Shown here: piece after piece, positions 1 through 64,000 of the stretch
Layout of the letters: the number at the start of each line of letters is the position of its first letter
Numbering within the stretch: the first letter of the stretch is position 1
Translations under genes and position numbers: made by a program
NCBI GenBank assembly: GCA_964437795.1
Contig: CAYTIC010000004.1
Location: 3,475 to 67,474, forward strand
DNA length: 64,000 bases
Direction of reading: 5' to 3'
Source: an uncultured Dehalococcoidales bacterium
GTDB taxonomy: Bacteria > Chloroflexota > Dehalococcoidia > GIF9 > UBA5629
The notes under the pieces: model-generated
Database searches by the model: none
The model's input: only the letters and a program-made list of their open reading frames with translations
Told to the model about the DNA's origin: nothing

Positions 1-1
1 C

Positions 2-424
2 TGCCTGAGGGACAATAACATCCCTCTGCCCGCAGCCTGCGTCTGCCTCTCGCCCTGGACCGACTTGGCCTTCACAGGAGAAACCTGGAAGACAAAACTC
101 GCGGCCGACCTGATCATTTATCCTTATAAGGAATACGCATTCGCCAAAATGTATCAGGGAGGTCTCGATCCGGCAACGCCCCTGGTGTCCCCGCTCTACG
201 CCGATTTGAAAGGATTGCCGCCCCTGCTGGTACAGGTGGGGACGGATGAAGTATTGCTCTCGGACTCAACGCGCCTGGCAGAGCGCGCTAAACAGGCCGG
301 GGTCAACGTGACCATCGAGGAGTGGGAAAAGATGCAACACGTATGGCAGTTCGCCTCCGGCTTTATCCCCGAAGGACGCCGCGCTGTCCAACGGATCGGC
401 GAGTTTATCGACAAATGGGCGTGA
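2..424 (+). CDS. alpha/beta-hydrolase (esterase/lipase, HSL-like fold-3) C-terminal fragment; 5' end lies outside the window
   Basis: Frame is open from nt 2 (…AACVCLSPWTDLAFTGETWK…) and continues into the listed ORF 65..424; C-terminal esterase-like sequence with no stop upstream. Confidence 0.6.
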   Translation, partial: CLRDNNIPLPAACVCLSPWTDLAFTGETWKTKLAADLIIYPYKEYAFAKMYQGGLDPATPLVSPLYADLKGLPPLLVQVGTDEVLLSDSTRLAERAKQAGVNVTIEEWEKMQHVWQFASGFIPEGRRAVQRIGEFIDKWA

Positions 425-477
425 ACCGGCGTATAATTTCTTAAAGGCTAATAAGATTATCATAGAAGTCAAATATT

Positions 478-687
478 ATGCAGGAGATTGAGTCAACTCA
501 ACCCCCGCAGAGCGAACCGGAACTGGCAGCGCTGAGGGCGAAGTCGGCCTCATTAGAGACGAGAATGAGGGAGCTTGTTCAGAAAATCGACGGCAATTCG
601 AATTACAGAAACGACATCATCTGGCTCGCACAGGAGATCAACAAGGTCCAGAAGCAGATCAAGGACCTGGGATCAAAGGACGTTTAA
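478..687 (+). CDS. hypothetical small coiled-coil protein (69 aa)
   Basis: ORF with charged, heptad-like sequence; weak RBS; no recognisable family. Confidence 0.3.
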   Translation: MQEIESTQPPQSEPELAALRAKSASLETRMRELVQKIDGNSNYRNDIIWLAQEINKVQKQIKDLGSKDV

Positions 688-702
688 AGGCGAACCCGAA
701 GG

Positions 703-720
703 TACACCCCTACAGGTGTA
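703..720 (+). terminator. weak hairpin (tacacc-cctaca-ggtgta) after the small ORF
   Basis: 6-bp stem, 6-nt loop, no U-tract. Confidence 0.25.
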
Positions 721-812
721 AATTCCAAGCTCCAAAAACCAAATTCCAATTAATATAATTCAAATTATGATTTTGGAATTGTTTGGAGTTTGGAATTTGG
801 TTATTGGAATTT
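721..812. repeat. AT-rich imperfect palindromic element with reiterated TTGGAATT/AATTCCAA motifs
   Basis: aattccaa(721-728) pairs with ttggaatt(773-780); ccaaattccaa(739-749) pairs with ttggaatttgg(~790-800); three direct ttggaattt copies; sits between convergent genes. Confidence 0.5.
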
Positions 813-1488
813 AGTGATCAACCGGCAGGTCCAATCCTCTTGAAACAGCCCGTTTTATAGCCCGCACTGCCTTTTGGTCGAAGCCGGCTATTTTCTCTGC
901 CAGCGCATCAGCTTCACTCAATAGATCGGGGCGCGGCACCACGCGGTTAACCAGCTTCATATCAAGCGCCTCTTGTGCGCCGACGCGGCGGCCGGTCAGC
1001 AGCAGGTCGAGGGCCGGGCCGGGTCCTATGGTGCGGGGCACGGTCTGCGTGGCCCCAGCTGCTGGGATGAAGCCCAGCGCCACTTCCGGCAGGCCGAATA
1101 CAGCGTCTCCGGAGGCTATTCTTATATCGCAGCACATGGCCATCTCGATGCCGGAGCCGAAGACATAGCCGTGCAGCGCAGCTATCACAGGCTGGGGCAG
1201 GCTCAGGAATAGGCCCCACACATCCCTGTGCCAGCGGACATGGCGGGCGGCCGTAGGCGCCGGGGCGGAGAGGAATTCGCTCAGATCTGCGCCGGCACAG
1301 AAGGCCTTCTCACCGGCGCCCTTTATTATGACAACGTGGACATCGCCATCGGTTTTGATTGCCGAGAGGGCCTCATGCAGCTCATCCCGCATGCGGACGT
1401 TATAGATATTCAATACGTGGGGGCGGTTGAGCGTAATATAAGCTATGTGCCCCCTCTTCTCGTAGAGGATGGTCTCGAATCCGCCCAT
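811..1488 (-). CDS. enoyl-CoA hydratase/isomerase (crotonase) family protein
   Basis: Crotonase motifs (…KGAGEKAFCAGADLSEF…); ATG at 1488 overlaps the upstream gene's stop (ATGA); tracker start 1491 is GTG. Confidence 0.85.
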   Translation of the reverse strand: MGGFETILYEKRGHIAYITLNRPHVLNIYNVRMRDELHEALSAIKTDGDVHVVIIKGAGEKAFCAGADLSEFLSAPAPTAARHVRWHRDVWGLFLSLPQPVIAALHGYVFGSGIEMAMCCDIRIASGDAVFGLPEVALGFIPAAGATQTVPRTIGPGPALDLLLTGRRVGAQEALDMKLVNRVVPRPDLLSEADALAEKIAGFDQKAVRAIKRAVSRGLDLPVDH

Positions 1489-2219
1489 CACTTCCCCTTG
1501 AACTCGGGCCTGCGCTTCTCTTTAAAGGCCGTGATACCCTCGGTCCGGTCTTCGGTGGTATGCAACAGGAAGTACAGGTCGCCCTCGAGCTGCAGCCCCT
1601 GTGACAGTGTCATGTCCAGCCCCTTATACACGGCCTCCTTGCAGTACCTCAGGGCCATCGATGCCTTGCCGGCCATCTCATTGCCCATAGCCAGTGCAAC
1701 ATCCAGCGTATCTTTAGCCGGCACTACCCGGCTGACCAGTCCGATCTGCAGGGCTTCGGCGGCCGTTACGGCCCGGCCTGTCAGCATCAGTTCCACAGCA
1801 TTTGCCCGGCCCACCAGGCGCGGCAACCGCTGCGTGGCGCCGTCAGAAGGAATTACACCACGATTGATGCCGGGTAACGAGAAGAGCGCTGTTCTGGCTG
1901 CGATCCTGATATCGCAGGCAAGCGCCAGCTCCAGGCCGATGCCTATGGCGTCCCCGTTAATGGCCGCGATTGTCGGGCAGTTGAGAGACGCCATAGGCGT
2001 TGCCAGCGAAAAACCGGCCTGCGCCCTTCGGTTGGCAGCAATGTCACTGCAAAAGACAGGGCCGCTGCCTGTGATGACAGCGGCCCTGATCTCCGTATCG
2101 TAATTCAGCTCATCGCATATTGCGGCAAGGTCCTCAGCCAGGGCGGGTCCGGGACTTCCCTTCGCCAGCCTGATCACGGCCAATCCGCAATCGCATTCGA
2201 GCCGTATACTTGAGCTCAT
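1488..2219 (-). CDS. enoyl-CoA hydratase/isomerase family protein
   Basis: Crotonase fold sequence (…AINGDAIGIGLELALACDIRIA…); operon with the adjacent genes. Confidence 0.85.
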   Translation of the reverse strand: MSSSIRLECDCGLAVIRLAKGSPGPALAEDLAAICDELNYDTEIRAAVITGSGPVFCSDIAANRRAQAGFSLATPMASLNCPTIAAINGDAIGIGLELALACDIRIAARTALFSLPGINRGVIPSDGATQRLPRLVGRANAVELMLTGRAVTAAEALQIGLVSRVVPAKDTLDVALAMGNEMAGKASMALRYCKEAVYKGLDMTLSQGLQLEGDLYFLLHTTEDRTEGITAFKEKRRPEFKGK

Positions 2220-2224
2220 AACGG

Positions 2225-3415
2225 CTACTTCTTGGCGGGCACTTCGGCCTGCAGGATCAGCTTTTTGGCCTTGAAGTCCTCGATTTGCTCCTTTGTAAAG
2301 CCGATCTCCAGCAGTACTTCGATGGTATGTTCGCCCAGCATAGGCCCGGGCCTTGCCACTTTACCCGGGGTCTCAGAGAACTCTGCGTTAATGCCCTGGA
2401 GCTGTACTTTGCCCCACTGGGGATGGTCCTGAAACTCGTACACGCCTGTGGCCTTGCAGTGAGGATCATTTGCCAGCAGGTCGACGATGCCCTGACCCTG
2501 TGCGGCGGGTACGCCCTGCATCGCCAGGAGCAGCGCCCAGGCGTTGGCGGGGGTGCTGAAGAATGTCTCCTCCAGTATGGCCGTGAGCTCTTTGTCGTGC
2601 TTTTTGCGTGCGCCGGCCGTGGCGAAGCGCCGGTCGGTTGTGAGGGCGGTCAGGCCCAATACCTTGCAGAGGGTTTTCCAATGCGCATCCTTGGGACAGT
2701 AAATGTAAAGCCAGCCGCCGTCGATGCCCTGGTAAAGACGGTCGAGCGCGCCCAGTCCCTTGATGTCCGGCTTGCCCAGGTATTTGCGCTTCATGCCCTT
2801 GTACTGGATGAAATTGCCCGACTGCAGCGTGACGGCCGAGCGCAGTAGCGAACTCTCCACGAACTGGCCCTGTCCCGTGCGCAGCTTATTGAAGAGCGCC
2901 AGCGATGCGCCGAAGGCGCCCAGCATGGGCCCCATCTCATCGTTCAGCTGTATCTTATGGAAGATCGGTGTCTTGCCGGGTCCGCCCTGTCCCAGCATCT
3001 GGCCGCTCATAGCCTGGAAAAGGGGATCGTATCCGGGCCTCTCGGCATCAGGACCTGTAGATCCGAATGCTGGCATGGAGACATATAGTATGTCCGGCTT
3101 GATCTTCTTGACCGTCTCATAGTCCATGCCGAGCTTTTTCATGATGCCCGGGCGGGAGTTTTCCACCACCATGTCGCAGGTGGCGATAAGCTTATAGGCG
3201 ATCGCCCTGGCCTCCTCCTTCCTGAGGTCGATAACTATGCCGCGCTTGCCGCGGTTTACGCCCATGAATCCGCCGGCCAGCATGCGCCAGGAATCTCCGT
3301 CGATGGGCTCGATCTTGATTACGTCGGCGCCAAGGTCGGCAAGTTCACGGCATACGCCGGCGCCGGCCAGCATGGTGGTAAAGTCTGCTACTCTGATCTT
3401 CTCTAATGCCATCAT
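2225..3415 (-). CDS. family III CoA-transferase (CaiB/BaiF/Frc family)
   Basis: N-terminal IRVADFTTMLAGAG…GADVIKIE motif; GGAGG RBS. Confidence 0.85.
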   Translation of the reverse strand: MMALEKIRVADFTTMLAGAGVCRELADLGADVIKIEPIDGDSWRMLAGGFMGVNRGKRGIVIDLRKEEARAIAYKLIATCDMVVENSRPGIMKKLGMDYETVKKIKPDILYVSMPAFGSTGPDAERPGYDPLFQAMSGQMLGQGGPGKTPIFHKIQLNDEMGPMLGAFGASLALFNKLRTGQGQFVESSLLRSAVTLQSGNFIQYKGMKRKYLGKPDIKGLGALDRLYQGIDGGWLYIYCPKDAHWKTLCKVLGLTALTTDRRFATAGARKKHDKELTAILEETFFSTPANAWALLLAMQGVPAAQGQGIVDLLANDPHCKATGVYEFQDHPQWGKVQLQGINAEFSETPGKVARPGPMLGEHTIEVLLEIGFTKEQIEDFKAKKLILQAEVPAKK

Positions 3416-3419
3416 TTTC

Positions 3420-4598
3420 TTATTTCCTCCTCGGAGCCAGTTTTATCACGTTTTCCTGCTTCAGTCTCTTGATCTCCTGCGCCGAATAACCCAGCTCTCT
3501 GAGCACTTCACGCGTGTGCTGGCCGGGCAGCGGCGAGGGTCCCTGTATCTTCCCCGGCGTGTCCGTCAGGGACACCGGAATTCCCATCTCCTTTACGTTG
3601 CCCTTTTTGGGATCTTTGACGGTCTGCACCATATCGCTGGCTATGACCTGCTTGTAAGCCATGAAGTCGTCGATATTTTGCACCGGCGCCACGGGGATGC
3701 TTGCGTCCACGAACTGCTTCATCCACTGCTCGCGCGTCTTGGTCTTGTAGAGGGGCTTGAGCATGGACATGACCTGCGCGTTGCGGGGCGGGAAGATAAG
3801 GAATGGAGCTCCCTCAAAAAGCGGGTCGGTCAGCCATTCATCGTGGCCCAGCTCAACGGCAAACTGCATGAAGAATTTAGGATTGCCAAGTCCTGTGAAC
3901 AGCCACTCGCCATCCTTGCACTGGTACGGCCGGTATAGCGGCATGGGCCCTGTGGGACCCCAGGGGGCGCGGAACATGCCCTCGAAATCGACGTTGAACT
4001 GACGGAAGGTGCTCAGGATGGTGCGGAAAAGCGAGACATCGATCCTCTGCCCCCTGCCGGTCTTCTCGCGCACGCATAGGCCGGATACGATGTAGAAGGC
4101 TGCGTCTACAGCGGTATAAAGGCTTGCCAGCGGCAGCACCACGAAGAGCGGGTGCGTCGCCAGTCCCTGCTCGTTGTAAACAGAGGCCACCGTGCTGACG
4201 ATCTGGTCGTAGCCGGCCCAGCCTGCGTAAGGCCCGGTGCGGCCGAATCCCGAGATCGAGCAGTAGACAGCCCGCGGATTCAATTCCTTTACCTTGTCGT
4301 AGCCGATGCCCAGCTTGTCTGCTGTGCCCGGTTTGAAGTTCTCGATGATAACATCGGCTTTTTTAGCCAGGTCGAGGGCGATCTTGAGGCCCTCGGGCTT
4401 CTTCAGGTCCAGCGTGATACCTTTCTTGCTGCGGTTCCAGACCATGAACCCGTCCTGGTCGCGCATGGGGTCCCCACCCGGCCTTTCAACCTTGATGACT
4501 TCGGCGCCCTGATCCGCCAGCAGCGCGGCCGCGAACGGTCCCGCAATGTACTGGCCGAAATCGAGCACCCTGATACCGGATAATGCTCCTTGTGACAT
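3420..4598 (-). CDS. family III CoA-transferase (CaiB/BaiF/Frc family)
   Basis: IRVLDFGQYIAGPFAAALLADQGAEVIKVE; AGGAGG RBS. Confidence 0.85.
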   Translation of the reverse strand: MSQGALSGIRVLDFGQYIAGPFAAALLADQGAEVIKVERPGGDPMRDQDGFMVWNRSKKGITLDLKKPEGLKIALDLAKKADVIIENFKPGTADKLGIGYDKVKELNPRAVYCSISGFGRTGPYAGWAGYDQIVSTVASVYNEQGLATHPLFVVLPLASLYTAVDAAFYIVSGLCVREKTGRGQRIDVSLFRTILSTFRQFNVDFEGMFRAPWGPTGPMPLYRPYQCKDGEWLFTGLGNPKFFMQFAVELGHDEWLTDPLFEGAPFLIFPPRNAQVMSMLKPLYKTKTREQWMKQFVDASIPVAPVQNIDDFMAYKQVIASDMVQTVKDPKKGNVKEMGIPVSLTDTPGKIQGPSPLPGQHTREVLRELGYSAQEIKRLKQENVIKLAPRRK

Positions 4599-4625
4599 GG
4601 GTAACCTCCTTATTACTTGCTAAGC

Positions 4626-6089
4626 TCACTTGCATGAGCTGGTAATCAAACGTATATAGAAGCTGATCATCTCTGCATAGCTGTCGATTTTGATGTGCTC
4701 GTTAATTCCGTGTATCGACGGCAGTTCATCCGACCTGATGCGCTCGGGAGCAAACCGGTAGCAACAGGGCGACATGTCTACGAAATAGCTGCAGTCGGTC
4801 CTGCTCTGCACGAGCGTGGGCGCCACTATGGCATCGGGCATGGTCTCTCTGATGGCGTTGTTGAGCATGCCGAAGCTCCATCCGGTGGTGGGTGAGGTGG
4901 GTGCGGGCTCAAAGATGTTGCCGGGAAGGGGACTTATTTTAATACGCGGATCGGCTATCACGTCCGTCACACGCTTGATCACGCTTTCAACGCTGTCACC
5001 CTGTAATATACGGAAGTTGATCATAGCCGTCGCCAGCATGGGCAGTATGTTATCCCGTTCGCTGCCCTGGAACTGGGTGGGGGCCGTGGTGGTCCTGAGG
5101 AAAGCGTCGGTCGCGGGTTTTGCTGACATTTGCCGTTTAACCAGGCCCCTGAACAGCCACATGTTGGCGAAGATCATCTTTGCGGGGAAGGGCATCTCCG
5201 GCCCCAGGTAGTCGAAAAGGGAAGCCGCAGGACCCGTAAGGCGCGCCGGGAAAGGCCTTGCCTGAAGCCTGGCGATGGCCGCCGCCAGTATGCCGACGGT
5301 GGTCTGGCGTGGAGGCTGAGACGAATGGCCGCCCGACGCCTCGGCTCTCAACTCCAGCGATAAATAGCCCTTTTCGGCTGTGCCTACCAGGGCTACCCAG
5401 CCAGGTATGCCTGCCGCGATCCCCTGAGTGACCGCCATGCCTTCGTCTATGATGTATTCGAACTTCAGCCCCTGTGCCCTGAGATGTTGGGCGATCTTGC
5501 GTGCCCCCTCGTTGCCGCCAACCTCTTCGTCGAAGCCGGAGGCCAGGTAGATCGAACGGGACGGTTGGAAACCATCCTTCACAAGGTACTCGATAGCCTC
5601 CATCATGCTCAGCAGGCTGCCTTTATCGTCCAGCGTTCCCCTGCCCCAGATGAAGCCGTCGGCTATCTTCCCGGAGAAGGGAGGATGCTCCCATCCATCA
5701 TCTGAAGCCGGTATAACGTCCTGGTGTGCTATCAACAATATGGGTTTCAGGCCCGCATCGCTTCCTTTCCATGTATAAAGCAGACCGTAGCTGTTTATAA
5801 CCTGCTTTTGCAGGACGGCGTGCGCACGTGGGAAGGATTTTTCAAGGAAATTATGGAAAGCCGAAAACTGGCTGAAGTCGAACTCGGAACGGTCGAGGCT
5901 GGAGACCGTTTTGAATGTAATGGCCTCGGAGAGGCGCGTGACGGCGGCGTCAACGTCTAAAGCATAGGTTATTTTGGCAGCGGGGGTTGTCTGTCTGGAC
6001 TTATAGGTGGCAGTCCTGACCGCAACGACGGCTATGATTATTAAGATGGCCAGTGCCGCGAGCGACACTGCTATGACCCAAGGTAACAT
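4626..6089 (-). CDS. membrane-anchored M20 family peptidase/amidohydrolase (Cps1/PM20D1-like)
   Basis: M20 motifs (LIAHQDVIP…GRGTLDDKG…SGFDEEVGG); the N-terminal TM helix follows a GAGGAG RBS if the start is 6089; the tracker start 6149 (ATG) has no RBS. Confidence 0.75.
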   Translation of the reverse strand: MLPWVIAVSLAALAILIIIAVVAVRTATYKSRQTTPAAKITYALDVDAAVTRLSEAITFKTVSSLDRSEFDFSQFSAFHNFLEKSFPRAHAVLQKQVINSYGLLYTWKGSDAGLKPILLIAHQDVIPASDDGWEHPPFSGKIADGFIWGRGTLDDKGSLLSMMEAIEYLVKDGFQPSRSIYLASGFDEEVGGNEGARKIAQHLRAQGLKFEYIIDEGMAVTQGIAAGIPGWVALVGTAEKGYLSLELRAEASGGHSSQPPRQTTVGILAAAIARLQARPFPARLTGPAASLFDYLGPEMPFPAKMIFANMWLFRGLVKRQMSAKPATDAFLRTTTAPTQFQGSERDNILPMLATAMINFRILQGDSVESVIKRVTDVIADPRIKISPLPGNIFEPAPTSPTTGWSFGMLNNAIRETMPDAIVAPTLVQSRTDCSYFVDMSPCCYRFAPERIRSDELPSIHGINEHIKIDSYAEMISFYIRLITSSCK

Positions 6090-6228
6090 GATGGCCGCTC
6101 CTCTGCCGGTTTCTGACACGGAAATTGTAGCATAACGGCTCGATTGCATCCATTACGCCGATGTAGTATAGTGCGTTGAATTTGTATTGCGGGGCAGGGC
6201 GGCGGACGGGAAACAGGAGGTGACAGCT

Positions 6229-7527
6229 ATGGCAAACGTGACCGGCCAGAATGAGGTAAAAGAGTACAAGACAGGCGGCTGGAGCGCGCATTACGTCCTT
6301 ATCATCTGTACTCTGCTGTATGCCATCAACTACATGGACAGGCAGGTGTTCTCGGTTATCCTGCAGCCCATGAAAATGGAGCTGGGCCTGTCCGACGCCG
6401 AGTGCGGGCTGGCTTCAACCGTGCTCATACTGGGCATGGCGCTATTCTCCTTCCCCATCGCACATATGATCGACCGCTGGAGCCGCCGGAAATCGATCGG
6501 CCTTATGGCTATTTTATGGAGCGGTTTCACCTTTCTGACCGGCCTGGCGACCAACTTCGTCGGAGTGCTCTTCCCGCGCGCCTTCGTGGGCCTGGGTGAG
6601 GCCGGCTTCGTGCCGGGCGGCACCGCCATGATCAGCGCCTCGTATTCTAAGGAGAAGCGTGGCCGTGCCCTGGGCATCTTCCACATTGCCATCCCGCTGG
6701 GTGCGGCAGTGGGCGTTATGCTGGGCGGCATCATCTCCGCCAAGTTCGGCTGGCGCACACCCTTCTACTATTTCGCCATACCCGGCGTAATCCTGGGTAT
6801 ACTGGCCTTCTTCATGAAGGACTATAAAACGGCTGTGGACGCTGGGGCATCGACGGGAGTCAAGGGCTTTTTTGTTGCGCTGGGCAACGTGCTGAAGCTA
6901 CCCACAATTAAATGGTTCTACCCCGCCCTGGGGCTGGCCGTCTTCATGTCCACATCGGTGCTGATCTGGCTGCCCAGCTTGATCATGCGAGTTATGAACG
7001 TCTCCGAGGCTACCGCCGGCATGCTGGTGGGTGGAATCGGACTGACCGCCATCATCGGCGCCCCCCTGGGCGGAGTGCTCTCGGATTTCTGGCGCAAGAG
7101 AAACCCGCGCGGCAGAATGTACGTGCCGGCCGTGGCCTACCTGATCTCCGCTGTGCTGATCGTGATCGTCATATTGACAAAGTTCAGCCCCGTGGGCATC
7201 GCGCTGGCCGTGCTTTACGGCATCGCCGCCTCTATGGCTGTACCGGCCTTCGCCACGGTTTCGCAGGACATCGTGCCGGTGGCGCATAAGGGCCTATCCA
7301 TGGGGCTGGTGGTATTTGCCCAGTATCTGTTCGGCGGAGCCTGGGGCCCATGGCTGATAGGCTGGCTTTCCGACCTGCTGGGCGGCGGCGCCGAAGGGCT
7401 GAGCGTCGCTGTCATGCTCTCGGCAATAGCAGGGGTACTGGGAGGCATATTCTTCCTCATCGCCGCACGCACGTACCCGGCCGACGCCGAGAAGGTCAGG
7501 CAGGAGACGCTGCTGGCCGAGGCCTGA
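6229..7527 (+). CDS. MFS transporter (first of three paralogs in the window)
   Basis: 12-TM MFS sequence; AGGAGG RBS 7 nt before ATG 6229. Confidence 0.8.
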   Translation: MANVTGQNEVKEYKTGGWSAHYVLIICTLLYAINYMDRQVFSVILQPMKMELGLSDAECGLASTVLILGMALFSFPIAHMIDRWSRRKSIGLMAILWSGFTFLTGLATNFVGVLFPRAFVGLGEAGFVPGGTAMISASYSKEKRGRALGIFHIAIPLGAAVGVMLGGIISAKFGWRTPFYYFAIPGVILGILAFFMKDYKTAVDAGASTGVKGFFVALGNVLKLPTIKWFYPALGLAVFMSTSVLIWLPSLIMRVMNVSEATAGMLVGGIGLTAIIGAPLGGVLSDFWRKRNPRGRMYVPAVAYLISAVLIVIVILTKFSPVGIALAVLYGIAASMAVPAFATVSQDIVPVAHKGLSMGLVVFAQYLFGGAWGPWLIGWLSDLLGGGAEGLSVAVMLSAIAGVLGGIFFLIAARTYPADAEKVRQETLLAEA

Positions 7528-7601
7528 ACGAACTATTGACCTGCTTGTGTTAGCTGTGTGTTAAAATAGTCTATTACGCATTAAAAAAAGGAGGTAATTG
7601 C

Positions 7602-8522
7602 ATGGGTTTACTGGACGGTAAGGTTGTCGTTATCACCGGCTCGGGGCGAGGCCTGGGAAAGGCCGAGGCGCTGCTCTTCGCATCGGAAGGCGCCAAGGTC
7701 GTTATCAATGACCTGGGCGGTGGTGCTGACGGCGCCGGAGCCGCATCTGTACCGGCCGACGAGGTCGTGGCCGAGATCAAGAAAATGGGCGGCCAGGCCG
7801 TGGCCAACTACGATTCGGTGGCCACCTGGAAGGGCGGCGAGGCCATAATCAAGGCCGCCGTCGACGCCTTCGGCAAAATAGACATACTGGTCAACAACGC
7901 GGGCATCCTGCGCGACCGCATGGTCTTCAATATGACCGAAGACGAGTGGGACATCATACAGAAGGTGCACCTCTACGGGCACTTTTTCTGCACGCGGCAC
8001 GCCACTGCCTTCTTCCGACAGCAGCGTAGCGGCCGCATCATCAACACATCTTCGCAGGCCGGCCTGGGCAACCTGGGACAGGCCAACTACAGCGCAGCCA
8101 AGGAAGGCATCGTGGGCTTCACGCGCACCGTGGCCCTGGATATGGGCAAATACGGCGTGACCTGCAACTGCATACGTCCTATCGCCGCTACACGTCTAAC
8201 CCTGACACCGGAGCTGCAGGCGGCCATGGAGAAAAAGGCCAAGGAAGGCGGCAGCGGGCTGGGGCTGGATATCGGCGCAGAGCTGAAAAAAATGGCGCCC
8301 GAACATATTGCCCCGCTGGTTGTTTTTCTGGCAACCGATGCCGCGGGCGGAATCAACGGCAAGACGTTCTTTGTGGGTGGAGGCGAGGTTGGGTTATACT
8401 CCGAGCCAACCATCGTTTCCAGCATCTTCAAAGACGGTGTATGGACGGTCAAAGAGCTGGCCGACCTTATGCCCAAGAGCCTGACCAAGGGCATGGTGCC
8501 CCCGCCGCCGCAGCCGAAATAG
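7602..8522 (+). CDS. SDR family oxidoreductase (3-hydroxyacyl-CoA dehydrogenase/MFE-2-like)
   Basis: TGSGRGLG Rossmann motif, NNAG, YSAAK catalytic motif; AAGGAGG RBS. Confidence 0.85.
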   Translation: MGLLDGKVVVITGSGRGLGKAEALLFASEGAKVVINDLGGGADGAGAASVPADEVVAEIKKMGGQAVANYDSVATWKGGEAIIKAAVDAFGKIDILVNNAGILRDRMVFNMTEDEWDIIQKVHLYGHFFCTRHATAFFRQQRSGRIINTSSQAGLGNLGQANYSAAKEGIVGFTRTVALDMGKYGVTCNCIRPIAATRLTLTPELQAAMEKKAKEGGSGLGLDIGAELKKMAPEHIAPLVVFLATDAAGGINGKTFFVGGGEVGLYSEPTIVSSIFKDGVWTVKELADLMPKSLTKGMVPPPPQPK

Positions 8523-8530
8523 AATATTTT

Positions 8531-8570
8531 TGCTATAGTATCAGCGGCGGTATTGATACCGCCGCTGATA
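8531..8570. other. perfect inverted repeat (19-bp arms) immediately after the SDR stop and before the tlyA start
   Basis: atagtatcagcggcggtat-tg-ataccgccgctgatactat; the reverse complement is identical except the central 2 nt. Confidence 0.6.
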
Positions 8571-8575
8571 CTATT

Positions 8576-9307
8576 ATGTCCAAACAACGTCTCGATAGTC
8601 TGCTGGTGGCCAGGGGCCTGGCTGAGAACAGGAGCAGGGCCCAGGCCATTATAATGGCAGGTGAGGTGACCGTTGACGGAAGTGTGCAGACCAAAGCGGG
8701 CTGCCCTGTGCCGGAAGACTGCGAAATACTCCTCAAAGAGAAGATGCCCTATGTAAGCAGGGGCGGCCTCAAGCTTGAACATGCCCTGAAGGAGTTCGGC
8801 ATAAATGTATCCGGCCTGGCCTGCCTGGATGTAGGCGCATCGACAGGGGGATTCACCGATTGCCTGCTGCAGCACGGGGCCGAAAAGGTTTACGCTCTTG
8901 ATGTCGGCTATGGACAAATAGATTACCGTCTGAGGCAGGACGAGCGCGTTACAGTATTTGAGAAGGTCAACGCACACTACCCCTTCGAACTACCCGGTAA
9001 GGTAGGCTTGGCCACCATGGATGTCTCATTCATATCGGTGACCATGGTTATACCCAACGTCCTTACGCACCTGAGTCCCGGTGGCGAGATGGTCGTCCTT
9101 TTCAAGCCGCAATTCGAGGCGGACAGGAAGGATGTGGGGAAGGGAGGTGTGATCAGGGACCCAGCGGTCCATGCCGGGTGCATAGGCAAATTCGTAACAT
9201 GGATGAATTCAAATAGCTGGACGCTTCTGAACTTAACGGCGTCACCCATTTCCGGCGCCGATGGAAACAGGGAGTTTTTAATACATATGAGGCCGTTCAA
9301 GCCGTGA
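8576..9307 (+). CDS. tlyA: TlyA-family rRNA 2'-O-methyltransferase (hemolysin A-like), S4 domain + FtsJ-like MTase
   Basis: RLDSLLVARGLAENRSRAQAII (S4) and LDVGASTGGFTDCLL (SAM motif); in-frame ATG at 8576 just after the palindrome. Confidence 0.8.
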   Translation: MSKQRLDSLLVARGLAENRSRAQAIIMAGEVTVDGSVQTKAGCPVPEDCEILLKEKMPYVSRGGLKLEHALKEFGINVSGLACLDVGASTGGFTDCLLQHGAEKVYALDVGYGQIDYRLRQDERVTVFEKVNAHYPFELPGKVGLATMDVSFISVTMVIPNVLTHLSPGGEMVVLFKPQFEADRKDVGKGGVIRDPAVHAGCIGKFVTWMNSNSWTLLNLTASPISGADGNREFLIHMRPFKP

Positions 9308-9930
9308 GCTTCAGTAGAATTGAACTGCGCGACCTTGCCATCTGCTGGCTGGCGCTGGGATTCTGTTTTTCCCTGCAGTACCTTATCCCTCAGCAGGGGA
9401 CACCCTATTTGCAGTCGCTGGCGCAATTTGTAGGTTTCCTGGGTATTGCGCTTATCGGAATCGGGACGGGATTCCTCTTCCATGAGCTGGCCCACAAGGG
9501 AGTGGCCCAGCGCTATGGCTACCATGCAGAGTTCCGTATGTGGAAGCTGGGCCTGATAATAGCGGTTGCCTCCGCCGTCATCAGCTTCGGCCAGTTTCTT
9601 TTCTTCGCACCGGGGGCGGTCTACACGTCGACATACAAGCAGCCGGACCCCGGGGAGGAGGGCAGGATATCCGCTGCCGGCCCCGTCGCCAATATCATAC
9701 TGGCAGGTCTTTTTTTTCTGCTGGCTATGGGAACGGGAAGCTCGGAGACCTGGAGACTGATCGGCACATTCGGCTTCCAGGTCAACCTCTGGCTGGCGGC
9801 CTTCAACCTTATCCCTTTCCCTCCTCTGGACGGTGTAAAGATACTGCGCTGGAACAAGCTTGCCTGGCTTGCCCTGGCAGCGCTGTCATGGGGGCTGCTG
9901 CTGATGTTTATGCTGGGGATAATTAGATAA
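9304..9930 (+). CDS. site-2 protease (peptidase M50) family membrane metalloprotease
   Basis: HELAHK (HExxH) in a TM helix and a C-terminal LIPFPPLDG motif; GTG start overlapping the tlyA stop. Confidence 0.7.
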   Translation: MSFSRIELRDLAICWLALGFCFSLQYLIPQQGTPYLQSLAQFVGFLGIALIGIGTGFLFHELAHKGVAQRYGYHAEFRMWKLGLIIAVASAVISFGQFLFFAPGAVYTSTYKQPDPGEEGRISAAGPVANIILAGLFFLLAMGTGSSETWRLIGTFGFQVNLWLAAFNLIPFPPLDGVKILRWNKLAWLALAALSWGLLLMFMLGIIR

Positions 9931-10697
9931 TGAGAGATTCGATGGTAATCCTTTGCGCCGACGAAATCATGCTGGCCGGAGAGGTTTTCCTCCCGGACGA
10001 CTGTACCGGGGTTTACCCTGCGGTATGCCTCTGCCACGGCATCCCGGCAGTGCCGTATAACCCGGATGAGAAGGGTGGATATCCGGAGCTGGCAGCCAGG
10101 TTCTGCCGCGCTGGCTTTGCCGCGCTGGTATTCAACTTCCGGGGGTGCGGCCCGAGCCAGGGCAACATCGACATGCCCGGATGGACCTGCGACCTTGAAG
10201 CTGCCGTCGAATTCCTCTACATGCTGCCCGAGGTGGACAGGAGCAAGATATACCTGCTGGGCTCATCCGGAGGGGCGGCGGCCAGCATTTACGCTGCCGC
10301 CCATGACAAACGCGTAAGCGCGGTGGCCACGCTGGCCTGCCCGGCTGAGTTCGACTTTATGGCCGATGGATACACTGCGGAGTCGCTGATCGCCAGGTTC
10401 AGGGAGATCGGCATAATCAAAGATGCGGATTTTCCTCCTTCGGTGAAGAAATGGCTTGACGGATTCAAGACCGTTGCGCCCATAGAACATGTGGGCAAGC
10501 TATCGCCCAAGCCGCTCCTGCTGGTGCACGGCGATAGTGACGACGTGGTGCCGGTTGAACATGCCGAGCGCCTGTACGCCAAGGCCGGACAGCCCAAAGA
10601 AAAAATCATACTGCCCGGCGCAGGCCACAGGCTGCGCCAGGATGAGAGGGCCATAGGGGCGGTCATGTCGTGGCTGCAGAAACTGGCCGGCCTTTAG
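9930..10697 (+). CDS. alpha/beta hydrolase (dienelactone hydrolase/peptidase S9-like)
   Basis: GSSGG nucleophile elbow; HGDSDDVVP and a late His. Confidence 0.75.
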   Translation: MRDSMVILCADEIMLAGEVFLPDDCTGVYPAVCLCHGIPAVPYNPDEKGGYPELAARFCRAGFAALVFNFRGCGPSQGNIDMPGWTCDLEAAVEFLYMLPEVDRSKIYLLGSSGGAAASIYAAAHDKRVSAVATLACPAEFDFMADGYTAESLIARFREIGIIKDADFPPSVKKWLDGFKTVAPIEHVGKLSPKPLLLVHGDSDDVVPVEHAERLYAKAGQPKEKIILPGAGHRLRQDERAIGAVMSWLQKLAGL

Positions 10698-10814
10698 AGA
10701 GGCTGGATTCAAATACGGCGACTATTAACTTGCAGCATGTTATGGTAGATTATTAATATATTGTTAATGCAGCATCCTACCTGGCATTAATCTGAATTTA
10801 CAGGAGGCAGGCAG

Positions 10815-12164
10815 ATGTCGAAGTTACTATACCTGGCATTGGCATTGATCATTACTCTCAGTTCAGCTTGTATCACAGTTGTCCAACCCGGGACCAATAC
10901 GCCAGGCGGCACAACAGCCGATGGAAATAGGCCCGCAGCTTTCATAGATCTGATATCGCCCAGCAGCCTTACCTGGGGACAGGAAGTCAGCTTCACCGGG
11001 CACGGCACCACACCCACCGGCAGCATTACAGCCTATCGCTGGCGTTCCAGTATCGACGGTGACCTGAGTTCAAGGCCCACCTTTGCTACCAGCAATCTTT
11101 CGCGCGGCAATCATATAATACTGTTCTCAGTACAGAACACCGCGGGGAACTGGTCACTCGAGACCCAGGGCACGGTGAATGTCATGACCGAGGCCGGCGG
11201 CGATACCGGCGGTACTCCTCCGCCCGATGATACGATTCCGGCAACGACGCCGCCGGTGATCAATTCGTTCAACGCTTCACCGGCAGGCATCACAGCCGGC
11301 TCCAGTTCGACTCTCAGTTGGGATGTCGGCAACGCCATAGCAGTCACCATCGATAACGGCGTCGGCAGCGTGGGGCTTACAGGTACACGTGTCGTGTCCC
11401 CGGCCGTCGATACGACCTATACCCTGACCGCTGCCAATACGGCTTATTTCAGCCAGGCAACGGTAACTGTAACGGTTGCCGCCGCGGCCGCTACGAAGCC
11501 CGACCTGATAATCGAGGACATATGGAAATCGGGCGACAGGATATATTACCGCATCAAGAACCAGGGACCGGCGGCAGCGCCGGGAACGGTCACAAGGTTG
11601 ACCATCGACGGGGCTGTGAAATCTACGGATTCCGCACCGGCGCTTGCTGCCGGCGCAGCCAGCACCCAGAGTTTCAGCGGCTATGCTTATGCCTGCACCG
11701 GGGTGTCGGATACCGTGATGGTTACGGCCGATTCAACCAATGTTGCCAACGAGTCCAACGGGGGCAACAACAGCATGACCTCGACTTTCAGCTGTCTGGT
11801 ACTCGGGCCCGTGATGCCGCCGCTGGTCGCATTGAAGCCCGACCTGACCATAACAAATATATCTTTCCAGCCGGCGCCCCTTAATAAGGTGTCATTCACC
11901 GTAAAAAACGCGGGCACACTGAATTCGGGCGGCTTCGATGTCAAGCTGTATGTCGGCGGCGCATATAAAGATACGGTCCATATACCAGGCGGAATTGTAT
12001 CCGGGGGCCAGGCCACATTCACTTTCCCGATGTATCACCACGTATGTGTAATCGGCACTCATACCACCATGATGGTAACAGCCGATACGGGTGGGGCAAT
12101 CTCTGAGTCGGACGAGACCAACAACTCGCGCTCCGAGTGGTGGGGCTGTCCTCCCGCTCCGTAG
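10815..12164 (+). CDS. secreted lipoprotein with an Ig-like domain and two CARDB domains
   Basis: Signal peptide with LSSAC lipobox; two KPDL…KN(Q/A)G CARDB repeats; the Ig-like unit (SFNASP…TLSW…TTYTLTA) is shared with the FHA-protein ectodomains. Confidence 0.7.
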   Translation: MSKLLYLALALIITLSSACITVVQPGTNTPGGTTADGNRPAAFIDLISPSSLTWGQEVSFTGHGTTPTGSITAYRWRSSIDGDLSSRPTFATSNLSRGNHIILFSVQNTAGNWSLETQGTVNVMTEAGGDTGGTPPPDDTIPATTPPVINSFNASPAGITAGSSSTLSWDVGNAIAVTIDNGVGSVGLTGTRVVSPAVDTTYTLTAANTAYFSQATVTVTVAAAAATKPDLIIEDIWKSGDRIYYRIKNQGPAAAPGTVTRLTIDGAVKSTDSAPALAAGAASTQSFSGYAYACTGVSDTVMVTADSTNVANESNGGNNSMTSTFSCLVLGPVMPPLVALKPDLTITNISFQPAPLNKVSFTVKNAGTLNSGGFDVKLYVGGAYKDTVHIPGGIVSGGQATFTFPMYHHVCVIGTHTTMMVTADTGGAISESDETNNSRSEWWGCPPAP

Positions 12165-12216
12165 CAGCGTCTGCCCGGGGCTCTCTGACAGAGCGCTTTG
12201 CGACACGTTCAGCGCA

Positions 12217-12245
12217 TTGACCGTGCTGCTATAAAAACGTATAAT
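12217..12245 (+). promoter_or_regulatory. sigma70-type promoter of the pur operon (TTGACC-N17-TATAAT)
   Basis: -35 12217-12222, -10 12240-12245, ~14 nt upstream of the purF ATG. Confidence 0.5.
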
Positions 12246-12259
12246 TCACGTGCAAGCCA

Positions 12260-13690
12260 ATGCAAGATTTGCACGAAAGCTGCGGCATATTCGGTATTTA
12301 CGCCCCCGGAGTAGATGTAGCCCGTGTTACTTTCTTTGCGCTGTATGCCCTTCAGCATCGCGGGCAGGAAAGCGCGGGCATAGCTACGGCCGAGGGTGGA
12401 AAGATCTATATCCATACGGATATGGGACTGGTTTCACATGCATTCAATGAGGAGGAATTGCTGCGCCTTAAGGGCAATATCGCCATCGGCCATAACCGCT
12501 ATTCCACCACCGGCTCCAGCGTTGCCTGTAACGCCCAGCCTGTCCTGGCGGGCACCACAGAACTGAAGTTAGCGCTGGGTCACAATGGCAATATAACCAA
12601 CTCCGCCGCCCTGCGGGCCGGCCTCGAGGAGCAGGGCTTCACTTTCAACTCGTCCACGGACTCGGAAGTAATAGCCTACCTGATGCTCACCTCTCCCGAG
12701 AAAGATGTCGAGGCTAAAATCAAGTATGCCATGCGGCGCCTGCAGGGCGCCTACTCGCTGGTTATACTGGCCGGCGAAAGGCTTTACGGCGTACGCGATC
12801 CCATGGGCGTCAGGCCCCTGTCGCTGGGAACCCTCGATGGCGGATGGGTGCTGGCATCGGAGACGTGTGCTTTCGACCACACAGGGGCTCAGTTCGTCAG
12901 GGAGATAGAGCCCGGCGAGATAGTTACCATCGACAGCAACGGCGCTCGCAGCACCCGTGTCGAAAGCGAACGCAAAGCCCTCTGCATCTTCGAATATATC
13001 TACTTTGCGCGCCCCGACAGCGTGCTCAACGGCAAACTGATTTACTCCACACGGGAGCAGATGGGAGCAATACTATCCCAGCAGTACCCGGTGGATGCCG
13101 ATATGGTGATGGGTGTACCGGACTCAGCCACGGCTGCCGGTATAGGATATGCCAGGGCTTCCGGCATCCCATACCATGAAGGACTTCTCAAGAACCGCTA
13201 TGTCGGACGCACTTTCATTGAGCCGGACCAGCGCCTACGCGAGCTGGGAGTCAGGCTCAAGTTCAACCCGTTGACGCAGGAGATCTCCGGCAAACGTCTG
13301 GTCGTGGTGGACGACAGCATAGTGCGCGGCACGACTACACCGCGTGTTATCAACATGCTGAAGAAAGCCGGGGCCAGGGAGGTGCATATGAGGATCTGCG
13401 CACCGCCCATACGTTACCCCTGCTTTTTCGGCGTAGATATGGCTACTCGCTGGGAGCTGATAGCCGCCCACAAGACCGTGCCGGAGATTAAAGATGCCAT
13501 CGGCGCGGATACACTCGGCTACATCAGCATGGACGGACTGATCGAGGCAATAGATCTGCCCAAGGATATATTCTGCGCAGCCTGCTTTACCGGCGATTAC
13601 CCGATGCCGGTACAGCTTGAGATGGATAAGTTACAACTGGAGACTCTTCCTTTAAACACGGCAAGGAGCCTCAGTGAAATCGAAACCTAA
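12260..13690 (+). CDS. purF: amidophosphoribosyltransferase with a short N-terminal propeptide
   Basis: MQDLHES-CGIFGIY Ntn-hydrolase start; PRTase motif VVVDDSIVRGTT; C-terminal Cys-rich Fe-S region. Confidence 0.9.
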   Translation: MQDLHESCGIFGIYAPGVDVARVTFFALYALQHRGQESAGIATAEGGKIYIHTDMGLVSHAFNEEELLRLKGNIAIGHNRYSTTGSSVACNAQPVLAGTTELKLALGHNGNITNSAALRAGLEEQGFTFNSSTDSEVIAYLMLTSPEKDVEAKIKYAMRRLQGAYSLVILAGERLYGVRDPMGVRPLSLGTLDGGWVLASETCAFDHTGAQFVREIEPGEIVTIDSNGARSTRVESERKALCIFEYIYFARPDSVLNGKLIYSTREQMGAILSQQYPVDADMVMGVPDSATAAGIGYARASGIPYHEGLLKNRYVGRTFIEPDQRLRELGVRLKFNPLTQEISGKRLVVVDDSIVRGTTTPRVINMLKKAGAREVHMRICAPPIRYPCFFGVDMATRWELIAAHKTVPEIKDAIGADTLGYISMDGLIEAIDLPKDIFCAACFTGDYPMPVQLEMDKLQLETLPLNTARSLSEIET

Positions 13691-14702
13691 GGGCGCCTAC
13701 GCCCAGGCCGGCGTCGACATATCGGCCGCCGACAAGACCAAGGACCTGATCAGGGAACTGGTGCGGCCCACGTTCGGCCCCGAGGTGTTGACCGATATAG
13801 GTCATTTCGGCGCCTTTTTCCGGTTGAAACAGTACAATGACCCCGTGCTCGTATCGAGCTCGGACGGTGTGGGCACCAAGCTCAAGATAGCAGTCGTGAT
13901 GGATAAACACGATACTGTCGGCATGGACCTGGTCAACCATTGCACCAACGATATACTTTGCTGCGGCGCCAGCCCCCTCTTTATGCTGGACTACGTGGCC
14001 CTTGGCAAGCTTCACCCGCACAAGGTGGCGGCTATAGTGTCCGGCCTGGCCCAGGCCTGCAAAGAGGTTGGCTGCGCACTGATAGGCGGAGAGACAGCCG
14101 AGATGCCCGGCATGTACAAATCGGCGGACTACGACCTGGCGGGATTTATTGTAGGTGTGGTGGAAAGAGACAGGTTGATCAGCGGAGATAAGATAAGTGA
14201 AGGTGATACCGTGATCGGGCTGGATTCCAGCGGCCTGCATACCAATGGCTACTCGCTGGTGCGCAAGGTATTTGGTATAGATCGCGATGCGCTCGCCCTC
14301 AAGATGATCTACCCCGAGCTCGGCGGCAAGACGCTGGGAGAAGAGCTGCTGCAGCCGCACCGGTGTTACCACAATGACCTCAAGCCTCTGCTGGGGGATG
14401 TCCATGGTATGGCGCACATAACCGGCGGGGGATTTGTGGGGAACATACCGCGTATACTCCCGCAGGACTGCTCAGTCCTGATAGACCGGCCGTCCTGGCA
14501 GGTGCCGGCCATATTCGACCTGATACAGAAGAAAGGCAACATCAAGGATGAAGAGATGTTCAGGGTTTTTAATATGGGAATAGGCATGATTGTGATCTGC
14601 GGGAAGGATGACGCCGCTAAAATGGTGGAAAGCCTGCCCGGCGCCCATAATATCGGCAGGATTATCAAGGCAAACGGCAGCGAGAGAGTGATAATACGGT
14701 AA
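13674..14702 (+). CDS. purM: phosphoribosylformylglycinamidine cyclo-ligase (AIR synthetase)
   Basis: AYAQAGVDI…GHFGAFF…DGVGTK motifs; GTG start with AAGGAG RBS overlapping the purF end. Confidence 0.9.
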   Translation: MKSKPKGAYAQAGVDISAADKTKDLIRELVRPTFGPEVLTDIGHFGAFFRLKQYNDPVLVSSSDGVGTKLKIAVVMDKHDTVGMDLVNHCTNDILCCGASPLFMLDYVALGKLHPHKVAAIVSGLAQACKEVGCALIGGETAEMPGMYKSADYDLAGFIVGVVERDRLISGDKISEGDTVIGLDSSGLHTNGYSLVRKVFGIDRDALALKMIYPELGGKTLGEELLQPHRCYHNDLKPLLGDVHGMAHITGGGFVGNIPRILPQDCSVLIDRPSWQVPAIFDLIQKKGNIKDEEMFRVFNMGIGMIVICGKDDAAKMVESLPGAHNIGRIIKANGSERVIIR

Positions 14703-14712
14703 GGGGGGAGAT

Positions 14713-16245
14713 ATGCGAGCAATCCTGAGCGTTTCCAACAAGGCCGGGCTGGTCGGCTTTGCCAAACAGCTGGAGAGCCTCAAATTCGAGGTGTTCAGCA
14801 CGGGCGGTACCAAGAAATCGTTGACCGAGTCGGGCCTCAAGGTCCGCGGCATATCAGACATTACGGGATTTCCCGAGATACTGGACGGGAGGGTCAAGAC
14901 GCTGCATCCCATGGTGCACGGCGGCATACTTGCAAGACGAGACCTGGACCGGCATATGCAGGAACTGGACAGCCACAAGATCGGCCTGATAGACCTGGTA
15001 GTGGTCAACCTTTACCCCTTTGTCGAGACTGTTTCCAAGGCGAACGTGACGCTGGAAGACGCGCTGGAGAATATCGATATCGGCGGGCCGACCATGATCA
15101 GGGCAGCGGCCAAGAATTTCCCGGCGGTGCTGGTAGTGGTGGACCCTGCGGATTACGATACGCTGATTGAAAAATTGAAGGCGGGCCAGGTTGACCAGTC
15201 CTTTCGCCGCAAGCTGGCACAGAAAGCCTTTCAACACGTCGCGCTCTATGACACTGCGATATCTCAGTACTTGCTCGAGGGCGAGACCTTTCCTCAGGAC
15301 CTTACACTGGCAGTACGGAAAATGTACAACCTTCGCTACGGCGAGAATCCGCACCAGTCGGCGGCCCTGTATGTGGAGAAGGTGGCGGGACGCAAGCCAT
15401 GGGGGATCACGCAGGTCAAACAGGAGTCGGGACCCGAGCTGTCCTTTAATAATTTCCTGGATATCGATTCGGCCTGGAACGTGGTAAGCGATTTTGTCGA
15501 GCCTGCAGTGGCCGTCATCAAGCACACCAATCCCTGCGGCCTTTGCAGCAACAACGACCTCCCGGAAGCTTACCGCAGGGCACTGGCCGGGGACCCCATA
15601 GCGGCCTTCGGAGGGATCGTGGCTGTAAACCGGGTAATGGATATCGCCCTGGCCACCGAGGTGGACAAGACCCATTTTGATGCCGTCATAACCGGGGGAT
15701 ATACGGAGGAGGCGCTGGCATTGCTGGGCCGCAAGAAGAGCCTGAGGCTGCTATCCATGCAGGCTGAGGCGCGCGCACCCGAGGGCAATGTTGTGGAATT
15801 CCGTCCCATCACGGGAGGATTCCTCGCACAACTTAAGGATTTCTATACCGGTGATGAATTCAAGCCTAGGGTCGTAACCAAACGGGAGCCGACCCAGCGG
15901 GAGTGGGACGACCTCTTCTTCGCCTGGAAGGCGGTCAAGCACATAAAGTCCAACGGCATAACGCTGGTCAAGGACCGCACGCTGTTGGGCATGGGCGCGG
16001 GACAACCCAACCGATCGGTGAGCGCACAGATCGCTTTAGAGAGGGCAGGCGACAAATCAAAGGGGGCCGTACTGGGATCCGACGCCTTCATACCTTTCCC
16101 GGATACCGTGGAGCTGGCGGCCGCAGGTGGTGTGACGGCCGTGATTCAGGTCGGAGGATCGATAAGAGACCAACAATCCATCGAGGCGGCCGATAAACAC
16201 GGCATGGCCATGGTATTCACCGGTGTGAGGCATTTCAAGCATTGA
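14713..16245 (+). CDS. purH: bifunctional AICAR transformylase/IMP cyclohydrolase
   Basis: MGS-like N-terminus (RAILSVSNKAGLVGFAK…STGGT) and AICARFT domain; GGGGGAG RBS. Confidence 0.9.
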   Translation: MRAILSVSNKAGLVGFAKQLESLKFEVFSTGGTKKSLTESGLKVRGISDITGFPEILDGRVKTLHPMVHGGILARRDLDRHMQELDSHKIGLIDLVVVNLYPFVETVSKANVTLEDALENIDIGGPTMIRAAAKNFPAVLVVVDPADYDTLIEKLKAGQVDQSFRRKLAQKAFQHVALYDTAISQYLLEGETFPQDLTLAVRKMYNLRYGENPHQSAALYVEKVAGRKPWGITQVKQESGPELSFNNFLDIDSAWNVVSDFVEPAVAVIKHTNPCGLCSNNDLPEAYRRALAGDPIAAFGGIVAVNRVMDIALATEVDKTHFDAVITGGYTEEALALLGRKKSLRLLSMQAEARAPEGNVVEFRPITGGFLAQLKDFYTGDEFKPRVVTKREPTQREWDDLFFAWKAVKHIKSNGITLVKDRTLLGMGAGQPNRSVSAQIALERAGDKSKGAVLGSDAFIPFPDTVELAAAGGVTAVIQVGGSIRDQQSIEAADKHGMAMVFTGVRHFKH

Positions 16246-16280
16246 GGAAAGGCAGTAAAATAGTAGCAGGCGGTGCAACT

Positions 16281-16640
16281 ATGATGATGATAAACATTGA
16301 CACATACAACGAGGCCAGGAGCAAGCTGGCCAACCCTGCAACGAGGCAGGAGGGCATCGAGGATTTGCGCAGAATGCTGGATATAAAACAGGCGCACCTG
16401 TGGAGGTCCGAGGTCATAGCGCCCTGTTGCGGCAACCTGGGCGGGTTTGCCTGCCAGCTCAACGAGGAGACACAGCTGCTGGAGAAAGCGCTGCCTCTTT
16501 TAGAGAAAGGCGACCTGGACGGGGCGAAGCCGATGCTTGACAGGCTGGCGCAGCTTATCGGTTACGGCATGGGACAGAAGGAGACACCGGACCTCATCCA
16601 GCGCCTGACCGATTCACCCAGGCCGGCCCATTCAAAATAG
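16281..16640 (+). CDS. hypothetical protein
   Basis: ORF after purH; first in-frame ATG at 16281 (tracker start 16242 is TTG); no recognisable domain. Confidence 0.4.
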   Translation: MMMINIDTYNEARSKLANPATRQEGIEDLRRMLDIKQAHLWRSEVIAPCCGNLGGFACQLNEETQLLEKALPLLEKGDLDGAKPMLDRLAQLIGYGMGQKETPDLIQRLTDSPRPAHSK

Positions 16641-16668
16641 TCTTAATTTCAGCTAGGCGGAGGGAGAC

Positions 16669-17073
16669 ATGAGCAAGAGGCGGGCTATTATTCCCAAGGG
16701 CTGGGAGATCTTCGAGCACCTGACCTTCGCGCCGGCTGTGCGCAGGGGCAACATGCTCTTCATCTCGGGCACCGACGCCAGCGAAATCGACCTGCAGACG
16801 GGCAAGCTCGTTATTAAGGGCGATATCGTGCAGCAGTACAGGACGATCTACCAGAAGATGAAGATGATACTGGACGCCGCGGGCGCCACCTTCGACGATG
16901 TGGTCTGGACCTGCGATTATATAAAAACCAAGGAAGGGTATAAAGGCACCACCGCTGTCAGGCGCGAGTTCTTCGGCGCCAGCTTTCCTGCCTCCACAGG
17001 CATCGTGGTCCAGGACCTTCTGAGCAAAGGCGCCCTGGTGGAGATGGACGCCGTGGCCATGCTCGGCGATTAA
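16669..17073 (+). CDS. RidA/YjgF family reactive-intermediate deaminase
   Basis: Typical RidA length and sequence (…TWTCDYIKT…REFFG…PASTGIVV…LVEMDAVA); GGAGGGAG RBS. Confidence 0.8.
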   Translation: MSKRRAIIPKGWEIFEHLTFAPAVRRGNMLFISGTDASEIDLQTGKLVIKGDIVQQYRTIYQKMKMILDAAGATFDDVVWTCDYIKTKEGYKGTTAVRREFFGASFPASTGIVVQDLLSKGALVEMDAVAMLGD

Positions 17074-17074
17074 G

Positions 17075-17746
17075 ATGCACAAAACTGTGGTCATCGCCCA
17101 TCGCGGCTTCCACAGGGACTTCCCTGAGAACACCATCGAGGCTTTAAAGGCCGCCCGGGATCTCGGGGCAGATGGGGTTGAGTTCGATGTGCAGGAGACC
17201 GCAGATGCCGGGTTCATCATTCACCACGATGCCTATATCGACGGACACAGCATTGATGGTCTTTCGCTGACAGAGATAGCCGCACTCAGGACGAGTGGTG
17301 ATTATCATATACCCACACTGGAAGATGCTCTGAAAGCGGTTGGCAGGGGTATGGTGCTGCTGGTGGAGCTAAAGAAGGTGCGGTCCCTGGAGAGATTTCT
17401 GGCGATACTACGCAGGTATATTGATCCGGCATGGACGGTGCTGGTTTCCTTCGATGCCGGGCTGATCGAAAAACTGGCCGCGCTTGCCCCTGGGTTTTCC
17501 CGCGCCGTTATCAGGGAACCCGGAGGGGCAGGGAATTCCGCCGCTGTCCGTTCCTCCGGATTTACACAGTTAGCTGCCGGCGCAGTGACAGCCGACCTGG
17601 TGAAGGAGGCACACGCCAGTGGTGACCTGGTATTCGTCTGGGATGGTGGAGAGGAGGATGACCTGCGGCGGGCATTGCGTTGCGGTATAGATGTCATCAT
17701 GACCGACCGTCCCGATGTGGTAATCAGGGAAGTCCGCAATCTATAA
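17075..17746 (+). CDS. glycerophosphodiester phosphodiesterase (GDPD family)
   Basis: VIAHRGF…ENT…GADGVEFDVQ…DG…IHHD motif set. Confidence 0.8.
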   Translation: MHKTVVIAHRGFHRDFPENTIEALKAARDLGADGVEFDVQETADAGFIIHHDAYIDGHSIDGLSLTEIAALRTSGDYHIPTLEDALKAVGRGMVLLVELKKVRSLERFLAILRRYIDPAWTVLVSFDAGLIEKLAALAPGFSRAVIREPGGAGNSAAVRSSGFTQLAAGAVTADLVKEAHASGDLVFVWDGGEEDDLRRALRCGIDVIMTDRPDVVIREVRNL

Positions 17747-18538
17747 GATCAGGCTATTGATGCGTTCTCTGGCCAGTTTACAGGCGGCGGCTGAGATGTC
17801 CATGCCGATCCACCTGCGTCCCAGGTTATGGGCGGCGGCCAGTGTAGTGCCGCTGCCGCAAAAGGCATCCAGCACGACGTCCCCCGCGTTACTGCTGGCC
17901 GAGACTATTCTCTCCAGCAGGGCCAGGGGCTTCTGTGTGGGATAGTCCAATCGCTCGCCGCTGGTCCTCCCCACCATGTTTATCTCCCAGTAGTCTTTCA
18001 TGCCGACCTGCGTATACCAGCCGGCCTCATCATGATATTCCTCCACGCCCTGGAACCTGTAGGGCTTCAGCCCGCGGTTATAGGATTTCTCCCGCAATCC
18101 GTTAAAGACATAGTCGCCGGTTTTGGAATAGAAGAGGATGATGTCATGCTTGCGCGAGAAGCGCCTGCGCGGGCTGGCGCCTCCCGACCTGTAGCACCAG
18201 ACTATTTCATTCTGGAAATTGGCGTAACCGAACAGGTCGGGGCTGTCCAGCAGCACCTTGACGTAATGCGATGCGTGCCAGTCGCAGTGGTAGTAGAAGC
18301 TCCCCGTCGGCTTTAACACGCGGTGCAGCTCTTTGAGACGCGGCTTCATATAGCCCAGATAGGCGTCGATGCCGTTGAATTTGTCGTTAAAGCGCCTGCC
18401 GTCAGCGGCCATTGCCGTGGCGCCGTAGTTACGGTTTGAATTGAAAGGCGGATCGATATAAATCAGGTCTATGCTTCCCGTAGGCATATCCTTAAGCTTC
18501 ACCAGGCAATCGCCACAATGGATGACGCCGGTCTTCAT
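17741..18538 (-). CDS. beta-class DNA methyltransferase (N6-adenine or N4-cytosine), apparently orphan
   Basis: Motif IV IDPPFNS precedes motif I FCGSGTT (beta permutation); no restriction endonuclease gene adjacent; 6-bp convergent overlap with the GDPD gene. Confidence 0.8.
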   Translation of the reverse strand: MKTGVIHCGDCLVKLKDMPTGSIDLIYIDPPFNSNRNYGATAMAADGRRFNDKFNGIDAYLGYMKPRLKELHRVLKPTGSFYYHCDWHASHYVKVLLDSPDLFGYANFQNEIVWCYRSGGASPRRRFSRKHDIILFYSKTGDYVFNGLREKSYNRGLKPYRFQGVEEYHDEAGWYTQVGMKDYWEINMVGRTSGERLDYPTQKPLALLERIVSASSNAGDVVLDAFCGSGTTLAAAHNLGRRWIGMDISAAACKLARERINSLIL

Positions 18539-18585
18539 GGATTTATTGTATCATGCGTGATGTCCCGATTTAATGCTATCATTTA

Positions 18586-19125
18586 GTGAAATCAGGCACG
18601 CGGGCCATTTTGTGTGCGAAGGAGCCGGCAATCAACCAGGTTAAATCGTTTGTTCTGCCTTTAACAGCGCTGCTTATCATACCGGCTGCTATCCTGTGGG
18701 TGACCGGTTTCAGGATTGGCTGGGAGCTGGGAATGCCCTGGGATGCTGTGGTAGTGCTGGCAGGCGCGCTGCTGATGGGGAACGGGCTGTACTACCTGTT
18801 CATTACCATCTGGCTCTTCAACAATATCGGTAAAGGCACACTGGCGCCCTGGTCGCCGACTAAAAAACTGGTGATCCTTGGCCCTTACCGCTATGTCCGC
18901 AATCCCATGATCAGCGGTGTATTGATGACACTGCTGGGTGAATCAATAGCCTTCGGTTCGTTGGGCATATTCACGTGGTTCCTGCTGTTTTTCGTCATAA
19001 ACCATATCTATTTCATATATTCGGAGGAACCGGGACTGACCAGGAGGTTCGGCGAGGAATACCTGATCTATAAGAAGAACGTGCCCCGCTGGATACCCAG
19101 GTTGCGGCCGTGGGCCGGCCACTAA
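18586..19125 (+). CDS. isoprenylcysteine carboxyl methyltransferase (ICMT/PEMT) family membrane protein
   Basis: C-terminal YRYVRNPMISG…LGESIAFGS signature; start uncertain (GTG). Confidence 0.6.
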   Translation: MKSGTRAILCAKEPAINQVKSFVLPLTALLIIPAAILWVTGFRIGWELGMPWDAVVVLAGALLMGNGLYYLFITIWLFNNIGKGTLAPWSPTKKLVILGPYRYVRNPMISGVLMTLLGESIAFGSLGIFTWFLLFFVINHIYFIYSEEPGLTRRFGEEYLIYKKNVPRWIPRLRPWAGH

Positions 19126-19135
19126 GGGAGTTAAG

Positions 19136-19783
19136 ATGGCATTTCAGAGGTCAGACCTGGTAAATTTCTATTCCCACCTGCTGGCTGCTGTGGCAGCGCT
19201 GGCAGGCTACATAGTGCTGCTGTGCAACTCGTCCGGATCCGTCACCAAGATCGTCCTTTCCAGTATCTACAGCCTGAGTGCGATATTCATATTTACCTGC
19301 AGCGCCATTTACCACGGGCAAAAAGCCGGCGAAGACGAGCGCAATCCCTGGCGCCGGCTGGACCATATAGCGATATTCTTCATGATCGCCGGCACGTATA
19401 CACCGATAAGCTTTATCTACCTGGATGGCTGGTGGCGCTGGGGCACGATCGGCGCTCAATGGCTGCTTGTCATCCTTGGATTGATCTTCAAGCTCGTTTA
19501 TATCCACGGCCCGCGCTGGCTGACCACTGTGATCTATGTCCTGATGGGCTGGATGTTGCTGGTACCCCTTATCTGGGGCCCTTTGCTGACAACGATGCCG
19601 GCTAAATCGCTCTGGCTGCTATTGGCCGGCGGAGTTGCTTACACCCTGGGGGCGGTCTTCTATGCACTCAAGAAGCCCAATCCGCTTCCGGGTGTCTTCG
19701 GTTTTCACGAGATATTCCACCTGCTGGTCATCGCAGGGGCAGTGCTGCACTACATGGTGGTCTACTACGCGATAACTAATTAA
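19136..19783 (+). CDS. hemolysin III/PAQR family channel protein
   Basis: 7-TM protein with the HlyIII signature (…YHGQK…RRLDHIAIFFMIAGTYTP…); GGGAG RBS. Confidence 0.8.
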   Translation: MAFQRSDLVNFYSHLLAAVAALAGYIVLLCNSSGSVTKIVLSSIYSLSAIFIFTCSAIYHGQKAGEDERNPWRRLDHIAIFFMIAGTYTPISFIYLDGWWRWGTIGAQWLLVILGLIFKLVYIHGPRWLTTVIYVLMGWMLLVPLIWGPLLTTMPAKSLWLLLAGGVAYTLGAVFYALKKPNPLPGVFGFHEIFHLLVIAGAVLHYMVVYYAITN

Positions 19784-19786
19784 CAT

Positions 19787-19877
19787 GTCATTGTGAGCCG
19801 GGAGGACGCGGCAATCTGTGGATTCGAAGGCGTCATGCGATGAGATTGCTTCGTCGCCGAAGGCTCCTCGCAATGAC
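19787..19877. repeat. MITE/REP-like palindromic element, copy 1 (terminal inverted repeats GTCATTG(T/C)GAG…GCAATC)
   Basis: gtcattgtgagccgggaggacgcggcaatc … gattgcttcgtcgccgaaggctcctcgcaatgac; ~30-bp TIRs around a ~27-bp core; upstream of the MBL gene. Confidence 0.6.
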
Positions 19878-19901
19878 GCAATGATGTGACGGAGGACGAG
19901 C

Positions 19902-20675
19902 ATGAAAATCGAGATGCTGGGTGCGCACAATACAGAGACCGATAAGGCCCGACTGCCCGCATTGCTGGTGGACGATGTGATTGCGCTGGATGCAGGCGGG
20001 CTGACCTCGTCACTGCCATTGGAAAGGCAGCAACGTATTAAAACCGTATTGCTTACGCACCATCACTTCGATCACTGCAAGGACCTGATCATGCTGGGGG
20101 CAAATAATAGCCAGCCTCCCTCAACGGTCGATGTTTACGGGCTGCGGGATACGCTCGAAATAGTTTATCTTTACCTGCTGGATGGGAAGATGTACCGCGA
20201 TTATACCTGCTGGCCTTCTGCGGAGAATCCACGGCTGAAGCTCAAACCCGTTGCATTATTTCAGACGATGATCCTGCAAAATCTGGAAGTGATGCCGTTG
20301 CCGGTCAGCCACTCTGTACCCGCGGTCGGCTATTTCGTCAGGGTGGAAAACGGCAAAAGCATCTTTTATGCGGGCGATACGGGGCCGGGCCTGTCCGGCT
20401 GCTGGGAGCGCATAGCCCCGGACCTGCTGGTTATAGAGGTCACGCATTTGAATCGCGAACAGGAAAATATGGACAGGCTGCGTCACATGACGCCCGGGAT
20501 GCTGGCGGGGGAGCTTACCGAGTTCCGCACGGCCAGGGGTTACCTGCCACGAGTAATCGTCAACCATCTACCCGTGGCATACGAGGACGAGATGAGAGCG
20601 GAGCTAACCGCAGCCGGTAAACAGATCGAGATGGAGATAGAGATCGGCTACGAAGGCCTGACGATAGAACTATAA
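19902..20675 (+). CDS. MBL-fold metallo-hydrolase
   Basis: LLTHHHFDHCKDL metal-binding motif. Confidence 0.8.
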   Translation: MKIEMLGAHNTETDKARLPALLVDDVIALDAGGLTSSLPLERQQRIKTVLLTHHHFDHCKDLIMLGANNSQPPSTVDVYGLRDTLEIVYLYLLDGKMYRDYTCWPSAENPRLKLKPVALFQTMILQNLEVMPLPVSHSVPAVGYFVRVENGKSIFYAGDTGPGLSGCWERIAPDLLVIEVTHLNREQENMDRLRHMTPGMLAGELTEFRTARGYLPRVIVNHLPVAYEDEMRAELTAAGKQIEMEIEIGYEGLTIEL

Positions 20676-20726
20676 CCGTAATGCAGGAGCGTACCTTCAG
20701 CTGCGCCCGATTCGACCACCGGGCAT

Positions 20727-20808
20727 GTCATTGCGAGGAACGTAGTGACGAAGCAATCCTGTACGTGATGATGAGTTCACAAGATTGCCACGCTTCGCTC
20801 GCAATGAC
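20727..20808. repeat. MITE/REP-like palindromic element, copy 2
   Basis: gtcattgcgaggaacgtagtgacgaagcaatcc … gattgccacgcttcgctcgcaatgac; same TIR family as 19787-19877; between convergent MBL and hbd genes. Confidence 0.6.
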
Positions 20809-20838
20809 GAGGGTGTAAATGCCTGCCGCACCTTCGTT

Positions 20839-21723
20839 TCACAGCTTGGTAACGTCGAAGGGGACCATCTTGCCGTCGGGCGAGTAATCGTAGAAGCCCT
20901 TTCCGACCTTGCGTCCCAGCCTTCCTGCCTTGAGCATTTTCTCTAAAAGGGGCGATGAAGTCGCGATATCAGAGGCTCCCAGCGCCGCGAAGGATTTGCC
21001 CACCCGCACATAGGTATCGATGCCCGCGTTGTCGGCGATCTCGAAGGGCCCCACATTCCAGTTGAACCCGTACCGCATGCCTTTGTCGACGTCTTCCACA
21101 GACGCGATGCCGTTCTCGACCAGCGACAGCGCCTCACGGAAAGCGACACCGCTGACGCGGTTCATGATGAAGCCAGGTATATCCTTCATGACCTTTACCG
21201 GGTACTGTCCGAGGGAAGCTATGAAATCCACGCTCTTTTTGAACACTGCGTCAGACGTCTTCTCCCCCTTGATGACCTCGACCAGCCGCATCATGGGCAC
21301 CGGGCCGAAAAAATGCAGGCCGACCACCCTCTCAGGATGCTTCGTAAGGGAAGCCAGACGCGTGATGGGGATGCTGGAGGTGTTGGAGGCTAAAATAGTC
21401 TCAGCCGGGCAGGATGCGTCCAGGCCCCGGAACAGCTCTTTTTTCATTTTTTCGTCTTCGAAGACAGCTTCGATAACCCATTGACACTTCGGGGCGATAG
21501 AGAGGTCGCTGACGGCGCTGATCCTATCCTGGACCGCCTTGGCGCTGTCTTTGATCCTGCCTTTGCCGGCAAGCTTCTCGGTCGACCATTTGATCTGCGC
21601 CATGCTCTTTGCGACAGATTCGGGATTCATATCCTGCAGGTAGACGGTATAGCCTGCCTGCGCTGCCACCTGGGCGATGCCCCCACCCATGAACCCGGCG
21701 CCGATGACCATGACTTTATCCAT
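20839..21723 (-). CDS. hbd: 3-hydroxybutyryl-CoA/3-hydroxyacyl-CoA dehydrogenase
   Basis: VMVIGAGFMGGGIAQV NAD-binding motif; GGAG RBS before ATG 21723 (tracker start is further upstream). Confidence 0.85.
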   Translation of the reverse strand: MDKVMVIGAGFMGGGIAQVAAQAGYTVYLQDMNPESVAKSMAQIKWSTEKLAGKGRIKDSAKAVQDRISAVSDLSIAPKCQWVIEAVFEDEKMKKELFRGLDASCPAETILASNTSSIPITRLASLTKHPERVVGLHFFGPVPMMRLVEVIKGEKTSDAVFKKSVDFIASLGQYPVKVMKDIPGFIMNRVSGVAFREALSLVENGIASVEDVDKGMRYGFNWNVGPFEIADNAGIDTYVRVGKSFAALGASDIATSSPLLEKMLKAGRLGRKVGKGFYDYSPDGKMVPFDVTKL

Positions 21724-21941
21724 GATAAAGCTCCTCAAATAGATTTTGTGTTGTGAAATATAACCTGCTTATTGTGCATAAATACGGTGTATTTTACAAC
21801 AGTATCCTGAAATATGTTCCATTTTCCCGATGTGAGTGCGGATAAGGCGCGGTAGCCTGCTTTGTTATATAATTAACAGCGCCGCCTTAAAAGGTGCCCG
21901 CATGTAGGCGGCCGCCAAATAACTTTAATGGAGGTATCCCC

Positions 21942-22658
21942 ATGCCGTTAGTCGAATGGGCCGTTGACGAAAATATCGCCTTGCTCACCATGAAAAGTGG
22001 TGAGAACAGGTTCAACATGGGCTTTTGTAACGAGCTCCTCAAGGCCCTGGATGATATCGAAAAGAAGACCGCTGCCAATGCGCTGGTGGTCAGGTCCGCC
22101 GACGAAAAGATCTGGTGCAACGGTATGGACCTCGACTGGCTGGTGCCCGCTATCGGCCGTAAAGACCCCGAGGTGGAGAAATTCTTCGAAATACAGGACC
22201 AGGTATACAGGCGTATAACTTTCTATCCCATGGTAACGGTGGCCGCGCTGACAGGGCACGCGTTCGCCGGCGGCGCCATATTGGCCTGCTCCTTCGATTT
22301 TCTCTTCATGCGCTCCGACCGCGGTTTCCTGTGTTTCCCGGAAGTCGATCTTAACATCCCGTTCCTGCCGTACATGGATGCCCTGATCAAGAGGACCTTG
22401 CCCTCAACCAGAGTACGCGAAGCCCAGTTCACCGGCAAGCGCTACACGGCTGCAGAGCTTGAGAAAATCAGCGTTGTACGCAAGGCCTGCCCCTCGGCAG
22501 ACGAGACTGTTAAAGAAGCTGTGGCCTTCGCTAAAAGCCTGAATAAGGGCAGAGGTATCATTGGCGAGATGAAAAAAGTCATGAACGCCCGGATCGGATA
22601 TTTGATGGATAACGTGGTGAGGCCTAAACTGGATACGGGCGGCGTCCCCATCAAATAG
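21942..22658 (+). CDS. enoyl-CoA hydratase/isomerase family protein
   Basis: Crotonase fold; GGAGG RBS 8 nt before ATG 21942. Confidence 0.8.
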   Translation: MPLVEWAVDENIALLTMKSGENRFNMGFCNELLKALDDIEKKTAANALVVRSADEKIWCNGMDLDWLVPAIGRKDPEVEKFFEIQDQVYRRITFYPMVTVAALTGHAFAGGAILACSFDFLFMRSDRGFLCFPEVDLNIPFLPYMDALIKRTLPSTRVREAQFTGKRYTAAELEKISVVRKACPSADETVKEAVAFAKSLNKGRGIIGEMKKVMNARIGYLMDNVVRPKLDTGGVPIK

Positions 22659-22676
22659 GTGCGTCAGATCAACTTT

Positions 22677-24326
22677 ATGAGAATTAGTCATATTCGAATC
22701 AGGGCGGTCCCCGTCCTGATACTGCCTTTGGTTATCGTAGCAGCGGTGCTAAGCGCCTGCAGCGGTCCCGGCATTGCGGATTCACTTGTAAAAGTACAAT
22801 CCGGTGACACGGTTGTCAACGGTATAATCATCGATAGCACCGGCTACATAGTCACCGGCGCTGGCGCGCTGGGCGACGCCGGCGCCCTGTCCGTTGAGCT
22901 TAAACCCGGGCAGAGCTATACAGGCCGTTTGATATGCAGGGATAGCGCCAGGAACCTGGCAATCCTCAAGATCGAAGGCGGTTACCCTGCGCTCAAGCCT
23001 GCCCTGCTGGGAGATTCTGATCTGGTTCATCAGTGGGATGAAGTGACTGTCTGGGGTAACATGCCGGGCACTTCAAGCCCGGTAGAATCAAAGGGCGCCG
23101 TAACTTCACTGCCCAAGGACGAGGGAACTGCCTACCTGCAGACGAATGCCGCTCTGGACCCGTCGGCGGCCGGAAGCGCCGTCCTGAACAAGGCCGGTGA
23201 GCTGGTCGGGATGGTTTCCTGGAATGCCGGACAGGTGGGCCGGGAAGGGTTCGTGCTATCTTCCAACGAGGTGAAGACGGTACTGACCCAGGCGCAGGAA
23301 GCAGAGGCTGATCCGCTTACTATCGTGTTGCCCGACCCACCGGACGTTTTCAGCGACCGCGCAGTAATATCCTGGAAGACTAACCGCCCGGCAACCGGAC
23401 AGGTGGAGTTCGGTCCAAAAGACTCGTACGGCAACAAGACGGCTTTGGATACGACCATGCTGACTACTCATGCGGCAGTACTGCAGGGACTTGTGCCGAA
23501 AATGACCTATTATTTCCGTGTGCTTTCTGAGGACTGCTGCGGCAACACGGCGGCATCCAGGGGATATACGCTCACCACCACGGCAGCAGGCGCCCAGGGG
23601 GGCAAATTCACGATCTCAAATATAGACGTCTACGATATCACCAGTTCAGCCGCGTCGGTGAGATGGATTACCAACAAACCGGCCACGGGCGCTGTAACCT
23701 ACCGGGCGGATAAAGCGACGGAATCCGATAGTGAAAGCGATAATAGTTTTGTGTACGAACACAAATTCAGGCTGAGCGGCCTGAGCCCGGAGACGCGCTA
23801 TAACGTGAGCATCAAATCTGAGACGGATTTCGATGAATCTGCCGGGCAGGCCCTGGACCCCTTCATGACGCCGCCGACTTCACCGGTCTGTTGTAAGATC
23901 AACTGCAGGATCCCCGATTTCTCTTTTAAAACACTCCAGGGGACCGATTTTACCAACAAGGATATTGCGGGCAAAAAGGTGTTCATCGTGTTTACCAAGA
24001 CCACATGCCCGACCTGCATGAAGCAGGCCCTTTTCCTTAACGATGTCATTCGAGATTGGCCAAAGGGGACCGATATGATGATGTTCATGGTGGCCAGCAG
24101 CGAGAAGAAAGCCGATGTCGAGGAGTGGATCAAGAAATACGGGCTGAACATGCCCGTTTATATAGACTCGACGGCCAACCTGGTCAGCGGGTGCCAGTTC
24201 AGGACCATACCCACGGCGCTTTTCCTGGATACCGGGTCGGTTATCAGGGACTACAAGAGCGGCGGATTCGGCAGCAAAAAAGACATGGAAGAGTCGTTGA
24301 AGCAGTTCTATCAGAAAGAGCGATAG
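22677..24326 (+). CDS. lipoprotein: degenerate S1 (HtrA-like) protease domain + two FN3/PAP-N-like domains + TlpA/ResA-like thioredoxin domain
   Basis: Lipobox LSAC; the trypsin-like region has PSAAGSAV where the GNSGG catalytic-Ser motif is expected (Ser to Ala); C-terminal TTCPTC thioredoxin motif. Confidence 0.7.
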   Translation: MRISHIRIRAVPVLILPLVIVAAVLSACSGPGIADSLVKVQSGDTVVNGIIIDSTGYIVTGAGALGDAGALSVELKPGQSYTGRLICRDSARNLAILKIEGGYPALKPALLGDSDLVHQWDEVTVWGNMPGTSSPVESKGAVTSLPKDEGTAYLQTNAALDPSAAGSAVLNKAGELVGMVSWNAGQVGREGFVLSSNEVKTVLTQAQEAEADPLTIVLPDPPDVFSDRAVISWKTNRPATGQVEFGPKDSYGNKTALDTTMLTTHAAVLQGLVPKMTYYFRVLSEDCCGNTAASRGYTLTTTAAGAQGGKFTISNIDVYDITSSAASVRWITNKPATGAVTYRADKATESDSESDNSFVYEHKFRLSGLSPETRYNVSIKSETDFDESAGQALDPFMTPPTSPVCCKINCRIPDFSFKTLQGTDFTNKDIAGKKVFIVFTKTTCPTCMKQALFLNDVIRDWPKGTDMMMFMVASSEKKADVEEWIKKYGLNMPVYIDSTANLVSGCQFRTIPTALFLDTGSVIRDYKSGGFGSKKDMEESLKQFYQKER

Positions 24327-24356
24327 GTAGAGGTTTAACCGGAAAGAGGTTATACC

Positions 24357-24388
24357 AAGGCCGGCGCCCCGACAGGGGCGCCGGCCTT
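24357..24388. terminator. GC-rich perfect hairpin between convergent genes (candidate bidirectional terminator)
   Basis: aaggccggcgcccc-gaca-ggggcgccggcctt (14-bp stem); flanked by aaaatt/aatttt rather than a classic U-tract. Confidence 0.45.
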
Positions 24389-24399
24389 AAAATTAGTGG

Positions 24400-26037
24400 T
24401 TAAGACCTGAATACGAAGCTGAGCGCGCCTGCAAGATCGATGGTATCACCGTCGTTCAGGGCGTGCTTGCCCGTACCCTTTATGGAGGAGCCGTTCAGCC
24501 TGGTGCCGTTAGTGCTGCCCCGGTCCTCGACATAGTACTGGCCGTTTTCATAGCTGACCGTGATATGTTGCCTGGATATCAGGTCGGCTTTGTCGGGGGC
24601 TACCATGGACTGGAAGTCCCTGCGCCCCAGAGGATTGCCGTCACCCGCCAGCGAAAGCTCGCTGCCGTTGGAGGCAACGAATTTGGCCGGTGGGCCAACG
24701 GATACCGGCGTGGTTTTGGGAGAACCTGTGGCCGGCAGTGTGGCAACGGGTGAAGTGACAGCAGGCATGGTGCCACCACGTGCGGTGCCATAATGAGCGA
24801 CCTGCGCAGCAGGCTTTCGCAGCAGCAGTATAACTATTATGATGGCGGCGGCGCCTAACAGGGCGATGAGCAGGAGATAAGGCAGCCACCAGGCCAGCGT
24901 CGAATTGCCGTTGCCTGCGCTGGGGATGGTGCTGATCTGGCTTGCAGCGGGAATTGATTCCGTTGTACCGGTATAGGCACTATCGGTGTAATAAGTGCTG
25001 CCGATATAGGGAGCTACTGTAACCGTAGTGCTGGCTACCGCCGTACCCCCGCTGTTGGATGCTGACAGGGTATACGTGGTCGTATAAGCGGGCGTTACAA
25101 CATACATACCGTTATTGGGCACCGAGCCCACCGACGGCGATATGCTGACGTTGGCCGTGTTGTCCACCATCCAGGACAATGTGGCAGTTTGTCCCGACTG
25201 TATATAGCTGGGATTAGCTGTGAATGAGCTGATCACAGGCGCGTAGACCGGGGTAGGTGTGGAAGGCACCACTACGATTGGGTAGGAAGGTGTGATCCAG
25301 GACCTGTACCACGGATAGGGATAGGGATTATATGGGGGGTAGGGAGGATATGGCGGCCGCGGATGTGGAGGAGGTGGTGGCGGCCATGGTGATGGCGGCC
25401 CCGGAGGTGGCGGACCTGGAGGTGGCGGCCATGGAGGTGGCGGACCCGGAGGCGGTGGCCCCGGAGGAGGCGGTCCTGGAGGAGGTGGTCCCGGGGGAGG
25501 TGGAGGAGGCGGATATGGGTATGCCGGCCCGCCGACGGGCGGCGCAGGTGTTATAACCTGGTCTATGATTGTTGGTGACGAGGACGGTGGTGTCGCCGGC
25601 GGCAAAGGGGGTGGTGGGAGAGTGACCTCCGGCGGAGGTGGCGTAGCCTCGGCTACAAGTGTAGGGGGCAATGGCGGCGCTGGATCTGAAGCAGGCATAA
25701 CGGTAGTCTCAGCTACCGGGGCGGAGATAACAGGAAGAATCACAGCCGACGCGTCGATTACCGGAGGCGAGAGTGGCGGAGGTGTATATATGGCTCCCGG
25801 CCCGCCGACGGGCGGCGCAGGTGTTATAACCTGGGCCATGATTGTCGGTGACGAAAGCGGCGGTGTCGTCGTATCAACAGGAGTTTCGGATGGCGCCGGT
25901 TCATCGGCGTAGAACACGCTTGCAGACCGGCTTGTTGAAACATCCTGCGCTGCAGAGGCAGGCGTAAGCGGCAGCATGAGTGCAGAGCAGATTAATAGCG
26001 CTGCCGCAAGGAACTGTATAGTTTTATTTATGTTCAT
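24400..26037 (-). CDS. single-pass membrane protein: signal peptide, Pro-rich stalk with internal repeat, Ig-like domain, TM, C-terminal cytoplasmic FHA domain (FHA paralog 1)
   Basis: AGGAGG RBS; signal peptide; extreme (PPPPG)n tract; TM LLLIALLGAAAIIIVILLL; FHA signature GRRD…SRQH…STNGT. Confidence 0.8.
   Translation of the reverse strand: MNINKTIQFLAAALLICSALMLPLTPASAAQDVSTSRSASVFYADEPAPSETPVDTTTPPLSSPTIMAQVITPAPPVGGPGAIYTPPPLSPPVIDASAVILPVISAPVAETTVMPASDPAPPLPPTLVAEATPPPPEVTLPPPPLPPATPPSSSPTIIDQVITPAPPVGGPAYPYPPPPPPPGPPPPGPPPPGPPPPGPPPPWPPPPGPPPPGPPSPWPPPPPPHPRPPYPPYPPYNPYPYPWYRSWITPSYPIVVVPSTPTPVYAPVISSFTANPSYIQSGQTATLSWMVDNTANVSISPSVGSVPNNGMYVVTPAYTTTYTLSASNSGGTAVASTTVTVAPYIGSTYYTDSAYTGTTESIPAASQISTIPSAGNGNSTLAWWLPYLLLIALLGAAAIIIVILLLRKPAAQVAHYGTARGGTMPAVTSPVATLPATGSPKTTPVSVGPPAKFVASNGSELSLAGDGNPLGRRDFQSMVAPDKADLISRQHITVSYENGQYYVEDRGSTNGTRLNGSSIKGTGKHALNDGDTIDLAGALSFVFRS
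25385..25510 (-). repeat. coding tandem repeat, ~15-bp unit (GGAGGTGGCGGNCCN on the + strand) encoding (PPPPG)n
   Basis: about 8 consecutive units visible in the DNA; lies within FHA paralog 1. Confidence 0.7.
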
Positions 26038-26057
26038 TTTATCCTCCTCTTGAATTG

Positions 26058-27641
26058 CTATATTTTAAAGGTGATACTAAGTTTATCGGCCAGCTCAACT
26101 ACATCACCGTCGACAAGGGCCTGCCTTCCATTGCCGCGGATCTCGGAGCCGTTGACCCTGGTGCCGTTTGTGCTGCTGCGGTCCTCGATATAGTATTTTC
26201 CATCTTCATACCATACGTTTATGTGCTGCCTGGATATGAATGAGGACCTTTCTCCGGGAAGAAGCTTTTCAAAGTCCTGGCGGCCTAACGTCCTGGTATT
26301 GCCGGCCAGCAGCATCTCGCTTCCGTCGGGCATAACCAACTTGGCCGGCGGAGCTTCCGTGACTGAAGTAGACGGTCCGGAATCGCCCGCTGTTGAAGTG
26401 GCGGCAGTCGATGTGGCGGCGGCAGAGGTAGAGGCAGCAGATGTAGCTGAGGCTGCCCGGGCGCCCGCTGCGCCGGTCGGATGGGATGCCCGGGGTCTCC
26501 TGACCAGCATTATGACTATCACGGTGGCCGCTATGGCCAGAAGTCCCAGAAGGCCGTAAAGCAGGTAGGGCGGTTGCTCAACTAATAAGGTTACAGCCAC
26601 CGCCTGTGTGGTACCGTCGATGTATGTGGCGGTTAGGTTGTAGGTGGTTGTTTGATCGGGCGTCACCGTCATAGTCCCCATAGCGTCGAAGTTACCCAGC
26701 CCTTCTATAAAAACCTTTACAGCGGCCGGGGCATTCCACGAAAGTACAGTGGATTGACCGGACTGTATGGTGGGCTGCTGTACGGTCAAAGTCGGTGATA
26801 CCCTCGGTATAACACTGATACTGGTGTTGGCGGTAACCGTGCTGCCTGAACTGCCCGTTGCCGACAGGGTGTAAGTGGTGGTTGCACCTGGGGTAACGGT
26901 CGTTGAACCCGATGTGCCCACTGTCCCAATCCCCGGAGTAATGGCGACGTTATTAGCGTTTGTGGTGGTCCAGGTAAGGGTGACCGTCTGTCCGACATCT
27001 ACCGACGATGCATTTGCACTGAAGGAGTTGATCACAGGCGGGTAGATCGGCCTGGGCGATGGCCCGCTGTAAGGGGAAATACTTCCGCGCGTATAGTTGA
27101 AGCTCAGGGTGCGTGTCGACCATGAGAAGCCGGAGTTGTACCACATCTTCCAGACATAGAGACCGTCGGGGTCCCATGATTCGGCGCTGAACGGCCCGAT
27201 CCGCCACATGCCCGCGTAGGGCCTGTACCACCTGTAGCACAGCCAGTGGCCATAGGGGGTGCTTCCCTGTGGGTAGTATTCCCACAGGTAAAAGTAACCC
27301 GGGCCGTTAAATGATACAACCAGGTAGCACAGGTCATTGCGGTACAGGTTGTACAACGTTTGCCCGTAGCTGGTCACAAGGTAGGCATTTACGATCGAAC
27401 CGGCAGCTCCCGGCGGGGGTGGTGTCGGGACCGTCATCTGGAGGCTGGGCCAGGTCTGATTGTAAGTATCAACTGCGACCGGGGGCTCAACCATTTCGCC
27501 GCCATCGTCCGGCGGTTGCCAGCTTTCATCGGGATTGACCGGTGGGGATGGCTGAGCCTGAACAGGCGAAAATACTGCAGCCGCTGCAGATACGACCATG
27601 AATGTGATCAGCAACGGTATAATTATCTTTTTCATATACAT
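26058..27641 (-). CDS. single-pass membrane protein: signal peptide, aromatic-rich ectodomain, two Ig-like domains, TM, C-terminal FHA (FHA paralog 2)
   Basis: AGGAGGTGA RBS; YLWEYYPQG…WR(I/L)GPF domain shared with paralog 3; Ig-like repeats shared with paralog 1; FHA GRQD…SRQH…STNGT. Confidence 0.8.
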   Translation of the reverse strand: MYMKKIIIPLLITFMVVSAAAAVFSPVQAQPSPPVNPDESWQPPDDGGEMVEPPVAVDTYNQTWPSLQMTVPTPPPPGAAGSIVNAYLVTSYGQTLYNLYRNDLCYLVVSFNGPGYFYLWEYYPQGSTPYGHWLCYRWYRPYAGMWRIGPFSAESWDPDGLYVWKMWYNSGFSWSTRTLSFNYTRGSISPYSGPSPRPIYPPVINSFSANASSVDVGQTVTLTWTTTNANNVAITPGIGTVGTSGSTTVTPGATTTYTLSATGSSGSTVTANTSISVIPRVSPTLTVQQPTIQSGQSTVLSWNAPAAVKVFIEGLGNFDAMGTMTVTPDQTTTYNLTATYIDGTTQAVAVTLLVEQPPYLLYGLLGLLAIAATVIVIMLVRRPRASHPTGAAGARAASATSAASTSAAATSTAATSTAGDSGPSTSVTEAPPAKLVMPDGSEMLLAGNTRTLGRQDFEKLLPGERSSFISRQHINVWYEDGKYYIEDRSSTNGTRVNGSEIRGNGRQALVDGDVVELADKLSITFKI

Positions 27642-27798
27642 AAATCACCTCCGGGTGAGCTGTATGCTTTTATCCAGTATAAAGGTGTCGTCCCCACTCT
27701 GCTTGACCACTGCCTTACAAGTGCCTGACAATTTTATGATAAGACGGAGGTTAACCGATTTTGAGACAGGATAATATCACACTGAAGGGGAAAACAGA

Positions 27799-28905
27799 CT
27801 ACTGGTCGGACCTGAGCTTAATGCTGGCCTTGCCGGCCATCTCTATTACATCTCCGTCATGCAAATCCACCAACCCCGCACCCCTTATATCCCGGCCGTT
27901 GACGGTAGTGCCGTTTGCGCTGTCCATATCCTCGATAAAAGGCTTTCCTTCCTCGAAACTGATCCTGAAGTGCCGCTTGGATATCGCTCCCAGTTCATCC
28001 AGTCCCAGCGACCTGGCGATATGGGCCCGTCCGATTATTTCGCTTTCGCCGCCCAGCCGTATCTTCTGCCCGTTGGGCAATTCCAACGTAGCCAGGGCTG
28101 TTCCGCGCACCTGTGTGCGTGCCGGCGCCGACGGTTTCTCGAGCAGTTCTACCAAGGGTTGATTCACCTCGTTTTGCGGATAACGCCGTTCTCGCAGGGA
28201 CCGGCGCACGAGCCACCCCATCAGTACGATGAGGACTATGATTGAAGGGGCAATCAGCAGGGTCACGGGATTGGTGATGAATTTAATAAACTGGTCGCCA
28301 GGTGATACCGGCGGCACTGCTGCGGGGGTTGAAACGGCCTGCGTATTTTCTCCCGTGCCTTTTTCGTAGTCCCAGTAGACAAGGTCGCTTTTCTGTGTAC
28401 CGCCAGTCGCCCACTGTCCGTTTCCATAGAAGAAAAACCTGTAGATATGCTGCCCTACAAGCTCGTCCTCACCCGGCCAGAACGGACCAAGCCGCCATCT
28501 CCCGGGCTCCAGCAATTGCCATTTATAGGCTATCCATTTTCCCTGGCTTTCACCCCCTGAGGGGTAATACTCATATATATACAGCCAGCCCGGGGTATTG
28601 ATGTCGACATCGAGGTACCATTGCTCATCCCCCGACACTTTGTGGCCGCCAGCGGTGAACTTCCCCCACAGGCCGGCAATCAGCCCCGGCGGCGCGTCTG
28701 AAGGCTGTGCCGTAGCGCCCTGTAACACGAGGGTAACGGGCGGCTTTATCTCGCTATGCTGGGTATCGCCCTCGGGTTCGGGAATTGTGTAGTTCTCGGT
28801 CGGGGCGCCCATGGCATAAGCAGGTACGTGTGTAATAACGGCGGCGCCCAGTGATGACAGTAGAATGGCCAGCGTAAATACAAGTGCAGGTATCCGCCGG
28901 CTCAT
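27799..28905 (-). CDS. single-pass membrane protein: signal peptide, aromatic-rich ectodomain, TM, C-terminal FHA (FHA paralog 3)
   Basis: Start ATG overlaps the STK stop (ATGA); FHA GRAH…SKRH…SANGT. Confidence 0.8.
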   Translation of the reverse strand: MSRRIPALVFTLAILLSSLGAAVITHVPAYAMGAPTENYTIPEPEGDTQHSEIKPPVTLVLQGATAQPSDAPPGLIAGLWGKFTAGGHKVSGDEQWYLDVDINTPGWLYIYEYYPSGGESQGKWIAYKWQLLEPGRWRLGPFWPGEDELVGQHIYRFFFYGNGQWATGGTQKSDLVYWDYEKGTGENTQAVSTPAAVPPVSPGDQFIKFITNPVTLLIAPSIIVLIVLMGWLVRRSLRERRYPQNEVNQPLVELLEKPSAPARTQVRGTALATLELPNGQKIRLGGESEIIGRAHIARSLGLDELGAISKRHFRISFEEGKPFIEDMDSANGTTVNGRDIRGAGLVDLHDGDVIEMAGKASIKLRSDQ

Positions 28906-29921
28906 TTGGATACCTCCAGTGCTTTCACCTCGCCGGTGCTTGAAACCAGGAGGGCTGTCCTCATGGCCACGGCGCTGGCAAACCTGCTGCCGGGGGAGTA
29001 CATAATGGACTGCGCGAGACAGCGGGCAGTCTTTTTAGAGAAGCCTGCTGAAATCATGTGGTCCGCCACCGTGCCGGCCTCCGCATAACTGCGCGGCCAG
29101 GAGGTGTGGATCAACTCGGTGCACAGGTCGTTGGGTTGCCTGAGTGTGAGCAGGTATATGCAGGTCTGGGCCAGGCCGCACAGGTCGCAGCGCTGGTCGC
29201 TCTCACCGCCGATGAAAAGTTCAGGTATGTCAAAACCCTTGTTAGCTATCTGGGTGAAGGGGTCAGTCCTGATGGTGTCCTTCTTCATGCTTTCCAGGCT
29301 TTTGGCCGTGCCGAAGTCGATCAGCTTAATGCCGCCATTGCCGCTCAGCATGATGTTCTTGGGATTGATGTCCCTGTGCACGATGCCGGCAGCATGGATA
29401 TAGGCCAGGGCATCCAGCGCCTGGCCGGCCCAGAACAGGACCTTTTGCTCACCGGCCGATGTCCTTGGCGAGGAGGACATGATGGTTTCACCTGTTATCA
29501 ACTCAAGCACCAGGTGGAATTCTCCCCTGTAATAAAAATCATCCAGATATGTGACTATGTTGGGGTGCTGCAGCCTTTTCAGGAAACCTGCCTCCTGGCG
29601 CAGCTTGTCCAGGTATACGTTGTCCATGGTAGTGCCCCTGCGGGGCGTCTTGATGATGCATTTCCTGCCGTTGGTGCGGTCCCTGGCCAGCCAGATATTC
29701 GCCATGCCCCCCTGTTTGAATGCCGGCGCTTTGAGCTCATAGCGGCCGTTAACGCGATGTTTGCTTTCAGGCTGGGCCGGCTGCGGCCGCAGGGGCTCTC
29801 CGCGGCGCAGTGCGGAAGCCCTCATTTTGCGCCTCTGGATTGCCTGAATAATGGCCACAATCACAGGTACACTGGTGAAAACCAGCGCAATGACTATTAC
29901 GAAAAGGGTAGGATCGTCCAT
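28902..29921 (-). CDS. Hanks-type Ser/Thr protein kinase, N-terminal TM anchor, no extracellular sensor
   Basis: VAIK-like lysine (CIIKTP), HRDINPKN catalytic loop (atypical spacing), DFG, IPE; ATGA overlap with the PP2C stop. Confidence 0.85.
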   Translation of the reverse strand: MDDPTLFVIVIALVFTSVPVIVAIIQAIQRRKMRASALRRGEPLRPQPAQPESKHRVNGRYELKAPAFKQGGMANIWLARDRTNGRKCIIKTPRRGTTMDNVYLDKLRQEAGFLKRLQHPNIVTYLDDFYYRGEFHLVLELITGETIMSSSPRTSAGEQKVLFWAGQALDALAYIHAAGIVHRDINPKNIMLSGNGGIKLIDFGTAKSLESMKKDTIRTDPFTQIANKGFDIPELFIGGESDQRCDLCGLAQTCIYLLTLRQPNDLCTELIHTSWPRSYAEAGTVADHMISAGFSKKTARCLAQSIMYSPGSRFASAVAMRTALLVSSTGEVKALEVSK

Positions 29922-30724
29922 CAGGCTGTTCTTACCCCCGTCTTTGCCGATATCAAAGCCTGCCAGGAAGGAAGGCCGCCCGGCCTGGCGATAATGACCG
30001 ATATATTGTCCGGGCCGCCGACCAGGTTGGCCTGCGAGACCAGGTCGGAGCAGGCCTGCGAGGGACTGGCCGAAGCGAGCACCGTTTCCTCGATTTTATC
30101 CGTAGGGAGCACTCCGCAAAGGCCGTCCGAGCACAGGAGCACGTTGTCGCCGGCGTATAGCTTGATCTGTATGAGGTCCGGCACGCTGTTTGCACTGTAT
30201 CCCAGCACGCGTGTTATCTCGTTGCGGCGAGGGTGGGCTAAGGCTTCACCGGACGATATCTGCCCGGTATCTACAAGCTCCTGCACCACTGAATGGTCCG
30301 TTGTGACCTGTATGGTCTCCCTGGAGTTGATAATATAACAGCGGGAGTCTCCAATATGCGCCACGTACATGTCCTGGCCTATCAAAAGGGCGGCAGTGAG
30401 AGTGGTACCCATGCCCTGCAGCGATTTTTCCGCTGCGGCTTCGAGGACAGCGCTGTTAGCCTTGCTGAAGGCAGCGCCCATCAGTGGCAGCCCCGGCTTC
30501 GACGACCTGGTCAGCAAACCGGAGATACATTCAGCCTGGAAAATCCTGATAGCCAGGTCGCTGGCTATCTCCCCGGCATCGTGGCCGCCCATCCCGTCCG
30601 CGACGGCTAACAGGCCTGCCGATACCATTCCGGAGTGCGTCCGCAGGTCAAAGGTGCTGCAGAAGATGCTGTCTTCGTTAAGCTTTCTCACCAGGCCGGT
30701 GTCCCAGCCGTAACCAGTGTCCAA
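29921..30724 (-). CDS. PP2C-family Ser/Thr phosphatase
   Basis: LAVADGMGGHDAGEIAS metal-binding motif; TTG start 6 nt after an AAGGAG RBS. Confidence 0.85.
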   Translation of the reverse strand: MDTGYGWDTGLVRKLNEDSIFCSTFDLRTHSGMVSAGLLAVADGMGGHDAGEIASDLAIRIFQAECISGLLTRSSKPGLPLMGAAFSKANSAVLEAAAEKSLQGMGTTLTAALLIGQDMYVAHIGDSRCYIINSRETIQVTTDHSVVQELVDTGQISSGEALAHPRRNEITRVLGYSANSVPDLIQIKLYAGDNVLLCSDGLCGVLPTDKIEETVLASASPSQACSDLVSQANLVGGPDNISVIIARPGGLPSWQALISAKTGVRTA

Positions 30725-30746
30725 TCATTTCTCCTTAGTTACTTTA

Positions 30747-31229
30747 TTAACCTGACCTGAAGATCAGTGTGGCGCCCGGCTGCCTGGCCAGTTCTATCCT
30801 GTCGCCATCTTTAAGAGGCTGCTTACCTTTATGATGGATATCAATGTTGTTGACCCTGGTGTGATTGGTGCTGCCGGTCCCGTCGCGTCCGTGATCCTGC
30901 ACATAATAGGTTCCCTTTTCATATGTCAGCAGCAGATGCTGCCTGGAGATGCTCATTAAAGCGTCCTGCTGGAGTTTGCCCTCAAAGTCACTGCGCTGAA
31001 TGAACTGAGGAATGCTATTGAGGACGATTTCATTACCCCCCGGCAAGATCAGCCTGGCCGTAGACCCCAGCGGCTCAGCTTCAATGATCTCCTCAACAGC
31101 CATGCCGCCGAGCGCAGGTTCCGACTCTGTGAACAGGTAATTGCCGCAACTATAACAGAAAAAACTGCCGGCGCCGTTCAAACCGTGACAGGCCGGGCAG
31201 ATTACACTGACGCTTATTACCTCTTCCAT
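30747..31229 (-). CDS. zinc-ribbon + FHA domain protein
   Basis: CPACHG…CYSCG zinc ribbon followed by FHA SRQH…STNHT. Confidence 0.75.
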   Translation of the reverse strand: MEEVISVSVICPACHGLNGAGSFFCYSCGNYLFTESEPALGGMAVEEIIEAEPLGSTARLILPGGNEIVLNSIPQFIQRSDFEGKLQQDALMSISRQHLLLTYEKGTYYVQDHGRDGTGSTNHTRVNNIDIHHKGKQPLKDGDRIELARQPGATLIFRSG

Positions 31230-31268
31230 AACGATCGTACAATTGTAAGCTGCCGAAGATGATATTGC

Positions 31269-31297
31269 TTGACAGCTTACTGACGAATACCTAATAT
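31269..31297 (+). promoter_or_regulatory. sigma70-type promoter (TTGACA-N17-TAATAT) for the FHA-wHTH regulator
   Basis: -35 31269-31274, -10 31292-31297; in the divergent intergenic region. Confidence 0.45.
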
Positions 31298-31387
31298 AAA
31301 TCTGACATATTTAAACTCTATGACGATTGTCCTTGATATATTATACTGCAAGAGGATATACAGACTTTACAAGGCTGGAGTCCGGTG

Positions 31388-32071
31388 ATGGCTTTCATCA
31401 TAGTTAAGAAAGGTGATGCTGAGGATATCGGTAAAATATTTACCCTGAGCAGGGCTAATATGGTGATAGGCCGCCGCACACCAAAGTATAAGCCAGACAT
31501 CGAGTTAAGCGATGAAGCCGTCTCAAGGCGGCATGTCGAGATCATTGAGAAAGACGGCCGTTATCAATTGCGTGACCTGGGCAGCACAAATGGGACTATG
31601 CTGGATGATGACAGGATACTGCCCGGCAAGCTATATGAGTTGAAACACAACTGTAAAATTGGATTGGGGGTAGCAGCAGGCCCGGCGCAGGTCTTGTTGA
31701 TTTTCAAGCAGTCGGAGAGTACTAACCTGATGGGGAGGCAGGGGGCAAGTCCGGTTGAAAAGGTCATTGCAACGGACGTCAGCTGGCTGAAGATCGACGA
31801 GGCCAGGAAGGAGGTCTGTGTGGACGGCGAACCCGTAAAACTGTCGCGCAAGGAGTACGAGTTGCTGATGTTCCTTTACCAAAACGCCGGCGCAGTCTGC
31901 CTGCGCGACGAGATTATTAAGGTTGTGTGGTCCGAGAGCCAGGACCCGGCTGCCATATCCGACGCAACCCTCGACCAGCTTGTGCACCGTCTGCGCGAGA
32001 AGGTTGAACCCGAGCCTGTTAATCCAACACGCATCATAAGCCGAAAAGCCTTCGGCTATATGCTGGTTTAA
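31388..32071 (+). CDS. FHA domain + OmpR/PhoB-type winged-helix DNA-binding domain transcriptional regulator
   Basis: N-terminal FHA (GRR…SRRH…STNGT); C-terminal trans_reg_C (KLSRKEYELLMFLYQNAGAVCLRDEII…LDQLVHRLREKVE). Confidence 0.8.
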   Translation: MAFIIVKKGDAEDIGKIFTLSRANMVIGRRTPKYKPDIELSDEAVSRRHVEIIEKDGRYQLRDLGSTNGTMLDDDRILPGKLYELKHNCKIGLGVAAGPAQVLLIFKQSESTNLMGRQGASPVEKVIATDVSWLKIDEARKEVCVDGEPVKLSRKEYELLMFLYQNAGAVCLRDEIIKVVWSESQDPAAISDATLDQLVHRLREKVEPEPVNPTRIISRKAFGYMLV

Positions 32072-32081
32072 AACAGGCTGT

Positions 32082-32951
32082 CTAATATTTGAACGGCCGC
32101 TCTTTCCACCAGGGATAAAACGCGGGCATGTCCTTGCCCGTTTTCATAGGGAAGGCAGGCTGCCGTTTCTCAAGGAATGACATGATGCCCTCCTTTGCCT
32201 CCGGTGTGCCGAAGATCCAGTTGAGCCCCTTTGATTCCAACTGGTGGGCCTCCATAGGATGGTCGGCGCCCAGCATCTTCCACATGAGCTGACGGCAGAG
32301 GGCTATGGAAATAGAAGAGGAGTTCTGCGCGATTTGGGCGGCTATCTCTCGAGCACGCGGCAGCAGCGCGTCGGGCTCAAGAAGTTCGCTCACAAGGCCC
32401 CGTTCGAATGCCTCCTGTGCTTTAAACACCCTGCCGCTGTAAACCCATTCGGTCGCCACGCCCATGTTCACCAGCCGTGTTAAAAACCAGCTGGCGCAGC
32501 CGTCAAAGATGATACCGCGTCTGCAAAAGACCAGCCCCATCTTAGCGTTGGTCGAGGCTATGCGGATATCCATGGGGAATGTCATGGTTATGCCGAATCC
32601 AACTGCCGGCCCGTTGATGGCAGCGATAATAGGCTTCTTCAGGTCGAATATGCGCAGTACAACGATGCCACCCTCATCCCTGTGCGGCTGGTCATCCTCT
32701 CTGCCCATAAACCTTTCCATGAAGTACGAGGAGTCCTCTGTGTCGCCTCCCAGGGCCGCCCCTGCGCTGAACGCCCTGCCGGCGCCGGTGACTATGATGA
32801 CACGCACTTCATCGTCGTTATCCGCGCGATCGAATGCGTGAAGCAGCTCTGTGCAGGTAGACGCTGTGATCGAGTTCATCTTGTCGGGATTGTTAAGCGT
32901 CAACGTGAGGATGCCCTCCGACACCTCGTATTTCAGCTCCTTGTACTCCAT
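32082..32951 (-). CDS. enoyl-CoA hydratase/isomerase family protein
   Basis: Crotonase motifs (VTGAGRAFSAGAALGG…). Confidence 0.85.
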   Translation of the reverse strand: MEYKELKYEVSEGILTLTLNNPDKMNSITASTCTELLHAFDRADNDDEVRVIIVTGAGRAFSAGAALGGDTEDSSYFMERFMGREDDQPHRDEGGIVVLRIFDLKKPIIAAINGPAVGFGITMTFPMDIRIASTNAKMGLVFCRRGIIFDGCASWFLTRLVNMGVATEWVYSGRVFKAQEAFERGLVSELLEPDALLPRAREIAAQIAQNSSSISIALCRQLMWKMLGADHPMEAHQLESKGLNWIFGTPEAKEGIMSFLEKRQPAFPMKTGKDMPAFYPWWKERPFKY

Positions 32952-33023
32952 GGGATCCTCCTTTATGCAGAATTTGATTGGCCCTTTAAATCAGGCTTGA
33001 TGGAGACGAACAGTGGAGAACAT

Positions 33024-34049
33024 TTACACCTGTATCGCTATGCCGTGGTCCCTCAGGTCGGTGAGGATCTCAAATGCCGCTCGGTGTCTGGTGTAGAGAA
33101 GCTCCGATACGCCTTTATTGCCGCCCTCTTTATAGGTGATCCTGAGTTCGCACGAGGCCAGTTTGCTGTTCAGGCAGTGCTTGTCGCCACCCGGCGGATT
33201 ATAGTAATTGAGGCCGGCGAACAGCTCGTGCCCGGCAAATATGCGGCCCACCAGGTCAATTTCATCGTTGGCTGACGCGAAATGCCAGTCGAAATAAGTG
33301 AATTTTCCCTGCGCCCTGATCGTTTGCGCCATGTTGTTGAGCGCGTATTCCCGCCCTTTATGCCTGAGCACGACGGGAGTCATACGGGGGGTCCACAACG
33401 GCCCTATTTTGACCCTGGCCGTAGCTACCTCGAGGAAGCTCTCAGGGCTGTTATCGAAGCCCGCAACCTGTCCCCAGGCGTAAAGGTCGGTATGTTTTGA
33501 TCCCCAGTTGTGGTTCTGGCTGCCCACCCAGTTTTCGATCTTGACCTGGCTGCCGTCGATGGTCAAAGCGCCGTTGAATACGGCCATGGGAAGCGGGACG
33601 CAGGCCTTGGCCTTGGGGAATTTGCCTGAATACATTTTAAGGGGCAGCAGGAACAGCGGCCGGCCCTCACCGTGGTAACCCAGGTCCCAGGAAATCGTGT
33701 GATTGTGCGAGCTTGCACTTCCGTTCAGCCGGTCCTTGTTCAGGACGGCATCGCCGATCCTGACATCCAGCCCTGACCGGTTGAATGAGCCCTGGCTGAT
33801 GGGGAGTTCCTTCTTAACAGCTATGCTGGAGGAAGTTTCGCCGTTAAAATAGACCGCCCATAGCTCGCAGATTGCTTTTTCGGGGTGATTGTGGGGATTG
33901 AAAATGGTGTACCTTATCCAGAAAGCCAGGGGCCGGTCGGGATGGTTGGCCCGCAGGAAGTAGCTCTCATAGTGTCCCGTTTGTTGGCCGGGCCGGTAGA
34001 TCGCGTTATTGGCAGAGCTTAACCAGTTTGTCTCCGTTTTCTTCATCAT
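33024..34049 (-). CDS. hypothetical protein (possibly AttH/CrtC-like beta-fold; uncertain)
   Basis: GGGAGG RBS; no firm motif recognised. Confidence 0.5.
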   Translation of the reverse strand: MMKKTETNWLSSANNAIYRPGQQTGHYESYFLRANHPDRPLAFWIRYTIFNPHNHPEKAICELWAVYFNGETSSSIAVKKELPISQGSFNRSGLDVRIGDAVLNKDRLNGSASSHNHTISWDLGYHGEGRPLFLLPLKMYSGKFPKAKACVPLPMAVFNGALTIDGSQVKIENWVGSQNHNWGSKHTDLYAWGQVAGFDNSPESFLEVATARVKIGPLWTPRMTPVVLRHKGREYALNNMAQTIRAQGKFTYFDWHFASANDEIDLVGRIFAGHELFAGLNYYNPPGGDKHCLNSKLASCELRITYKEGGNKGVSELLYTRHRAAFEILTDLRDHGIAIQV

Positions 34050-34093
34050 TTACCTCCCGGGACCCCATAATCATAGCTTATAATCGAATAAAA

Positions 34094-35344
34094 CTAAATA
34101 CCACCCTCGATGCAGTATTCCCGTAGCGTATTGAGCGCGGCGAAAAACTCTTTCATCATGGTGCCTACTGTATACATACCGCGCCTGGTGACTGAGATCC
34201 GTCCGCCGTTTTCCCTGACTATTCCGGCGGCTTTGAAAAAGAGCAGTTCGGCCCACAACTTCGCATGGATATCAGAACCGAAGCGCTCCCGGAACCGCTG
34301 AGATTCCAGGCTCATGCCGAAAAACCTGGTCAGCATGAAATACCGGTAATGCTCCATAGTCGAGAGGCGGCGCATGCGCACTATGGGCAGACGCTGTTGT
34401 GAAATCAGCTTATGGTAGCCGTCCAGCGAGAAGGAGTTCACCAGGAAGTCTCCTCCCAGGAAGCTGACGGATCCCGCGCCGATTCCGATATAGTCGTCGT
34501 AATCGATGATGTACTCGTCGATCATGAGGTCGCCGCGCGAGAAGCACCAGGCGGTGGAAGCCTTGTATCCGCTATCCAGCAGCTCTCTCAGTATTATCTC
34601 GTAATACTGCCTCTCAAGGGAGGTATCCACCCTGCGGAACTTCTTTGTCAACGCATCCAGTTTATGAGGTGACGGCATGAGCGGGTAAAATGTGGCCTGG
34701 TCCGTGCCGAGGTCTTTGAAAATCCGGAGGTCCGACCGGAATTGCTCCAGTGTCTGAGTAGGGAAGTTAAACATGAGGTCCACGTTGACCGTGTCGAACT
34801 TACCCTGAGCCAGCTTCAGCTTTTCGATGGAATCCTCGCCTTTGAAAAGCGTCCTTCCCATTGCCTTGAGCAGCGAATTATCGAAGCTCTGCACGCCTAC
34901 CGAGAGCCGGTTAACGCCGAGGTGTTTCAGCTGGTTAATGGTGTCCGGCGTGAGCTCTCGCGGCGTCGTCTCAAGGGAGATGCGCTTGATGTCGAATTTC
35001 GATCCCAGGTAATCTATAAAGCCGGACAGCTCGTCCATGAGAACTGTGGGCGTGCCGCCCCCGAAATAGAAGTCGTTGAACTTGAATCCCAGTTTGGCGT
35101 ACATATCGACTTCCTTACGCAGGTCCGCGAAATAGCTGCGGGCCTGGTCCTCCTTGAACAAGAAGCGGTTGAAACAGCAGAAAGGGCAGAGCGTGCGGCA
35201 GAACGGTATGTGGATGTAGAGAGAGACGCGGTCACCCCGCATCTTGCCTTCGGAGGAGATGCGCGTAAGGTCCACGTCGCCCGTGAATCCGAGGAACTTT
35301 TTGCCTTCGTAGCGAACAACGGAGCCGGCAAACCTCGATATCAT
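34094..35344 (-). CDS. radical SAM protein, HemN/HemW (oxygen-independent coproporphyrinogen oxidase-like) family
   Basis: LYIHIPFCRTLCPFCCF (CxxxCxxC) near the N-terminus; HemN-like C-terminal domain; the true start may be the internal ATG at ~35242. Confidence 0.8.
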   Translation of the reverse strand: MISRFAGSVVRYEGKKFLGFTGDVDLTRISSEGKMRGDRVSLYIHIPFCRTLCPFCCFNRFLFKEDQARSYFADLRKEVDMYAKLGFKFNDFYFGGGTPTVLMDELSGFIDYLGSKFDIKRISLETTPRELTPDTINQLKHLGVNRLSVGVQSFDNSLLKAMGRTLFKGEDSIEKLKLAQGKFDTVNVDLMFNFPTQTLEQFRSDLRIFKDLGTDQATFYPLMPSPHKLDALTKKFRRVDTSLERQYYEIILRELLDSGYKASTAWCFSRGDLMIDEYIIDYDDYIGIGAGSVSFLGGDFLVNSFSLDGYHKLISQQRLPIVRMRRLSTMEHYRYFMLTRFFGMSLESQRFRERFGSDIHAKLWAELLFFKAAGIVRENGGRISVTRRGMYTVGTMMKEFFAALNTLREYCIEGGI

Positions 35345-35367
35345 GACAGGGAATTATACATTGATGG

Positions 35368-36663
35368 CTACTTAGCTTCCAATAATCCCATAGCGCGGTC
35401 CACCTCGCGGGCGCGCTGGTAATCGGCGTTGAAGTATTTGGAAGACCACAGGTAGCCAAAGCTACTGAGGAAACCGATGCCGGAGATGACGAGGAATGAT
35501 GTTTGTATGTTAACAGCGTCGGAAATCGCCCCCATCAGTATGGGACCCCACATGCCGCCCAGGATGTAGCCGGTGAGCATATAGAGGCCCATGGCCGTGG
35601 AGCGCTGATAGGCGGGCACTATCTCCTGCACCGCGTTAAGCTGGGCTGCAACAAATGCGGAGGTGAAGAATACGCCGATGGCGAATACCGGCAGCGAAAC
35701 GAAGTAGGTGCCTGCCGCCATGAAAAGGCTTGCCAGCAGCATAGTCACGACGATGACCAGCACTTTGTTACGGGGATTATGCTGTGAGACCTTGTCCGTC
35801 ACCCATCCGCCGAGTGGCATGGCGATGATAGCCGTCAATGCCAGGCCGGCCGAGACTGAGCTGGCCAGCACCGTATCCATGCCCATGCTGCGGTTTAAGA
35901 GCACCGGTACCCAGGGCACATAGCCCAGTATGTAGCACATTTCCAGCGCGATGGTGAGATAGAGGATGGGCAGCGTCTTGATTTTGACGAATTCCTTGAG
36001 GGTGGACCCCAGCGCAGTGCTGCGGGGGACGTCCCCCGCTTTTTGCAGCGCCGATTTATCTATTTTATAGTCCGGCATGAACCAGGCCAGGATGCCAAAG
36101 ATAATGCCGGGGGCAGCCACTGCCATGAACGCCGCCTGCCAGCCAAAGCTCTTGGTGACAAATCCTCCGATGAGGAAGCCGAAAGCCGAGCCAAATGGTA
36201 TGGCAGCCACCCAGATGCCCGTAACCAGTGCGCGCCTGGTCTTGTTGATCATACTGGCTATAAGGGCCATTCCACCCGAGACGAAACTGGCCTCACCCAC
36301 TCCTACCACCGTGCGGGTGGCCAGAAGCTGTCCGAAATTAGTACAGAAGCCGGAAAACAGGCTGGCCACGCTCCAGACAATAGACATCAGCGAGATCATC
36401 CTGGAACGTCTCCAGCGATCGATAAGATAGGACAGCGGCAAGGCGAAGACTGCTACGCCTATAAGTACCACTGACATCAGCCAGCCTACCTCGGTATCGC
36501 TTAAGCCCAGCTCAGCCTTCAAGGCCGGTGTCATGGGGCCGATCACCGACCGCAGCGCGTAGTCCATCATATAGAGGACGAAAAGGACTGATATCGTGTA
36601 CCACACCTGCCACGGTTTGACTTTGATCAGGACATCGCTCTTTTCCGTTTGCCCTATTTTCAT
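35368..36663 (-). CDS. MFS transporter (paralog)
   Basis: AGGAGG RBS; 12-TM MFS. Confidence 0.8.
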   Translation of the reverse strand: MKIGQTEKSDVLIKVKPWQVWYTISVLFVLYMMDYALRSVIGPMTPALKAELGLSDTEVGWLMSVVLIGVAVFALPLSYLIDRWRRSRMISLMSIVWSVASLFSGFCTNFGQLLATRTVVGVGEASFVSGGMALIASMINKTRRALVTGIWVAAIPFGSAFGFLIGGFVTKSFGWQAAFMAVAAPGIIFGILAWFMPDYKIDKSALQKAGDVPRSTALGSTLKEFVKIKTLPILYLTIALEMCYILGYVPWVPVLLNRSMGMDTVLASSVSAGLALTAIIAMPLGGWVTDKVSQHNPRNKVLVIVVTMLLASLFMAAGTYFVSLPVFAIGVFFTSAFVAAQLNAVQEIVPAYQRSTAMGLYMLTGYILGGMWGPILMGAISDAVNIQTSFLVISGIGFLSSFGYLWSSKYFNADYQRAREVDRAMGLLEAK

Positions 36664-36731
36664 CTCAACCTCCTACAATTTTTATAACAACGTTGAATTT
36701 CTGCAGCTCTATATTACAGGAATCTATCGTC

Positions 36732-37925
36732 CTATTTTTTTACGACCGTGGCTGAGCAATTACCCTGTTTGCCGGCATTGACTGTGAAACCTACTTTGGC
36801 TCCATCGACCTGCCTCGGTCCTGAAGCGCCCCTCATCTGCCATGTGAGCTCGCATACCTGTGCCATGGCCTGGGCCGGGATAGCTTCGCCGAAGGAAGCA
36901 CAGCCGCCGCTGGTATTGACCGGCATCCTGCCCCCTATGCCCGTAACGCCTTCCCGCAACAGCTTTTCCGCATCCCCGCGCTTGCATAGTCCGATCTCCT
37001 CATACCAGCCCAGCTCGAAGGCGGAACTGAGGTCATATACTTCCGCCAGGTCCAGGTCTTCGGGCCCGATACCCGCTTCCTCGTAGGCATTTTTAGCCGC
37101 CCGTACACCCATACAGTTATCGAACTCGAGTTCACCTGAATCACTGGCTATATCCAATCCATAGCCTCCGCTTTTGGGATCGGGGTATTTGGGAGTAGCT
37201 ATTCCGACGCTCGCCAACCTCACAGGCTTGCGGGTGTGCTTTTTGGCCGCCTTCATGCTGCTGAGGACGATTGCGGCTGCGCCGTCACTGGTTGCGCACA
37301 GTTCATACAATCGCAGGGGATAAGTTACCATGGGGGATTTGAGCACATCTTCTACGGTAAAAGCTTTTTTAAAGCGCGCCAGGGGATTGAGTGATCCGAA
37401 TTTGCTGTTCTTGACCTTTACCAGGGCAAGGTCGTTTTCGGTCATCCCATAGAGATACATTCTATTTGTAGCCATGAAAGCAAAACCAGTGGGATTTGTC
37501 AGCCCCAGTATCCTGAAACGCTGGGAATCCAGGTCGTTAGGATCATCTTCCCTGGGAGCGGTAACACCAAAAAAACCATCGGGCGAAATGCTGGCTGCGA
37601 CAACAAGGACATAATCGCAAAAGCCCGAGTTGATGTAGGCCTGCGCTGTCTTCAACGCATATCCGCCTGTTGCGCAGGCGTTATATACATTGACTACCGG
37701 TATGCCGTTGTTGCCTATTTTCTGCGATAACCTGCAGCCGGCTAACAGGCCATCGACACCGCTCCAGGGATCCGAACCTGCCACGACAAACTGGATATCT
37801 TTCCACTCCAAGCCGGCATCTTTCAGGGCTTTTTGAGCCACTTCGAGATTCAGCTCCGGAACGCTCTTATCCTTTATTTTTCCCCAGGGATGCATAGCAA
37901 CTCCCAGAATGGCGACTTCATTCAT
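36732..37925 (-). CDS. SCP-x type thiolase (thiolase-like, DUF35-partnered)
   Basis: Thiolase fold without the classical degradative signature; adjacent DUF35 OB-fold partner. Confidence 0.8.
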   Translation of the reverse strand: MNEVAILGVAMHPWGKIKDKSVPELNLEVAQKALKDAGLEWKDIQFVVAGSDPWSGVDGLLAGCRLSQKIGNNGIPVVNVYNACATGGYALKTAQAYINSGFCDYVLVVAASISPDGFFGVTAPREDDPNDLDSQRFRILGLTNPTGFAFMATNRMYLYGMTENDLALVKVKNSKFGSLNPLARFKKAFTVEDVLKSPMVTYPLRLYELCATSDGAAAIVLSSMKAAKKHTRKPVRLASVGIATPKYPDPKSGGYGLDIASDSGELEFDNCMGVRAAKNAYEEAGIGPEDLDLAEVYDLSSAFELGWYEEIGLCKRGDAEKLLREGVTGIGGRMPVNTSGGCASFGEAIPAQAMAQVCELTWQMRGASGPRQVDGAKVGFTVNAGKQGNCSATVVKK

Positions 37926-37966
37926 TATTTCACCTCATTATTTAATGCGGATATTTGGATTGCCCC

Positions 37967-38416
37967 CTATTTGTGAGCAGGCCTGAACTTCCATGCCATG
38001 ACGTCGTTGCCCTGGCTGTCCTCATACAGCTTCTCAATCACGACGTCCATATCCATACCGACCTCCAGATTTTTCTCGTCATAGCCGGAGGAAATCTGGC
38101 CGGTGATGCTGATGCCTTCAGGCAGACTGACCATTCCGACCCCAAAGGGGACGAAAGGATCGGGGGCGTGATACGGCGGTGGCGGCGAAAAATAATTGAC
38201 GGAGTAGGCTTCTAAATTGCCCTTGTTGCTGAGCATTACGGATTCCATGGCCCCATCTTTTTTGCAGTTCGGATTTCGGCATACCTGCGCCGGCGGGAAG
38301 AAATAGCCGCTGCACAAAGAACATTTGCTGGCTATGATGTGAGGCTCCCGGGGTGGCATGGTAAACCAACCCTGGATGGCGGGAACCTGCTGATTCGGTG
38401 CGTCTTTACTGCTCAT
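37967..38416 (-). CDS. DUF35 OB-fold/zinc-ribbon protein (thiolase partner)
   Basis: CSLCSGYFFPPAQVCRNPNC zinc ribbon + OB fold; GGGAGG RBS before ATG 38416. Confidence 0.75.
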   Translation of the reverse strand: MSSKDAPNQQVPAIQGWFTMPPREPHIIASKCSLCSGYFFPPAQVCRNPNCKKDGAMESVMLSNKGNLEAYSVNYFSPPPPYHAPDPFVPFGVGMVSLPEGISITGQISSGYDEKNLEVGMDMDVVIEKLYEDSQGNDVMAWKFRPAHK

Positions 38417-38479
38417 ATACGTCCTCCCTGATCTATATTCCAATGTAGCTAAACACGCATAACAAAAATGTGATCTTTC

Positions 38480-39775
38480 TTATTTCTCGGCCAATAGATA
38501 CTCGTGTTTGACCTTATCCATGTCAGCAATATAAGGCCTGGAAGCCATGAAATAGCACAGGCCGCCCAGGACGCCGCCCAGGGTGGCGATTATCAGTGCA
38601 GTGCCCAGCGCTTGCGCGTCCTGCCCCAGCGCGTTGGAGATGGCGCCGACCAGGTAAGGGCTCCAGCCGCCGCCGAACACGTACATGAAGAAGATCATGG
38701 CGCCCCATACCAGACCTTTCTGGGCTACCGGGGCGACATCCTGCGCCATAGCCATGATGCAGGGGATCGCCATCACGTTTAAAATGCCATAAGTAACGAT
38801 CAAGATCATGCCCATCGGCCCCTTTAACTGTAAAAACAGGGCTGCAGCAAGGAAAAAGGCGCTGAGTATAATGGTGATCGCCGGCACATAGAGCCTGCCC
38901 CTGGGATTTTTCCTGAACCACAGGTCCGCCAGGAATCCGCCCAGCGGCGAACCGATAATGGCAGCCAGGACTATGGGAACAAGTATGCTGTTGGCGGCCT
39001 GCACGTCCACCCCCCAGGCACGTCCGATATAAGCCGGCGACCAGAAGAGGAAGGACATCGACATAATGTTGGCCAGGCCGTAGCCGACGAAGGTCCAGAC
39101 CAGGGTGGGGATTTTAAACAGCCCGACTATTGATCGGCCGAAATCCACCTTAGCACCGGGCGTCTGGTCTGCTTCCACGGTCTTGTAATCTTTCATAAAG
39201 AAGGCCATTACTGCTAGGGCGATGCCCGGTATGGCGAAGATAAAGAACGGCGCCTGCCATCCGTACTGCTTGGCTACAATGCCTCCTGCAAGTGAACCCA
39301 GCGCTATTCCCAGCGGCACCGCCGCGTTGAAGACGCCCATGGCTATGCCGCGCGCCTTTTTGGAGTAAGCTGCGCCGATCATGGCCGCTCCGCCCGGCAC
39401 AAATCCGGCTTCACCCACTCCGACAAGACTGCGAGGGATCAGGAAGCTCCAGAAGTTCCAGGCAAATCCATTGGCGGCCGTGAACATGCTCCAGAGCAGC
39501 GCCATTATGCCGACAGCCTTGCGCCTGCTCCAGCGGTCTATCAGATAGGAAATGGGAAAAGAGAAGACCGCGATGCTCAAAAGGAATACCGTCCCGAGGA
39601 TACCCATCTCACTGTCATTAAGCCCCAGGGCGGCTTTCATGGGCTCTACAACGGCGGCCACGACCTGCCGGTCCATGAAGTTGACCATCAGGAGGAGAGT
39701 ACAGATTATTAGAATATATAGTTTTCCTCCCGCTCCGGCCTTATACTCTTTGGGCGCGCCTCTATCTGTCGACAC
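38480..39775 (-). CDS. MFS transporter (paralog; GTG start)
   Basis: AAGGAGGTG RBS; N-terminus aligns with MFS 6229. Confidence 0.8.
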   Translation of the reverse strand: MSTDRGAPKEYKAGAGGKLYILIICTLLLMVNFMDRQVVAAVVEPMKAALGLNDSEMGILGTVFLLSIAVFSFPISYLIDRWSRRKAVGIMALLWSMFTAANGFAWNFWSFLIPRSLVGVGEAGFVPGGAAMIGAAYSKKARGIAMGVFNAAVPLGIALGSLAGGIVAKQYGWQAPFFIFAIPGIALAVMAFFMKDYKTVEADQTPGAKVDFGRSIVGLFKIPTLVWTFVGYGLANIMSMSFLFWSPAYIGRAWGVDVQAANSILVPIVLAAIIGSPLGGFLADLWFRKNPRGRLYVPAITIILSAFFLAAALFLQLKGPMGMILIVTYGILNVMAIPCIMAMAQDVAPVAQKGLVWGAMIFFMYVFGGGWSPYLVGAISNALGQDAQALGTALIIATLGGVLGGLCYFMASRPYIADMDKVKHEYLLAEK

Positions 39776-39832
39776 TGACCACCTCCTTTTTAACGGGCTG
39801 TTATCATATCTTCCTGCCGATTACTATTCTTT

Positions 39833-41191
39833 TTACCAGTCCAGGCCTTTGGATTTGCGGACTTTCCTGTAATGGTCCATGGTCTGTTCGAAGGCCTCTG
39901 CCCTTGCCAGTACCTCCTGGGGATTGAAGACGCGCTTGTCGATGATATCGCCCTCGACCCACAGGCTTGGAACGTCCAATTTCTTGTGGAGGAAATCTTG
40001 TATTGGTCTCAGATTGGAACTGGCTGCACGGCAGGAGATGAGCGGGTGCAGGAAAAAGCCATCGGCACGGTATCCCCTGGCATAATTCAGATAGCACGCT
40101 ACGATGGGATTATTGATGCCGTTCTTCCTGGCATGCTGATGTATATTGAATACGAAATTACGAGAGAGGCGTGCCAGCTTCTCCACTGGATCGCTGATCC
40201 TGCTCAAGTCCGGCGGTTTGGGAGCGTGATAGCCGTAACCCTCGAAGACGAAATTCCAGCCTTTTTCGGCCAGGGCGTCGAAGAACCTGAGGCTGTGCCA
40301 GGGAGGAAGCTCGGCGAAGATCAACCGATATCTTTCGGGATAGTTGATAGCCGCTTCTTTGTTTTTTATCCTCTCCTGTATCTCGGTCAGCATGTCCTGG
40401 TACAGATTGAGCGCTACCTTCATATCGCCGGCGAAGAAAAGCGACGGCGGCATGCTGCTCCAGAAGTCCGTGCTGTGCATGGGCCCGGGTACGGCCTTGC
40501 GGGCCTCGCTGATCAGGGAAACGGTTTCGTGGATCTGAATTGCCAGGCCGATAAGCTCTTCGAACCTGTTCCAGTCCATCTTTTTCTTGAAAAGTTTCTC
40601 CAGGAAAGAGATGTAATCGTTGAGCTCTTTAACCAGAAATTTCACCTGGTACCCTTCGAGATCCTCCTCCGAGCCCTCGGCAGTTCCCATCACCGGCATC
40701 TCAAGGCACCATTGCGGGGCGTCGAAGTACCTGGCCAGCGCCTGAAACCACTTAAAGCGCGCATCGCAAAAGATGCCCGAGCCGAGCAATAGCGATGGCC
40801 TGGCCATGCCGCCCAGCGGGGCATCGGGGGGTATCTTGCCGCCGTTTTCCTTCATCATGCGGTAGGAATAGCCGATCGTGGCCCTGCCGTATCCGCACAT
40901 ATGTGTGGGGAAGCCGTCCGAATCCGAGGCATCGAGGAACGGCTCGGCCGTGCCGGAAGCCGCCAGCAGCGTTGCGTAATTCTCAGGATAGATTATGTTG
41001 AGGTCCATGGCCTTGAGGGGTATATCGCCTTCGAATATAGTGAGCATGGACCATACGGTCGGTTTGCCCTCTTTGCTGGCCTGGAGCGTATTAACATAGT
41101 CCTGCTGTACCAGGTTGCGCAGCGGGTACATGCTCTTCAGCCGGTTTATGGCCCTCTTACCGGTTTTAACCGTAGTTTCTGGTTCACTCAT
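39833..41191 (-). CDS. HGD-D family subunit (benzoyl-CoA reductase B/C / 2-hydroxyacyl-CoA dehydratase component), extra paralog
   Basis: About 80-90% identical to ORF 46697-48058, including identical DNA stretches. Confidence 0.8.
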   Translation of the reverse strand: MSEPETTVKTGKRAINRLKSMYPLRNLVQQDYVNTLQASKEGKPTVWSMLTIFEGDIPLKAMDLNIIYPENYATLLAASGTAEPFLDASDSDGFPTHMCGYGRATIGYSYRMMKENGGKIPPDAPLGGMARPSLLLGSGIFCDARFKWFQALARYFDAPQWCLEMPVMGTAEGSEEDLEGYQVKFLVKELNDYISFLEKLFKKKMDWNRFEELIGLAIQIHETVSLISEARKAVPGPMHSTDFWSSMPPSLFFAGDMKVALNLYQDMLTEIQERIKNKEAAINYPERYRLIFAELPPWHSLRFFDALAEKGWNFVFEGYGYHAPKPPDLSRISDPVEKLARLSRNFVFNIHQHARKNGINNPIVACYLNYARGYRADGFFLHPLISCRAASSNLRPIQDFLHKKLDVPSLWVEGDIIDKRVFNPQEVLARAEAFEQTMDHYRKVRKSKGLDW

Positions 41192-41298
41192 AAAATACAC
41201 TCCCTGCGGAGAAAAGAATTCTCCAGGCGAGAAAGCTGCTGCTCACAGCGCGCAGTGAATATAAAAGCGGATAAAAGACGTAGCTTCTATATCGGCTG

Positions 41299-42858
41299 CT
41301 ATATTATTCTGTTATCTTTGCCCTCCCAGTATTTTTCCTTGACCAGGCGGCGTAATATCTTGCCTGTGGGAGTCATGGGCAGCTCTGTGACGAAGTCCAC
41401 CGTGCGCGGACGTTTATAGCCGGCCAGCTTTCCCTTGGTGAACTCGACGATCTCTTCCTGTGTAGCGCGCATCCCGTCCTTCAGCAGGACCACCGCCTTG
41501 ACCGACTCACCCCAGAATTCATCCGGTACGCCGACGATGGCGACCTCTCTGACGGAAGGATGTGTATAAATGACGTTCTCAACTTCAGTTGGGTAGATGT
41601 TCTCACCGCCGGAGATTATCATGTCGTTTTTACGGTCTACCAGGTACAGGTAATTTTCCTCATCGACATATCCCATATCGCCTACAGCACACCATTCGCC
41701 GCGGAAGGCGGCCTTGGTGGCCTGGGGGTTCTTTAAATACTCTTTAAAAATGTTAATGCCGCGGGTATATATCTCACCTATCTCCCTGGCTGCCATCTCC
41801 TTTCCTTCGGGGTCCAGGATCTTGATCTGCTTTCCGAAAACGGCCTGCCCCACCGATTTCATCTTCCTGATCTGGTCCTCGGGACGCAAAGCAGTTACCA
41901 CCCCCGTCTCTGTGGCGCCGTAGCCTTCGTAAAGCTTGGCGTTCTTAAAAAAGGACAGTATCTCGGTCTTGGTTTTGGCCGATATCGGCGCAGAGGAGGA
42001 GAGCAGAGTTGTCATACTCGAGACATCGTATTTGTTGCGTACCTCTTCGGGTAAAGCCAGGATAATGTTGTACATAGTCGGCACCATGCTGGAGATATTC
42101 ACCTTATACTTATCGATTATCTGCAGGATCTCCTCGCCGTTGAATCCGCGCAGGTGATATATGTGGATGGTCATACCGCTGAGGAACGAGGCCATGACAT
42201 TATTGATGGAATTTGAATGGAAGGTGGGCATGACGATAAGGTTGACCATATATGAGGTTACGAATTCAATATTCATTACCACTGCAGTCTCAACGCCCGT
42301 TTTGTGCAGGGTGACCGCCCCTTTTGGGAAGCCGGTTGTGCCTGATGTATAGCCGATGCACAGGATGTCCTCCGGAACGATTTTAACATCGGGCTCTTCC
42401 GCGGAGCCTTCTTTTACCAGGTCCTGATAAAGGCCGCCCGCATCGCGGAATTTTTTACTCCCCACTACCCAGTATTTATCAACCGGTATTTGTTTGATAT
42501 CCTTAGCCGCTATTTCCATGGTCGGGATGAATTCTTCTCCCAGTATCATGGCGCAGGCATCGGAGTTCTCGACGACAAACTTGATCTCCGGCGCCTGGAA
42601 GCGCCAGTTCACGGGAACCATGATAATACCGGTTTTGGAGCAGGCCATAATTAACTCGACGAACTGATAGCAGTTCATGAGCAATATCCCCAGCCTGTCT
42701 CCCTTCTTTAATCCGCTGGCAAGCAGATTGTTGGCAATGCGGTTAACCCGGCGGTTGAATTCCTCGTATGTAAAAGAGGCATCGTCACCGACGATAGCAT
42801 TGCGCTTGGGATACCTGTTGACACTGTTGAGCAGAAGTTCGCCTACTACCAGATTCAT
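41299..42858 (-). CDS. AMP-dependent acyl-/aryl-CoA ligase
   Basis: YTSGTTGFPKG AMP-binding motif; AGGAGGAGG RBS. Confidence 0.85.
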   Translation of the reverse strand: MNLVVGELLLNSVNRYPKRNAIVGDDASFTYEEFNRRVNRIANNLLASGLKKGDRLGILLMNCYQFVELIMACSKTGIIMVPVNWRFQAPEIKFVVENSDACAMILGEEFIPTMEIAAKDIKQIPVDKYWVVGSKKFRDAGGLYQDLVKEGSAEEPDVKIVPEDILCIGYTSGTTGFPKGAVTLHKTGVETAVVMNIEFVTSYMVNLIVMPTFHSNSINNVMASFLSGMTIHIYHLRGFNGEEILQIIDKYKVNISSMVPTMYNIILALPEEVRNKYDVSSMTTLLSSSAPISAKTKTEILSFFKNAKLYEGYGATETGVVTALRPEDQIRKMKSVGQAVFGKQIKILDPEGKEMAAREIGEIYTRGINIFKEYLKNPQATKAAFRGEWCAVGDMGYVDEENYLYLVDRKNDMIISGGENIYPTEVENVIYTHPSVREVAIVGVPDEFWGESVKAVVLLKDGMRATQEEIVEFTKGKLAGYKRPRTVDFVTELPMTPTGKILRRLVKEKYWEGKDNRII

Positions 42859-42926
42859 ATTTGTCCTCCTCCTAAATTGTGTGAATAAAATGATCGGAAT
42901 TTGAGCCGGATTTCGCGTCGCCGATG

Positions 42927-43490
42927 TTATTTCTGTTTTTTACTATCAGTCGATTCATCAAAATCGGTGATTACTTGTATAGTGCTCTCTGTCCACTCCA
43001 ATAAAGCTTCGTACTGTGCAAGGACCCTGTCCACAACCAGCGTCCAGTAAAGCTTATCCAACGGTGCTGCCAATCCCCACAGATCTGATTCAATGGCGGG
43101 CTTGGCCATTGACTTATATTTCTCAATCTCGCCTTTCAATTTCTTAGAATATTTCTTAATGTTGTTAATCATGTCTTTTTTTGGTGCGCGGCTTCCATAC
43201 CATAGCTTTAATAGAAGTGTTTCACGCGGGACAACAAATTCAGGAGGCTCTTTGAGCCATCTCGTCAATTCCGTTTTACCCTTATCGGTGATGGTAAATA
43301 CGTTTTTGTATGGAAGCTTCTCCTGGTCGACCCTTTCACATTCGATTAATCCTTCCTCAGTCAGCATGTTCAATTTGCGATAAATCTGACTCTGGGAGGG
43401 CCGCAGGGGTTCGAAAAACATTTTTGATAAATCGTAACCTGTTTTCGGCCCGTAACTTAAAAATCCCAGTAGACCGTATTTCAATGACAT
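42927..43490 (-). CDS. PadR family transcriptional regulator (with C-terminal extension)
   Basis: N-terminal wHTH typical of PadR (GLLGFLSYGPKTGYDLSK…). Confidence 0.8.
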   Translation of the reverse strand: MSLKYGLLGFLSYGPKTGYDLSKMFFEPLRPSQSQIYRKLNMLTEEGLIECERVDQEKLPYKNVFTITDKGKTELTRWLKEPPEFVVPRETLLLKLWYGSRAPKKDMINNIKKYSKKLKGEIEKYKSMAKPAIESDLWGLAAPLDKLYWTLVVDRVLAQYEALLEWTESTIQVITDFDESTDSKKQK

Positions 43491-43756
43491 AACAATAAGC
43501 CCCTATAACTAACTCATTTATTAGCGAATGGCATCCGCCCAGGGGGATATATGCCCAGGTCAATATACGCCGGGGCATAAGATAACATATGGTTGAAATG
43601 CTTGTCAACCCCAATTATTTCGAAATAAAAGGGTGATTAAGAGAGGTGTTAATCAGGTGCTTGTCATGAATATGGAATGGAGCATCCCGTTCATAGTTGG
43701 GACAAACTACATATTGAGAGGAAAGAAAAGTTCATGGAAAATGGGCGTGTCCGGTA

Positions 43757-44536
43757 TCAGCTGGAATGGTTTTTTGCGATAACTGCCGCTCCCAGTGCGG
43801 CCATGAGGCGTGGGTTGTCGGGCACCAGGGCTTTGACGGCGAGCTTTTCTTCGATGGCCTGCACCAGGCCGATATCGAGCGCCCCGCCGCCGATGACGGC
43901 AAAATCCTTCTCCAGGGCAACACCGCGTGACATGCCGCTGATCTTATCGGCGATAGAACGATGTATGCCGGACAGAATGTCCTCGGGTTTATCGCCCTGA
44001 GAGATGCGGGTGATGACCTCGGTTTCCAGGAACACCGTGCATGAGGTGGAGAAGCTGGAAGGCCTGGTAGACTTTAGCGAGAGCGGCCCGATCTCATCGA
44101 TGCCGATCTGCAGTATGCGGGCCACGACCTGCAGCAGGCGGGCGCTGCCGGTGGCGCATATCTCGGAGACATTGAAGTTAATTACGTGCCCTTCGCCGTC
44201 CATGGTAATCACCTGGCTGCCCTGTCCGCCGATATCGATGATTGTGCGAACAGTGGGGAAAGTCAGGTTGACGCCCCGGGCATCGCAGATGATCACGCCG
44301 TGATAGCTGTCGGCGTTGGCGTTTCTCCCTCCAATGCCGGTAGCTGCGCTGGCTGTAATGGCGGAAGGTTGAAGGCCGGCCCGTTTGAGGGCTTCAGCTT
44401 TGACGGCCGCAGATGTCGTGGCATAGTTGGTGCCGGAGGGTATCACAATAGAACCCACGATGTTCTTCCGGCCGTCTATTATGACGGCTTTGCTGGCGGC
44501 CGCACCGATGTCTATGCCGAGGTAGAATTCAGTCAT
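43757..44536 (-). CDS. BcrAD/BadFG/HgdC-family ATPase (activator/electron-transfer subunit)
   Basis: Acetate/sugar-kinase ASKHA fold (LGIDIGAAASKAV…). Confidence 0.8.
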   Translation of the reverse strand: MTEFYLGIDIGAAASKAVIIDGRKNIVGSIVIPSGTNYATTSAAVKAEALKRAGLQPSAITASAATGIGGRNANADSYHGVIICDARGVNLTFPTVRTIIDIGGQGSQVITMDGEGHVINFNVSEICATGSARLLQVVARILQIGIDEIGPLSLKSTRPSSFSTSCTVFLETEVITRISQGDKPEDILSGIHRSIADKISGMSRGVALEKDFAVIGGGALDIGLVQAIEEKLAVKALVPDNPRLMAALGAAVIAKNHSS

Positions 44537-44592
44537 TTTCAATATCCGTCGAGTCTGTCATTTTGCTTATGTGCAGCATAAAAGGTTGCGCC

Positions 44593-45474
44593 TTACGCGG
44601 CCGGCTTTTTCTCCGTGAATTCAATATATGCTTCGCTGAGCTGTTTTTTCTCCATTTTGTAGCGGCCGTCCTGCACCAGTTTAAAGGCCTCGTCTCTTGC
44701 CAGTATGGCGGCGCCCAGGGCGCCGGTGATGAGCGGTTCCTCCGGCACAAGCACCGGCATGCCCAGCACGGTCTCCATGGCTTTGACCATGCCAGCATTC
44801 TTGGCCACCCCACCTGTAAAGACTACGGGCGGCTCGACTTTGAGCTGCCGGGCCAGCTTGACCACACGGGTGGTAACGGCTATGTAGACGCCGGCCAGTA
44901 TATCCGGCAGCGGCTGACCCTCGGAGAGACGCGAGATGATCTCCTGCTGGGCGAAGATAGTGCAAAGGCTGTTTATCTTAACGGGCGTATCGCTCTGCAA
45001 CGATACCTGCCCCATCTCGTTAAGCCCCAGCCCCAGCGTCTCAGCAGCCACCTCCAGGAACCTGCCGGTGCCGGCTGCGCACTTATCGTTGGTAAGGAAG
45101 TCGGTCAGCCGGCCTCCCTTGATCTTGAGTACCTTGGCGTCCTGGCCGCCGATGTCGATGGCGGTGCGAACGTCGGGGAAAAGCGAGGAAACTCCTTTAG
45201 CGTGGCAGGTGAGCTCGGTGACCTGTTTGTCGGCGAATGGAACATTGACACGGCCGTAGCCCGTGGAGATGATATAGGCTATTTGATCGAGCGTGACACC
45301 GGATTTAATGAGCACGTCCTCCATAACCCGGTTGGCGCGCCGGCGGTGCTCGGCGCCGGTCTGGCCGACCACGTAGCCGAGCATCTGTCCTGCGGCGTCT
45401 ACCACAGCTGCCTTGGACATGGTAGAGCCGATATCGATGCCGGCGAAAAAGAGTTTAGAAGCTTCGTATTCCAT
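44593..45474 (-). CDS. BcrAD/BadFG/HgdC-family ATPase, second copy
   Basis: FAGIDIGSTMSKAAV… ASKHA fold; paired with the previous ATPase. Confidence 0.8.
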   Translation of the reverse strand: MEYEASKLFFAGIDIGSTMSKAAVVDAAGQMLGYVVGQTGAEHRRRANRVMEDVLIKSGVTLDQIAYIISTGYGRVNVPFADKQVTELTCHAKGVSSLFPDVRTAIDIGGQDAKVLKIKGGRLTDFLTNDKCAAGTGRFLEVAAETLGLGLNEMGQVSLQSDTPVKINSLCTIFAQQEIISRLSEGQPLPDILAGVYIAVTTRVVKLARQLKVEPPVVFTGGVAKNAGMVKAMETVLGMPVLVPEEPLITGALGAAILARDEAFKLVQDGRYKMEKKQLSEAYIEFTEKKPAA

Positions 45475-45493
45475 GCGGGACTGCTGCTTTACC

Positions 45494-46666
45494 TCAGCCC
45501 AGGGTCTCCACGAAGGCCTCTACCCTCGTCTTGATAGGGGCCAGCGACCGCTCGCTGTAGTCATGCTCGATGTATATGCTGGGTATGCCCAGAGTATCAA
45601 GGTAGTGCCGCAGGTTGGGCACCTCGTATCCGTGCGTATCGCAGTATTTGACGCTCTGCAGTATGGCCCCGTTCACGTGCCAGTCGGTAATGGCCTTCTT
45701 GATATAGTTAAACCTGCTGTCGAGGTCCTTATCATAGTTCCTGGCAGTCTCATGGTGTTCAGTGTCACGATAGGTGCGCGGGCATTTGAGATCGACCAGG
45801 TATCTCTGTGCCAGGGCGTGCAGGTTGTAAGGGGCCTTAACGTCTGCCCAGAAGGCCCTGGTGCCGACGCAGGTGTCATCGACCACAACGCTGGCATTAG
45901 CGCTCTCTATGAGCTCGTAAAGCGACGTGTTGTCGAAAACAGGTCCCCACACCAGCAGGCGCGCCTTTTTCTTGGACGGCTTTATGCTTCGTCCCTTGAT
46001 CTCCTTGATGACGTCTTCCAGGAGCTCGTTGCCCTCATCCACGGGCAGGCTGAAAAGCGCTACCAGCACCTCGATATTTTCCATCGATGTCATGAGGGGC
46101 GGGTCTGATTTTCGCAGGTCGTAGAGCTCCCTTACAAGCTTACGTTGTTTATTGTGCAGCTCGCAGGCTTTTTTCAGCTTATCATCGGTCAGCTTTTCAC
46201 CGGCGAACTCCTCGAGGTGGCGTTTGAAGGAATTAATCTGGCCCTCGAAATAGTCGACAGCCGGCGCATGGTCGGTGTGCGGCACATCTATCAGGTGAGT
46301 GAAGGGCGCATCCTTGACATAATCACGCCACGATATGACCAGGGTCATGCCGATATCGCAGGTATGCGCTCCGACGATGCCGTCCAGGAAGTTAAATTTA
46401 CCTTTCATACCGAGGTCGATGATGCTGCGCAGGAACGGGCAGACCACCGTGGTTGATACCTGGTCGGCCGCTGTGATGGGCTCGCTCATATCACCGAAGA
46501 CGCGGAAAGGCACCATGCCCAGCGCGCTGATAATCTCGACAGGCGGGTAGAGGCAAATATAGCCGATGACCTTCTTGCCGGCCTTGCGCAGCTCGCGCAC
46601 GCGCATCCCCCTGTCCGCGTAGAGTTCGTGTGCCCTGGAAAGCCCCTTAGTTGTAGCTATTACCAT
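45494..46666 (-). CDS. HGD-D family subunit (BcrC/BadD/HgdB-like)
   Basis: HGD-D family sequence, Cys-containing. Confidence 0.8.
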   Translation of the reverse strand: MVIATTKGLSRAHELYADRGMRVRELRKAGKKVIGYICLYPPVEIISALGMVPFRVFGDMSEPITAADQVSTTVVCPFLRSIIDLGMKGKFNFLDGIVGAHTCDIGMTLVISWRDYVKDAPFTHLIDVPHTDHAPAVDYFEGQINSFKRHLEEFAGEKLTDDKLKKACELHNKQRKLVRELYDLRKSDPPLMTSMENIEVLVALFSLPVDEGNELLEDVIKEIKGRSIKPSKKKARLLVWGPVFDNTSLYELIESANASVVVDDTCVGTRAFWADVKAPYNLHALAQRYLVDLKCPRTYRDTEHHETARNYDKDLDSRFNYIKKAITDWHVNGAILQSVKYCDTHGYEVPNLRHYLDTLGIPSIYIEHDYSERSLAPIKTRVEAFVETLG

Positions 46667-46696
46667 CTCAATCTCCCGGTTTTTATTATTCTTCGT

Positions 46697-48058
46697 TTAC
46701 CAGTCCAAACCCTTCGATTTTCGAACCTTCCTGTAGTGGTCCATGGTCTGCTCGAAGGCCTCTGCCCTTGCCAGCACCTCCTGGGGATTGAAGACACGCT
46801 TGTCGATGATATCGCCCTCGACCCACAGGCTGGGTATATCCAGTGTATCCTGCTCGAAGTGCTGCACCGTCCTGAGGCTGCAGCTGGCAGCGCGGCAGGA
46901 GATGAGCGGGTGCATGAAAAAGCCATCGGCCTTAAAGCCCCGGGCTATCTTGAGGTAAGTTTCAACGACTGGATTGGAGACATTGTCCTTCTTGGCCTCG
47001 GGGAAGACATTGAACCAGAAATTGCGTGAGAAGCGCGCCAGCTTCTCGCAGGGATCGCTAATCTTGCTCAGGTCGAGCGGCCTGGTGTTGTGATAACCGA
47101 AGCTCTCGAAGACGAAATTCCATCCTTTCTCCGCCAGGTTGTCAAAAAACTTCAGGCTGTGCCAGGGAGGGAGCTCCGCGAAGATCAGGCGGTATCTTTC
47201 GGGGTAGTTGATGCCCGATTCCTTGACCTTGACGCGCTCCTGCACCTCGGCCAGCATGTCCTGGTACAGCTTGAGAGAGACGTTCATATCGCCGGCGAAA
47301 AAGAGGGCGGGCGGCATGCTGCTCCAGAAGTCCGTGCTGTGCATGGGCCCGGGGATGGCCTTGCGGGCCTCGCTGATCTGGTAGGTGGTCTCGTGTATCT
47401 TGGTGGCCAGGACGATCAACTCCTCCAGCCTGGCCCAGTCCATCTTCTTTTTCAGCAGCTTTTCCAGGAATGCGATAAAGTCCTTTATCTCTTTGGTCAG
47501 GAATTTGACCTGGTACTCTTCAAGGTCGGGCTCATTGCCTTCGAAAGTGGCCATCATGGGCATTTCGAGGCACCATTCAGGAGCATCGAAGTATCTTGCC
47601 AGCGCTTGAAACCACTTGAAACGGGCGTCGCAGATAATGCCCGATCCGAGCAGCAGCGCCGGTTTGGCCATGCCGCCCAGCGGGGCATCGGGGGGTATCT
47701 TGCCGCCGTTTTCCTTCATCATGCGGTAGGAATAGCCGATCGTGGCCCTGCCGTAGCCGCACATATGAGTGGGGAAGCCATCGGAATCCGAGGCATCCAG
47801 GAACGGCTCGGCTGCGCCGGAGGCCGCCAGCAAAGTGGCGTAGTTCTCAGGGTAAACGATATTCAGCCCCATGGCCTTGAGCGGGAGATCGCCCTCCCAG
47901 TAATTGAGCATGGACCATACGGTCGGCTTGCCCTCATTGCTGGCCTGGAGTGTATCAACGTAGTCCTGCTGCACGAGGTTGCGCAGCGGATAAACGCTCT
48001 TAAGGCGGTTAATGGCTCTTTTCTTCTCGGTCTTGGCGGGAGTTGCGGTTTCGCTCAT
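46697..48058 (-). CDS. HGD-D family subunit (BcrB/BadE/HgdA-like)
   Basis: Paralog of 39833-41191. Confidence 0.8.
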   Translation of the reverse strand: MSETATPAKTEKKRAINRLKSVYPLRNLVQQDYVDTLQASNEGKPTVWSMLNYWEGDLPLKAMGLNIVYPENYATLLAASGAAEPFLDASDSDGFPTHMCGYGRATIGYSYRMMKENGGKIPPDAPLGGMAKPALLLGSGIICDARFKWFQALARYFDAPEWCLEMPMMATFEGNEPDLEEYQVKFLTKEIKDFIAFLEKLLKKKMDWARLEELIVLATKIHETTYQISEARKAIPGPMHSTDFWSSMPPALFFAGDMNVSLKLYQDMLAEVQERVKVKESGINYPERYRLIFAELPPWHSLKFFDNLAEKGWNFVFESFGYHNTRPLDLSKISDPCEKLARFSRNFWFNVFPEAKKDNVSNPVVETYLKIARGFKADGFFMHPLISCRAASCSLRTVQHFEQDTLDIPSLWVEGDIIDKRVFNPQEVLARAEAFEQTMDHYRKVRKSKGLDW

Positions 48059-48185
48059 CTTTCACTCCTTATATGTTTTCAATGCGGAATATAAAAAGAT
48101 CGGCAGACTTAAATATTAGAATATTGCCGGTCTTAATGCAAAGACATCTGTGCACCGTTTCACTCATAGGTTAGCCGTTCCTTTC

Positions 48186-49703
48186 TCAGCTTATCTGACC
48201 GGTGTCCAGCATTTTGACCAATTCCTTTTTTAGTATCTTGCCCACAGGGCTGCGCGGCACCTGCTGCAGTATATAGACACGCCGGGGAATCTTGAAGCGC
48301 GCCAGCTTCTCGCTTAAATAATCGGTCATTTCCTTTTCGGTTAATGTGGCGCCGGGCCGCGGCACTACGATGGCTACGGGTACTTCCCCCAGCCGCACAT
48401 CCCTCTGTGGGACCAGTACTGCGTCGGCCACTGCAGGGTGCTTGTACATGATCTCCTCCACCTCGCGGGGGAAGACCTTCTCGCCTCCCACGTTGATAAG
48501 CTCCTTCTTGCGGTCGACCATGAAGAAGTAGCCGTCCTTATCGTAATATCCCATATCTCCCGTGTGCAGCCACCCTCCGCGCAGGGCCTCGGCCGTCTCC
48601 TTGGGCTTTTTATAGTAGCCTTTCATCACCAGCGGCCCCTGGATGACCAGCTCACCTACCTCCCCCGTTCCCAGCAGCTTACCCGACTCGTCCATTGCGC
48701 CCACCTTCACGCCGGGGTAGGCCAGCCCGACGCTGCCCTCCTTGTAGGTAAGGTCCGAGCGCTGCATTGTCGCCGAGGCGGAGCATTCGGTCAGGCCCCA
48801 GGCCTCGAGGATCTTGATGTTAAGCGCGCTGGAGGCGTCCTTCATGAGCTGGGCCGGCATGGCCGAAGCGCCCGAGATGCCGATGCGCAGCGACGAAAGG
48901 TTATACTTGCTGCGGTCCGGATGGTTTATCAACATGAAATACATGGCTACTACCATGGGTATGAAGGTGATCTTATGTTTCTCGATCTGCTCGAATATCT
49001 CGACGGGATTAAAGGGGTCAAGCAGTACGAAGGAGGAACCGGTCACCAGCGAGCAGAGAATCACGGTGATACCGAAGCCGTGGAAGGCCGGCACGACCAT
49101 CAGGGCGCGGTCATTGTCTCCCAGCTTGAGCAGTTTGACGATAATGTCGGCGTGGAAGAACAGGTTGGCGTGGGTCAGCATGGTGCCCTTGGGCTCGCCG
49201 GTAGTGCCCGAAGTATAGAGGATCTCGACCACATCGTCTTCCTTGCAGAGGGCTTTAAAAGGAGTGGACGGGGCCTCCGCTTCGAGCTTTGAGAACTCCA
49301 ACCCCTCGCGGTAGGCGCCGTTTACGATCAGGTGTTTGAAGAGGGGAGGCTTGTTTGCGATTTTGCTGTAGTGCTCGGCGAAGGCCGGATTTGCTACCAG
49401 CGCCACCGCATCGCTGTCACGCAGCAGATACTCCAGTTCGCGCTCCTTATAAAATATGTTGACCGGCACGGCCACTGCTCCCAGGTAGGCGCAGGCGAAA
49501 TAGGTCACGATGAACTCGGGGCAGTTGTTGAGCATGATGGCTACCTTGTCGTCGGGCTTGATGCCGAGACCGTGCAGGGAGTGTGCCAACCTCTGTGCCC
49601 TGGCCAGAAGCTGGCTGTATGTTACAGGCTGGTCCTTGAATATGAGCGCTGGTTTGTTTCCAATCTTGGAGGCTCTGGCCTCCAACATGCCGGGCAGATG
49701 CAT
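48186..49703 (-). CDS. AMP-dependent acyl-/aryl-CoA ligase
   Basis: YTSGTTGEPKG motif; AGGAGG RBS. Confidence 0.85.
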   Translation of the reverse strand: MHLPGMLEARASKIGNKPALIFKDQPVTYSQLLARAQRLAHSLHGLGIKPDDKVAIMLNNCPEFIVTYFACAYLGAVAVPVNIFYKERELEYLLRDSDAVALVANPAFAEHYSKIANKPPLFKHLIVNGAYREGLEFSKLEAEAPSTPFKALCKEDDVVEILYTSGTTGEPKGTMLTHANLFFHADIIVKLLKLGDNDRALMVVPAFHGFGITVILCSLVTGSSFVLLDPFNPVEIFEQIEKHKITFIPMVVAMYFMLINHPDRSKYNLSSLRIGISGASAMPAQLMKDASSALNIKILEAWGLTECSASATMQRSDLTYKEGSVGLAYPGVKVGAMDESGKLLGTGEVGELVIQGPLVMKGYYKKPKETAEALRGGWLHTGDMGYYDKDGYFFMVDRKKELINVGGEKVFPREVEEIMYKHPAVADAVLVPQRDVRLGEVPVAIVVPRPGATLTEKEMTDYLSEKLARFKIPRRVYILQQVPRSPVGKILKKELVKMLDTGQIS

Positions 49704-49888
49704 ATCAACCTCCTGTCTCGTTTATACGGACCAATTCACGCGGTCTTTTGCTTAATAAAAATACGATCCCCAAGGGATTTCAACCGGGGCAGTTGAGCCC
49801 GCCGTAAATGGTAAATCATCGCCAGATTAAATGTAAAGGCAGCCATTGAAACACGCATAATCATCGCCGGCCCCCCGTTAACAGATAC

Positions 49889-49916
49889 TTGACTATTGAT
49901 ACCCTTCTGTTAGAAT
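49889..49916 (+). promoter_or_regulatory. candidate promoter TTGACT-N16-TAGAAT for the downstream ligase/RdhA/phosphoesterase cluster
   Basis: -35 49889-49894, -10 49911-49916; a GACTGTCAGTC palindrome just downstream. Confidence 0.4.
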
Positions 49917-50033
49917 AAGCGACTGTCAGTCAGTTATCATCAAGATTTGTTTGGAGGGAGCCGCGGGCCAAGCAGCATTCTCACCCGATATCAAACGGGT
50001 AAATAACAGTGAATATCATAAGGAGGTGCAGGA

Positions 50034-51632
50034 ATGAACCTGGCCAACCTTGTAGTTGAAGGGATCAGGAAATTCGGGGAATACGAGTGCTGTTATTTCG
50101 AGGGGAAATGGTACACCAATGTGGAACTGGACGATATGTCCAGCCGCCTGGGCAATGCGTTGAAATCGATCGGTGTCGGCAGGGGAGACCGAGTGGTCAC
50201 GCAATTGCCGAACTGCCCGGAGATCGGGTGTACGTTCAATGCCGTATATAAGATAGGCGCCGTTGCCGTGCCTATGAATCCCATACTTCGCCCGGACCAA
50301 ATATCCCATATCTACAGGAACTGCGGCGCCGGGGTAACCATCACGACATCCGATTATCTACCCTGGATCAGGGAGGCGCAGAAAAATGCCCCGGGGCTCA
50401 AGCAGATCATTTTAGTTGACAGGGATGATGAGCCGGGCACACTCTCTTTTAAAAAGTTGCTGGAAAGCTCCAGCAGCGAGCTGAAGGTGGAGGACATGGA
50501 TGGCGAGGACCTGGCTGCGCTTATCTATACGTCCGGCACCACCGGCAATCCCAAGGGAGTTATGCACACCCACTACTCACTGTGGATCAACGCGGTGTGC
50601 TTCGCCGATTTTACCGCAATGTGCTCGCCCACAACCCTGCGTGATGTCCGCCGGGACCTCAACAAGCACACGTACAAGATCGAGGAGACCATGCAGGAAG
50701 TTACCGGACACGACCGCAACGTGCTGTTCCTGGCGGTCCTGCCGCTGTCCCACTCGTACGGGTTGTCCTTCATGAATTTCGGCAGCCTGGTCGGGGCCAG
50801 GTACGTAGTGATGAAGTGGTGGAACCCCGCGGGCGCACTCAAAATCATCGAAGATATGCGCGTAGGATATATTGCGCTGGTGCCGACCATGTACGTTCAC
50901 CTGCTTGACCAGCCCGACTTCGACAGGTATGATCTCTCATCGCTCCAGTACTGCAACTCGGGGGCCGCAGCGCTGGACACAGGCATCGCAATGAAGTGGA
51001 AGGAGAAGACGGGAGTTCATATCCATGAGGGTTGGGGCATGACGGAATCCGGCGCGACCACTTCGGGAAATCCCACCACGTGCCCACCCAAGATCGGTTC
51101 CATCGGCGTTAACATGCTCAAGTGCAACACGATGAAAGTATTCGACAACGAGGACCACGAGTTGCCGCCGGAAAGCATCGGCGAGCTGGTTATCAAGGGC
51201 CCTACGGTAATGAAGGGCTACTGGAATATGCCCGATGAAACCGCGGAGGCGCTCAAGAACGGCTGGCTGCATACCGGGGATATCGGGTACATGGATAAGG
51301 ACGGCTATTTCTATATTACCGACCGAAAAAAGGACATAATCATCCGCGGCGGGGAAAATGTATCGCCCAGAGAAGTTGAAGATGTTGTCTGTCAGCATCC
51401 CAGGGTGCTTGAAGCGGGTTGCGTGGGAATCAAGGACCGGGTATACGGGGAGGAGATAAAGGTGTTCGTCGTGCTCAGGGAGGGGGAACAGTGCAGCGAG
51501 GCAGAGATTATTGAGCATTGCAGGAAGCATTTACCCTCTTTTAAAACACCCGGCAAGGTCCAGTTCATAAGTTCGCTGCCCAAGAATATTCTGGGGAAGA
51601 TATTGAGGGCCGACCTGCGCAAGGCGGGATAG
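50034..51632 (+). CDS. AMP-dependent acyl-/aryl-CoA ligase
   Basis: YTSGTTGNPKG motif; AAGGAGGTG RBS. Confidence 0.85.
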   Translation: MNLANLVVEGIRKFGEYECCYFEGKWYTNVELDDMSSRLGNALKSIGVGRGDRVVTQLPNCPEIGCTFNAVYKIGAVAVPMNPILRPDQISHIYRNCGAGVTITTSDYLPWIREAQKNAPGLKQIILVDRDDEPGTLSFKKLLESSSSELKVEDMDGEDLAALIYTSGTTGNPKGVMHTHYSLWINAVCFADFTAMCSPTTLRDVRRDLNKHTYKIEETMQEVTGHDRNVLFLAVLPLSHSYGLSFMNFGSLVGARYVVMKWWNPAGALKIIEDMRVGYIALVPTMYVHLLDQPDFDRYDLSSLQYCNSGAAALDTGIAMKWKEKTGVHIHEGWGMTESGATTSGNPTTCPPKIGSIGVNMLKCNTMKVFDNEDHELPPESIGELVIKGPTVMKGYWNMPDETAEALKNGWLHTGDIGYMDKDGYFYITDRKKDIIIRGGENVSPREVEDVVCQHPRVLEAGCVGIKDRVYGEEIKVFVVLREGEQCSEAEIIEHCRKHLPSFKTPGKVQFISSLPKNILGKILRADLRKAG

Positions 51633-51676
51633 GCGCTCTTCCCGGATGGGGAGAAATATGTAGCGGGAGGCAGGAT

Positions 51677-52681
51677 ATGCGAATATGCAAAGGCTACAGG
51701 CGGCTATCTTTCATCACAGATACGAGGGGGATTAAAAGCGCCATAGGCGAGATGCGGGGGCTTGGACATCCTCAACAGCCGGTGTTGAACAAGAGCTACC
51801 TGCCCGCGGCGGACGACCCGGTAATCGATGAGCAATGGTTCATAGACACCATAACTCAGAAGGTAGAAAGCCATCCTATGAACAGTATGGAGTACCCTTT
51901 GGACGGAGAGAGGATATTCGATTCACCCCTGGTGGGTTTTGTGAGAGGTGACGACCCGCTTCTGGCTGATTACAGGCGGATCATAGGCCCGCACCATTTC
52001 ACACCGGCTGCCATTATGGCCTGGCAGGCCAAGAGAAACGGCGTGCCTGCCCCCGACGCTGCCGACCTCAGCGTTGTTTCGTTTATCCTGCCCATAACGG
52101 GCATAACCAGGGAGGAGAATGCAGCTATGAGTGAATGGCCCTCCGAGCGCTGGGCCCAAACCAGGCTGTTGGGCGAAATATTCAGCCAGGTCATGGTGAG
52201 GGAGATTGTATCCAACCTTATGCAAAGGGGGATACTGGCCATCGCCCCCGATGTGACGCCTCTTTTCAGAAAACAGCGCTACCCCGAAGTTGGGTGGGCT
52301 TCGCCCTGGTCACACCGCCATATGGCCTATGCGGCGGGATTGGGGACATTCGGCATGCATGATTTCCTCATAACGGAGAAGGGGGCGGCACACCGCTGCG
52401 GAAGTTTTATCGTGAACCTGAAGCTGCAGCCCAACAGGTCGAGGCCGGACAACATACACGCGGGCTGCCTCCAGCACAACGGCGCCAAGTGCCTTAAATG
52501 CGCCACCAAGTGCCCGGTCGGGGCTATCGGCGAGAGAGGGCATGACAAGGAAGCCTGTTATAACCGTGTGTCCAAAACCCTGGCATACTGCAATAAAAAT
52601 TACCACATTTTCATCTATGGCTGCGGGCTGTGCTCGGTAGGTGTGCCCTGCGCATCGGCCATACCGGCCAGGAAGCAGTAA
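51677..52681 (+). CDS. RdhA/QueG-superfamily cobalamin/[4Fe-4S] protein (reductive dehalogenase/epoxyqueuosine reductase-like), cytoplasmic
   Basis: SHRHMAYAAGLGTFGMH…RCGS core resembling QueG/RdhA; two Cys clusters (Cx7CxxCxxxCP; CGLCx5C); no TAT signal. Confidence 0.55.
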   Translation: MRICKGYRRLSFITDTRGIKSAIGEMRGLGHPQQPVLNKSYLPAADDPVIDEQWFIDTITQKVESHPMNSMEYPLDGERIFDSPLVGFVRGDDPLLADYRRIIGPHHFTPAAIMAWQAKRNGVPAPDAADLSVVSFILPITGITREENAAMSEWPSERWAQTRLLGEIFSQVMVREIVSNLMQRGILAIAPDVTPLFRKQRYPEVGWASPWSHRHMAYAAGLGTFGMHDFLITEKGAAHRCGSFIVNLKLQPNRSRPDNIHAGCLQHNGAKCLKCATKCPVGAIGERGHDKEACYNRVSKTLAYCNKNYHIFIYGCGLCSVGVPCASAIPARKQ

Positions 52682-52712
52682 ATATAATGGCAATCACCAC
52701 GTATATGCGGTA

Positions 52713-52769
52713 TTGACAGGCCGCTGATATATGTTAGAATGTGGTCTGTAACTGACCGTCGGTCATTTA
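52713..52769 (+). promoter_or_regulatory. promoter TTGACA-N16-TAGAAT plus palindromic operator TAACTGACCG-T-CGGTCATTTA upstream of tetR
   Basis: -35 52713-52718, -10 52735-52740; 21-bp imperfect palindrome 52749-52769 at the expected TSS. Confidence 0.45.
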
Positions 52770-52777
52770 TAAAAACC

Positions 52778-53371
52778 ATGTCGAAACAGGCTGATCCACG
52801 GCACAGGGAGGACATACTTGAGGCGGCGCGCCGGGTTTTCCGGGAGCAGGGCTACGAGAAGGCGCGCGTGGAGGATGTGGCCAGGCTGGCGGGCGTTGCC
52901 AAGGGCACCGTTTACCTTTATTTCAATTCCAAACTTTCCATATTGGAGGCGCTGGTCGATTCGTATTATGTGATGATGCTGCAGGCGATCGTACCCCACC
53001 TGTCTGATCCTGATAGCAGGCTTGCGCTTAAAAAGGCGGTGCATGCGGGCTTTGTACTGGCGGCCCGTGAGCAAGACCTGGTCGTACTGCTGGACCTGCG
53101 CCTGGGCTATGCAAAAAACAGGAAAGTGGCGACAATCGGGAATCCTCTGGCGCTGAGGGAGATCCGGCGCTTCCTGAAGAGGTGCCACGATAGGGGCGAG
53201 CTGCGCAACTATGAAACGGACATCGCCGCTGTCTTGATGGGAGGCCTGTTGCAGTGGATAACCAAGCTGTGCCTGGTCTGGCAGGGTGATGACCTCGCCA
53301 AATACGAAGATACCGCTGTAAAAATGCTGCAGTTTGCGCTTTTTAATAGCAGCCGAAAAGGTGGTAAGTAA
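52778..53371 (+). CDS. TetR/AcrR family transcriptional regulator
   Basis: N-terminal HTH ILEAARRVFREQGYEKARVEDVARLAGVAKGTVYLYF. Confidence 0.8.
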   Translation: MSKQADPRHREDILEAARRVFREQGYEKARVEDVARLAGVAKGTVYLYFNSKLSILEALVDSYYVMMLQAIVPHLSDPDSRLALKKAVHAGFVLAAREQDLVVLLDLRLGYAKNRKVATIGNPLALREIRRFLKRCHDRGELRNYETDIAAVLMGGLLQWITKLCLVWQGDDLAKYEDTAVKMLQFALFNSSRKGGK

Positions 53372-53395
53372 AAACCGGGATACGAGGAGGACTTC

Positions 53396-54988
53396 GTGAA
53401 AAACAAAGCGGGATTGATCGCGATACTGGCGTTGTTGCTGTGTGCGCTGTTGCCTGCCTGCACGCCGGGCCAGACGTTGTCGCAACGGAGTGATCAGCAA
53501 TACGTGGTAGTCATCGTCATAGACGCCTGCCGCCCGGATTATTTCGACATCGCTGATATACCCAATATTAAGAAGCTGGCAGATGGTGGGGTCACTTATA
53601 CTGATGCCTGGGTAGGGCAGAACCCCAACGTCACGCCTCCCAGCCATGCAACCATCACAACGGGCGCCTTCCCCAGGCGGCATGGAATTCTCAACTTCCT
53701 GTGGAGGAATCCCAGGACCGGACTGGCTTACTGGTACACATACTGGGACGATGTATATACGGGGGACTATAACAAAATGATTAAGGGCAACGATGTTGTC
53801 AGCATCGGGTCGCTGTACAAGCAGAAGTTCCAGGGAGCCAGGGTCGCCGCAGTGGGATCGGGCAAGTTTTATGCGGTGGCTTCCATGGCGGCCGATGACA
53901 GCGACTATATACTCTTCCTGAATGCCGCCGGGGTGGTCAATCCTGAGGCGGAGTCACCCGACAGCTTCGAGGTGAGCGGGGTAAAGGGCCACCTGGCCCC
54001 TCAGGAGATCATGAAGGACCCTGCATTGAACCGGCCCAAGGGGAGTGGTTGGGATGCTGACAACTGGGCGACGGATGTGGCGCTCAAGCTATTTGAAAAA
54101 GAGAGGCCGCAAGTGCTGTATCTAAGTCTCTCTGAAACCGATGAGGCCGGCCACTGGAGCCTCTCTATCAATGACGCCAACGTTATGGGCAGTTGCGTCA
54201 GCAATGCTGACAGGCAGATCGGCCGCTTGATGGAGGCGTACAGCAAGGCCGGGATCTTCGACAGGACGCTCTGGGTGATCGTTGCCGACCACGGCATGAC
54301 ACCGACACTACATACAATACCGCAGAAAGCCGTCGATGCGGAGATTACCAAAACCGGTACCCGGGTGCAGGTGCAGAATCCGGAGACATTGCTCTTCGAT
54401 CCTTCAAAGACTGCCCAGGCGGTTGAGAACGTGATCAAAGCCGGCATACCCGGCATTAAAGGCGCTTATATCCATGTGCAGAAGCCCGACGGGAGTTGGA
54501 CCACCGAGCCGGCGCCGTCCTCTGCCACATTGATTACGGGGGACCTGGACAGGTGTTTCCTCTACCTCAAATCTACCGATACCGGACCGAACAGCGCCGA
54601 CTTTACACTCATAGAAAAAGAGAACTGGAGGCAGGACTGGTCGATACTGGGGGCCAAACCGATGCTCAGCAGCCACGAGACCATTACATGGAACGACCAG
54701 CATATCCCACTCATCATATCGGGGCCGGGAGTGAAGAAGGGGGTGAAACTGAACACTCCTGCACGGCTGGCCGACATCGCTCCCACCGTGGTTTCCCTGC
54801 TGGGCATAACACCGGAGAAGATGGACGGGGTGGTATTGGCTGACTGCATGGAGCGGGCAACTGTACAACAGGTTGAGGCACAGAAAGAAGTGACCCGTTT
54901 CCTGGAACCGTTGAGGGCTGCCCTCAAGGCTTCCTCCCAGGCCGACCTGGCCGACAACGAGAAACAGTTCGGTCAAAAAGAACGGTAG
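53396..54988 (+). CDS. secreted alkaline-phosphatase-superfamily type I phosphodiesterase/nucleotide pyrophosphatase family lipoprotein
   Basis: Lipobox LLPAC; VVIVIDACRPDY…TPPSHATITTG metal/nucleophile motifs; GTG start with GAGGAGG RBS. Confidence 0.8.
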   Translation: MKNKAGLIAILALLLCALLPACTPGQTLSQRSDQQYVVVIVIDACRPDYFDIADIPNIKKLADGGVTYTDAWVGQNPNVTPPSHATITTGAFPRRHGILNFLWRNPRTGLAYWYTYWDDVYTGDYNKMIKGNDVVSIGSLYKQKFQGARVAAVGSGKFYAVASMAADDSDYILFLNAAGVVNPEAESPDSFEVSGVKGHLAPQEIMKDPALNRPKGSGWDADNWATDVALKLFEKERPQVLYLSLSETDEAGHWSLSINDANVMGSCVSNADRQIGRLMEAYSKAGIFDRTLWVIVADHGMTPTLHTIPQKAVDAEITKTGTRVQVQNPETLLFDPSKTAQAVENVIKAGIPGIKGAYIHVQKPDGSWTTEPAPSSATLITGDLDRCFLYLKSTDTGPNSADFTLIEKENWRQDWSILGAKPMLSSHETITWNDQHIPLIISGPGVKKGVKLNTPARLADIAPTVVSLLGITPEKMDGVVLADCMERATVQQVEAQKEVTRFLEPLRAALKASSQADLADNEKQFGQKER

Positions 54989-55027
54989 ATTTCTATATAG
55001 AGGAAGATTAGTTCAGGAGGATGATGA

Positions 55028-55579
55028 ATGTCGAATAAACTCATGCTGCATTTAGTATTAATCACCGTTGCTCTGTTTACAGCCTCTGTGGCCGCATGCA
55101 CGCAGACACCTGCCGGCGCGGGCAAAGAGCTTTCTTTCAGTCCGCTAACGTATACAAACGACCAGTATGGTTTCTCGCTGCAATATCCCGACAACTTTAA
55201 GGAGGATAAATCCAAGGAGAAGGACACGATGCTTTTCAATGCCGTCGGGCCGCTGGTAGGTGGAAGGATACCGGTGTTGACCGTCAATATTTTCGACCGT
55301 AACAGGGCGCAGGAGCAGGCCATCGAGCTGATCAAGGCCGGCAGCGGCTCGGATATTAAGATCACACCGCTCAGGGAGATAACGCTGCAGGATGGCAAGA
55401 CCAGTGGCAAGATAAGCACGACAGCCTGGTACCATAACGATGCTAAATTCGATATGCGCGGATTGTCGCTGGGTGTGGTCAAAGGTGAATACCAGATCAC
55501 GGTCACGCTGACATCCATCTTTGCCATGTATAACGAGGATAAGTATATGGAGATTCTCAATACGTTTACGTTGAAATGA
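55028..55579 (+). CDS. hypothetical lipoprotein
   Basis: Signal peptide with VAAC lipobox; AGGAGG RBS. Confidence 0.55.
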   Translation: MSNKLMLHLVLITVALFTASVAACTQTPAGAGKELSFSPLTYTNDQYGFSLQYPDNFKEDKSKEKDTMLFNAVGPLVGGRIPVLTVNIFDRNRAQEQAIELIKAGSGSDIKITPLREITLQDGKTSGKISTTAWYHNDAKFDMRGLSLGVVKGEYQITVTLTSIFAMYNEDKYMEILNTFTLK

Positions 55580-55631
55580 AGCGGCATTGTCCATGTGAAC
55601 AGGTAACAAATTGTTGAAGGGGAATGAGATC

Positions 55632-56465
55632 ATGAGTAAGTTGGAAAGTTACCGCAGGGCCGGCAGGCGAATATACGACAGGCTACACCTGGCTTCTTAC
55701 CCTGTGGGCATCAGGTATATTAAAAGTGAAAGTGAGATACCACAGGGAAGTATGAGGCCTTCGGCGCTGGGACAAAAAAGTAGTCTGTGCCAGGCATTCA
55801 CCTATGCCAGGCGTTTCGGCTTCACCATGGCTATGACAGCCGACGATAATTTCTGCACACCCGCCACGGCCATGCACCGTTGGGTAGATATACCCTTCGA
55901 AGTGTTGGTGGAGAGCCAGGTTATCCAGGGATGGCACAAAGATGCAGAGGCTGAGAAAAAGAGGATAGAGCACGGGCAAAAAATGATTGGCAAAGCCAAT
56001 CTTCCGAAGCTGTTGAAATATAAAGGATTCATCTGTTTCCCGTTGCATAATGCTCCAGCCAGGCCGGACAGCGTGCTTATTTATGGTAATGGTGAAAATG
56101 TAATGCACATAATACATGCGCTTACATATGGAGGCGAGAATTTTCCCACCTCGTCCTTTGAAGGATTTGCCGAGCCGTGCCTGAAAGGTGGCCTGATCCC
56201 TTTTATTACCGGGGTCCCGCAGGTAATAATTCCCGGCATGGGTGACCGCTCTTTCTCGGGGACTTACGATTACGAGATAGCCATCGGCATACCGGCAGAA
56301 CTCATCTTCGATGCCGAGCGCGACCTGTTTAAGACGGGTGGGCCGATGAACATGGGCCAGCCGGCCAAAACACTGCTTCCACAAAGCCTGACTGAAAACA
56401 TCACACCCGGTTTCAAATTCATGAGAGAAAAGTTCGATGCAAAGAAGGGTAAAAAAGCGGTCTGA
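55632..56465 (+). CDS. hypothetical protein, DUF169-like (tentative)
   Basis: In-frame ATG with AAGGGGA RBS; family assignment from memory only. Confidence 0.45.
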   Translation: MSKLESYRRAGRRIYDRLHLASYPVGIRYIKSESEIPQGSMRPSALGQKSSLCQAFTYARRFGFTMAMTADDNFCTPATAMHRWVDIPFEVLVESQVIQGWHKDAEAEKKRIEHGQKMIGKANLPKLLKYKGFICFPLHNAPARPDSVLIYGNGENVMHIIHALTYGGENFPTSSFEGFAEPCLKGGLIPFITGVPQVIIPGMGDRSFSGTYDYEIAIGIPAELIFDAERDLFKTGGPMNMGQPAKTLLPQSLTENITPGFKFMREKFDAKKGKKAV

Positions 56466-56502
56466 ACCTCGATACTGCCTGTTTTGATTTAAGGGGTAAA
56501 AC

Positions 56503-57639
56503 ATGCGTGGATTTATAAATGCAAATACGGCCGGCTTCCTGGCCCTTTTGCTTATCGCCGCAATAGCGGTTTCAGGATGCGTTACCCCGGTCCCAGTTGC
56601 GTCTACCGAGCCGGTTCCCGTACAGGCAAAGGAACAGGAAGCAGCTGTCATTGAGCCCACACCCCCGGGTATGGTCAACACAGTGCTGGGACCCATATCT
56701 CCCGACCAACTCGGCCAGGTGCTGGTGCATGAGCACTTCGTTTTCAGCCGTGCGGGATGGTACGCGGATGCAACGATTGCCCCGTATGACCGCGGCGCTG
56801 CCATGCAGGCCGGGCTTAATGCCTGCCTGCTGGCCAGGGCAGCGGGGATCAATGCTATTATCGATGCAACGCCCAACGATTGCGGCAGGGACCCCGAGCT
56901 TTACAGGGGGCTGAGCAGGAAAACCCTGATGAACATAATCTGCTCAACCGGGCTTTATTACGAGAAGGGAGGCGCTCCGGGCTACTGGGAGGCCAAGGCA
57001 CAGCTCGGCCAGGATATATCCAGAATGATAGCCGAGCTTTTTATCAAAGAGATCAGGGATGGTATCGGCGCCACCGGTATCAGGGCGGGTGTCATCAAGG
57101 TCTCTTCGAGCGAGATTATCACACCTTATGAAGAGGCTGTCTTCAAGGCGGCTGTGATAGCCCAAAAGGCTACCGGTGTGCCGATTATCACACATACGCA
57201 GGGGCCAGGACCGGGCATAGCGCAGGCGGACCTTTTCATCAGGGAAGGCGCCGACCTTAAAAAAATCATGATCGGGCACGTTTCCAATAACGCTGATATC
57301 GGATATCATCAGGCCATAATCGAGAAGGGATTGAATGTGGGATTTGACCAGCTCGGGTTGAACTATATACCGGACGAGCAAAATGTGCGTAATATCGCTG
57401 ATCTGTGTAAACGCGGATATGCCGATCGGATCATGCTCTCCCAGGATACGGTCAATTACTGGCTGGGACGTTCACTTGTAGAAGATGCGCCGCTGAAGGT
57501 CACCGAAGCGATCTCTAAATGGAAAATCGACCACGTTGCACGGGACATTTTACCTGCGCTGAAAAAGGCCGGGGTCACCGATGAACAGATCACGCAGATG
57601 ATGGTTGACAATCCACGTAACATGTTCGCGGGGCGGTAG
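56503..57639 (+). CDS. phosphotriesterase (PTE/aryldialkylphosphatase, amidohydrolase superfamily) family lipoprotein
   Basis: Signal peptide with AVSGC lipobox; HEH metal motif (LVHEHFVF), IKV, ITHT, GH, SQD typical of PF02126. Confidence 0.8.
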   Translation: MRGFINANTAGFLALLLIAAIAVSGCVTPVPVASTEPVPVQAKEQEAAVIEPTPPGMVNTVLGPISPDQLGQVLVHEHFVFSRAGWYADATIAPYDRGAAMQAGLNACLLARAAGINAIIDATPNDCGRDPELYRGLSRKTLMNIICSTGLYYEKGGAPGYWEAKAQLGQDISRMIAELFIKEIRDGIGATGIRAGVIKVSSSEIITPYEEAVFKAAVIAQKATGVPIITHTQGPGPGIAQADLFIREGADLKKIMIGHVSNNADIGYHQAIIEKGLNVGFDQLGLNYIPDEQNVRNIADLCKRGYADRIMLSQDTVNYWLGRSLVEDAPLKVTEAISKWKIDHVARDILPALKKAGVTDEQITQMMVDNPRNMFAGR

Positions 57640-57684
57640 TACGTGCGATACTGAATTAGATATACTTCTATAGGAGTAGTAGTC

Positions 57685-59076
57685 ATGAATAAGATTGAAG
57701 AAAGCATCAGGGAATTTGCTCTAAAGGCCGGCGCCGGGCTGGTCGGCATGGCCGGGCCAGAGAGGCTGGATGGTCCGCCTTCGCTAGATCCCGGTTATAC
57801 CTTGAGAGGGGCCAAATCGGTTGTATCTTTGGTTATACCCATGAATGTGCCCGCTATCTACGATTTTCTAAGTAAAAAATCATCCGGGCCGCACAATGTC
57901 GACCAGATGCGCATGAACCAGCGGGTACACCGCATAGCCGGAGAGGTCGCAGATTACATAGAGAGTCTGGGTCATAAGGCAAAGGCGGTGCCTGCAAATA
58001 ATACTTACCGCCGCGCACTGGACCCTTTCTGCACGCGTCCCAGCTTCTCCCACCGCTTCGGCGCCGTGGTGGCCGGATTGGGCACATTCGGGCTTTCGGG
58101 CAATGTGGTCACAAAAGACTTCGGCGCAGCGGTCTACCTGGGCTCGGTTGTGACTACTGCCGTGCTTGAATCAGACTCCTCATTGCCCGCGCGACATGCG
58201 ATGGACACCCGCTGCCGCACGTGCAAGCTGTGCGACAAATCCTGCACCCTGCGCATGTTCGAGGACAACGAAGAAGAGTACCTTCTGTTGAACGGCGAAT
58301 TGCACGCGCGCGGCAAGCGCAATAACGTCGATTTCTGCAACCTTTCATGCTTTGGGCTGCATGCCATATCACAGGATAAAAAATGGTCCAACTGGGGGCG
58401 GCATGTGGTCAAGGAATGGCTGGACAACCAGCCGGACCCGCAGAAAAGCGAGTATGTCAGGGGTATGCTCATGAGGCAGGGCGCAATGAGCGGCGACAGC
58501 ACACCGCGCTTCGAGGTCATCCGCCGCGTTGGCGCGAAGCTCTGGCCCAGGGAGGCCATCGAAGATTCCTTGCCTGATTACAAAGACCTGCCGGAGGCGG
58601 AGAAGGACATTTGCGATTTGCTGGTAAAAGCAGAGGAGAGGTTGGGGATATATGGACTTAAGGATCCCTATGTGCTGACCTGCGGACAGTGTGCGCTGGT
58701 CTGCGGGCCGGACTTTGAGGAGACTAAGAAACGTTTTGATCTGCTGACGCAGAGCGGCTACGTTGTCCCCGGACCCGAAGGAAAGATGGTGCGCGTAAAA
58801 ACGCTGGAGGAGTATTTTAAGGTTAAGGAACAGTATCCGGTCAAAATCGATCGCTCGCAGATAATGAAGGATGCCAATGCTTCTGGCTCGGTTTGGCTGC
58901 GCGACTACTTCGGATTTGAGCCGGCGGGTGAATTGAAGAACAGCATCTATCAGGCCAGGAATAAAAAGGCCTGTTCAAAGGCCGGCCTGGCTGGCAAGGA
59001 AGCCAGGCCCTTGTATATCGGCAACCCGGGCTACCTGTTGTCGGTAATCGCACCCAAGAAGAAAAAGAAGAGGTGA
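57685..59076 (+). CDS. RdhA/QueG-superfamily cobalamin/[4Fe-4S] protein, cytoplasmic
   Basis: IREFALKAGAGLVGMAG N-terminus; SHRFGAVVAGLGTFG core; CRTCKLCDKSC and CGQCALVCGP ferredoxin motifs; no TAT signal. Confidence 0.65.
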   Translation: MNKIEESIREFALKAGAGLVGMAGPERLDGPPSLDPGYTLRGAKSVVSLVIPMNVPAIYDFLSKKSSGPHNVDQMRMNQRVHRIAGEVADYIESLGHKAKAVPANNTYRRALDPFCTRPSFSHRFGAVVAGLGTFGLSGNVVTKDFGAAVYLGSVVTTAVLESDSSLPARHAMDTRCRTCKLCDKSCTLRMFEDNEEEYLLLNGELHARGKRNNVDFCNLSCFGLHAISQDKKWSNWGRHVVKEWLDNQPDPQKSEYVRGMLMRQGAMSGDSTPRFEVIRRVGAKLWPREAIEDSLPDYKDLPEAEKDICDLLVKAEERLGIYGLKDPYVLTCGQCALVCGPDFEETKKRFDLLTQSGYVVPGPEGKMVRVKTLEEYFKVKEQYPVKIDRSQIMKDANASGSVWLRDYFGFEPAGELKNSIYQARNKKACSKAGLAGKEARPLYIGNPGYLLSVIAPKKKKKR

Positions 59077-59170
59077 GCGGTGTCCCTCGCCTGAAGAGTG
59101 ATAAGATATATGTCAGAAATATCCTGAAATAGCTTTTTAATTATTTTAAGCAGGAGGATAGGGAGAGAAA

Positions 59171-60880
59171 ATGAGGTTATTGATGCTGTTAAAAAAGTTT
59201 ACACATTCCCTTATTGCGCTATTACTCGTGATCTCGTTTACAATTTGTATCCCGGCTAATAGTGCCATAGCTGATGAAGCGGCGCCACCGTCAGCGAAAT
59301 ACCTGGTGTTGATAAGCATCGACTCATGCCGGCCGGACTACCTCGCCCTGACGCCGACGCCTAACATCGATAGTTTAAAAGCGTCCGGAACTTACTACTC
59401 CAACTCCTGGGTCGGGCAGGTGAGCAACGACACACCGCCCGGGCAGACCAGCATGTCGACGGGATCATTTGGTAAAAACACTCGCATTATAAGCTTCAAC
59501 TGGAGGGACAGAGTCGCACTGCCTGCGGATTGGGAGTTCAAGCTCGCCATCACTAACAAGGTGCTGGAGCTGATTAAGGCAACAGGATGGGATGCGCTCG
59601 GCCTATGGTATCAGCAGAACATGGTGCGCAAGACCATCGAGGGTAACTTTATAACCAATTTCGATAATGTCGTATCCGGATTTTTCAACAGTTATATCAG
59701 GAAATCCGGCGTCCCCAGCATCGGTTCTCTCTATAAAAAGGCCAATCCCGGCGCCAAGGTGGCTGCAATAAGCTGTGATAAGTGGTATGCCTGTGCCGGC
59801 CTGGCCGCGGATAGCGCTGATTACACGGTGTTCGCTGAGGCCAAGGGAGTAGCACCGATCGGTTACAACAATGTTTCACATCTGAAGCCGGTGGGAGTGA
59901 CAGGGATGCTGCCGCCGGATTACATCATGAACGATCCGTCTCTGATCAGGGAAGTGAAGGACGAACGCGATACCGACACCTGGGCAACCGACGTGGCCCT
60001 GCAGGTGATTGAGAAGACCGGCCCTCAGGTACTGCTTATCAACCTGCCGGCAACCGACGATGCCGGGCATGCCACCGGTGGGATCACCGATCCGCAAAAG
60101 ATGTCCGCTGTAATTGCCAACGTCGATGTGCAGATCGGGCGCATCATAGATGCCTATAAAAAAGCGGGCAAATATGATGACACAGTGTGGGTAATCACCT
60201 CGGACCATGCCATGACTCCTCTCAGCATTAAAATAGAGCAACCGGTAATAGATAAACTGCTGGTAGAGGCACGCAACTTTTCCAACGTGGGGACCCACGT
60301 ATACCTGATGGACCAATCGCAGACACAGCAGGTGGCAGAGAAGCTTACAGAGGCTGGCATACCCGGCATTTTCGGCGCCTATTACAAGGTCAAGTCATCA
60401 AGCGGCAGCTACAGCTATGTGCCTGCCAGGGCTACCGCGCCAAAAGTGGAGGGGAACCTGGATACATGTTACAGGTATTTGCTTGATACCTATGCGGGCG
60501 AGAGCAGCCCGGATATTGAGTTGCTCCCAGTGGAGAACTGCCACATTAACTGGACCATGTTCGATTGCAAACCCTTTGTTGGCAACCACGATTCCATCTC
60601 CTGGCTGCAGCAGCATAATATCCTGATCATATCGGGTCCCGGGACCAAAAAGGGCTTCGTCTCTGAAAGCCCTGCACGGCTGGTCGATATTGCTCCGACG
60701 GCACTGACGCTACTGGGGATCAGGCCGGAGCGCATGGACGGCATTGTGCTGTCCGATGCACTGGAGTCGCCTACCACCACACAGCTCCATACTCAGATGA
60801 CGGTGAACGGCCAGCTCATTCCCCTGGAGCAGGCACTGAAAGAGCGGTCTGAGGCCGATATCAAGGCGCAAGTTAAGTAA
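59171..60880 (+). CDS. secreted alkaline-phosphatase-superfamily type I phosphodiesterase family protein (paralog of 53396)
   Basis: Signal peptide; LVLISIDSCRPDY…TPPGQTSMSTG. Confidence 0.8.
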   Translation: MRLLMLLKKFTHSLIALLLVISFTICIPANSAIADEAAPPSAKYLVLISIDSCRPDYLALTPTPNIDSLKASGTYYSNSWVGQVSNDTPPGQTSMSTGSFGKNTRIISFNWRDRVALPADWEFKLAITNKVLELIKATGWDALGLWYQQNMVRKTIEGNFITNFDNVVSGFFNSYIRKSGVPSIGSLYKKANPGAKVAAISCDKWYACAGLAADSADYTVFAEAKGVAPIGYNNVSHLKPVGVTGMLPPDYIMNDPSLIREVKDERDTDTWATDVALQVIEKTGPQVLLINLPATDDAGHATGGITDPQKMSAVIANVDVQIGRIIDAYKKAGKYDDTVWVITSDHAMTPLSIKIEQPVIDKLLVEARNFSNVGTHVYLMDQSQTQQVAEKLTEAGIPGIFGAYYKVKSSSGSYSYVPARATAPKVEGNLDTCYRYLLDTYAGESSPDIELLPVENCHINWTMFDCKPFVGNHDSISWLQQHNILIISGPGTKKGFVSESPARLVDIAPTALTLLGIRPERMDGIVLSDALESPTTTQLHTQMTVNGQLIPLEQALKERSEADIKAQVK

Positions 60881-60907
60881 CAGCGATCGATGATGAGGGG
60901 ATAATAA

Positions 60908-61498
60908 GTGAAAAAGCCGCTGAAAATCATACTTGCGGTGCTGGTGGTGCTGGTAGCAGGTGGGGCTATCGGCTACTGGTCCGCCATGTGGTCCTATGAT
61001 CCTCTGTACCGGGCAGGCACAATTAAAAATGGCCCGTGGATGACAAACCTCACTATCGGCAGCCGGGAAGCCGGCCTGCACATCAAGGCTGTCATAGCGA
61101 TGACTTCCCTTCTGGCACTGACAAAATCGGAGGCTGTCTACTATCAGGCGGAGGTAGATGGGAGCGGCAAACCTCTCAGCACGAAATGTGTTTATCGGAT
61201 TGATGGCAAAGGGCTTGATGCAGGATGGTGGAGTATCACAGTTTATGGACAGGACAATTTCCTCATACCAAATGAGAAGAATATCTACTCATATAACATG
61301 GACACCGTAAAAACTAGTCCAGACGGCAGCTATAGCATCTACCTGTCGTCAAGCCCACAGGAACAGAACTGGCTGCCCGTGGGCACCGGAGACCAGAAAA
61401 TAACCCTTCTTCTGCGCCTGTATAATCCGGGTCCCACCGTTTATGCCGACCCGGGAGGTATAGAGCTTCCCCGTATCGTTAGGGATGGCTGCAAATGA
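60908..61498 (+). CDS. DUF1214 family protein (secreted/membrane-anchored)
   Basis: GTG start with GAGGGGA RBS; N-terminal TM; family call from memory. Confidence 0.55.
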   Translation: MKKPLKIILAVLVVLVAGGAIGYWSAMWSYDPLYRAGTIKNGPWMTNLTIGSREAGLHIKAVIAMTSLLALTKSEAVYYQAEVDGSGKPLSTKCVYRIDGKGLDAGWWSITVYGQDNFLIPNEKNIYSYNMDTVKTSPDGSYSIYLSSSPQEQNWLPVGTGDQKITLLLRLYNPGPTVYADPGGIELPRIVRDGCK

Positions 61499-62022
61499 AG
61501 AAGTGGATTTTGTGGACAGCACTGGCGACAATTCTTTTCGCGCTGGCCGTGCATCTTGCCGTGGTGGCCTACATTCCTTACAAAGTCATGGACACGGTCA
61601 TGAATGTCCGCTTCAAGGATTTGCCGCGCAACACCATGAATTTCGGCCCGCCGACGACTGTTGAATCCAGGGATGTGGTCAGACCTTCACCGGATATCCT
61701 CTACTCAATTTGCATATACGATGTTTCAAAGAAACCCCTCCTCATAACATGTCCGTTGCCTGAAGGGTATTGGTCAGCCTCGTTTTATGCCGATAATACG
61801 GACAATTTCTTTGTTATTAACGACAGACAGGCAAGGTCAAACCCTGTGCAGCTTTTACTGGTGGGTAAAAATAACACAGCTACTGAACTGGCCAATGCAA
61901 TAACCGTCAAGGCACAGAGCGATAGGGGTCTGGTACTGATACGCATGTTAGTGCCGGACGAGAATGCGCTGCCCTCGCTGATAGATGTCCAGCAGAAGGC
62001 CGGTTGTAAACAATTGGAATAG
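61495..62022 (+). CDS. DUF1254 family protein
   Basis: ATGA overlap with the previous gene; N-terminal TM; DUF1254/DUF1214 are a known co-occurring pair. Confidence 0.55.
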   Translation: MKKWILWTALATILFALAVHLAVVAYIPYKVMDTVMNVRFKDLPRNTMNFGPPTTVESRDVVRPSPDILYSICIYDVSKKPLLITCPLPEGYWSASFYADNTDNFFVINDRQARSNPVQLLLVGKNNTATELANAITVKAQSDRGLVLIRMLVPDENALPSLIDVQQKAGCKQLE

Positions 62023-62071
62023 GCTATTTCCAATTGTGATGGATGAGTTTAGTATTAACAAGGAGATAGAT

Positions 62072-62599
62072 ATGGCTAAGAAAGATAAAACCGAAGCGGA
62101 CTATGACAAAGAGCTGGCGGCAGTCTGCGGCCTGTTCTGTCCTTCTTGTACCCTCTATATCGGTACTCAGGAAGATCCGCAGAGGCTTAAATTCCTGGCT
62201 GAAAGATTCAAGCTCCCGCCGGAAGAGGTCCGATGCGGCGGATGCCGTTCGGAGTTGCGCTCCTTTTACTGTCGGGATATCTGCAAGATGGCCAGGTGCG
62301 CTGCTGAAAAGGGGATCGAGTTTTGTGGAAGCTGCGAGTCATATCCCTGCCAGGAGTTAAAAGATTTCCAGTGCGCCATGCCGCACAGGATCGAGCTTTG
62401 GAGTTCGCTGGACCGCATCCGTGAGGTCGGTCCCGAGATATGGTATTCCGAGATGTTGGAGCACTACGCGTGCCCCTCCTGCGGGACGATCAACTCCGCT
62501 TACGATTTCCAGTGCCGCAAGTGTGGTGGCGAGCCGGGCAGCAGGTATGTGGCGGAGCATAAGGATGAGATAGTCAGGCAGCTTGGCAAAATGAAATAA
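62072..62599 (+). CDS. Cys-rich DUF3795-like protein
   Basis: AAGGAG RBS before ATG 62072; multiple CxxC pairs (CPSC, CGGC, CGSC, CPSC, CRKC). Confidence 0.55.
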   Translation: MAKKDKTEADYDKELAAVCGLFCPSCTLYIGTQEDPQRLKFLAERFKLPPEEVRCGGCRSELRSFYCRDICKMARCAAEKGIEFCGSCESYPCQELKDFQCAMPHRIELWSSLDRIREVGPEIWYSEMLEHYACPSCGTINSAYDFQCRKCGGEPGSRYVAEHKDEIVRQLGKMK

Positions 62600-62630
62600 T
62601 TCATTTTTACGAAGGTATTGGCTACGAAAT

Positions 62631-62670
62631 GAGGGGCGGACTTTTAAGTCCGCCCCTCATTATTTTATTT
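62631..62670. terminator. bidirectional intrinsic terminator between convergent genes
   Basis: gaggggcggactt-tt-aagtccgcccctc hairpin followed by attattttattt on the + strand. Confidence 0.7.
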
Positions 62671-64000
62671 ACAGTAGTTCTTGATCAGTTGAATATAGAA
62701 GCTGATCATCTCGCCATAGTTGTTGACTGAGATGCGCTCGTTGGTGCCGTGGAGAAGCACCAGATCCTCGCTGGTGAACCTCTGGGGCAGGAAACGCAGA
62801 ATGTTGGGCGACAGGCCTACGTAGCGTGAAGCGTCCGAGGCGGAGTTTACCAGCGCAGGCGTGACCAGCGCCTCAGGGAACACGTCCTTAATAGACTGGT
62901 TGAAGGTCTTGAAGGCCCAGGTATCCGTGCCAGAAACCGGTGATGCCTCGGTACCCCCCTTTCCGTATTGTTTAACAGTGACGCGCGGGTCGTCGATCAC
63001 TTTTATTACGCGCTGCGTCACACTTTTAATGGAATCTCCCGGCATGAGGCGGAAATTGACCACGGCTGAAGCGCGTGTGGGGAGAACATTTTCGCGCTGG
63101 CTCCCCTGCAACATGGTGGGCGCAGTGGTAGTCCTCAGCGTGGCATCGGTAGGAGGTGAGGCGGCCAGCTGGCTCTCGATGACAGGGCCCAGCAGCCACA
63201 TATTGGCGAAGATGGTCTTATACAGCGGTGTCATCTCCGGACCCAGGTATTCAAACATCCATGACGCCGGGCCTGCCAGGTTGCCGGGGAAGGGATTTTT
63301 CTCCAGCTTATCCACGGCAGCGGCAACAATGCCGGCGGCGGTCTGCCGCGGAGGCATGGATGAATGCCCGCCCGCTGATTCGGCTGAAAGCTCCAGGTTC
63401 AGATAACCCTTCTCGGCGGTGCCGATGAGAGCAACCGGAGCTTTTACGCCTGGTATTGCCCCGGTAATGATCAGCTCACCTTCATCGGTGATCATCTCGA
63501 AATCCTGGCCCTGATCCTTGAAGTACTGCGCGATCTTGCCCGCGCCCTCCAAACCGGTTATCTCCTCGTCAAAACCTGAGGCCAGGTATACTGAGCGAAC
63601 CGGCTGAAAGCCGTCCTTTATCAGGTATTCCATGGCTTCCAACATACTGAGCAACGTGCATTTATCGTCGAGTGTGCCGCGGCCCCATATGTAGCCGTCG
63701 GCGATCGTTCCCGAGAACGGCGGATATTTCCAGCCTTCAGCTACCGCCGGGACCACGTCCTGGTGGGCCAGCAGCAAAATGGGCTTCTTCTGCGGGTCGC
63801 TTCCCTTCCACATATAGAGCAGGCCGTAGTTGTTGATGACCTTTACATCCAGGGTGGAATACACCAGGGGGTAGGTCTTCTTAAGGTATTCCTGCTGTTT
63901 GGCGAAGGGCTCGTAATCCACCGTCGATGCATCCTCGTTAAAAACGGTCTGGAACTTTATGGACTCCGACAGCCTTTGCGCTGCCTGGTTGCTGTCTATT
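62665..64000 (-). CDS. M20 family peptidase/amidohydrolase (paralog of 4626-6089), 5' end beyond the window
   Basis: LLAHQDVVP…GRGTLDDK…SGFDEEITG; the reading frame remains open and homologous to the paralog up to nt 64000. Confidence 0.8.
   Translation of the reverse strand, partial: IDSNQAAQRLSESIKFQTVFNEDASTVDYEPFAKQQEYLKKTYPLVYSTLDVKVINNYGLLYMWKGSDPQKKPILLLAHQDVVPAVAEGWKYPPFSGTIADGYIWGRGTLDDKCTLLSMLEAMEYLIKDGFQPVRSVYLASGFDEEITGLEGAGKIAQYFKDQGQDFEMITDEGELIITGAIPGVKAPVALIGTAEKGYLNLELSAESAGGHSSMPPRQTAAGIVAAAVDKLEKNPFPGNLAGPASWMFEYLGPEMTPLYKTIFANMWLLGPVIESQLAASPPTDATLRTTTAPTMLQGSQRENVLPTRASAVVNFRLMPGDSIKSVTQRVIKVIDDPRVTVKQYGKGGTEASPVSGTDTWAFKTFNQSIKDVFPEALVTPALVNSASDASRYVGLSPNILRFLPQRFTSEDLVLLHGTNERISVNNYGEMISFYIQLIKNYCK

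Follow-up and report, generated by a model that had tools for sequence, protein, structure and literature searches.

Respiratory RdhA enzymes, such as PceA and the RdhAs of Dehalococcoides, carry a TAT signal, have an RdhB anchor and are found in a respiratory gene context. Those of Dehalococcoides also act directly on chlorinated organophosphate esters, with both C-Cl and C-O cleavage (PMC12838431). Cytosolic ('catabolic') RdhAs include NpRdhA and BhbA, and 'simplified cytosolic RdhA-like' proteins have been reported from metagenome-assembled genomes (MAGs) of Chloroflexota and Desulfobacterota (PMC12219181). The related QueG proteins (TIGR00276; PDB 5d6s and 5d08) are also cytoplasmic, and the active site of StQueG contains D100-Y101-H102 together with D130 (PMC4646009).

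Described hydrolases for comparison are those of Sphingobium sp. TCM1 (Sb-PTE, Sb-PDE and Sb-PhoK) and the lactonases Dr0930, GKL/GkaP and GsP. The TCM1 triesterase is a beta-propeller protein. The TCM1 pathway runs from triesterase to diesterase to monoesterase, a logic like that proposed for the locus described here, and both have an NPP-family enzyme, which in TCM1 is Sb-PhoK (PMC5460133, PMC12444516, PMC11656708). A related, characterised diesterase of Novosphingobium is a PHP-family protein (PMC11656708). Unlike our locus, the TCM1 pathway is aerobic and lacks corrinoid reductases, while its first two steps are set apart from our enzymes by family names only. The lactonases are the best match to the phosphotriesterase-family protein of the locus (PTE) and share all of its binuclear-metal ligand motifs. 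The characterised lactonases have no signal peptide, whereas PTE is a predicted exported lipoprotein encoded in an esterase-reductase cluster.

The window analysed here is a 64-kb stretch of DNA from an uncultured Dehalococcoidales bacterium. Its gene content, predicted localisation, folds and cysteine motifs, and its synteny with the associated statistics, were established directly. Positions 50034-62599 hold 12 genes, all on the + strand, with intergenic gaps of -4 to 94 bp in an ORF check of the window (Table 1). ORF and profile searches reproduced each family assignment of a first-pass annotation, and its gene list was right in position. Two start codons, those of TetR and DUF3795, were revised to the probable positions given by separate gene calls on a metagenome contig of identical sequence. 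N-terminus analysis agrees with the earlier proposal of cytoplasmic reductases and exported esterases, and no signal sequence is present in Rdh334, Rdh463, DUF169, TetR or the ligase. The window contains no gene for corrinoid synthesis, salvage or transport and no haloalkane dehalogenase gene, and the cluster itself contains no transporter. The same gene order is repeated on independent contigs at 80-90% protein identity and esterases are enriched about tenfold beside reductase homologues, so the arrangement goes beyond chance. The gene cluster is real and evolutionarily recurring, in an uncultured anaerobe.

Table 1. Features of the cluster and its flanks, with positions counted from the first nucleotide of the window.
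Feature	Position	Strand	Evidence and remarks
Divergent neighbour unit: acyl-CoA ligase, 2 HGD-D subunits, 2 BcrAD ATPases	43757..49703	-	
Promoter-like site upstream of acyl-CoA ligase gene	49889..49916	+	TTGACT-16-TAGAAT with TG; 10/12 matches
Candidate TetR operator	49921..49937	.	palindrome GACTG-T-CAGTC
Acyl-CoA (AMP-forming) ligase, 532 aa, cytoplasmic	50034..51632	+	AMP-binding E 1.8e-82; NF004837 452.9 bits vs cut-off 476
Rdh334, cytoplasmic, RdhA/QueG superfamily, 334 aa	51677..52681	+	
Internal promoter-like site upstream of TetR	52713..52740	+	TTGACA-16-TAGAAT with TG; 11/12 matches
Candidate TetR operator	52749..52769	.	palindrome TAACTGACCG-T-CGGTCATTTA; about +10 to +30 of internal promoter
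TetR-family regulator	52778..53371	+	TetR_N; ORF opens 52739, likely start 52778
PDE1, exported lipoprotein, alkaline-phosphatase superfamily, NPP type	53396..54988	+	PF01663 Phosphodiest E 4.8e-34; lipobox LLPAC
183-aa lipoprotein, always alongside PDE1	55028..55579	+	lipobox VAAC
DUF169 protein, cytoplasmic	55611..56465	+	DUF169 E 2e-36; 3 invariant cysteines, C60, C82, C190
PTE-family lipoprotein, phosphotriesterase-like lactonase type, variable cassette	56503..57639	+	PF02126 PTE E 1.9e-57; lipobox VSGC
Rdh463, cytoplasmic, RdhA/QueG superfamily, 463 aa	57685..59076	+	
PDE2, exported NPP-type esterase, alkaline-phosphatase superfamily	59171..60880	+	PF01663 E 5.5e-27; signal peptide
DUF1214 protein, variable cassette	60908..61498	+	DUF1214 match; N-terminal membrane anchor
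DUF1254 protein	61495..62022	+	N-terminal membrane anchor; start overlaps DUF1214 stop by 4 bp
DUF3795 cysteine-rich protein, conserved last gene of frame	62072..62599	+	ORF from 61985; probable start 62072
Strong terminator-like hairpin	62628..62661	+	15-bp stem, 9 G-C pairs, T-rich tail

Judged by profiles and motifs, Rdh334 and Rdh463 are members of two new, separate subfamilies of the RdhA/QueG superfamily. The two families are mutually homologous (hhalign probability 96.9%), and each has invariant cysteine motifs compatible with two [4Fe-4S] clusters, which in Rdh463 are separated by an insertion of about 140 residues. Both proteins have the predicted RdhA architecture, in which a corrinoid-type, nitroreductase-like fold precedes a ferredoxin domain carrying two [4Fe-4S] clusters, and Rdh334 probably binds a corrinoid as well as its two predicted clusters. 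Only two models match them, both weakly. On TIGR00276 (QueG) Rdh334 and Rdh463 score 25.3 and 28.3 bits against a cut-off of 200, with an alignment confined to the core that surrounds the AGLG motif and the first of the Fe-S motifs; on TIGR02486 (RDH) they score 23.5 and 22.9 bits against 160.35. Profile searches with PF13486 gave no match to either protein.

Like the cytosolic RdhAs, Rdh334 and Rdh463 are cytoplasmic, lack a TAT signal and RdhB, have a B12-type fold with two Fe-S motifs, and are encoded in a catabolic setting that includes regulators and beta-oxidation-like genes. They differ from the cytosolic RdhAs in their low scores on the dehalogenase models, in the lack of a fused NAD(P)H reductase domain, and in their DUF169 and esterase partners, which have not been described for that group. 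The respiratory enzymes differ in context and targeting: neither protein has a TAT signal or hydrophobic signal sequence and no small membrane-protein gene of the RdhB type adjoins either reductase gene in the window. Close to the N-terminus of Rdh334 is a twin-arginine-like 'YRR', with no hydrophobic region behind it. With QueG the two proteins share fold, Fe-S architecture and cytoplasmic location, but their gene context is catabolic rather than one of tRNA modification. The C-terminal HEAT-like tRNA-binding domain of QueG was found in neither, and Rdh334 ends 9 residues past its last invariant cysteine. The first-pass annotation had allowed that both might prove to be true QueG with this domain; at 25-28 bits against 200, and with no C-terminal domain at all in Rdh334, that identity is rejected. 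Public annotation pipelines label many members of the two families 'epoxyqueuosine reductase'.

The catalytic hallmark of RdhA is the pair Tyr246 and Arg305 (PceA numbering). Alignment placed Arg305 but not Tyr246: the invariant R240 of Rdh334 aligns with Arg305 (residue roles from PMC4646009), and the equivalent position in Rdh463 is a variable Tyr or Val. Rdh334 also carries S212-H213-R214-H215, and the invariant residues of Rdh463 comprise Y108-R109-R110, D113 and S122-H123-R124. The D-Y-H motif plus Asp of QueG was not identified in either family by comparison of sequences rather than superposed structures. Both reductases fall far short of the RdhA and QueG cut-offs, and their chemistry may be something other than dehalogenation or epoxide reduction.

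We compared 139 non-redundant related loci; a homologue of the 463-aa reductase is present in 78 non-redundant loci. The conserved partners of the reductases across the 139 loci are DUF169, TetR, alkaline-phosphatase-superfamily esterases, SdsA1-type alkylsulfatases and haloalkane dehalogenases, joined by SCP2, MFS transporters and acyl-CoA ligases. Esterase and haloalkane dehalogenase genes account for 12.1% of the genes lying within 3 kb of a reductase but for 1.3% of those 5 kb or more away (OR 10.3, p 1.7e-13), a p-value that overstates independence because the loci are phylogenetically related. DUF169 (4.9% near versus 0.4% far) and TetR (6.5% versus 0.7%) behave similarly, and acyl-CoA dehydrogenase, taken as a control, shows no enrichment beside the reductases. 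The linkage of hydrolases and reductases to which the first-pass annotation drew attention is thus evolutionarily conserved and non-accidental. DUF169 is the commonest single-family neighbour of the 463-aa family (31/78 loci within 3 kb), and an alkaline-phosphatase-superfamily esterase follows Rdh463 homologues in many lineages. A ligase homologue adjoins the Rdh334 homologue in six loci. The window and five other loci display a constant frame with swapped cassettes, and the DUF1214 cassette is found in one further locus. By sequence, the divergent unit encodes the set of subunits that makes up a class I benzoyl-CoA reductase-like enzyme, and it keeps its synteny with the cluster in seven loci. 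SdsA1-type alkylsulfatases and HLD-I (DhlA-like) haloalkane dehalogenases are recurrent partners in related loci and absent from the window. The recurrent alpha/beta hydrolase scores 358 bits against the NCBI haloalkane dehalogenase cut-off of 265 and has a QDWGG nucleophile motif; such genes recur beside homologues of both Rdh334 and Rdh463, which favours a halogen theme. MAG records place the hosts in Dehalococcoidia and other Chloroflexota, in Smithella, Syntrophaceae and other Desulfobacterota, and in some Actinomycetota and Spirochaetota.

Both promoter-like sites of the cluster are accompanied by a candidate TetR operator. The 8-mer TAACTGAC (49929-49936, minus strand) lies inside the first of these operators, and each of the two best -10 boxes is closely followed by one of its only 2 copies in the 64-kb window. 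The strong terminator-like hairpin of the cluster occurs only after DUF3795, where that gene and the M20 peptidase gene converge. As a class, promoter-like and terminator-like sites are not commoner in the window than in shuffled sequence, so the promoter-like sites are suggestive only.

The first-pass annotation read the cluster as dedicated to organophosphate catabolism, with PTE cutting a (chlorinated) triester, PDE1 and PDE2 converting diester to monoester, and the corrinoid proteins dehalogenating the chloro-alcohols or aryl groups. We consider this unlikely, although much of the gene content agrees with it. PTE scores 195.4 bits on PF02126 (cut-off 22.4), has all the binuclear-metal ligand motifs HxH, K, H, H and D, and its HEH, GVIKV, ITHT, IGHV and SQD motifs align with the ligand positions of Dr0930. 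PDE1 and PDE2 score 118.9 and 95.7 bits on PF01663 (cut-off 23) and have the metal-binding Asp and Thr nucleophile motifs of NPP enzymes (D-A-C-R-P-D-Y and V-T-P-P-S-H in PDE1; D-S-C-R-P-D-Y and D-T-P-P-G-Q in PDE2). Neither has an equivalog-level match to the PafA, PhoY or PehA models. On the PafA model, which like several others of the alkaline-phosphatase superfamily matches weakly, the window esterases reach 56.9 and 22.2 bits against 650; PafA and Sb-PhoK are distinct enzymes. The three exported hydrolases share one co-directional unit, and PTE, which is limited to a narrow sublineage, keeps its place in the cluster at 80-100% identity on independent contigs. NPP-family PhoK belongs to the TCM1 pathway (PMC12444516), and TCEP and V6 are transformed by Dehalococcoides RdhAs (PMC12838431).

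Against a dedicated organophosphate route, PTE groups with Dr0930 and GKL, lactonases that hydrolyse triesters only promiscuously (PMC4338136). Its best PDB matches are Dr0930, GKL and GsP at about 269-275 bits (43.6% identity to a Dr0930 variant, E about 1e-80), compared with about 151 bits for parathion hydrolase, and it scores 139.5 bits on the OPH model NF041153 against a cut-off of 500. A parathion-hydrolase/OPH-type equivalog is thus rejected, and native triesterase activity is not to be assumed. What stands of the earlier claim is a PF02126 lipoprotein with its metal ligands; its lactonase-like character bears out in part a doubt that the annotation itself had raised. No PTE gene lies within 3 kb of the 463-aa homologue in any of the 78 loci (0/78), and most relatives have a lipoprotein alkylsulfatase gene flanked by DUF169 and the 463-aa gene, a position that PTE takes up, or adjoins, in the window; one lineage has the two side by side. 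Since PTE is not a conserved partner and is replaced in this way, the conserved system is not organophosphate-specific, and neither the dedicated system nor the triester-to-monoester route with dehalogenation is upheld. Record and sample names also place the reductase families widely in peat, fen, bog and lake metagenomes, which points to natural rather than xenobiotic substrates.

Less probable still is nutrient scavenging, in which the exported esterases would free phosphate or sulfate from dissolved organic esters and the reductases, DUF169 and TetR would be functionally separate neighbours. The predicted extracytoplasmic location of all the window esterases and the promoter-like site inside the cluster, ahead of TetR, are consistent with this, and sulfatases of sediment anaerobes have been so interpreted (PMC6129605). 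However, reductases and esterases adjoin across phyla, and in some loci the esterase is a cytoplasmic 671-aa NPP-like protein encoded between an MFS transporter and the reductase; the regulator is of the TetR rather than a Pho-type family, and the cluster contains no phosphate or sulfate transporter gene. We give least credence to lactone or lipid-like natural esters as substrates, with PTE a true lactonase, the NPPs attacking lipid phosphodiesters much as NPPs of the lysophospholipase D or sphingomyelinase type do, and the reductases reducing, for example, an acyl-chain epoxide as in QueG: the affinity of PTE to phosphotriesterase-like lactonases (PLL), the recurrence of SCP2 lipid-carrier, SDR, acyl-CoA ligase and acyl-CoA dehydrogenase genes in the neighbourhoods, and the lack of an Arg305 equivalent in Rdh463, as in QueG (PMC4646009), all fit, but the haloalkane dehalogenase and alkylsulfatase partners are left unexplained, neither reductase family has an identifiable QueG active-site motif, and lipid substrates have no direct evidence.

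The best explanation, which we hold tentatively and with slightly less than even confidence, is that the region exemplifies a mosaic island for catabolism or detoxification that is widespread in uncultured anaerobes and under TetR control, combining exchangeable exported esterases with cytoplasmic corrinoid-type reductases. Its predicted constant core is made up of reductases of the two subfamilies, the DUF169 protein, the TetR repressor and often an acyl-CoA ligase, the reductases being assigned to the class III corrinoid, two-[4Fe-4S] RdhA/QueG superfamily. The variable shell would consist of exchangeable hydrolases that act on carbon-halogen bonds or on phosphate, sulfate, carboxyl or lactone esters, and many of these are predicted to be exported as lipoproteins. 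The shell of this window is, by family assignment, phosphate-oriented, with PTE as a PLL-type lipoprotein alongside the two esterases of NPP type. The 183-aa lipoprotein may serve in substrate presentation or binding.

From sequence and synteny we infer corrinoid binding, the substrates, the order of steps and the regulation of such an island. Outside the cell, the exported esterases would cleave the head-groups off an organic ester; the freed organic moiety would enter the cell and lift TetR repression at the two similar promoter-operator sites. Rdh334 and Rdh463, using a corrinoid in the Co(I) state that is supplied with electrons by their Fe-S clusters, would then reductively expel a leaving group, most likely a halide. 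The ligase would convert the resulting acid to a CoA thioester, destined for the adjacent benzoyl-CoA-reductase-like enzyme and beta-oxidation-like genes. The cluster looks more like a modular kit for degrading esterified, probably halogenated, organics than like a pathway dedicated to flame retardants or pesticides.

All twelve plus-strand open reading frames of the cluster lie exactly where the first-pass annotation had placed them, and every family label was reproduced, which confirms both its gene list and its arrangement. Pfam matches comprise an AMP-binding ligase, TetR, DUF169, DUF1214, DUF1254, DUF3795, two PF01663 'Phosphodiest' proteins (the exported NPP-type esterases PDE1 and PDE2) and a PF02126 protein (PTE), so that the profiles proposed for the phosphotriesterase and both phosphodiesterases matched. 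Lipoboxes are present in PDE1, a 183-aa protein (Lipo183) and PTE, a signal peptide in PDE2, and N-terminal membrane anchors in the DUF1214 and DUF1254 proteins. Inspection of N-termini showed no signal sequence in the ligase, TetR, DUF169 or the two RdhA/QueG-superfamily proteins of 334 and 463 aa (Rdh334 and Rdh463). Intergenic gaps within the cluster do not exceed 94 bp. An identical metagenome contig of 15.6 kb (Logan SRR13723397) has independent gene calls, which shift the starts of TetR and DUF3795 to 52778 and 62072, respectively. An exact-sequence look-up of two upstream window proteins returned no match; the starts assumed for them are probably not those of the recorded calls. Sequence comparison of DUF169 with the PDB gave no meaningful match, and no functional information on DUF169, DUF1214 or DUF1254 was found in the literature.

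Features of the cluster and of the rest of the window
Feature	Position	Strand	Remarks
Cluster, ligase through DUF3795	50034-62599	+	12 genes
Rdh334	51677-52681	+	334 aa
Rdh334 N-terminus	51677-51760	+	twin-arginine-like 'GYRRLSF'
PDE1	53396-54988	+
Lipo183	55028-55579	+
PTE	56503-57639	+
Rdh463	57685-59076	+	463 aa
PDE2	59171-60880	+
Sigma-70-like site	49889-49916	+	TTGACT-16-TAGAAT, upstream of ligase
Sigma-70-like site	52713-52740	+	TTGACA-16-TAGAAT, upstream of TetR
Terminator-like hairpin	62628-62661	+	downstream of DUF3795; only strong one on this strand
Divergent unit	43757-49703	-	acyl-CoA ligase, two HGD-D (453 and 390 aa), two BcrAD ATPases (293 and 261 aa)
341-aa protein	33024-34049	-	no Pfam match
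M20 peptidase-like paralogues	4626-6149; 62665-64000	-
CARDB-domain protein	10815-12164
Methylase region	16594-18538		N6/N4 DNA methylase adjoining a 208-aa protein that matches no Pfam family; possible remnant of a restriction-modification system
Multidomain protein	22659-24326		unusual; trypsin-like peptidase, purple-acid-phosphatase N-terminal, fn3 and redoxin/AhpC domains
Signalling cluster	24400-32071		dense; five FHA-domain proteins, PP2C phosphatase, Ser/Thr kinase, FHA plus Trans_reg_C regulator
Low-G+C segment	42001-44000		G+C 0.47 against ~0.55 elsewhere; around a PadR regulator gene and the intergenic region 43491-43756

The labelling of Rdh334 and Rdh463 as cobalamin/Fe-S reductases holds at the level of fold. 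Searched against the PDB, the profiles of both families matched RdhA and QueG chains only, and the families are homologous to one another (hhalign probability 96.9%). The label fails at the level of named models: PF13486 gave no match, nothing in Pfam exceeded threshold for either protein, and their sole NCBIfam matches, QueG (TIGR00276) and RDH (TIGR02486), reached 23–28 bits against cut-offs of 200 and 160. The Rdh463 family is tightly conserved, with at least 425 clusters at 90% identity; columns of a 23-sequence alignment are on average 62% identical. Its invariant cysteines comprise C-x2-C-x2-C-x3-C, C218/C222 and C-x2-C-x3-C, and an insertion of ~140 residues lies between its two cysteine motifs. 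The Rdh334 family is larger and more conserved (at least 2250 clusters at 90% identity, 71% mean column identity in its alignment) and has nine invariant cysteines. In the printed profile alignments the invariant R240 of Rdh334 aligns with PceA Arg305, and Rdh463 shows a variable Tyr/Val at this position, like QueG; residue roles for PceA and QueG positions are taken from PMC4646009.

The first-pass annotation had recognised that its proposal would fall if these proteins were bona fide QueG. We reject that identity for both on their scores, roughly an order of magnitude below the QueG cut-off, and on domain architecture: Rdh334 ends right after its last cysteine and therefore lacks a HEAT-like domain. 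On reading of the sequences, neither protein showed the D-Y-H motif of QueG. Canonical RdhA is also ruled out for both, there being no PF13486 match, TAT signal or RdhB. The fold predicts corrinoid binding, and we infer from sequence that Rdh334 and Rdh463 each represent a new subfamily of the class III corrinoid reductases. Genes for the synthesis or transport of corrinoids were not found in any part of the 64-kb window. Across the family, Y7 and R8 of the N-terminal Rdh334 motif do not vary; the motif is not followed by a hydrophobic region, the model is of low confidence there, and the motif may be a TAT-signal remnant of an exported ancestor.

The phosphotriesterase assignment is sound as to family, PTE being a genuine PF02126 member with metal-ligand motifs, and doubtful as to specificity, which appears lactonase-like. 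The closest solved structures are the phosphotriesterase-like lactonases Dr0930, GKL and GsP (269–275 bits; 43.6% identity to a Dr0930 variant), while parathion hydrolases reach only ~151 bits and the NCBI OPH model 139.5 bits against a cut-off of 500. On these scores, identity as a true organophosphate hydrolase is rejected. In GkaP, lactonase activity is the main activity and triesterase activity merely promiscuous (PMC4338136). Exported versions of PTE (~355–383 aa) commonly occur in MAGs of Dehalococcoidia and Desulfobacterota, and one of them, 59% identical, sits in an unrelated gene context (L164).

Close relatives of the cluster have a constant frame with swappable cassettes. The order in the window is ligase, Rdh334, TetR, PDE1, Lipo183, DUF169, PTE, Rdh463, PDE2, DUF1214, DUF1254, DUF3795. 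Three loci (L161–L163) keep the order from ligase through PTE, which is 82% identical to that of the window, lack Rdh463, and continue with alkylsulfatase, PDE2 and DUF3795. L082 reads Rdh334, TetR, PDE1, Lipo183, DUF169, alkylsulfatase, Rdh463, MBL, PDE2, and L012, from Chloroflexota, reads TetR, PDE1, Lipo183, DUF169, alkylsulfatase, Rdh463, PDE2. Shorter versions consist of ligase, Rdh334, DUF169, PDE2 and DUF3795 (L077, with a cytoplasmic PTE 5 kb off on the opposite strand) or ligase, Rdh334, alkylsulfatase and DUF3795 (L083). The SdsA1-type alkylsulfatases of these relatives are lipoproteins, as is PTE, which places PTE in or beside a slot where relatives usually have an exported sulfate esterase. 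Synteny in relatives also covers the upstream divergent unit, whose predicted subunit make-up is that of a class I benzoyl-CoA reductase (BCR)-like enzyme and whose subunit sizes are near-identical in L004, L024 and L077.

A homologue of the 341-aa protein (484 bits) lies downstream of the BcrAD genes in L024, and the protein may belong to the BCR-like unit. An M20–CARDB pair comes after DUF3795 in L001, L077 and L161, so the conserved frame may include M20. L080 is a sulfate-ester version of the esterase–reductase theme, running (4548–11038 of that locus) through a sulfatase, a radical-SAM/SPASM maturase-like gene, a TauE-like exporter and an Rdh334 homologue to DJ-1/PfpI, MBL and alpha/beta-hydrolase genes.

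The neighbourhood survey drew on 68 Rdh463 loci from genomes and 80 Rdh334 loci from metagenomes; we clustered all their flanking proteins de novo and annotated representatives of recurrent clusters. Recurrent neighbours are DUF169, three TetR groups, acyl-CoA ligases, MFS transporters, SCP2, SDR, acyl-CoA dehydrogenase, DUF362, a third RdhA/QueG-like family of ~287 aa and a 367-aa ferredoxin-domain protein. Recurrent hydrolases include four kinds of alkaline-phosphatase (AP)-superfamily esterase (a 671-aa cytoplasmic NPP-like type, a 610-aa TAT-exported NPP-like type, the ~530–570-aa type of the window and formylglycine-type sulfatases), membrane-anchored MBL-fold hydrolases, SdsA1-type alkylsulfatases and an alpha/beta hydrolase that matches the haloalkane dehalogenase model NF002043 (358 bits, cut-off 265) and has a QDWGG nucleophile motif. 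Within 3 kb, 40 of 78 non-redundant Rdh463 loci have any such hydrolase: an AP-superfamily esterase in 27, a haloalkane dehalogenase in 13, an alkylsulfatase in 10 and PTE in none; DUF169 is present in 31. As an internal control we compared genes at most 3 kb from a reductase with those at least 5 kb off. Esterases and dehalogenases account for 12.1% against 1.3% (odds ratio 10.3, p 1.7e-13), DUF169 for 4.9% against 0.4% (11.8, p 3.8e-06), TetR for 6.5% against 0.7% (10.4, p 1.3e-07) and the control, acyl-CoA dehydrogenase, for 0.8% against 1.1% (0.7, p 0.76); the enrichment p-values are optimistic because the loci are akin to one another. The reductase–esterase pattern is found in MAGs labelled Chloroflexota, Desulfobacterota, Actinomycetota and Spirochaetota. 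A recurrent Chloroflexota operon (L085, L086, L092, L097, L098) contains SCP2, Rdh334, MFS and the 671-aa esterase, with optional haloalkane dehalogenase, SDR and ligase genes ahead of SCP2, and suggests that an anionic ester is imported and then cleaved intracellularly.

The two promoter-like sites in the table are the best sigma-70-like matches in 49.5–64 kb. The 8-mer TAACTGAC lies within ~10–20 nt past each and, spotted by eye and then counted, has no further copy in the 64-kb window; at the TetR site it forms the palindrome TAACTGACCG-T-CGGTCATTTA. No inverted repeat was found in the 49.7–50.05 kb intergenic region, and promoter-like and terminator-like sites overall are no more numerous than in shuffled sequence. 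The sites, the 8-mer and the terminator are consistent with a predicted pair of TetR-controlled transcription units, ligase–Rdh334 and TetR through DUF3795, a split that coincides with the modular boundaries from the synteny comparison.

The separation of exported esterases from cytoplasmic reductases, ligase and DUF169, the swapping of head-group cassettes and the recurrent partners (haloalkane dehalogenase, SCP2, SDR, ligase) lead us to a tentative general model, to which we give slightly less than an even chance, in which the cluster catabolises or detoxifies organic compounds that are esterified and probably halogenated. The ester group would be removed extracellularly and the released moiety taken up; both reductases would then remove a leaving group reductively with Co(I), and CoA activation and further breakdown would follow via the neighbouring BCR-like and beta-oxidation-like genes. 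The first-pass annotation had proposed a specific organophosphate route, from triester through diester to monoester with dehalogenation. Its interpretation is partly supported. The esterase set of the window is phosphate-oriented, which makes an organophosphate ester a reasonable substrate class, though not the sole one. The triesterase step depends on a lactonase-like enzyme, and we consider the full pathway unlikely. Less likely still, Rdh334 and Rdh463, with DUF169 as obligate partner, could be a new corrinoid/Fe-S reductase class acting on halide-, sulfate- or phosphate-activated alkyl chains by Co(I)-dependent reductive (beta-)elimination or hydrogenolysis, the sulfate or phosphate ester itself being a possible leaving group. 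Haloalkyl phosphates or polychlorinated alkyl sulfates, namely the chlorosulfolipids found in freshwater chrysophytes (PMC13413282), could then be natural substrates, and a single reductive core would be adapted to varied head-groups by swapping its alkylsulfatase, PTE, NPP-type esterase and haloalkane dehalogenase cassettes. The analogue would be Dehalococcoides mccartyi, whose RdhAs cleave C-Cl as well as C-O bonds in chloroethoxy phosphates (PMC12838431), the closest chemical precedent linking corrinoid enzymes with phosphate esters. A role for the reductases as maturases of the adjacent AP-superfamily enzymes, by analogy with anaerobic sulfatase-maturating enzymes, was set aside on two grounds: the Thr nucleophile of the NPP-type partners is unmodified, and the sulfatase-containing L080 has its own radical-SAM/SPASM gene.

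Among known systems, the closest enzymes are the cytosolic catabolic RdhAs NpRdhA and BhbA and the 'simplified cytosolic RdhA-like' proteins that adjoin beta-oxidation genes in MAG surveys (PMC12219181). The closest organophosphate pathway is the aerobic triesterase, diesterase and PhoK route of Sphingobium TCM1, which by family names has only the NPP superfamily in common with the window. DUF169, the exported PLL/alkylsulfatase cassettes and the two reductase subfamilies occur in none of the cytosolic RdhA, TCM1 and Dehalococcoides systems, and the modular gene context of the reductases is conserved and previously undescribed. Annotation routinely mislabels members of both families, as 'epoxyqueuosine reductase', 'ferredoxin' or 'hypothetical'; the two are distinct branches of the B12-dependent dehalogenase/QueG superfamily, and their reproducible context consists of DUF169, TetR, esterases for phosphate and sulfate, and haloalkane dehalogenases. 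The cassette-swapping architecture amounts to a natural experiment from which substrates could be deduced. Should both families prove to be dehalogenases or Co(I) reductases of a related kind, DUF169 would gain its first functional assignment, and canonical rdhA counts would greatly understate how broadly non-respiring Dehalococcoidia and syntrophic Desulfobacterota turn over organohalides and organo-esters in peat, lake and sediment.

What the first reader, a model, noticed from the sequence alone, without database searches (positions are those of the whole stretch)
51677..59076. Two divergent RdhA/QueG-superfamily paralogs without TAT signal or RdhB anchor
Both proteins carry the SHR(H/F)…AGLGTFG core and two Fe-S motifs but lack a twin-arginine signal, and no small membrane anchor gene is adjacent. 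They resemble cytoplasmic catabolic dehalogenases or QueG rather than respiratory RdhA. The first has a non-canonical first cluster spacing (Cx7CxxCxxxCP) and is short (334 aa); the second is classical (CxxCxxCxxxC … CxxCxxxCP).
Basis: partly seen in the sequence, partly recalled or inferred. Interest (0 to 1): 0.6.

Follow-up and report, generated by a model that had tools for sequence, protein, structure and literature searches.

The report
Two orphan B12/iron-sulfur reductase-like genes
Two cytoplasmic proteins in a Dehalococcoidia-type genome share the core of the vitamin-B12/iron-sulfur reductase class that holds reductive dehalogenases and the tRNA enzyme QueG, yet belong to neither family, are mislabelled in databases as "epoxyqueuosine reductase", and sit in a TetR-controlled breakdown island beside exported phosphate- and sulfate-ester hydrolases, so they probably catalyse an undescribed reductive step.

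Summary
Both ORFs are real and match the description. ORF-A is 51677-52681 (334 aa) and ORF-B is 57685-59076 (463 aa). Each has an invariant S-H-R...G-L-G-x-F-G core and two [4Fe-4S] motifs. Neither has a Tat or hydrophobic signal, and flanking gaps of 44-96 nt leave no room for rdhB.

They are not QueG. TIGR00276 scores are 25 and 28 bits against a cutoff of 200. The D-Y-H motif, the catalytic Asp and the HEAT tRNA domain are all missing.

They are not RdhA. TIGR02486 scores are 23 bits against a cutoff of 160, and PF13486 does not hit.

Their only structural relatives in the PDB are RdhA, QueG and then CblC, at low TM-scores of about 0.3. The invariant Arg aligns with QueG Arg141, which lies under the corrin ring.

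They represent two separate conserved families with no characterised member. Family A had 2250 hits and spans Dehalococcoidia, Desulfobacterota and Spirochaetota. Family B is smaller and often tandemly duplicated.

Both families recur with each other, DUF169, TetR, a CoA ligase/SCP2/MFS set, and phosphodiesterase, sulfatase or alkyl-sulfatase genes. A hydrolase of these types is directly adjacent to B in 30 of 70 loci.

Best reading: cytoplasmic class-III cobalamin reductases with a catabolic role and unknown substrate. Dehalogenation is possible but unproven.

The parts
49889..49932 (+). Promoter-like site (TTGACT-16-TAGAAT) upstream of the ligase-A unit, followed by the half-site GTCAGTCA (49925-49932)
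   Evidence: The consensus scan gives 10/12 matches with a TG extension. GTCAGTCA is the only copy in the 64-kb window. It equals the right half of the 17-bp operator palindrome found in L090-L092. Function is inferred.
50034..51632 (+). AMP-forming acyl-CoA ligase, 44 nt upstream of ORF-A
   Evidence: Pfam AMP-binding 1.8e-82 and NCBIfam long-chain-fatty-acid--CoA ligase subfamily. A homologous ligase (median 70% identity) lies at -1 or -2 of family A in Dehalococcoidia loci; 15 of 80 loci carry one.
51677..52681 (+). ORF-A: family-A class-III-B12-like Fe-S protein (334 aa). Key residues: S212-H213-R214, A220-G226, H239-R240, and Cys 264/272/275/279/294/305/316/319/325
52713..52765 (+). Promoter-like site (TTGACA-16-TAGAAT, 52713-52740) plus the palindrome TGACCG-T-CGGTCA (52753-52765); candidate TetR operator
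   Evidence: It is the best promoter match in the region, 11/12. The palindrome is unique in the window at 0 mismatches. A perfect 17-bp version, TGACTGAC-C-GTCAGTCA, sits at the same position after the same promoter in L090, L091 and L092, while the surrounding spacer has diverged.
52778..53371 (+). TetR-family regulator (the longest ORF starts at 52739; the called start is 52778)
   Evidence: Pfam TetR_N 1.3e-16; the gene call in L001 gives 197 aa. A TetR gene is directly adjacent to family B in 20 of 70 loci.
53396..54988 (+). Exported (lipoprotein-type signal) AlkP-superfamily phosphodiesterase / nucleotide pyrophosphatase-family hydrolase
   Evidence: Pfam Phosphodiest 4.8e-34. The N-terminus MKNKAGLIAILALLLCALLPAC has KD15 2.99.
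55028..55579 (+). Small lipoprotein with weak PsbP-like similarity
   Evidence: Pfam PsbP_2 at E 0.0037, below the cutoff. It has a signal peptide and is conserved in L088 and L090-L092.
55611..56465 (+). DUF169 protein (cytoplasmic, uncharacterised); a recurrent partner of both families
   Evidence: Pfam DUF169 2.1e-36. It occurs in 15 of 80 family-A loci and 23 of 77 family-B loci, and at position -2 of B in 10. No solved relative exists and no functional literature was found.
56503..57639 (+). Exported phosphotriesterase-family (PTE) hydrolase, occupying the variable hydrolase slot directly upstream of ORF-B
   Evidence: Pfam PTE 1.9e-57. NCBIfam OPH scores 139 bits against a cutoff of 500, so it is a family member and not an OPH equivalog. 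In sister loci this slot holds an SdsA-type alkyl sulfatase (L086-L091) or both genes (L085).
57685..59076 (+). ORF-B: family-B class-III-B12-like Fe-S protein (463 aa). Key residues: D73-Q74, Y108..D113, S122-H123-R124, G131-G136, and Cys 177/180/183/187/218/222/333/336/340. It has a ~110-aa insert and a ~120-aa helical C-terminal extension
59171..60880 (+). Second exported Phosphodiest-family hydrolase
   Evidence: Pfam Phosphodiest 5.5e-27; signal peptide. Conserved downstream of B in L085-L092.
60908..62599 (+). DUF1214 (60908-61498), DUF1254 (61495-62022) and DUF3795 (62072-62599): the tail of the same + strand gene string
   Evidence: Pfam labels come from the L001 gene calls. Both DUF1214 and DUF1254 have hydrophobic N-termini. 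Conserved in L089.
62628..62661 (+). Strongest terminator-like hairpin (15-bp stem, 9 GC pairs, T-rich tail); probable end of the TetR...B...DUF3795 unit
   Evidence: This is a consensus match only.

Best explanation
ORF-A and ORF-B are founding examples, in this window, of two distinct and so far uncharacterised families of the class III cobalamin / two-[4Fe-4S] reductase superfamily, whose known members are RdhA and QueG. Both are soluble cytoplasmic enzymes of a TetR-controlled catabolic island. They are neither tRNA-modification enzymes nor respiratory dehalogenases.

Proposed mechanism:
1. A low-potential donor delivers electrons to the distal [4Fe-4S] cluster. The donor is not encoded in this window; in some sister loci an HdrC/HdrB-like Fe-S + CCG pair or a PNPOx-type flavoprotein lies next to B.
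2. Electrons pass to the proximal cluster and then to a base-off cobalamin. The cobalamin sits on the nitroreductase-like N-terminal domain, with the invariant Arg of the S-H-R motif (A R214, B R124) under the corrin ring, as Arg141 is in QueG.
3. Co(I) attacks a carbon-heteroatom bond of a small organic substrate and expels a leaving group, either a halide or an oxygen-linked group. Family-specific residues replace QueG's D-Y-H/Asp and RdhA's Tyr as proton donors: in A, K199/R201/Y202 and the RdhA-like H239-R240; in B, Y108/R110/D113.

Likely substrates, from context: for A, a carboxylic acid imported by an MFS transporter and probably activated by the adjacent CoA ligase (plus SCP2 in sister loci). 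For B, probably the organic moiety released outside the cell by the exported phosphotriesterase, phosphodiesterase, alkyl-sulfatase or sulfatase that always occupies the neighbouring slot.

Shown: superfamily fold and motifs; failure of the QueG and RdhA membership tests; cytoplasmic location; conserved synteny; multi-copy nature.

Inferred: cobalamin binding, the direction of electron flow, the chemistry, the substrates and the regulon.
For: Fold: with AF2 models of pLDDT 84 and 90, the only PDB folds matched are PceA, NpRdhA, the RDH complex and QueG, followed by CblC/MMACHC and nitroreductases.

Sequence:
- All 106 family members hit both TIGR00276 and TIGR02486, but only weakly.
- Profile A versus profile B gives 97% probability, E 7e-11, through the cofactor domain.
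- B residues 1-192 align with E. coli QueG residues 7-208.
- A's invariant H239-R240 aligns with the PceA Arg305 position; 8q4h reads 'PRHRI' there.
- All eight canonical cluster Cys are invariant.

Not QueG or RdhA.

Catabolic role:
- B is multi-copy in 27 of 70 loci, with up to 4 copies.
- B is directly adjacent to a phospho- or sulfo-esterase in 30 of 70 loci, while such genes are only 69 of 758 genes in those loci.
- TetR is adjacent to B in 20 of 70 loci, and DUF169 lies within 3 genes in 23 of 70.
- A has the conserved order SDR/AMP-ligase/SCP2/A/MFS/PDE in Dehalococcoidia.
- A and B co-occur in 18-21 of 77 B loci and 11 of 80 A loci.

Regulon: a conserved promoter plus a 17-bp palindrome lies upstream of TetR in L090-L092, and the unique half-site lies downstream of the ligase-A promoter.

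Precedent: Payne et al. (PMC4646009) explicitly predicted further uncharacterised B12/[4Fe-4S] families.
Against: - No cofactor has been demonstrated. Class III enzymes have no diagnostic cobalamin sequence motif (PMC4646009), so B12 binding rests on fold and one aligned Arg.
- Structural similarity is limited to the core: TM-scores are 0.28-0.38, and the best Foldseek E-value for A is only 8e-4.
- The Tyr above the corrin ring, conserved in QueG, PceA and NpRdhA, has no counterpart at the aligned position (A T162, B Q74).
- The hhalign mapping in the cofactor domain has moderate confidence (75-97%).
- The window has no cobalamin uptake or salvage gene and no obvious electron donor.
- Family A also occurs in many loci with unrelated neighbours, so the hydrolase or ligase link is not universal.
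- The hydrolases are exported while A and B are cytoplasmic, so any coupling must pass through transport.
Confidence: 0.6

Rival explanations
1. They are genuine catabolic reductive dehalogenases, functionally like NpRdhA/BhbA. They would remove halogens in the cytoplasm from halogenated alcohols, phenols or acids. For A the substrate might be a CoA ester. For B it might be the leaving group freed from halogenated organophosphate or organosulfate esters by the neighbouring PTE, PDE or sulfatase.
For: - The best sequence match of A in the PDB is an RdhA (8q4h, E 4e-5 as a single sequence, 1.2e-6 as a profile; 24% identity over 179 structural columns).
- A keeps an invariant His-Arg at the PceA Arg305 position.
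- Tandem multi-copy families are typical of rdhA.
- The host is a Dehalococcoidia.
- One neighbouring alpha/beta-hydrolase (L108:6298-7221) has haloalkane-dehalogenase models as its best NCBIfam hits (151 bits).
- Tat-less, RdhB-less putative RDases have precedent in the literature (PMC6737245).
Against: - TIGR02486 scores 23 bits against a cutoff of 160, and there is no PF13486 hit. PF13486 is the domain that published surveys use to call an RDase.
- The RdhA catalytic Tyr is not at the aligned position, and B lacks the Arg as well (Y151, as in QueG).
- The HLD-like hit is below its cutoff (265). Its cluster mates are only 21-31% identical to it, and the window has none.
- Nothing in the island is specific to halogens.
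- The families are abundant in peat, lake sediment and anaerobic digesters, where a more general substrate seems likelier.
Confidence: 0.2
2. They are Fe-S (or Fe-S/flavin) redox proteins that kept the RdhA/QueG scaffold but no longer bind cobalamin. They might act as electron-transfer or reductase partners for DUF169 or another neighbour.
For: - The fold of the N-terminal domain is nitroreductase-like, and nitroreductases (NfrA2) appear among the weak structural matches.
- The canonical Tyr, the D-Y-H motif and the catalytic Asp are missing.
- There is an extra ninth invariant Cys.
- No B12 genes lie nearby.
- DUF169 is a constant partner of unknown role.
Against: - The Arg that lies under the corrin ring in QueG is invariant in both families, and the surrounding S-H-R...G-L-G-x-F-G core is the most conserved part of both proteins.
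- The next-best structural matches after RdhA and QueG are the B12 chaperones CblC/MMACHC, with probability 0.99-1.0 for B.
- Nitroreductase matches have probability of 0.35 or less.
Confidence: 0.12
3. They are divergent epoxyqueuosine reductases (QueG isoforms), as most pipelines annotate them.
For: - JGI and NCBI pipelines name many family members 'epoxyqueuosine reductase'.
- B's N-terminal 190 residues align with QueG from its first helix onward.
- The QueG-type Arg141 is conserved.
Against: - TIGR00276 scores 25 and 28 bits against a cutoff of 200, and no member does better than E 2.8e-10.
- Genuine QueG carries PF08331 + PF13484, while no member of A or B carries any Pfam domain in the precomputed column.
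- D-Y-H aligns with D-Q-x in B and falls in a gap or on Q-T-R in A. The catalytic Asp aligns with T117 in B and W207 in A. B. subtilis mutants at these residues lose Q production (PMC5175355).
- A ends 9 residues after its last Cys, so it has no tRNA-binding domain. B's C-terminal extension shows no HEAT hit.
- Up to 4 copies per locus, TetR control and catabolic neighbours do not fit a housekeeping tRNA enzyme.
Confidence: 0.03
4. They are maturation or activation factors for the neighbouring hydrolases, for example a new kind of anaerobic sulfatase-maturating enzyme.
For: - B is directly adjacent to a sulfatase, alkyl sulfatase or AlkP-family gene in 30 of 70 loci.
- Known anaerobic sulfatase maturases are multi-[4Fe-4S] proteins (general knowledge).
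Against: - The window's Phosphodiest enzymes read 'NVTPPSH', a Thr-nucleophile motif of the NPP type, not the C/S-x-P-x-R of formylglycine enzymes. This is read directly from the translation and compared with general knowledge of the family.
- MBL-type alkyl sulfatases and PTE need no such modification.
- Only 8 loci carry a PF00884 sulfatase.
- A and B are not radical-SAM proteins.
- The partner hydrolase type varies while B stays constant.
Confidence: 0.04

Closest known systems
QueG, tRNA epoxyqueuosine(34) reductase (TIGR00276; PDB 5D6S, 5D08, 5D0B)
   Same: - Cytoplasmic, with no signal peptide.
- Nitroreductase-like N-terminal cofactor domain followed by a 2x[4Fe-4S] ferredoxin module.
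- The A-G-L/I-G-x-x-G core.
- The Arg that lies under the corrin ring (Bs Arg141) is invariant in both A and B.
- B starts with the same N-terminal helix/strand layout and has a Tyr where QueG has one ('SYMYL' / 'AAVYL').
- It is the best Foldseek match for B (E 5e-8).
   Different: - 25 and 28 bits against the 200-bit cutoff.
- No PF08331.
- The D-Y-H motif and the catalytic Asp are absent.
- No HEAT-like tRNA-binding domain: A has no C-terminal domain at all, and B has an unrelated insert and extension.
- Nine rather than eight invariant Cys.
- A has Cx7C spacing.
- Multi-copy and TetR-regulated, with catabolic neighbours.
Respiratory reductive dehalogenase RdhA (PceA 4UQU; RDH complex 8Q4H; TIGR02486 / PF13486)
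   Same: - The same cofactor-domain plus ferredoxin architecture.
- It is the best PDB sequence hit for A and for both family profiles (8q4h, about 1e-6).
- A keeps His-Arg at the PceA Arg305 position.
- Families expand into tandem paralogs, as rdhA does.
- The host lineage is Dehalococcoidia.
   Different: - No Tat signal and no RdhB.
- No PF13486 hit, and 23 bits against the 160-bit cutoff.
- The catalytic Tyr246 equivalent is not found at the aligned position.
- B lacks the Arg.
- TM-scores are only about 0.3.
Catabolic, cytoplasmic reductive dehalogenases (NpRdhA 4RAS/6ZXX, BhbA type)
   Same: - Cytoplasmic, Tat-less, with no membrane anchor and a catabolic role.
- Structural match to B over about 228 columns at rmsd about 5 A.
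   Different: - NpRdhA-type enzymes are about 700 aa and belong to the RDH/PF13486 family. Some carry a fused reductase module (PMC10463259 abstract).
- A and B are 334 and 463 aa with no such modules and no RDH-family score.
CblC/MMACHC B12-processing chaperone (3SOM, 5UJC)
   Same: Nitroreductase-like domain that binds cobalamin base-off. It is the next structural match after RdhA and QueG.
   Different: CblC has no ferredoxin module and no Fe-S clusters. It uses a Gln rather than an Arg under the corrin ring (PMC5175355).

Membership tests
QueG (tRNA epoxyqueuosine reductase) | Score at or above the curated cutoff of the equivalog model TIGR00276 (200 bits) | tested here: not met
   A scores 25.3 bits and B 28.3 bits. 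The best E-value among 55 A members is 2.8e-10, and among 51 B members 1.2e-9.
QueG (tRNA epoxyqueuosine reductase) | Strictly conserved D-Y-H motif (St D100-Y101-H102; Ec 'GRDYHK') | tested here: not met
   hhalign places B's D73-Q74-M75 at this position. In A the motif falls in a gap after 'ERWAQTR', or on Q161-T162-R163 via the A-B alignment. 'DYH' occurs in 0 of 51 B members. The defining residues come from PMC4646009.
QueG (tRNA epoxyqueuosine reductase) | Catalytic Asp (Bs D134 / St D130; Ec 'FVDSAP') | tested here: not met
   It aligns with T117 in B ('FCTRPS') and W207 in A ('VGWASP'). Its role is described in PMC5175355.
QueG (tRNA epoxyqueuosine reductase) | C-terminal HEAT-like tRNA-binding domain and PF08331 (QueG_DUF1730) | tested here: not met
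   A ends at residue 334, 9 aa after its last Cys. Neither protein has a PF08331 or HEAT hit. B's C-terminal half aligns to QueG only at noise level, with the Fe-S motif misplaced. Genuine QueG hits all carry PF13484 + PF08331.
QueG (tRNA epoxyqueuosine reductase) | Arg under the corrin ring (Bs Arg141) | tested here: met
   A R214 and B R124, both invariant in the S-H-R motif, align with Ec R146, which is the catalytic Asp + 7.
Reductive dehalogenase RdhA (TIGR02486 / PF13486) | Score at or above the RDH subfamily cutoff (160 bits), or a PF13486 hit | tested here: not met
   A scores 23.5 bits and B 22.9 bits. There is no PF13486 hit at E <= 0.01. The best family E-values are 1e-6 for A and 6e-12 for B.
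Reductive dehalogenase RdhA (respiratory type) | N-terminal twin-arginine (Tat) signal peptide | tested here: not met
   No hydrophobic h-region exists in A, B or any of the 106 homologs. A's R8-R9 lies in a conserved, structured, charged segment.
Reductive dehalogenase RdhA (respiratory type) | Adjacent rdhB membrane-anchor gene | tested here: not met
   The flanking intergenic gaps are 44, 96, 45 and 94 nt, and all neighbours are identified as other genes.
Reductive dehalogenase RdhA (any type) | Catalytic Tyr (PceA Y246) with an Arg or Lys partner (PceA R305) | tested here: inconclusive
   Arg: A has the invariant H239-R240 at the aligned position, and B has Y151. Tyr: none lies at the position aligned via QueG Y101 (A T162, B Q74). 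Other invariant Tyr residues (A Y202, Y218; B Y59, Y108) might reach the active site.
Class III cobalamin + 2x[4Fe-4S] reductase superfamily (RdhA/QueG) | Nitroreductase-like cofactor domain followed by a ferredoxin module, with 8 cluster-ligating Cys | tested here: met
   Foldseek against the PDB returns only RdhA and QueG, then CblC and nitroreductase. The 8 canonical Cys are invariant in both families, and the profile-profile links are. TM-scores are low (0.28-0.38), so these are distant members.
Class III cobalamin + 2x[4Fe-4S] reductase superfamily (RdhA/QueG) | Bound base-off cobalamin | not testable with these tools
   This needs purified protein (UV-vis, EPR, metal analysis) or a cofactor-aware structure prediction. 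No sequence motif is diagnostic (PMC4646009).

The most novel reading that the evidence does not exclude
Families A and B, together with their constant partner DUF169, would be new class III B12 enzymes performing a Co(I)-dependent reductive carbon-heteroatom cleavage other than dehalogenation or epoxide reduction. One possibility is reductive removal of an oxygen-linked leaving group, such as a sulfate, phosphate, ether or hydroxyl group, from the organic moieties of organosulfate and organophosphate esters. This would define a previously unknown anaerobic route for degrading such esters, including surfactants, flame retardants, pesticides and natural sulfated or phosphorylated lipids. In this route a variable exported esterase (PTE, alkyl sulfatase, NPP-type phosphodiesterase or sulfatase) is paired with a constant cytoplasmic B12 reductase module.
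Probability: 0.15. Interest if true: 0.8.

Novelty: new variant of a known kind. Interest (0 to 1): 0.55.

Why it matters
**New enzyme families.** Only two reaction types are established for class III B12 enzymes: reductive dehalogenation and epoxyqueuosine reduction. Payne et al. (2015) predicted that further families exist but said they would be hard to find, because no cobalamin motif is diagnostic. This work delimits two such candidate families with concrete signatures:
- the S-H-R...G-L-G-x-F-G core;
- Cx7CxxCxxxCP in family A;
- a 4+2+3 Cys pattern in both families;
- a conserved Arg under the corrin ring.

**Annotation.** The work shows that the database name 'epoxyqueuosine reductase' for these proteins is wrong. 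That affects thousands of entries and any metagenomic inference about queuosine or organohalide metabolism in Dehalococcoidia, Desulfobacterota and Spirochaetota.

**A testable hypothesis.** The recurrent pairing with exported phospho- and sulfo-esterases, DUF169, TetR and a CoA ligase narrows the search for a substrate. Cultured carriers exist for experiments: Desulfatibacillum alkenivorans DSM 16219 for family A, and more distant relatives in Clostridium butyricum and C. tagluense.

**Limit.** The function itself remains unproven.

Tried and rejected
2. HMMER profile searches of A1 and A2 against PDB sequences still aligned only the core and the first Fe-S motif. Mapping of the cofactor domain had to come from hhalign.
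3. The QueG homolog search returned only Enterobacteriaceae at 83-100% identity, so the QueG profile added little depth.
4. No RdhA full-length reference sequences were obtainable, so no proper tree was built. Placement relies on curated HMM scores and profile-profile comparisons.
5. Literature searches for 'QueG-like', 'QueG homolog' or 'QueG paralog', for new class III families, and for DUF169 function found nothing relevant.
6. The haloalkane-dehalogenase-like neighbour is below its cutoff, sits in a heterogeneous cluster, and is absent from the window. It is kept only as a weak lead.
7. PTE as a conserved partner was rejected. It occurs in only 2-3 loci, and the slot is usually an alkyl sulfatase.
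8. A sulfatase-maturase role was rejected (see rivals).
9. The exact window palindrome is not found in other loci. A one-base variant, a perfect 17-bp palindrome, is conserved in the three closest loci.
10. Plasmid-borne Firmicute relatives (27-40% identity) have uninformative neighbourhoods.
11. A search for a third paralog or a bona fide queG in the window found none. The rest of the genome could not be examined.

Full report
**1. What is there**

The two ORFs exist exactly as described. ORF-A is at 51677-52681 (334 aa) and ORF-B at 57685-59076 (463 aa), both on the + strand.

They lie in an unbroken + strand string of genes:
- acyl-CoA ligase (50034-51632)
- ORF-A
- TetR (52778-53371)
- Phosphodiest-family hydrolase (53396-54988)
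- small PsbP-like lipoprotein (55028-55579)
- DUF169 (55611-56465)
- phosphotriesterase-family hydrolase (56503-57639)
- ORF-B
- second Phosphodiest hydrolase (59171-60880)
- DUF1214, DUF1254 and DUF3795 (60908-62599)

Intergenic gaps are 24-96 nt. A cluster mate at 90% identity or more is named 'Dehalococcoidia bacterium', and the same genes lie on an NCBI contig of 225 kb and on a Logan contig from SRR13723397.

**2.

Translation of the motif coordinates confirms the following:

| Feature | ORF-A | ORF-B |
|---|---|---|
| Core | SHR / AGLGTFG | SHR / GLGTFG |
| First Fe-S motif | CLQHNGAKCLKCATKCP | CRTCKLCDKSC |
| Middle Cys | within the second segment | CNLSC |
| Last Fe-S motif | CYNRVSKTLAYCNKNYHIFIYGCGLCSVGVPC | CGQCALVC(GP) |

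The Cx7CxxCxxxCP spacing occurs in 55 of 55 family-A sequences, so it is a family trait. Both families have nine invariant cysteines in a 4+2+3 pattern. QueG has eight (Cys188...Cys247; PMC5175355).

Neither protein has a hydrophobic N-terminus, and none of 106 homologs has one. ORF-A has an R8-R9 pair, but it lies in a charged, family-conserved and confidently modelled helical segment.

By contrast, PTE, both PDEs, the PsbP-like protein, DUF1214 and DUF1254 all have signal-peptide-like N-termini. Three of them carry a Cys in a lipobox-like position.

There is no room for an rdhB gene next to either ORF.

The word 'paralogs' overstates the similarity. BLASTP aligns 48 residues at 42% identity. 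Homology through the cofactor domain appears only with profiles (97% probability, E 7e-11; A 101-286 against B 27-194).

**3. They belong to the RdhA/QueG superfamily but to neither family**

*Curated models.* Each protein hits both models weakly. QueG TIGR00276 gives 25 and 28 bits against a cutoff of 200. RDH TIGR02486 gives 23.5 and 22.9 bits against a cutoff of 160. The same holds for all 55 + 51 family members scanned. Pfam gives nothing above threshold: no PF13486 and no PF08331. Every genuine QueG retrieved carries PF13484 + PF08331.

*Structure.* AlphaFold2 models are confident (A: pLDDT 84, pTM 0.86; B: pLDDT 90, pTM 0.90). Foldseek against the PDB returns only PceA, the RDH complex, NpRdhA and QueG, followed by the B12 chaperone CblC/MMACHC and nitroreductases. 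TM-scores are low, about 0.3, so only the core is shared.

*Defining residues*, taken from the two QueG structure papers:

| Known feature | Family A | Family B |
|---|---|---|
| QueG D-Y-H | falls in a gap after the invariant 'ERWAQTR' | D73-Q74-M75 |
| QueG catalytic Asp ('FVDSAP') | W207 | T117 |
| QueG HEAT-like tRNA domain | absent; A ends 9 residues after its last Cys | no HEAT signal; the ~120-aa extension aligns only at noise level |
| PceA Arg305 | H239-R240, invariant (8q4h reads 'PRHRI') | Y151, as in QueG |

QueG membership therefore fails on four defining features and passes on one. RdhA membership fails on model score, Tat signal and RdhB, and is inconclusive on the catalytic dyad.

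**4. They are conserved, widespread and mis-annotated families**

*Family A.* There are 2250 hits at E <= 1e-3. The 120 listed hits are 65-90% identical and 330-345 aa long, and many are auto-named 'epoxyqueuosine reductase'. In species-representative genomes there are 280 relatives. They occur in Dehalococcoidia, many Desulfobacterota (Smithella, Desulfatibacillum alkenivorans DSM 16219, Desulfosudis oleivorans, Desulfocicer), Spirochaetota and one Thermoplasmatota MAG. Distant relatives (27-40% identity) occur in Clostridium, Paenibacillus and Peptoclostridium replicons.

*Family B.* It is narrower. In the 50%-identity library, 99 clusters score <= 1e-30 and only about five are full-length. 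Its N-terminal module also occurs in 320-400-aa proteins and in roughly 725-836-aa proteins that look like two modules fused.

I found no paper describing either family. Payne et al. had predicted that more such B12/[4Fe-4S] families exist.

**5. Gene neighbourhood**

*77 family-B loci from metagenomes*:
- B is multi-copy in 27 of 70 loci with three or more genes, with up to 4 copies in one locus.
- A phospho- or sulfo-esterase is directly adjacent in 30 of 70 loci. These genes make up only 69 of the 758 genes in the loci.
- Per B gene, the adjacent esterase is an SdsA-type alkyl sulfatase at -1 (11 cases), a Phosphodiest 610-aa protein at -1 (9), a Phosphodiest 675-aa protein at +1 (8) or a PF00884 sulfatase at +1 (4).
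- A TetR gene is adjacent in 20 of 70 loci.
- DUF169 lies within three genes in 23 of 70 loci.
- Family A is present in 18-21 of 77 loci.

*The closest relatives (L085-L092)* have the same island as the window. The slot between DUF169 and B holds an alkyl sulfatase, the PTE, or both. The hydrolase is variable while DUF169 and B are constant.

*80 family-A loci from genomes*:
- In Dehalococcoidia the order (abhydrolase) SDR > AMP-ligase > SCP2 > A > MFS > Phosphodiest x1-3 is conserved.
- In Desulfobacterota the orders are TetR < DUF169 > DUF362 > (B >) A > (MBL >) 'family C', where family C is a third QueG-like family of about 292 aa present in 21 of 80 loci.
- Many family-A loci have unrelated neighbours.

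**6. Regulation (inferred)**

The two best promoter-like sites lie upstream of the ligase-A pair (49889-49916) and in the gap between A and TetR (52713-52740). The strongest terminator-like hairpin follows DUF3795 (62628-62661).

Just after the second promoter lies the palindrome TGACCG-T-CGGTCA, unique in the window. In L090-L092 the same promoter is followed at the same place by a perfect 17-bp palindrome, TGACTGAC-C-GTCAGTCA, while the spacer sequence has diverged.

The half-site GTCAGTCA occurs once in the 64-kb window, 9 nt after the -10 of the ligase-A promoter-like site. About 1.35 copies are expected anywhere in the window, so landing in that 330-nt gap is roughly a 1% event. This suggests that one TetR regulon covers both A and B.

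**7. Interpretation**

The best-supported reading (confidence about 0.6) is that A and B are cytoplasmic class III cobalamin/[4Fe-4S] reductases of two new families with a catabolic role.
- *Electron path and chemistry:* electrons would pass from the distal cluster to the proximal cluster and then to base-off cobalamin. Co(I) would then cleave a carbon-heteroatom bond. All of this is inferred by analogy with QueG and RdhA.
- *Substrate of A:* probably a carboxylic acid or its CoA ester, given the ligase, SCP2 and MFS neighbours.
- *Substrate of B:* probably the organic product of the exported esterases.
- *Dehalogenation specifically:* possible (about 0.2) but lacks specific support.
- *Other rivals:* loss of cobalamin binding (about 0.12), true QueG function (about 0.03) and hydrolase maturation (about 0.04).
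- *Cofactor:* no cofactor, substrate or electron donor has been shown.

**8. Verdict**

This is a new variant of a known kind of enzyme, of moderate-to-good interest (0.55). The strongest points are the clean failure of both membership tests, the size and conservation of the families, the systematic mis-annotation, and a reproducible synteny that makes the function experimentally approachable.

Noticed in passing
window 39833-49703 (- strand): A four-gene set resembling class-I benzoyl-CoA reductase or 2-hydroxyacyl-CoA dehydratase plus activator: two BcrAD_BadFG ATPases (43757-44542, 44593-45474) and two HGD-D subunits (45494-46666, 46697-48058). It is flanked by a third HGD-D (39833-41200), two AMP-ligases (41299-42858, 48186-49703) and a PadR regulator (42927-43490). 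HGD-D genes also lie next to B-DUF169 in L116 and L117.
   Followed up: partly
L074:1034-1912 and 20 other family-A loci: A third QueG/RdhA-like family ('family C', about 292 aa, with a QueG-like N-terminus and the core 'S-L-K-H...G-M-G-E-I-G') is the commonest neighbour of family A in Desulfobacterota (21 of 80 loci). It is absent from the window.
   Followed up: partly
P0461, P0466, P0475, P0491 (hits): Proteins of about 725-836 aa whose N-terminal 195 residues match family B. They have a second QueG_DUF1730-like hit near residue 330 and a second Fe-S region near residues 630-715. They appear to be two QueG-like modules fused in tandem, mirroring the tandem B-B genes.
   Followed up: partly
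L102, L106, L108, L111, L120, L121 (e.g. L102:229-1410 and L102:3800-4594): A recurrent module B > Fe-S protein (393 aa, 2x[4Fe-4S]) > CCG-domain protein (264 aa, PF02754, HdrB-like) > DUF169. This is a possible electron-transfer partner for family B. It is not present in the window.
   Followed up: partly
L108:6298-7221: An alpha/beta-hydrolase next to TetR-B whose three best NCBIfam hits are haloalkane-dehalogenase models (151, 143 and 112 bits, all below their cutoffs). Its cluster mates are only 21-31% identical to it.
   Followed up: partly
L118:287-685 and 4 other loci: A 132-aa PNPOx-type (FMN/F420-class) flavoprotein directly upstream of family B in five loci. It is another candidate redox partner.
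   Followed up: no
window 24400-32071: A dense signalling cluster: four FHA-domain proteins (three of 368-545 aa, plus a 228-aa FHA + Trans_reg_C regulator), a Ser/Thr protein kinase (28902-29921) and a PP2C phosphatase (29921-30724).
   Followed up: no
window 22659-24326 (+): An unusual domain fusion in one 555-aa ORF: trypsin-like peptidase + purple-acid-phosphatase N-terminal domain + fibronectin type III + Redoxin/AhpC-TSA.
   Followed up: no
window 60908-62022 (+): DUF1214 and DUF1254 are encoded as two separate, overlapping genes (4-nt overlap), each with its own hydrophobic N-terminus. They lie at the tail of the island and are conserved in L089.
   Followed up: no
window 42001-44000: G+C drops locally to 0.47 against 0.52-0.59 elsewhere. 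The dip is around the PadR gene and the 43490-43757 intergenic region.
   Followed up: no
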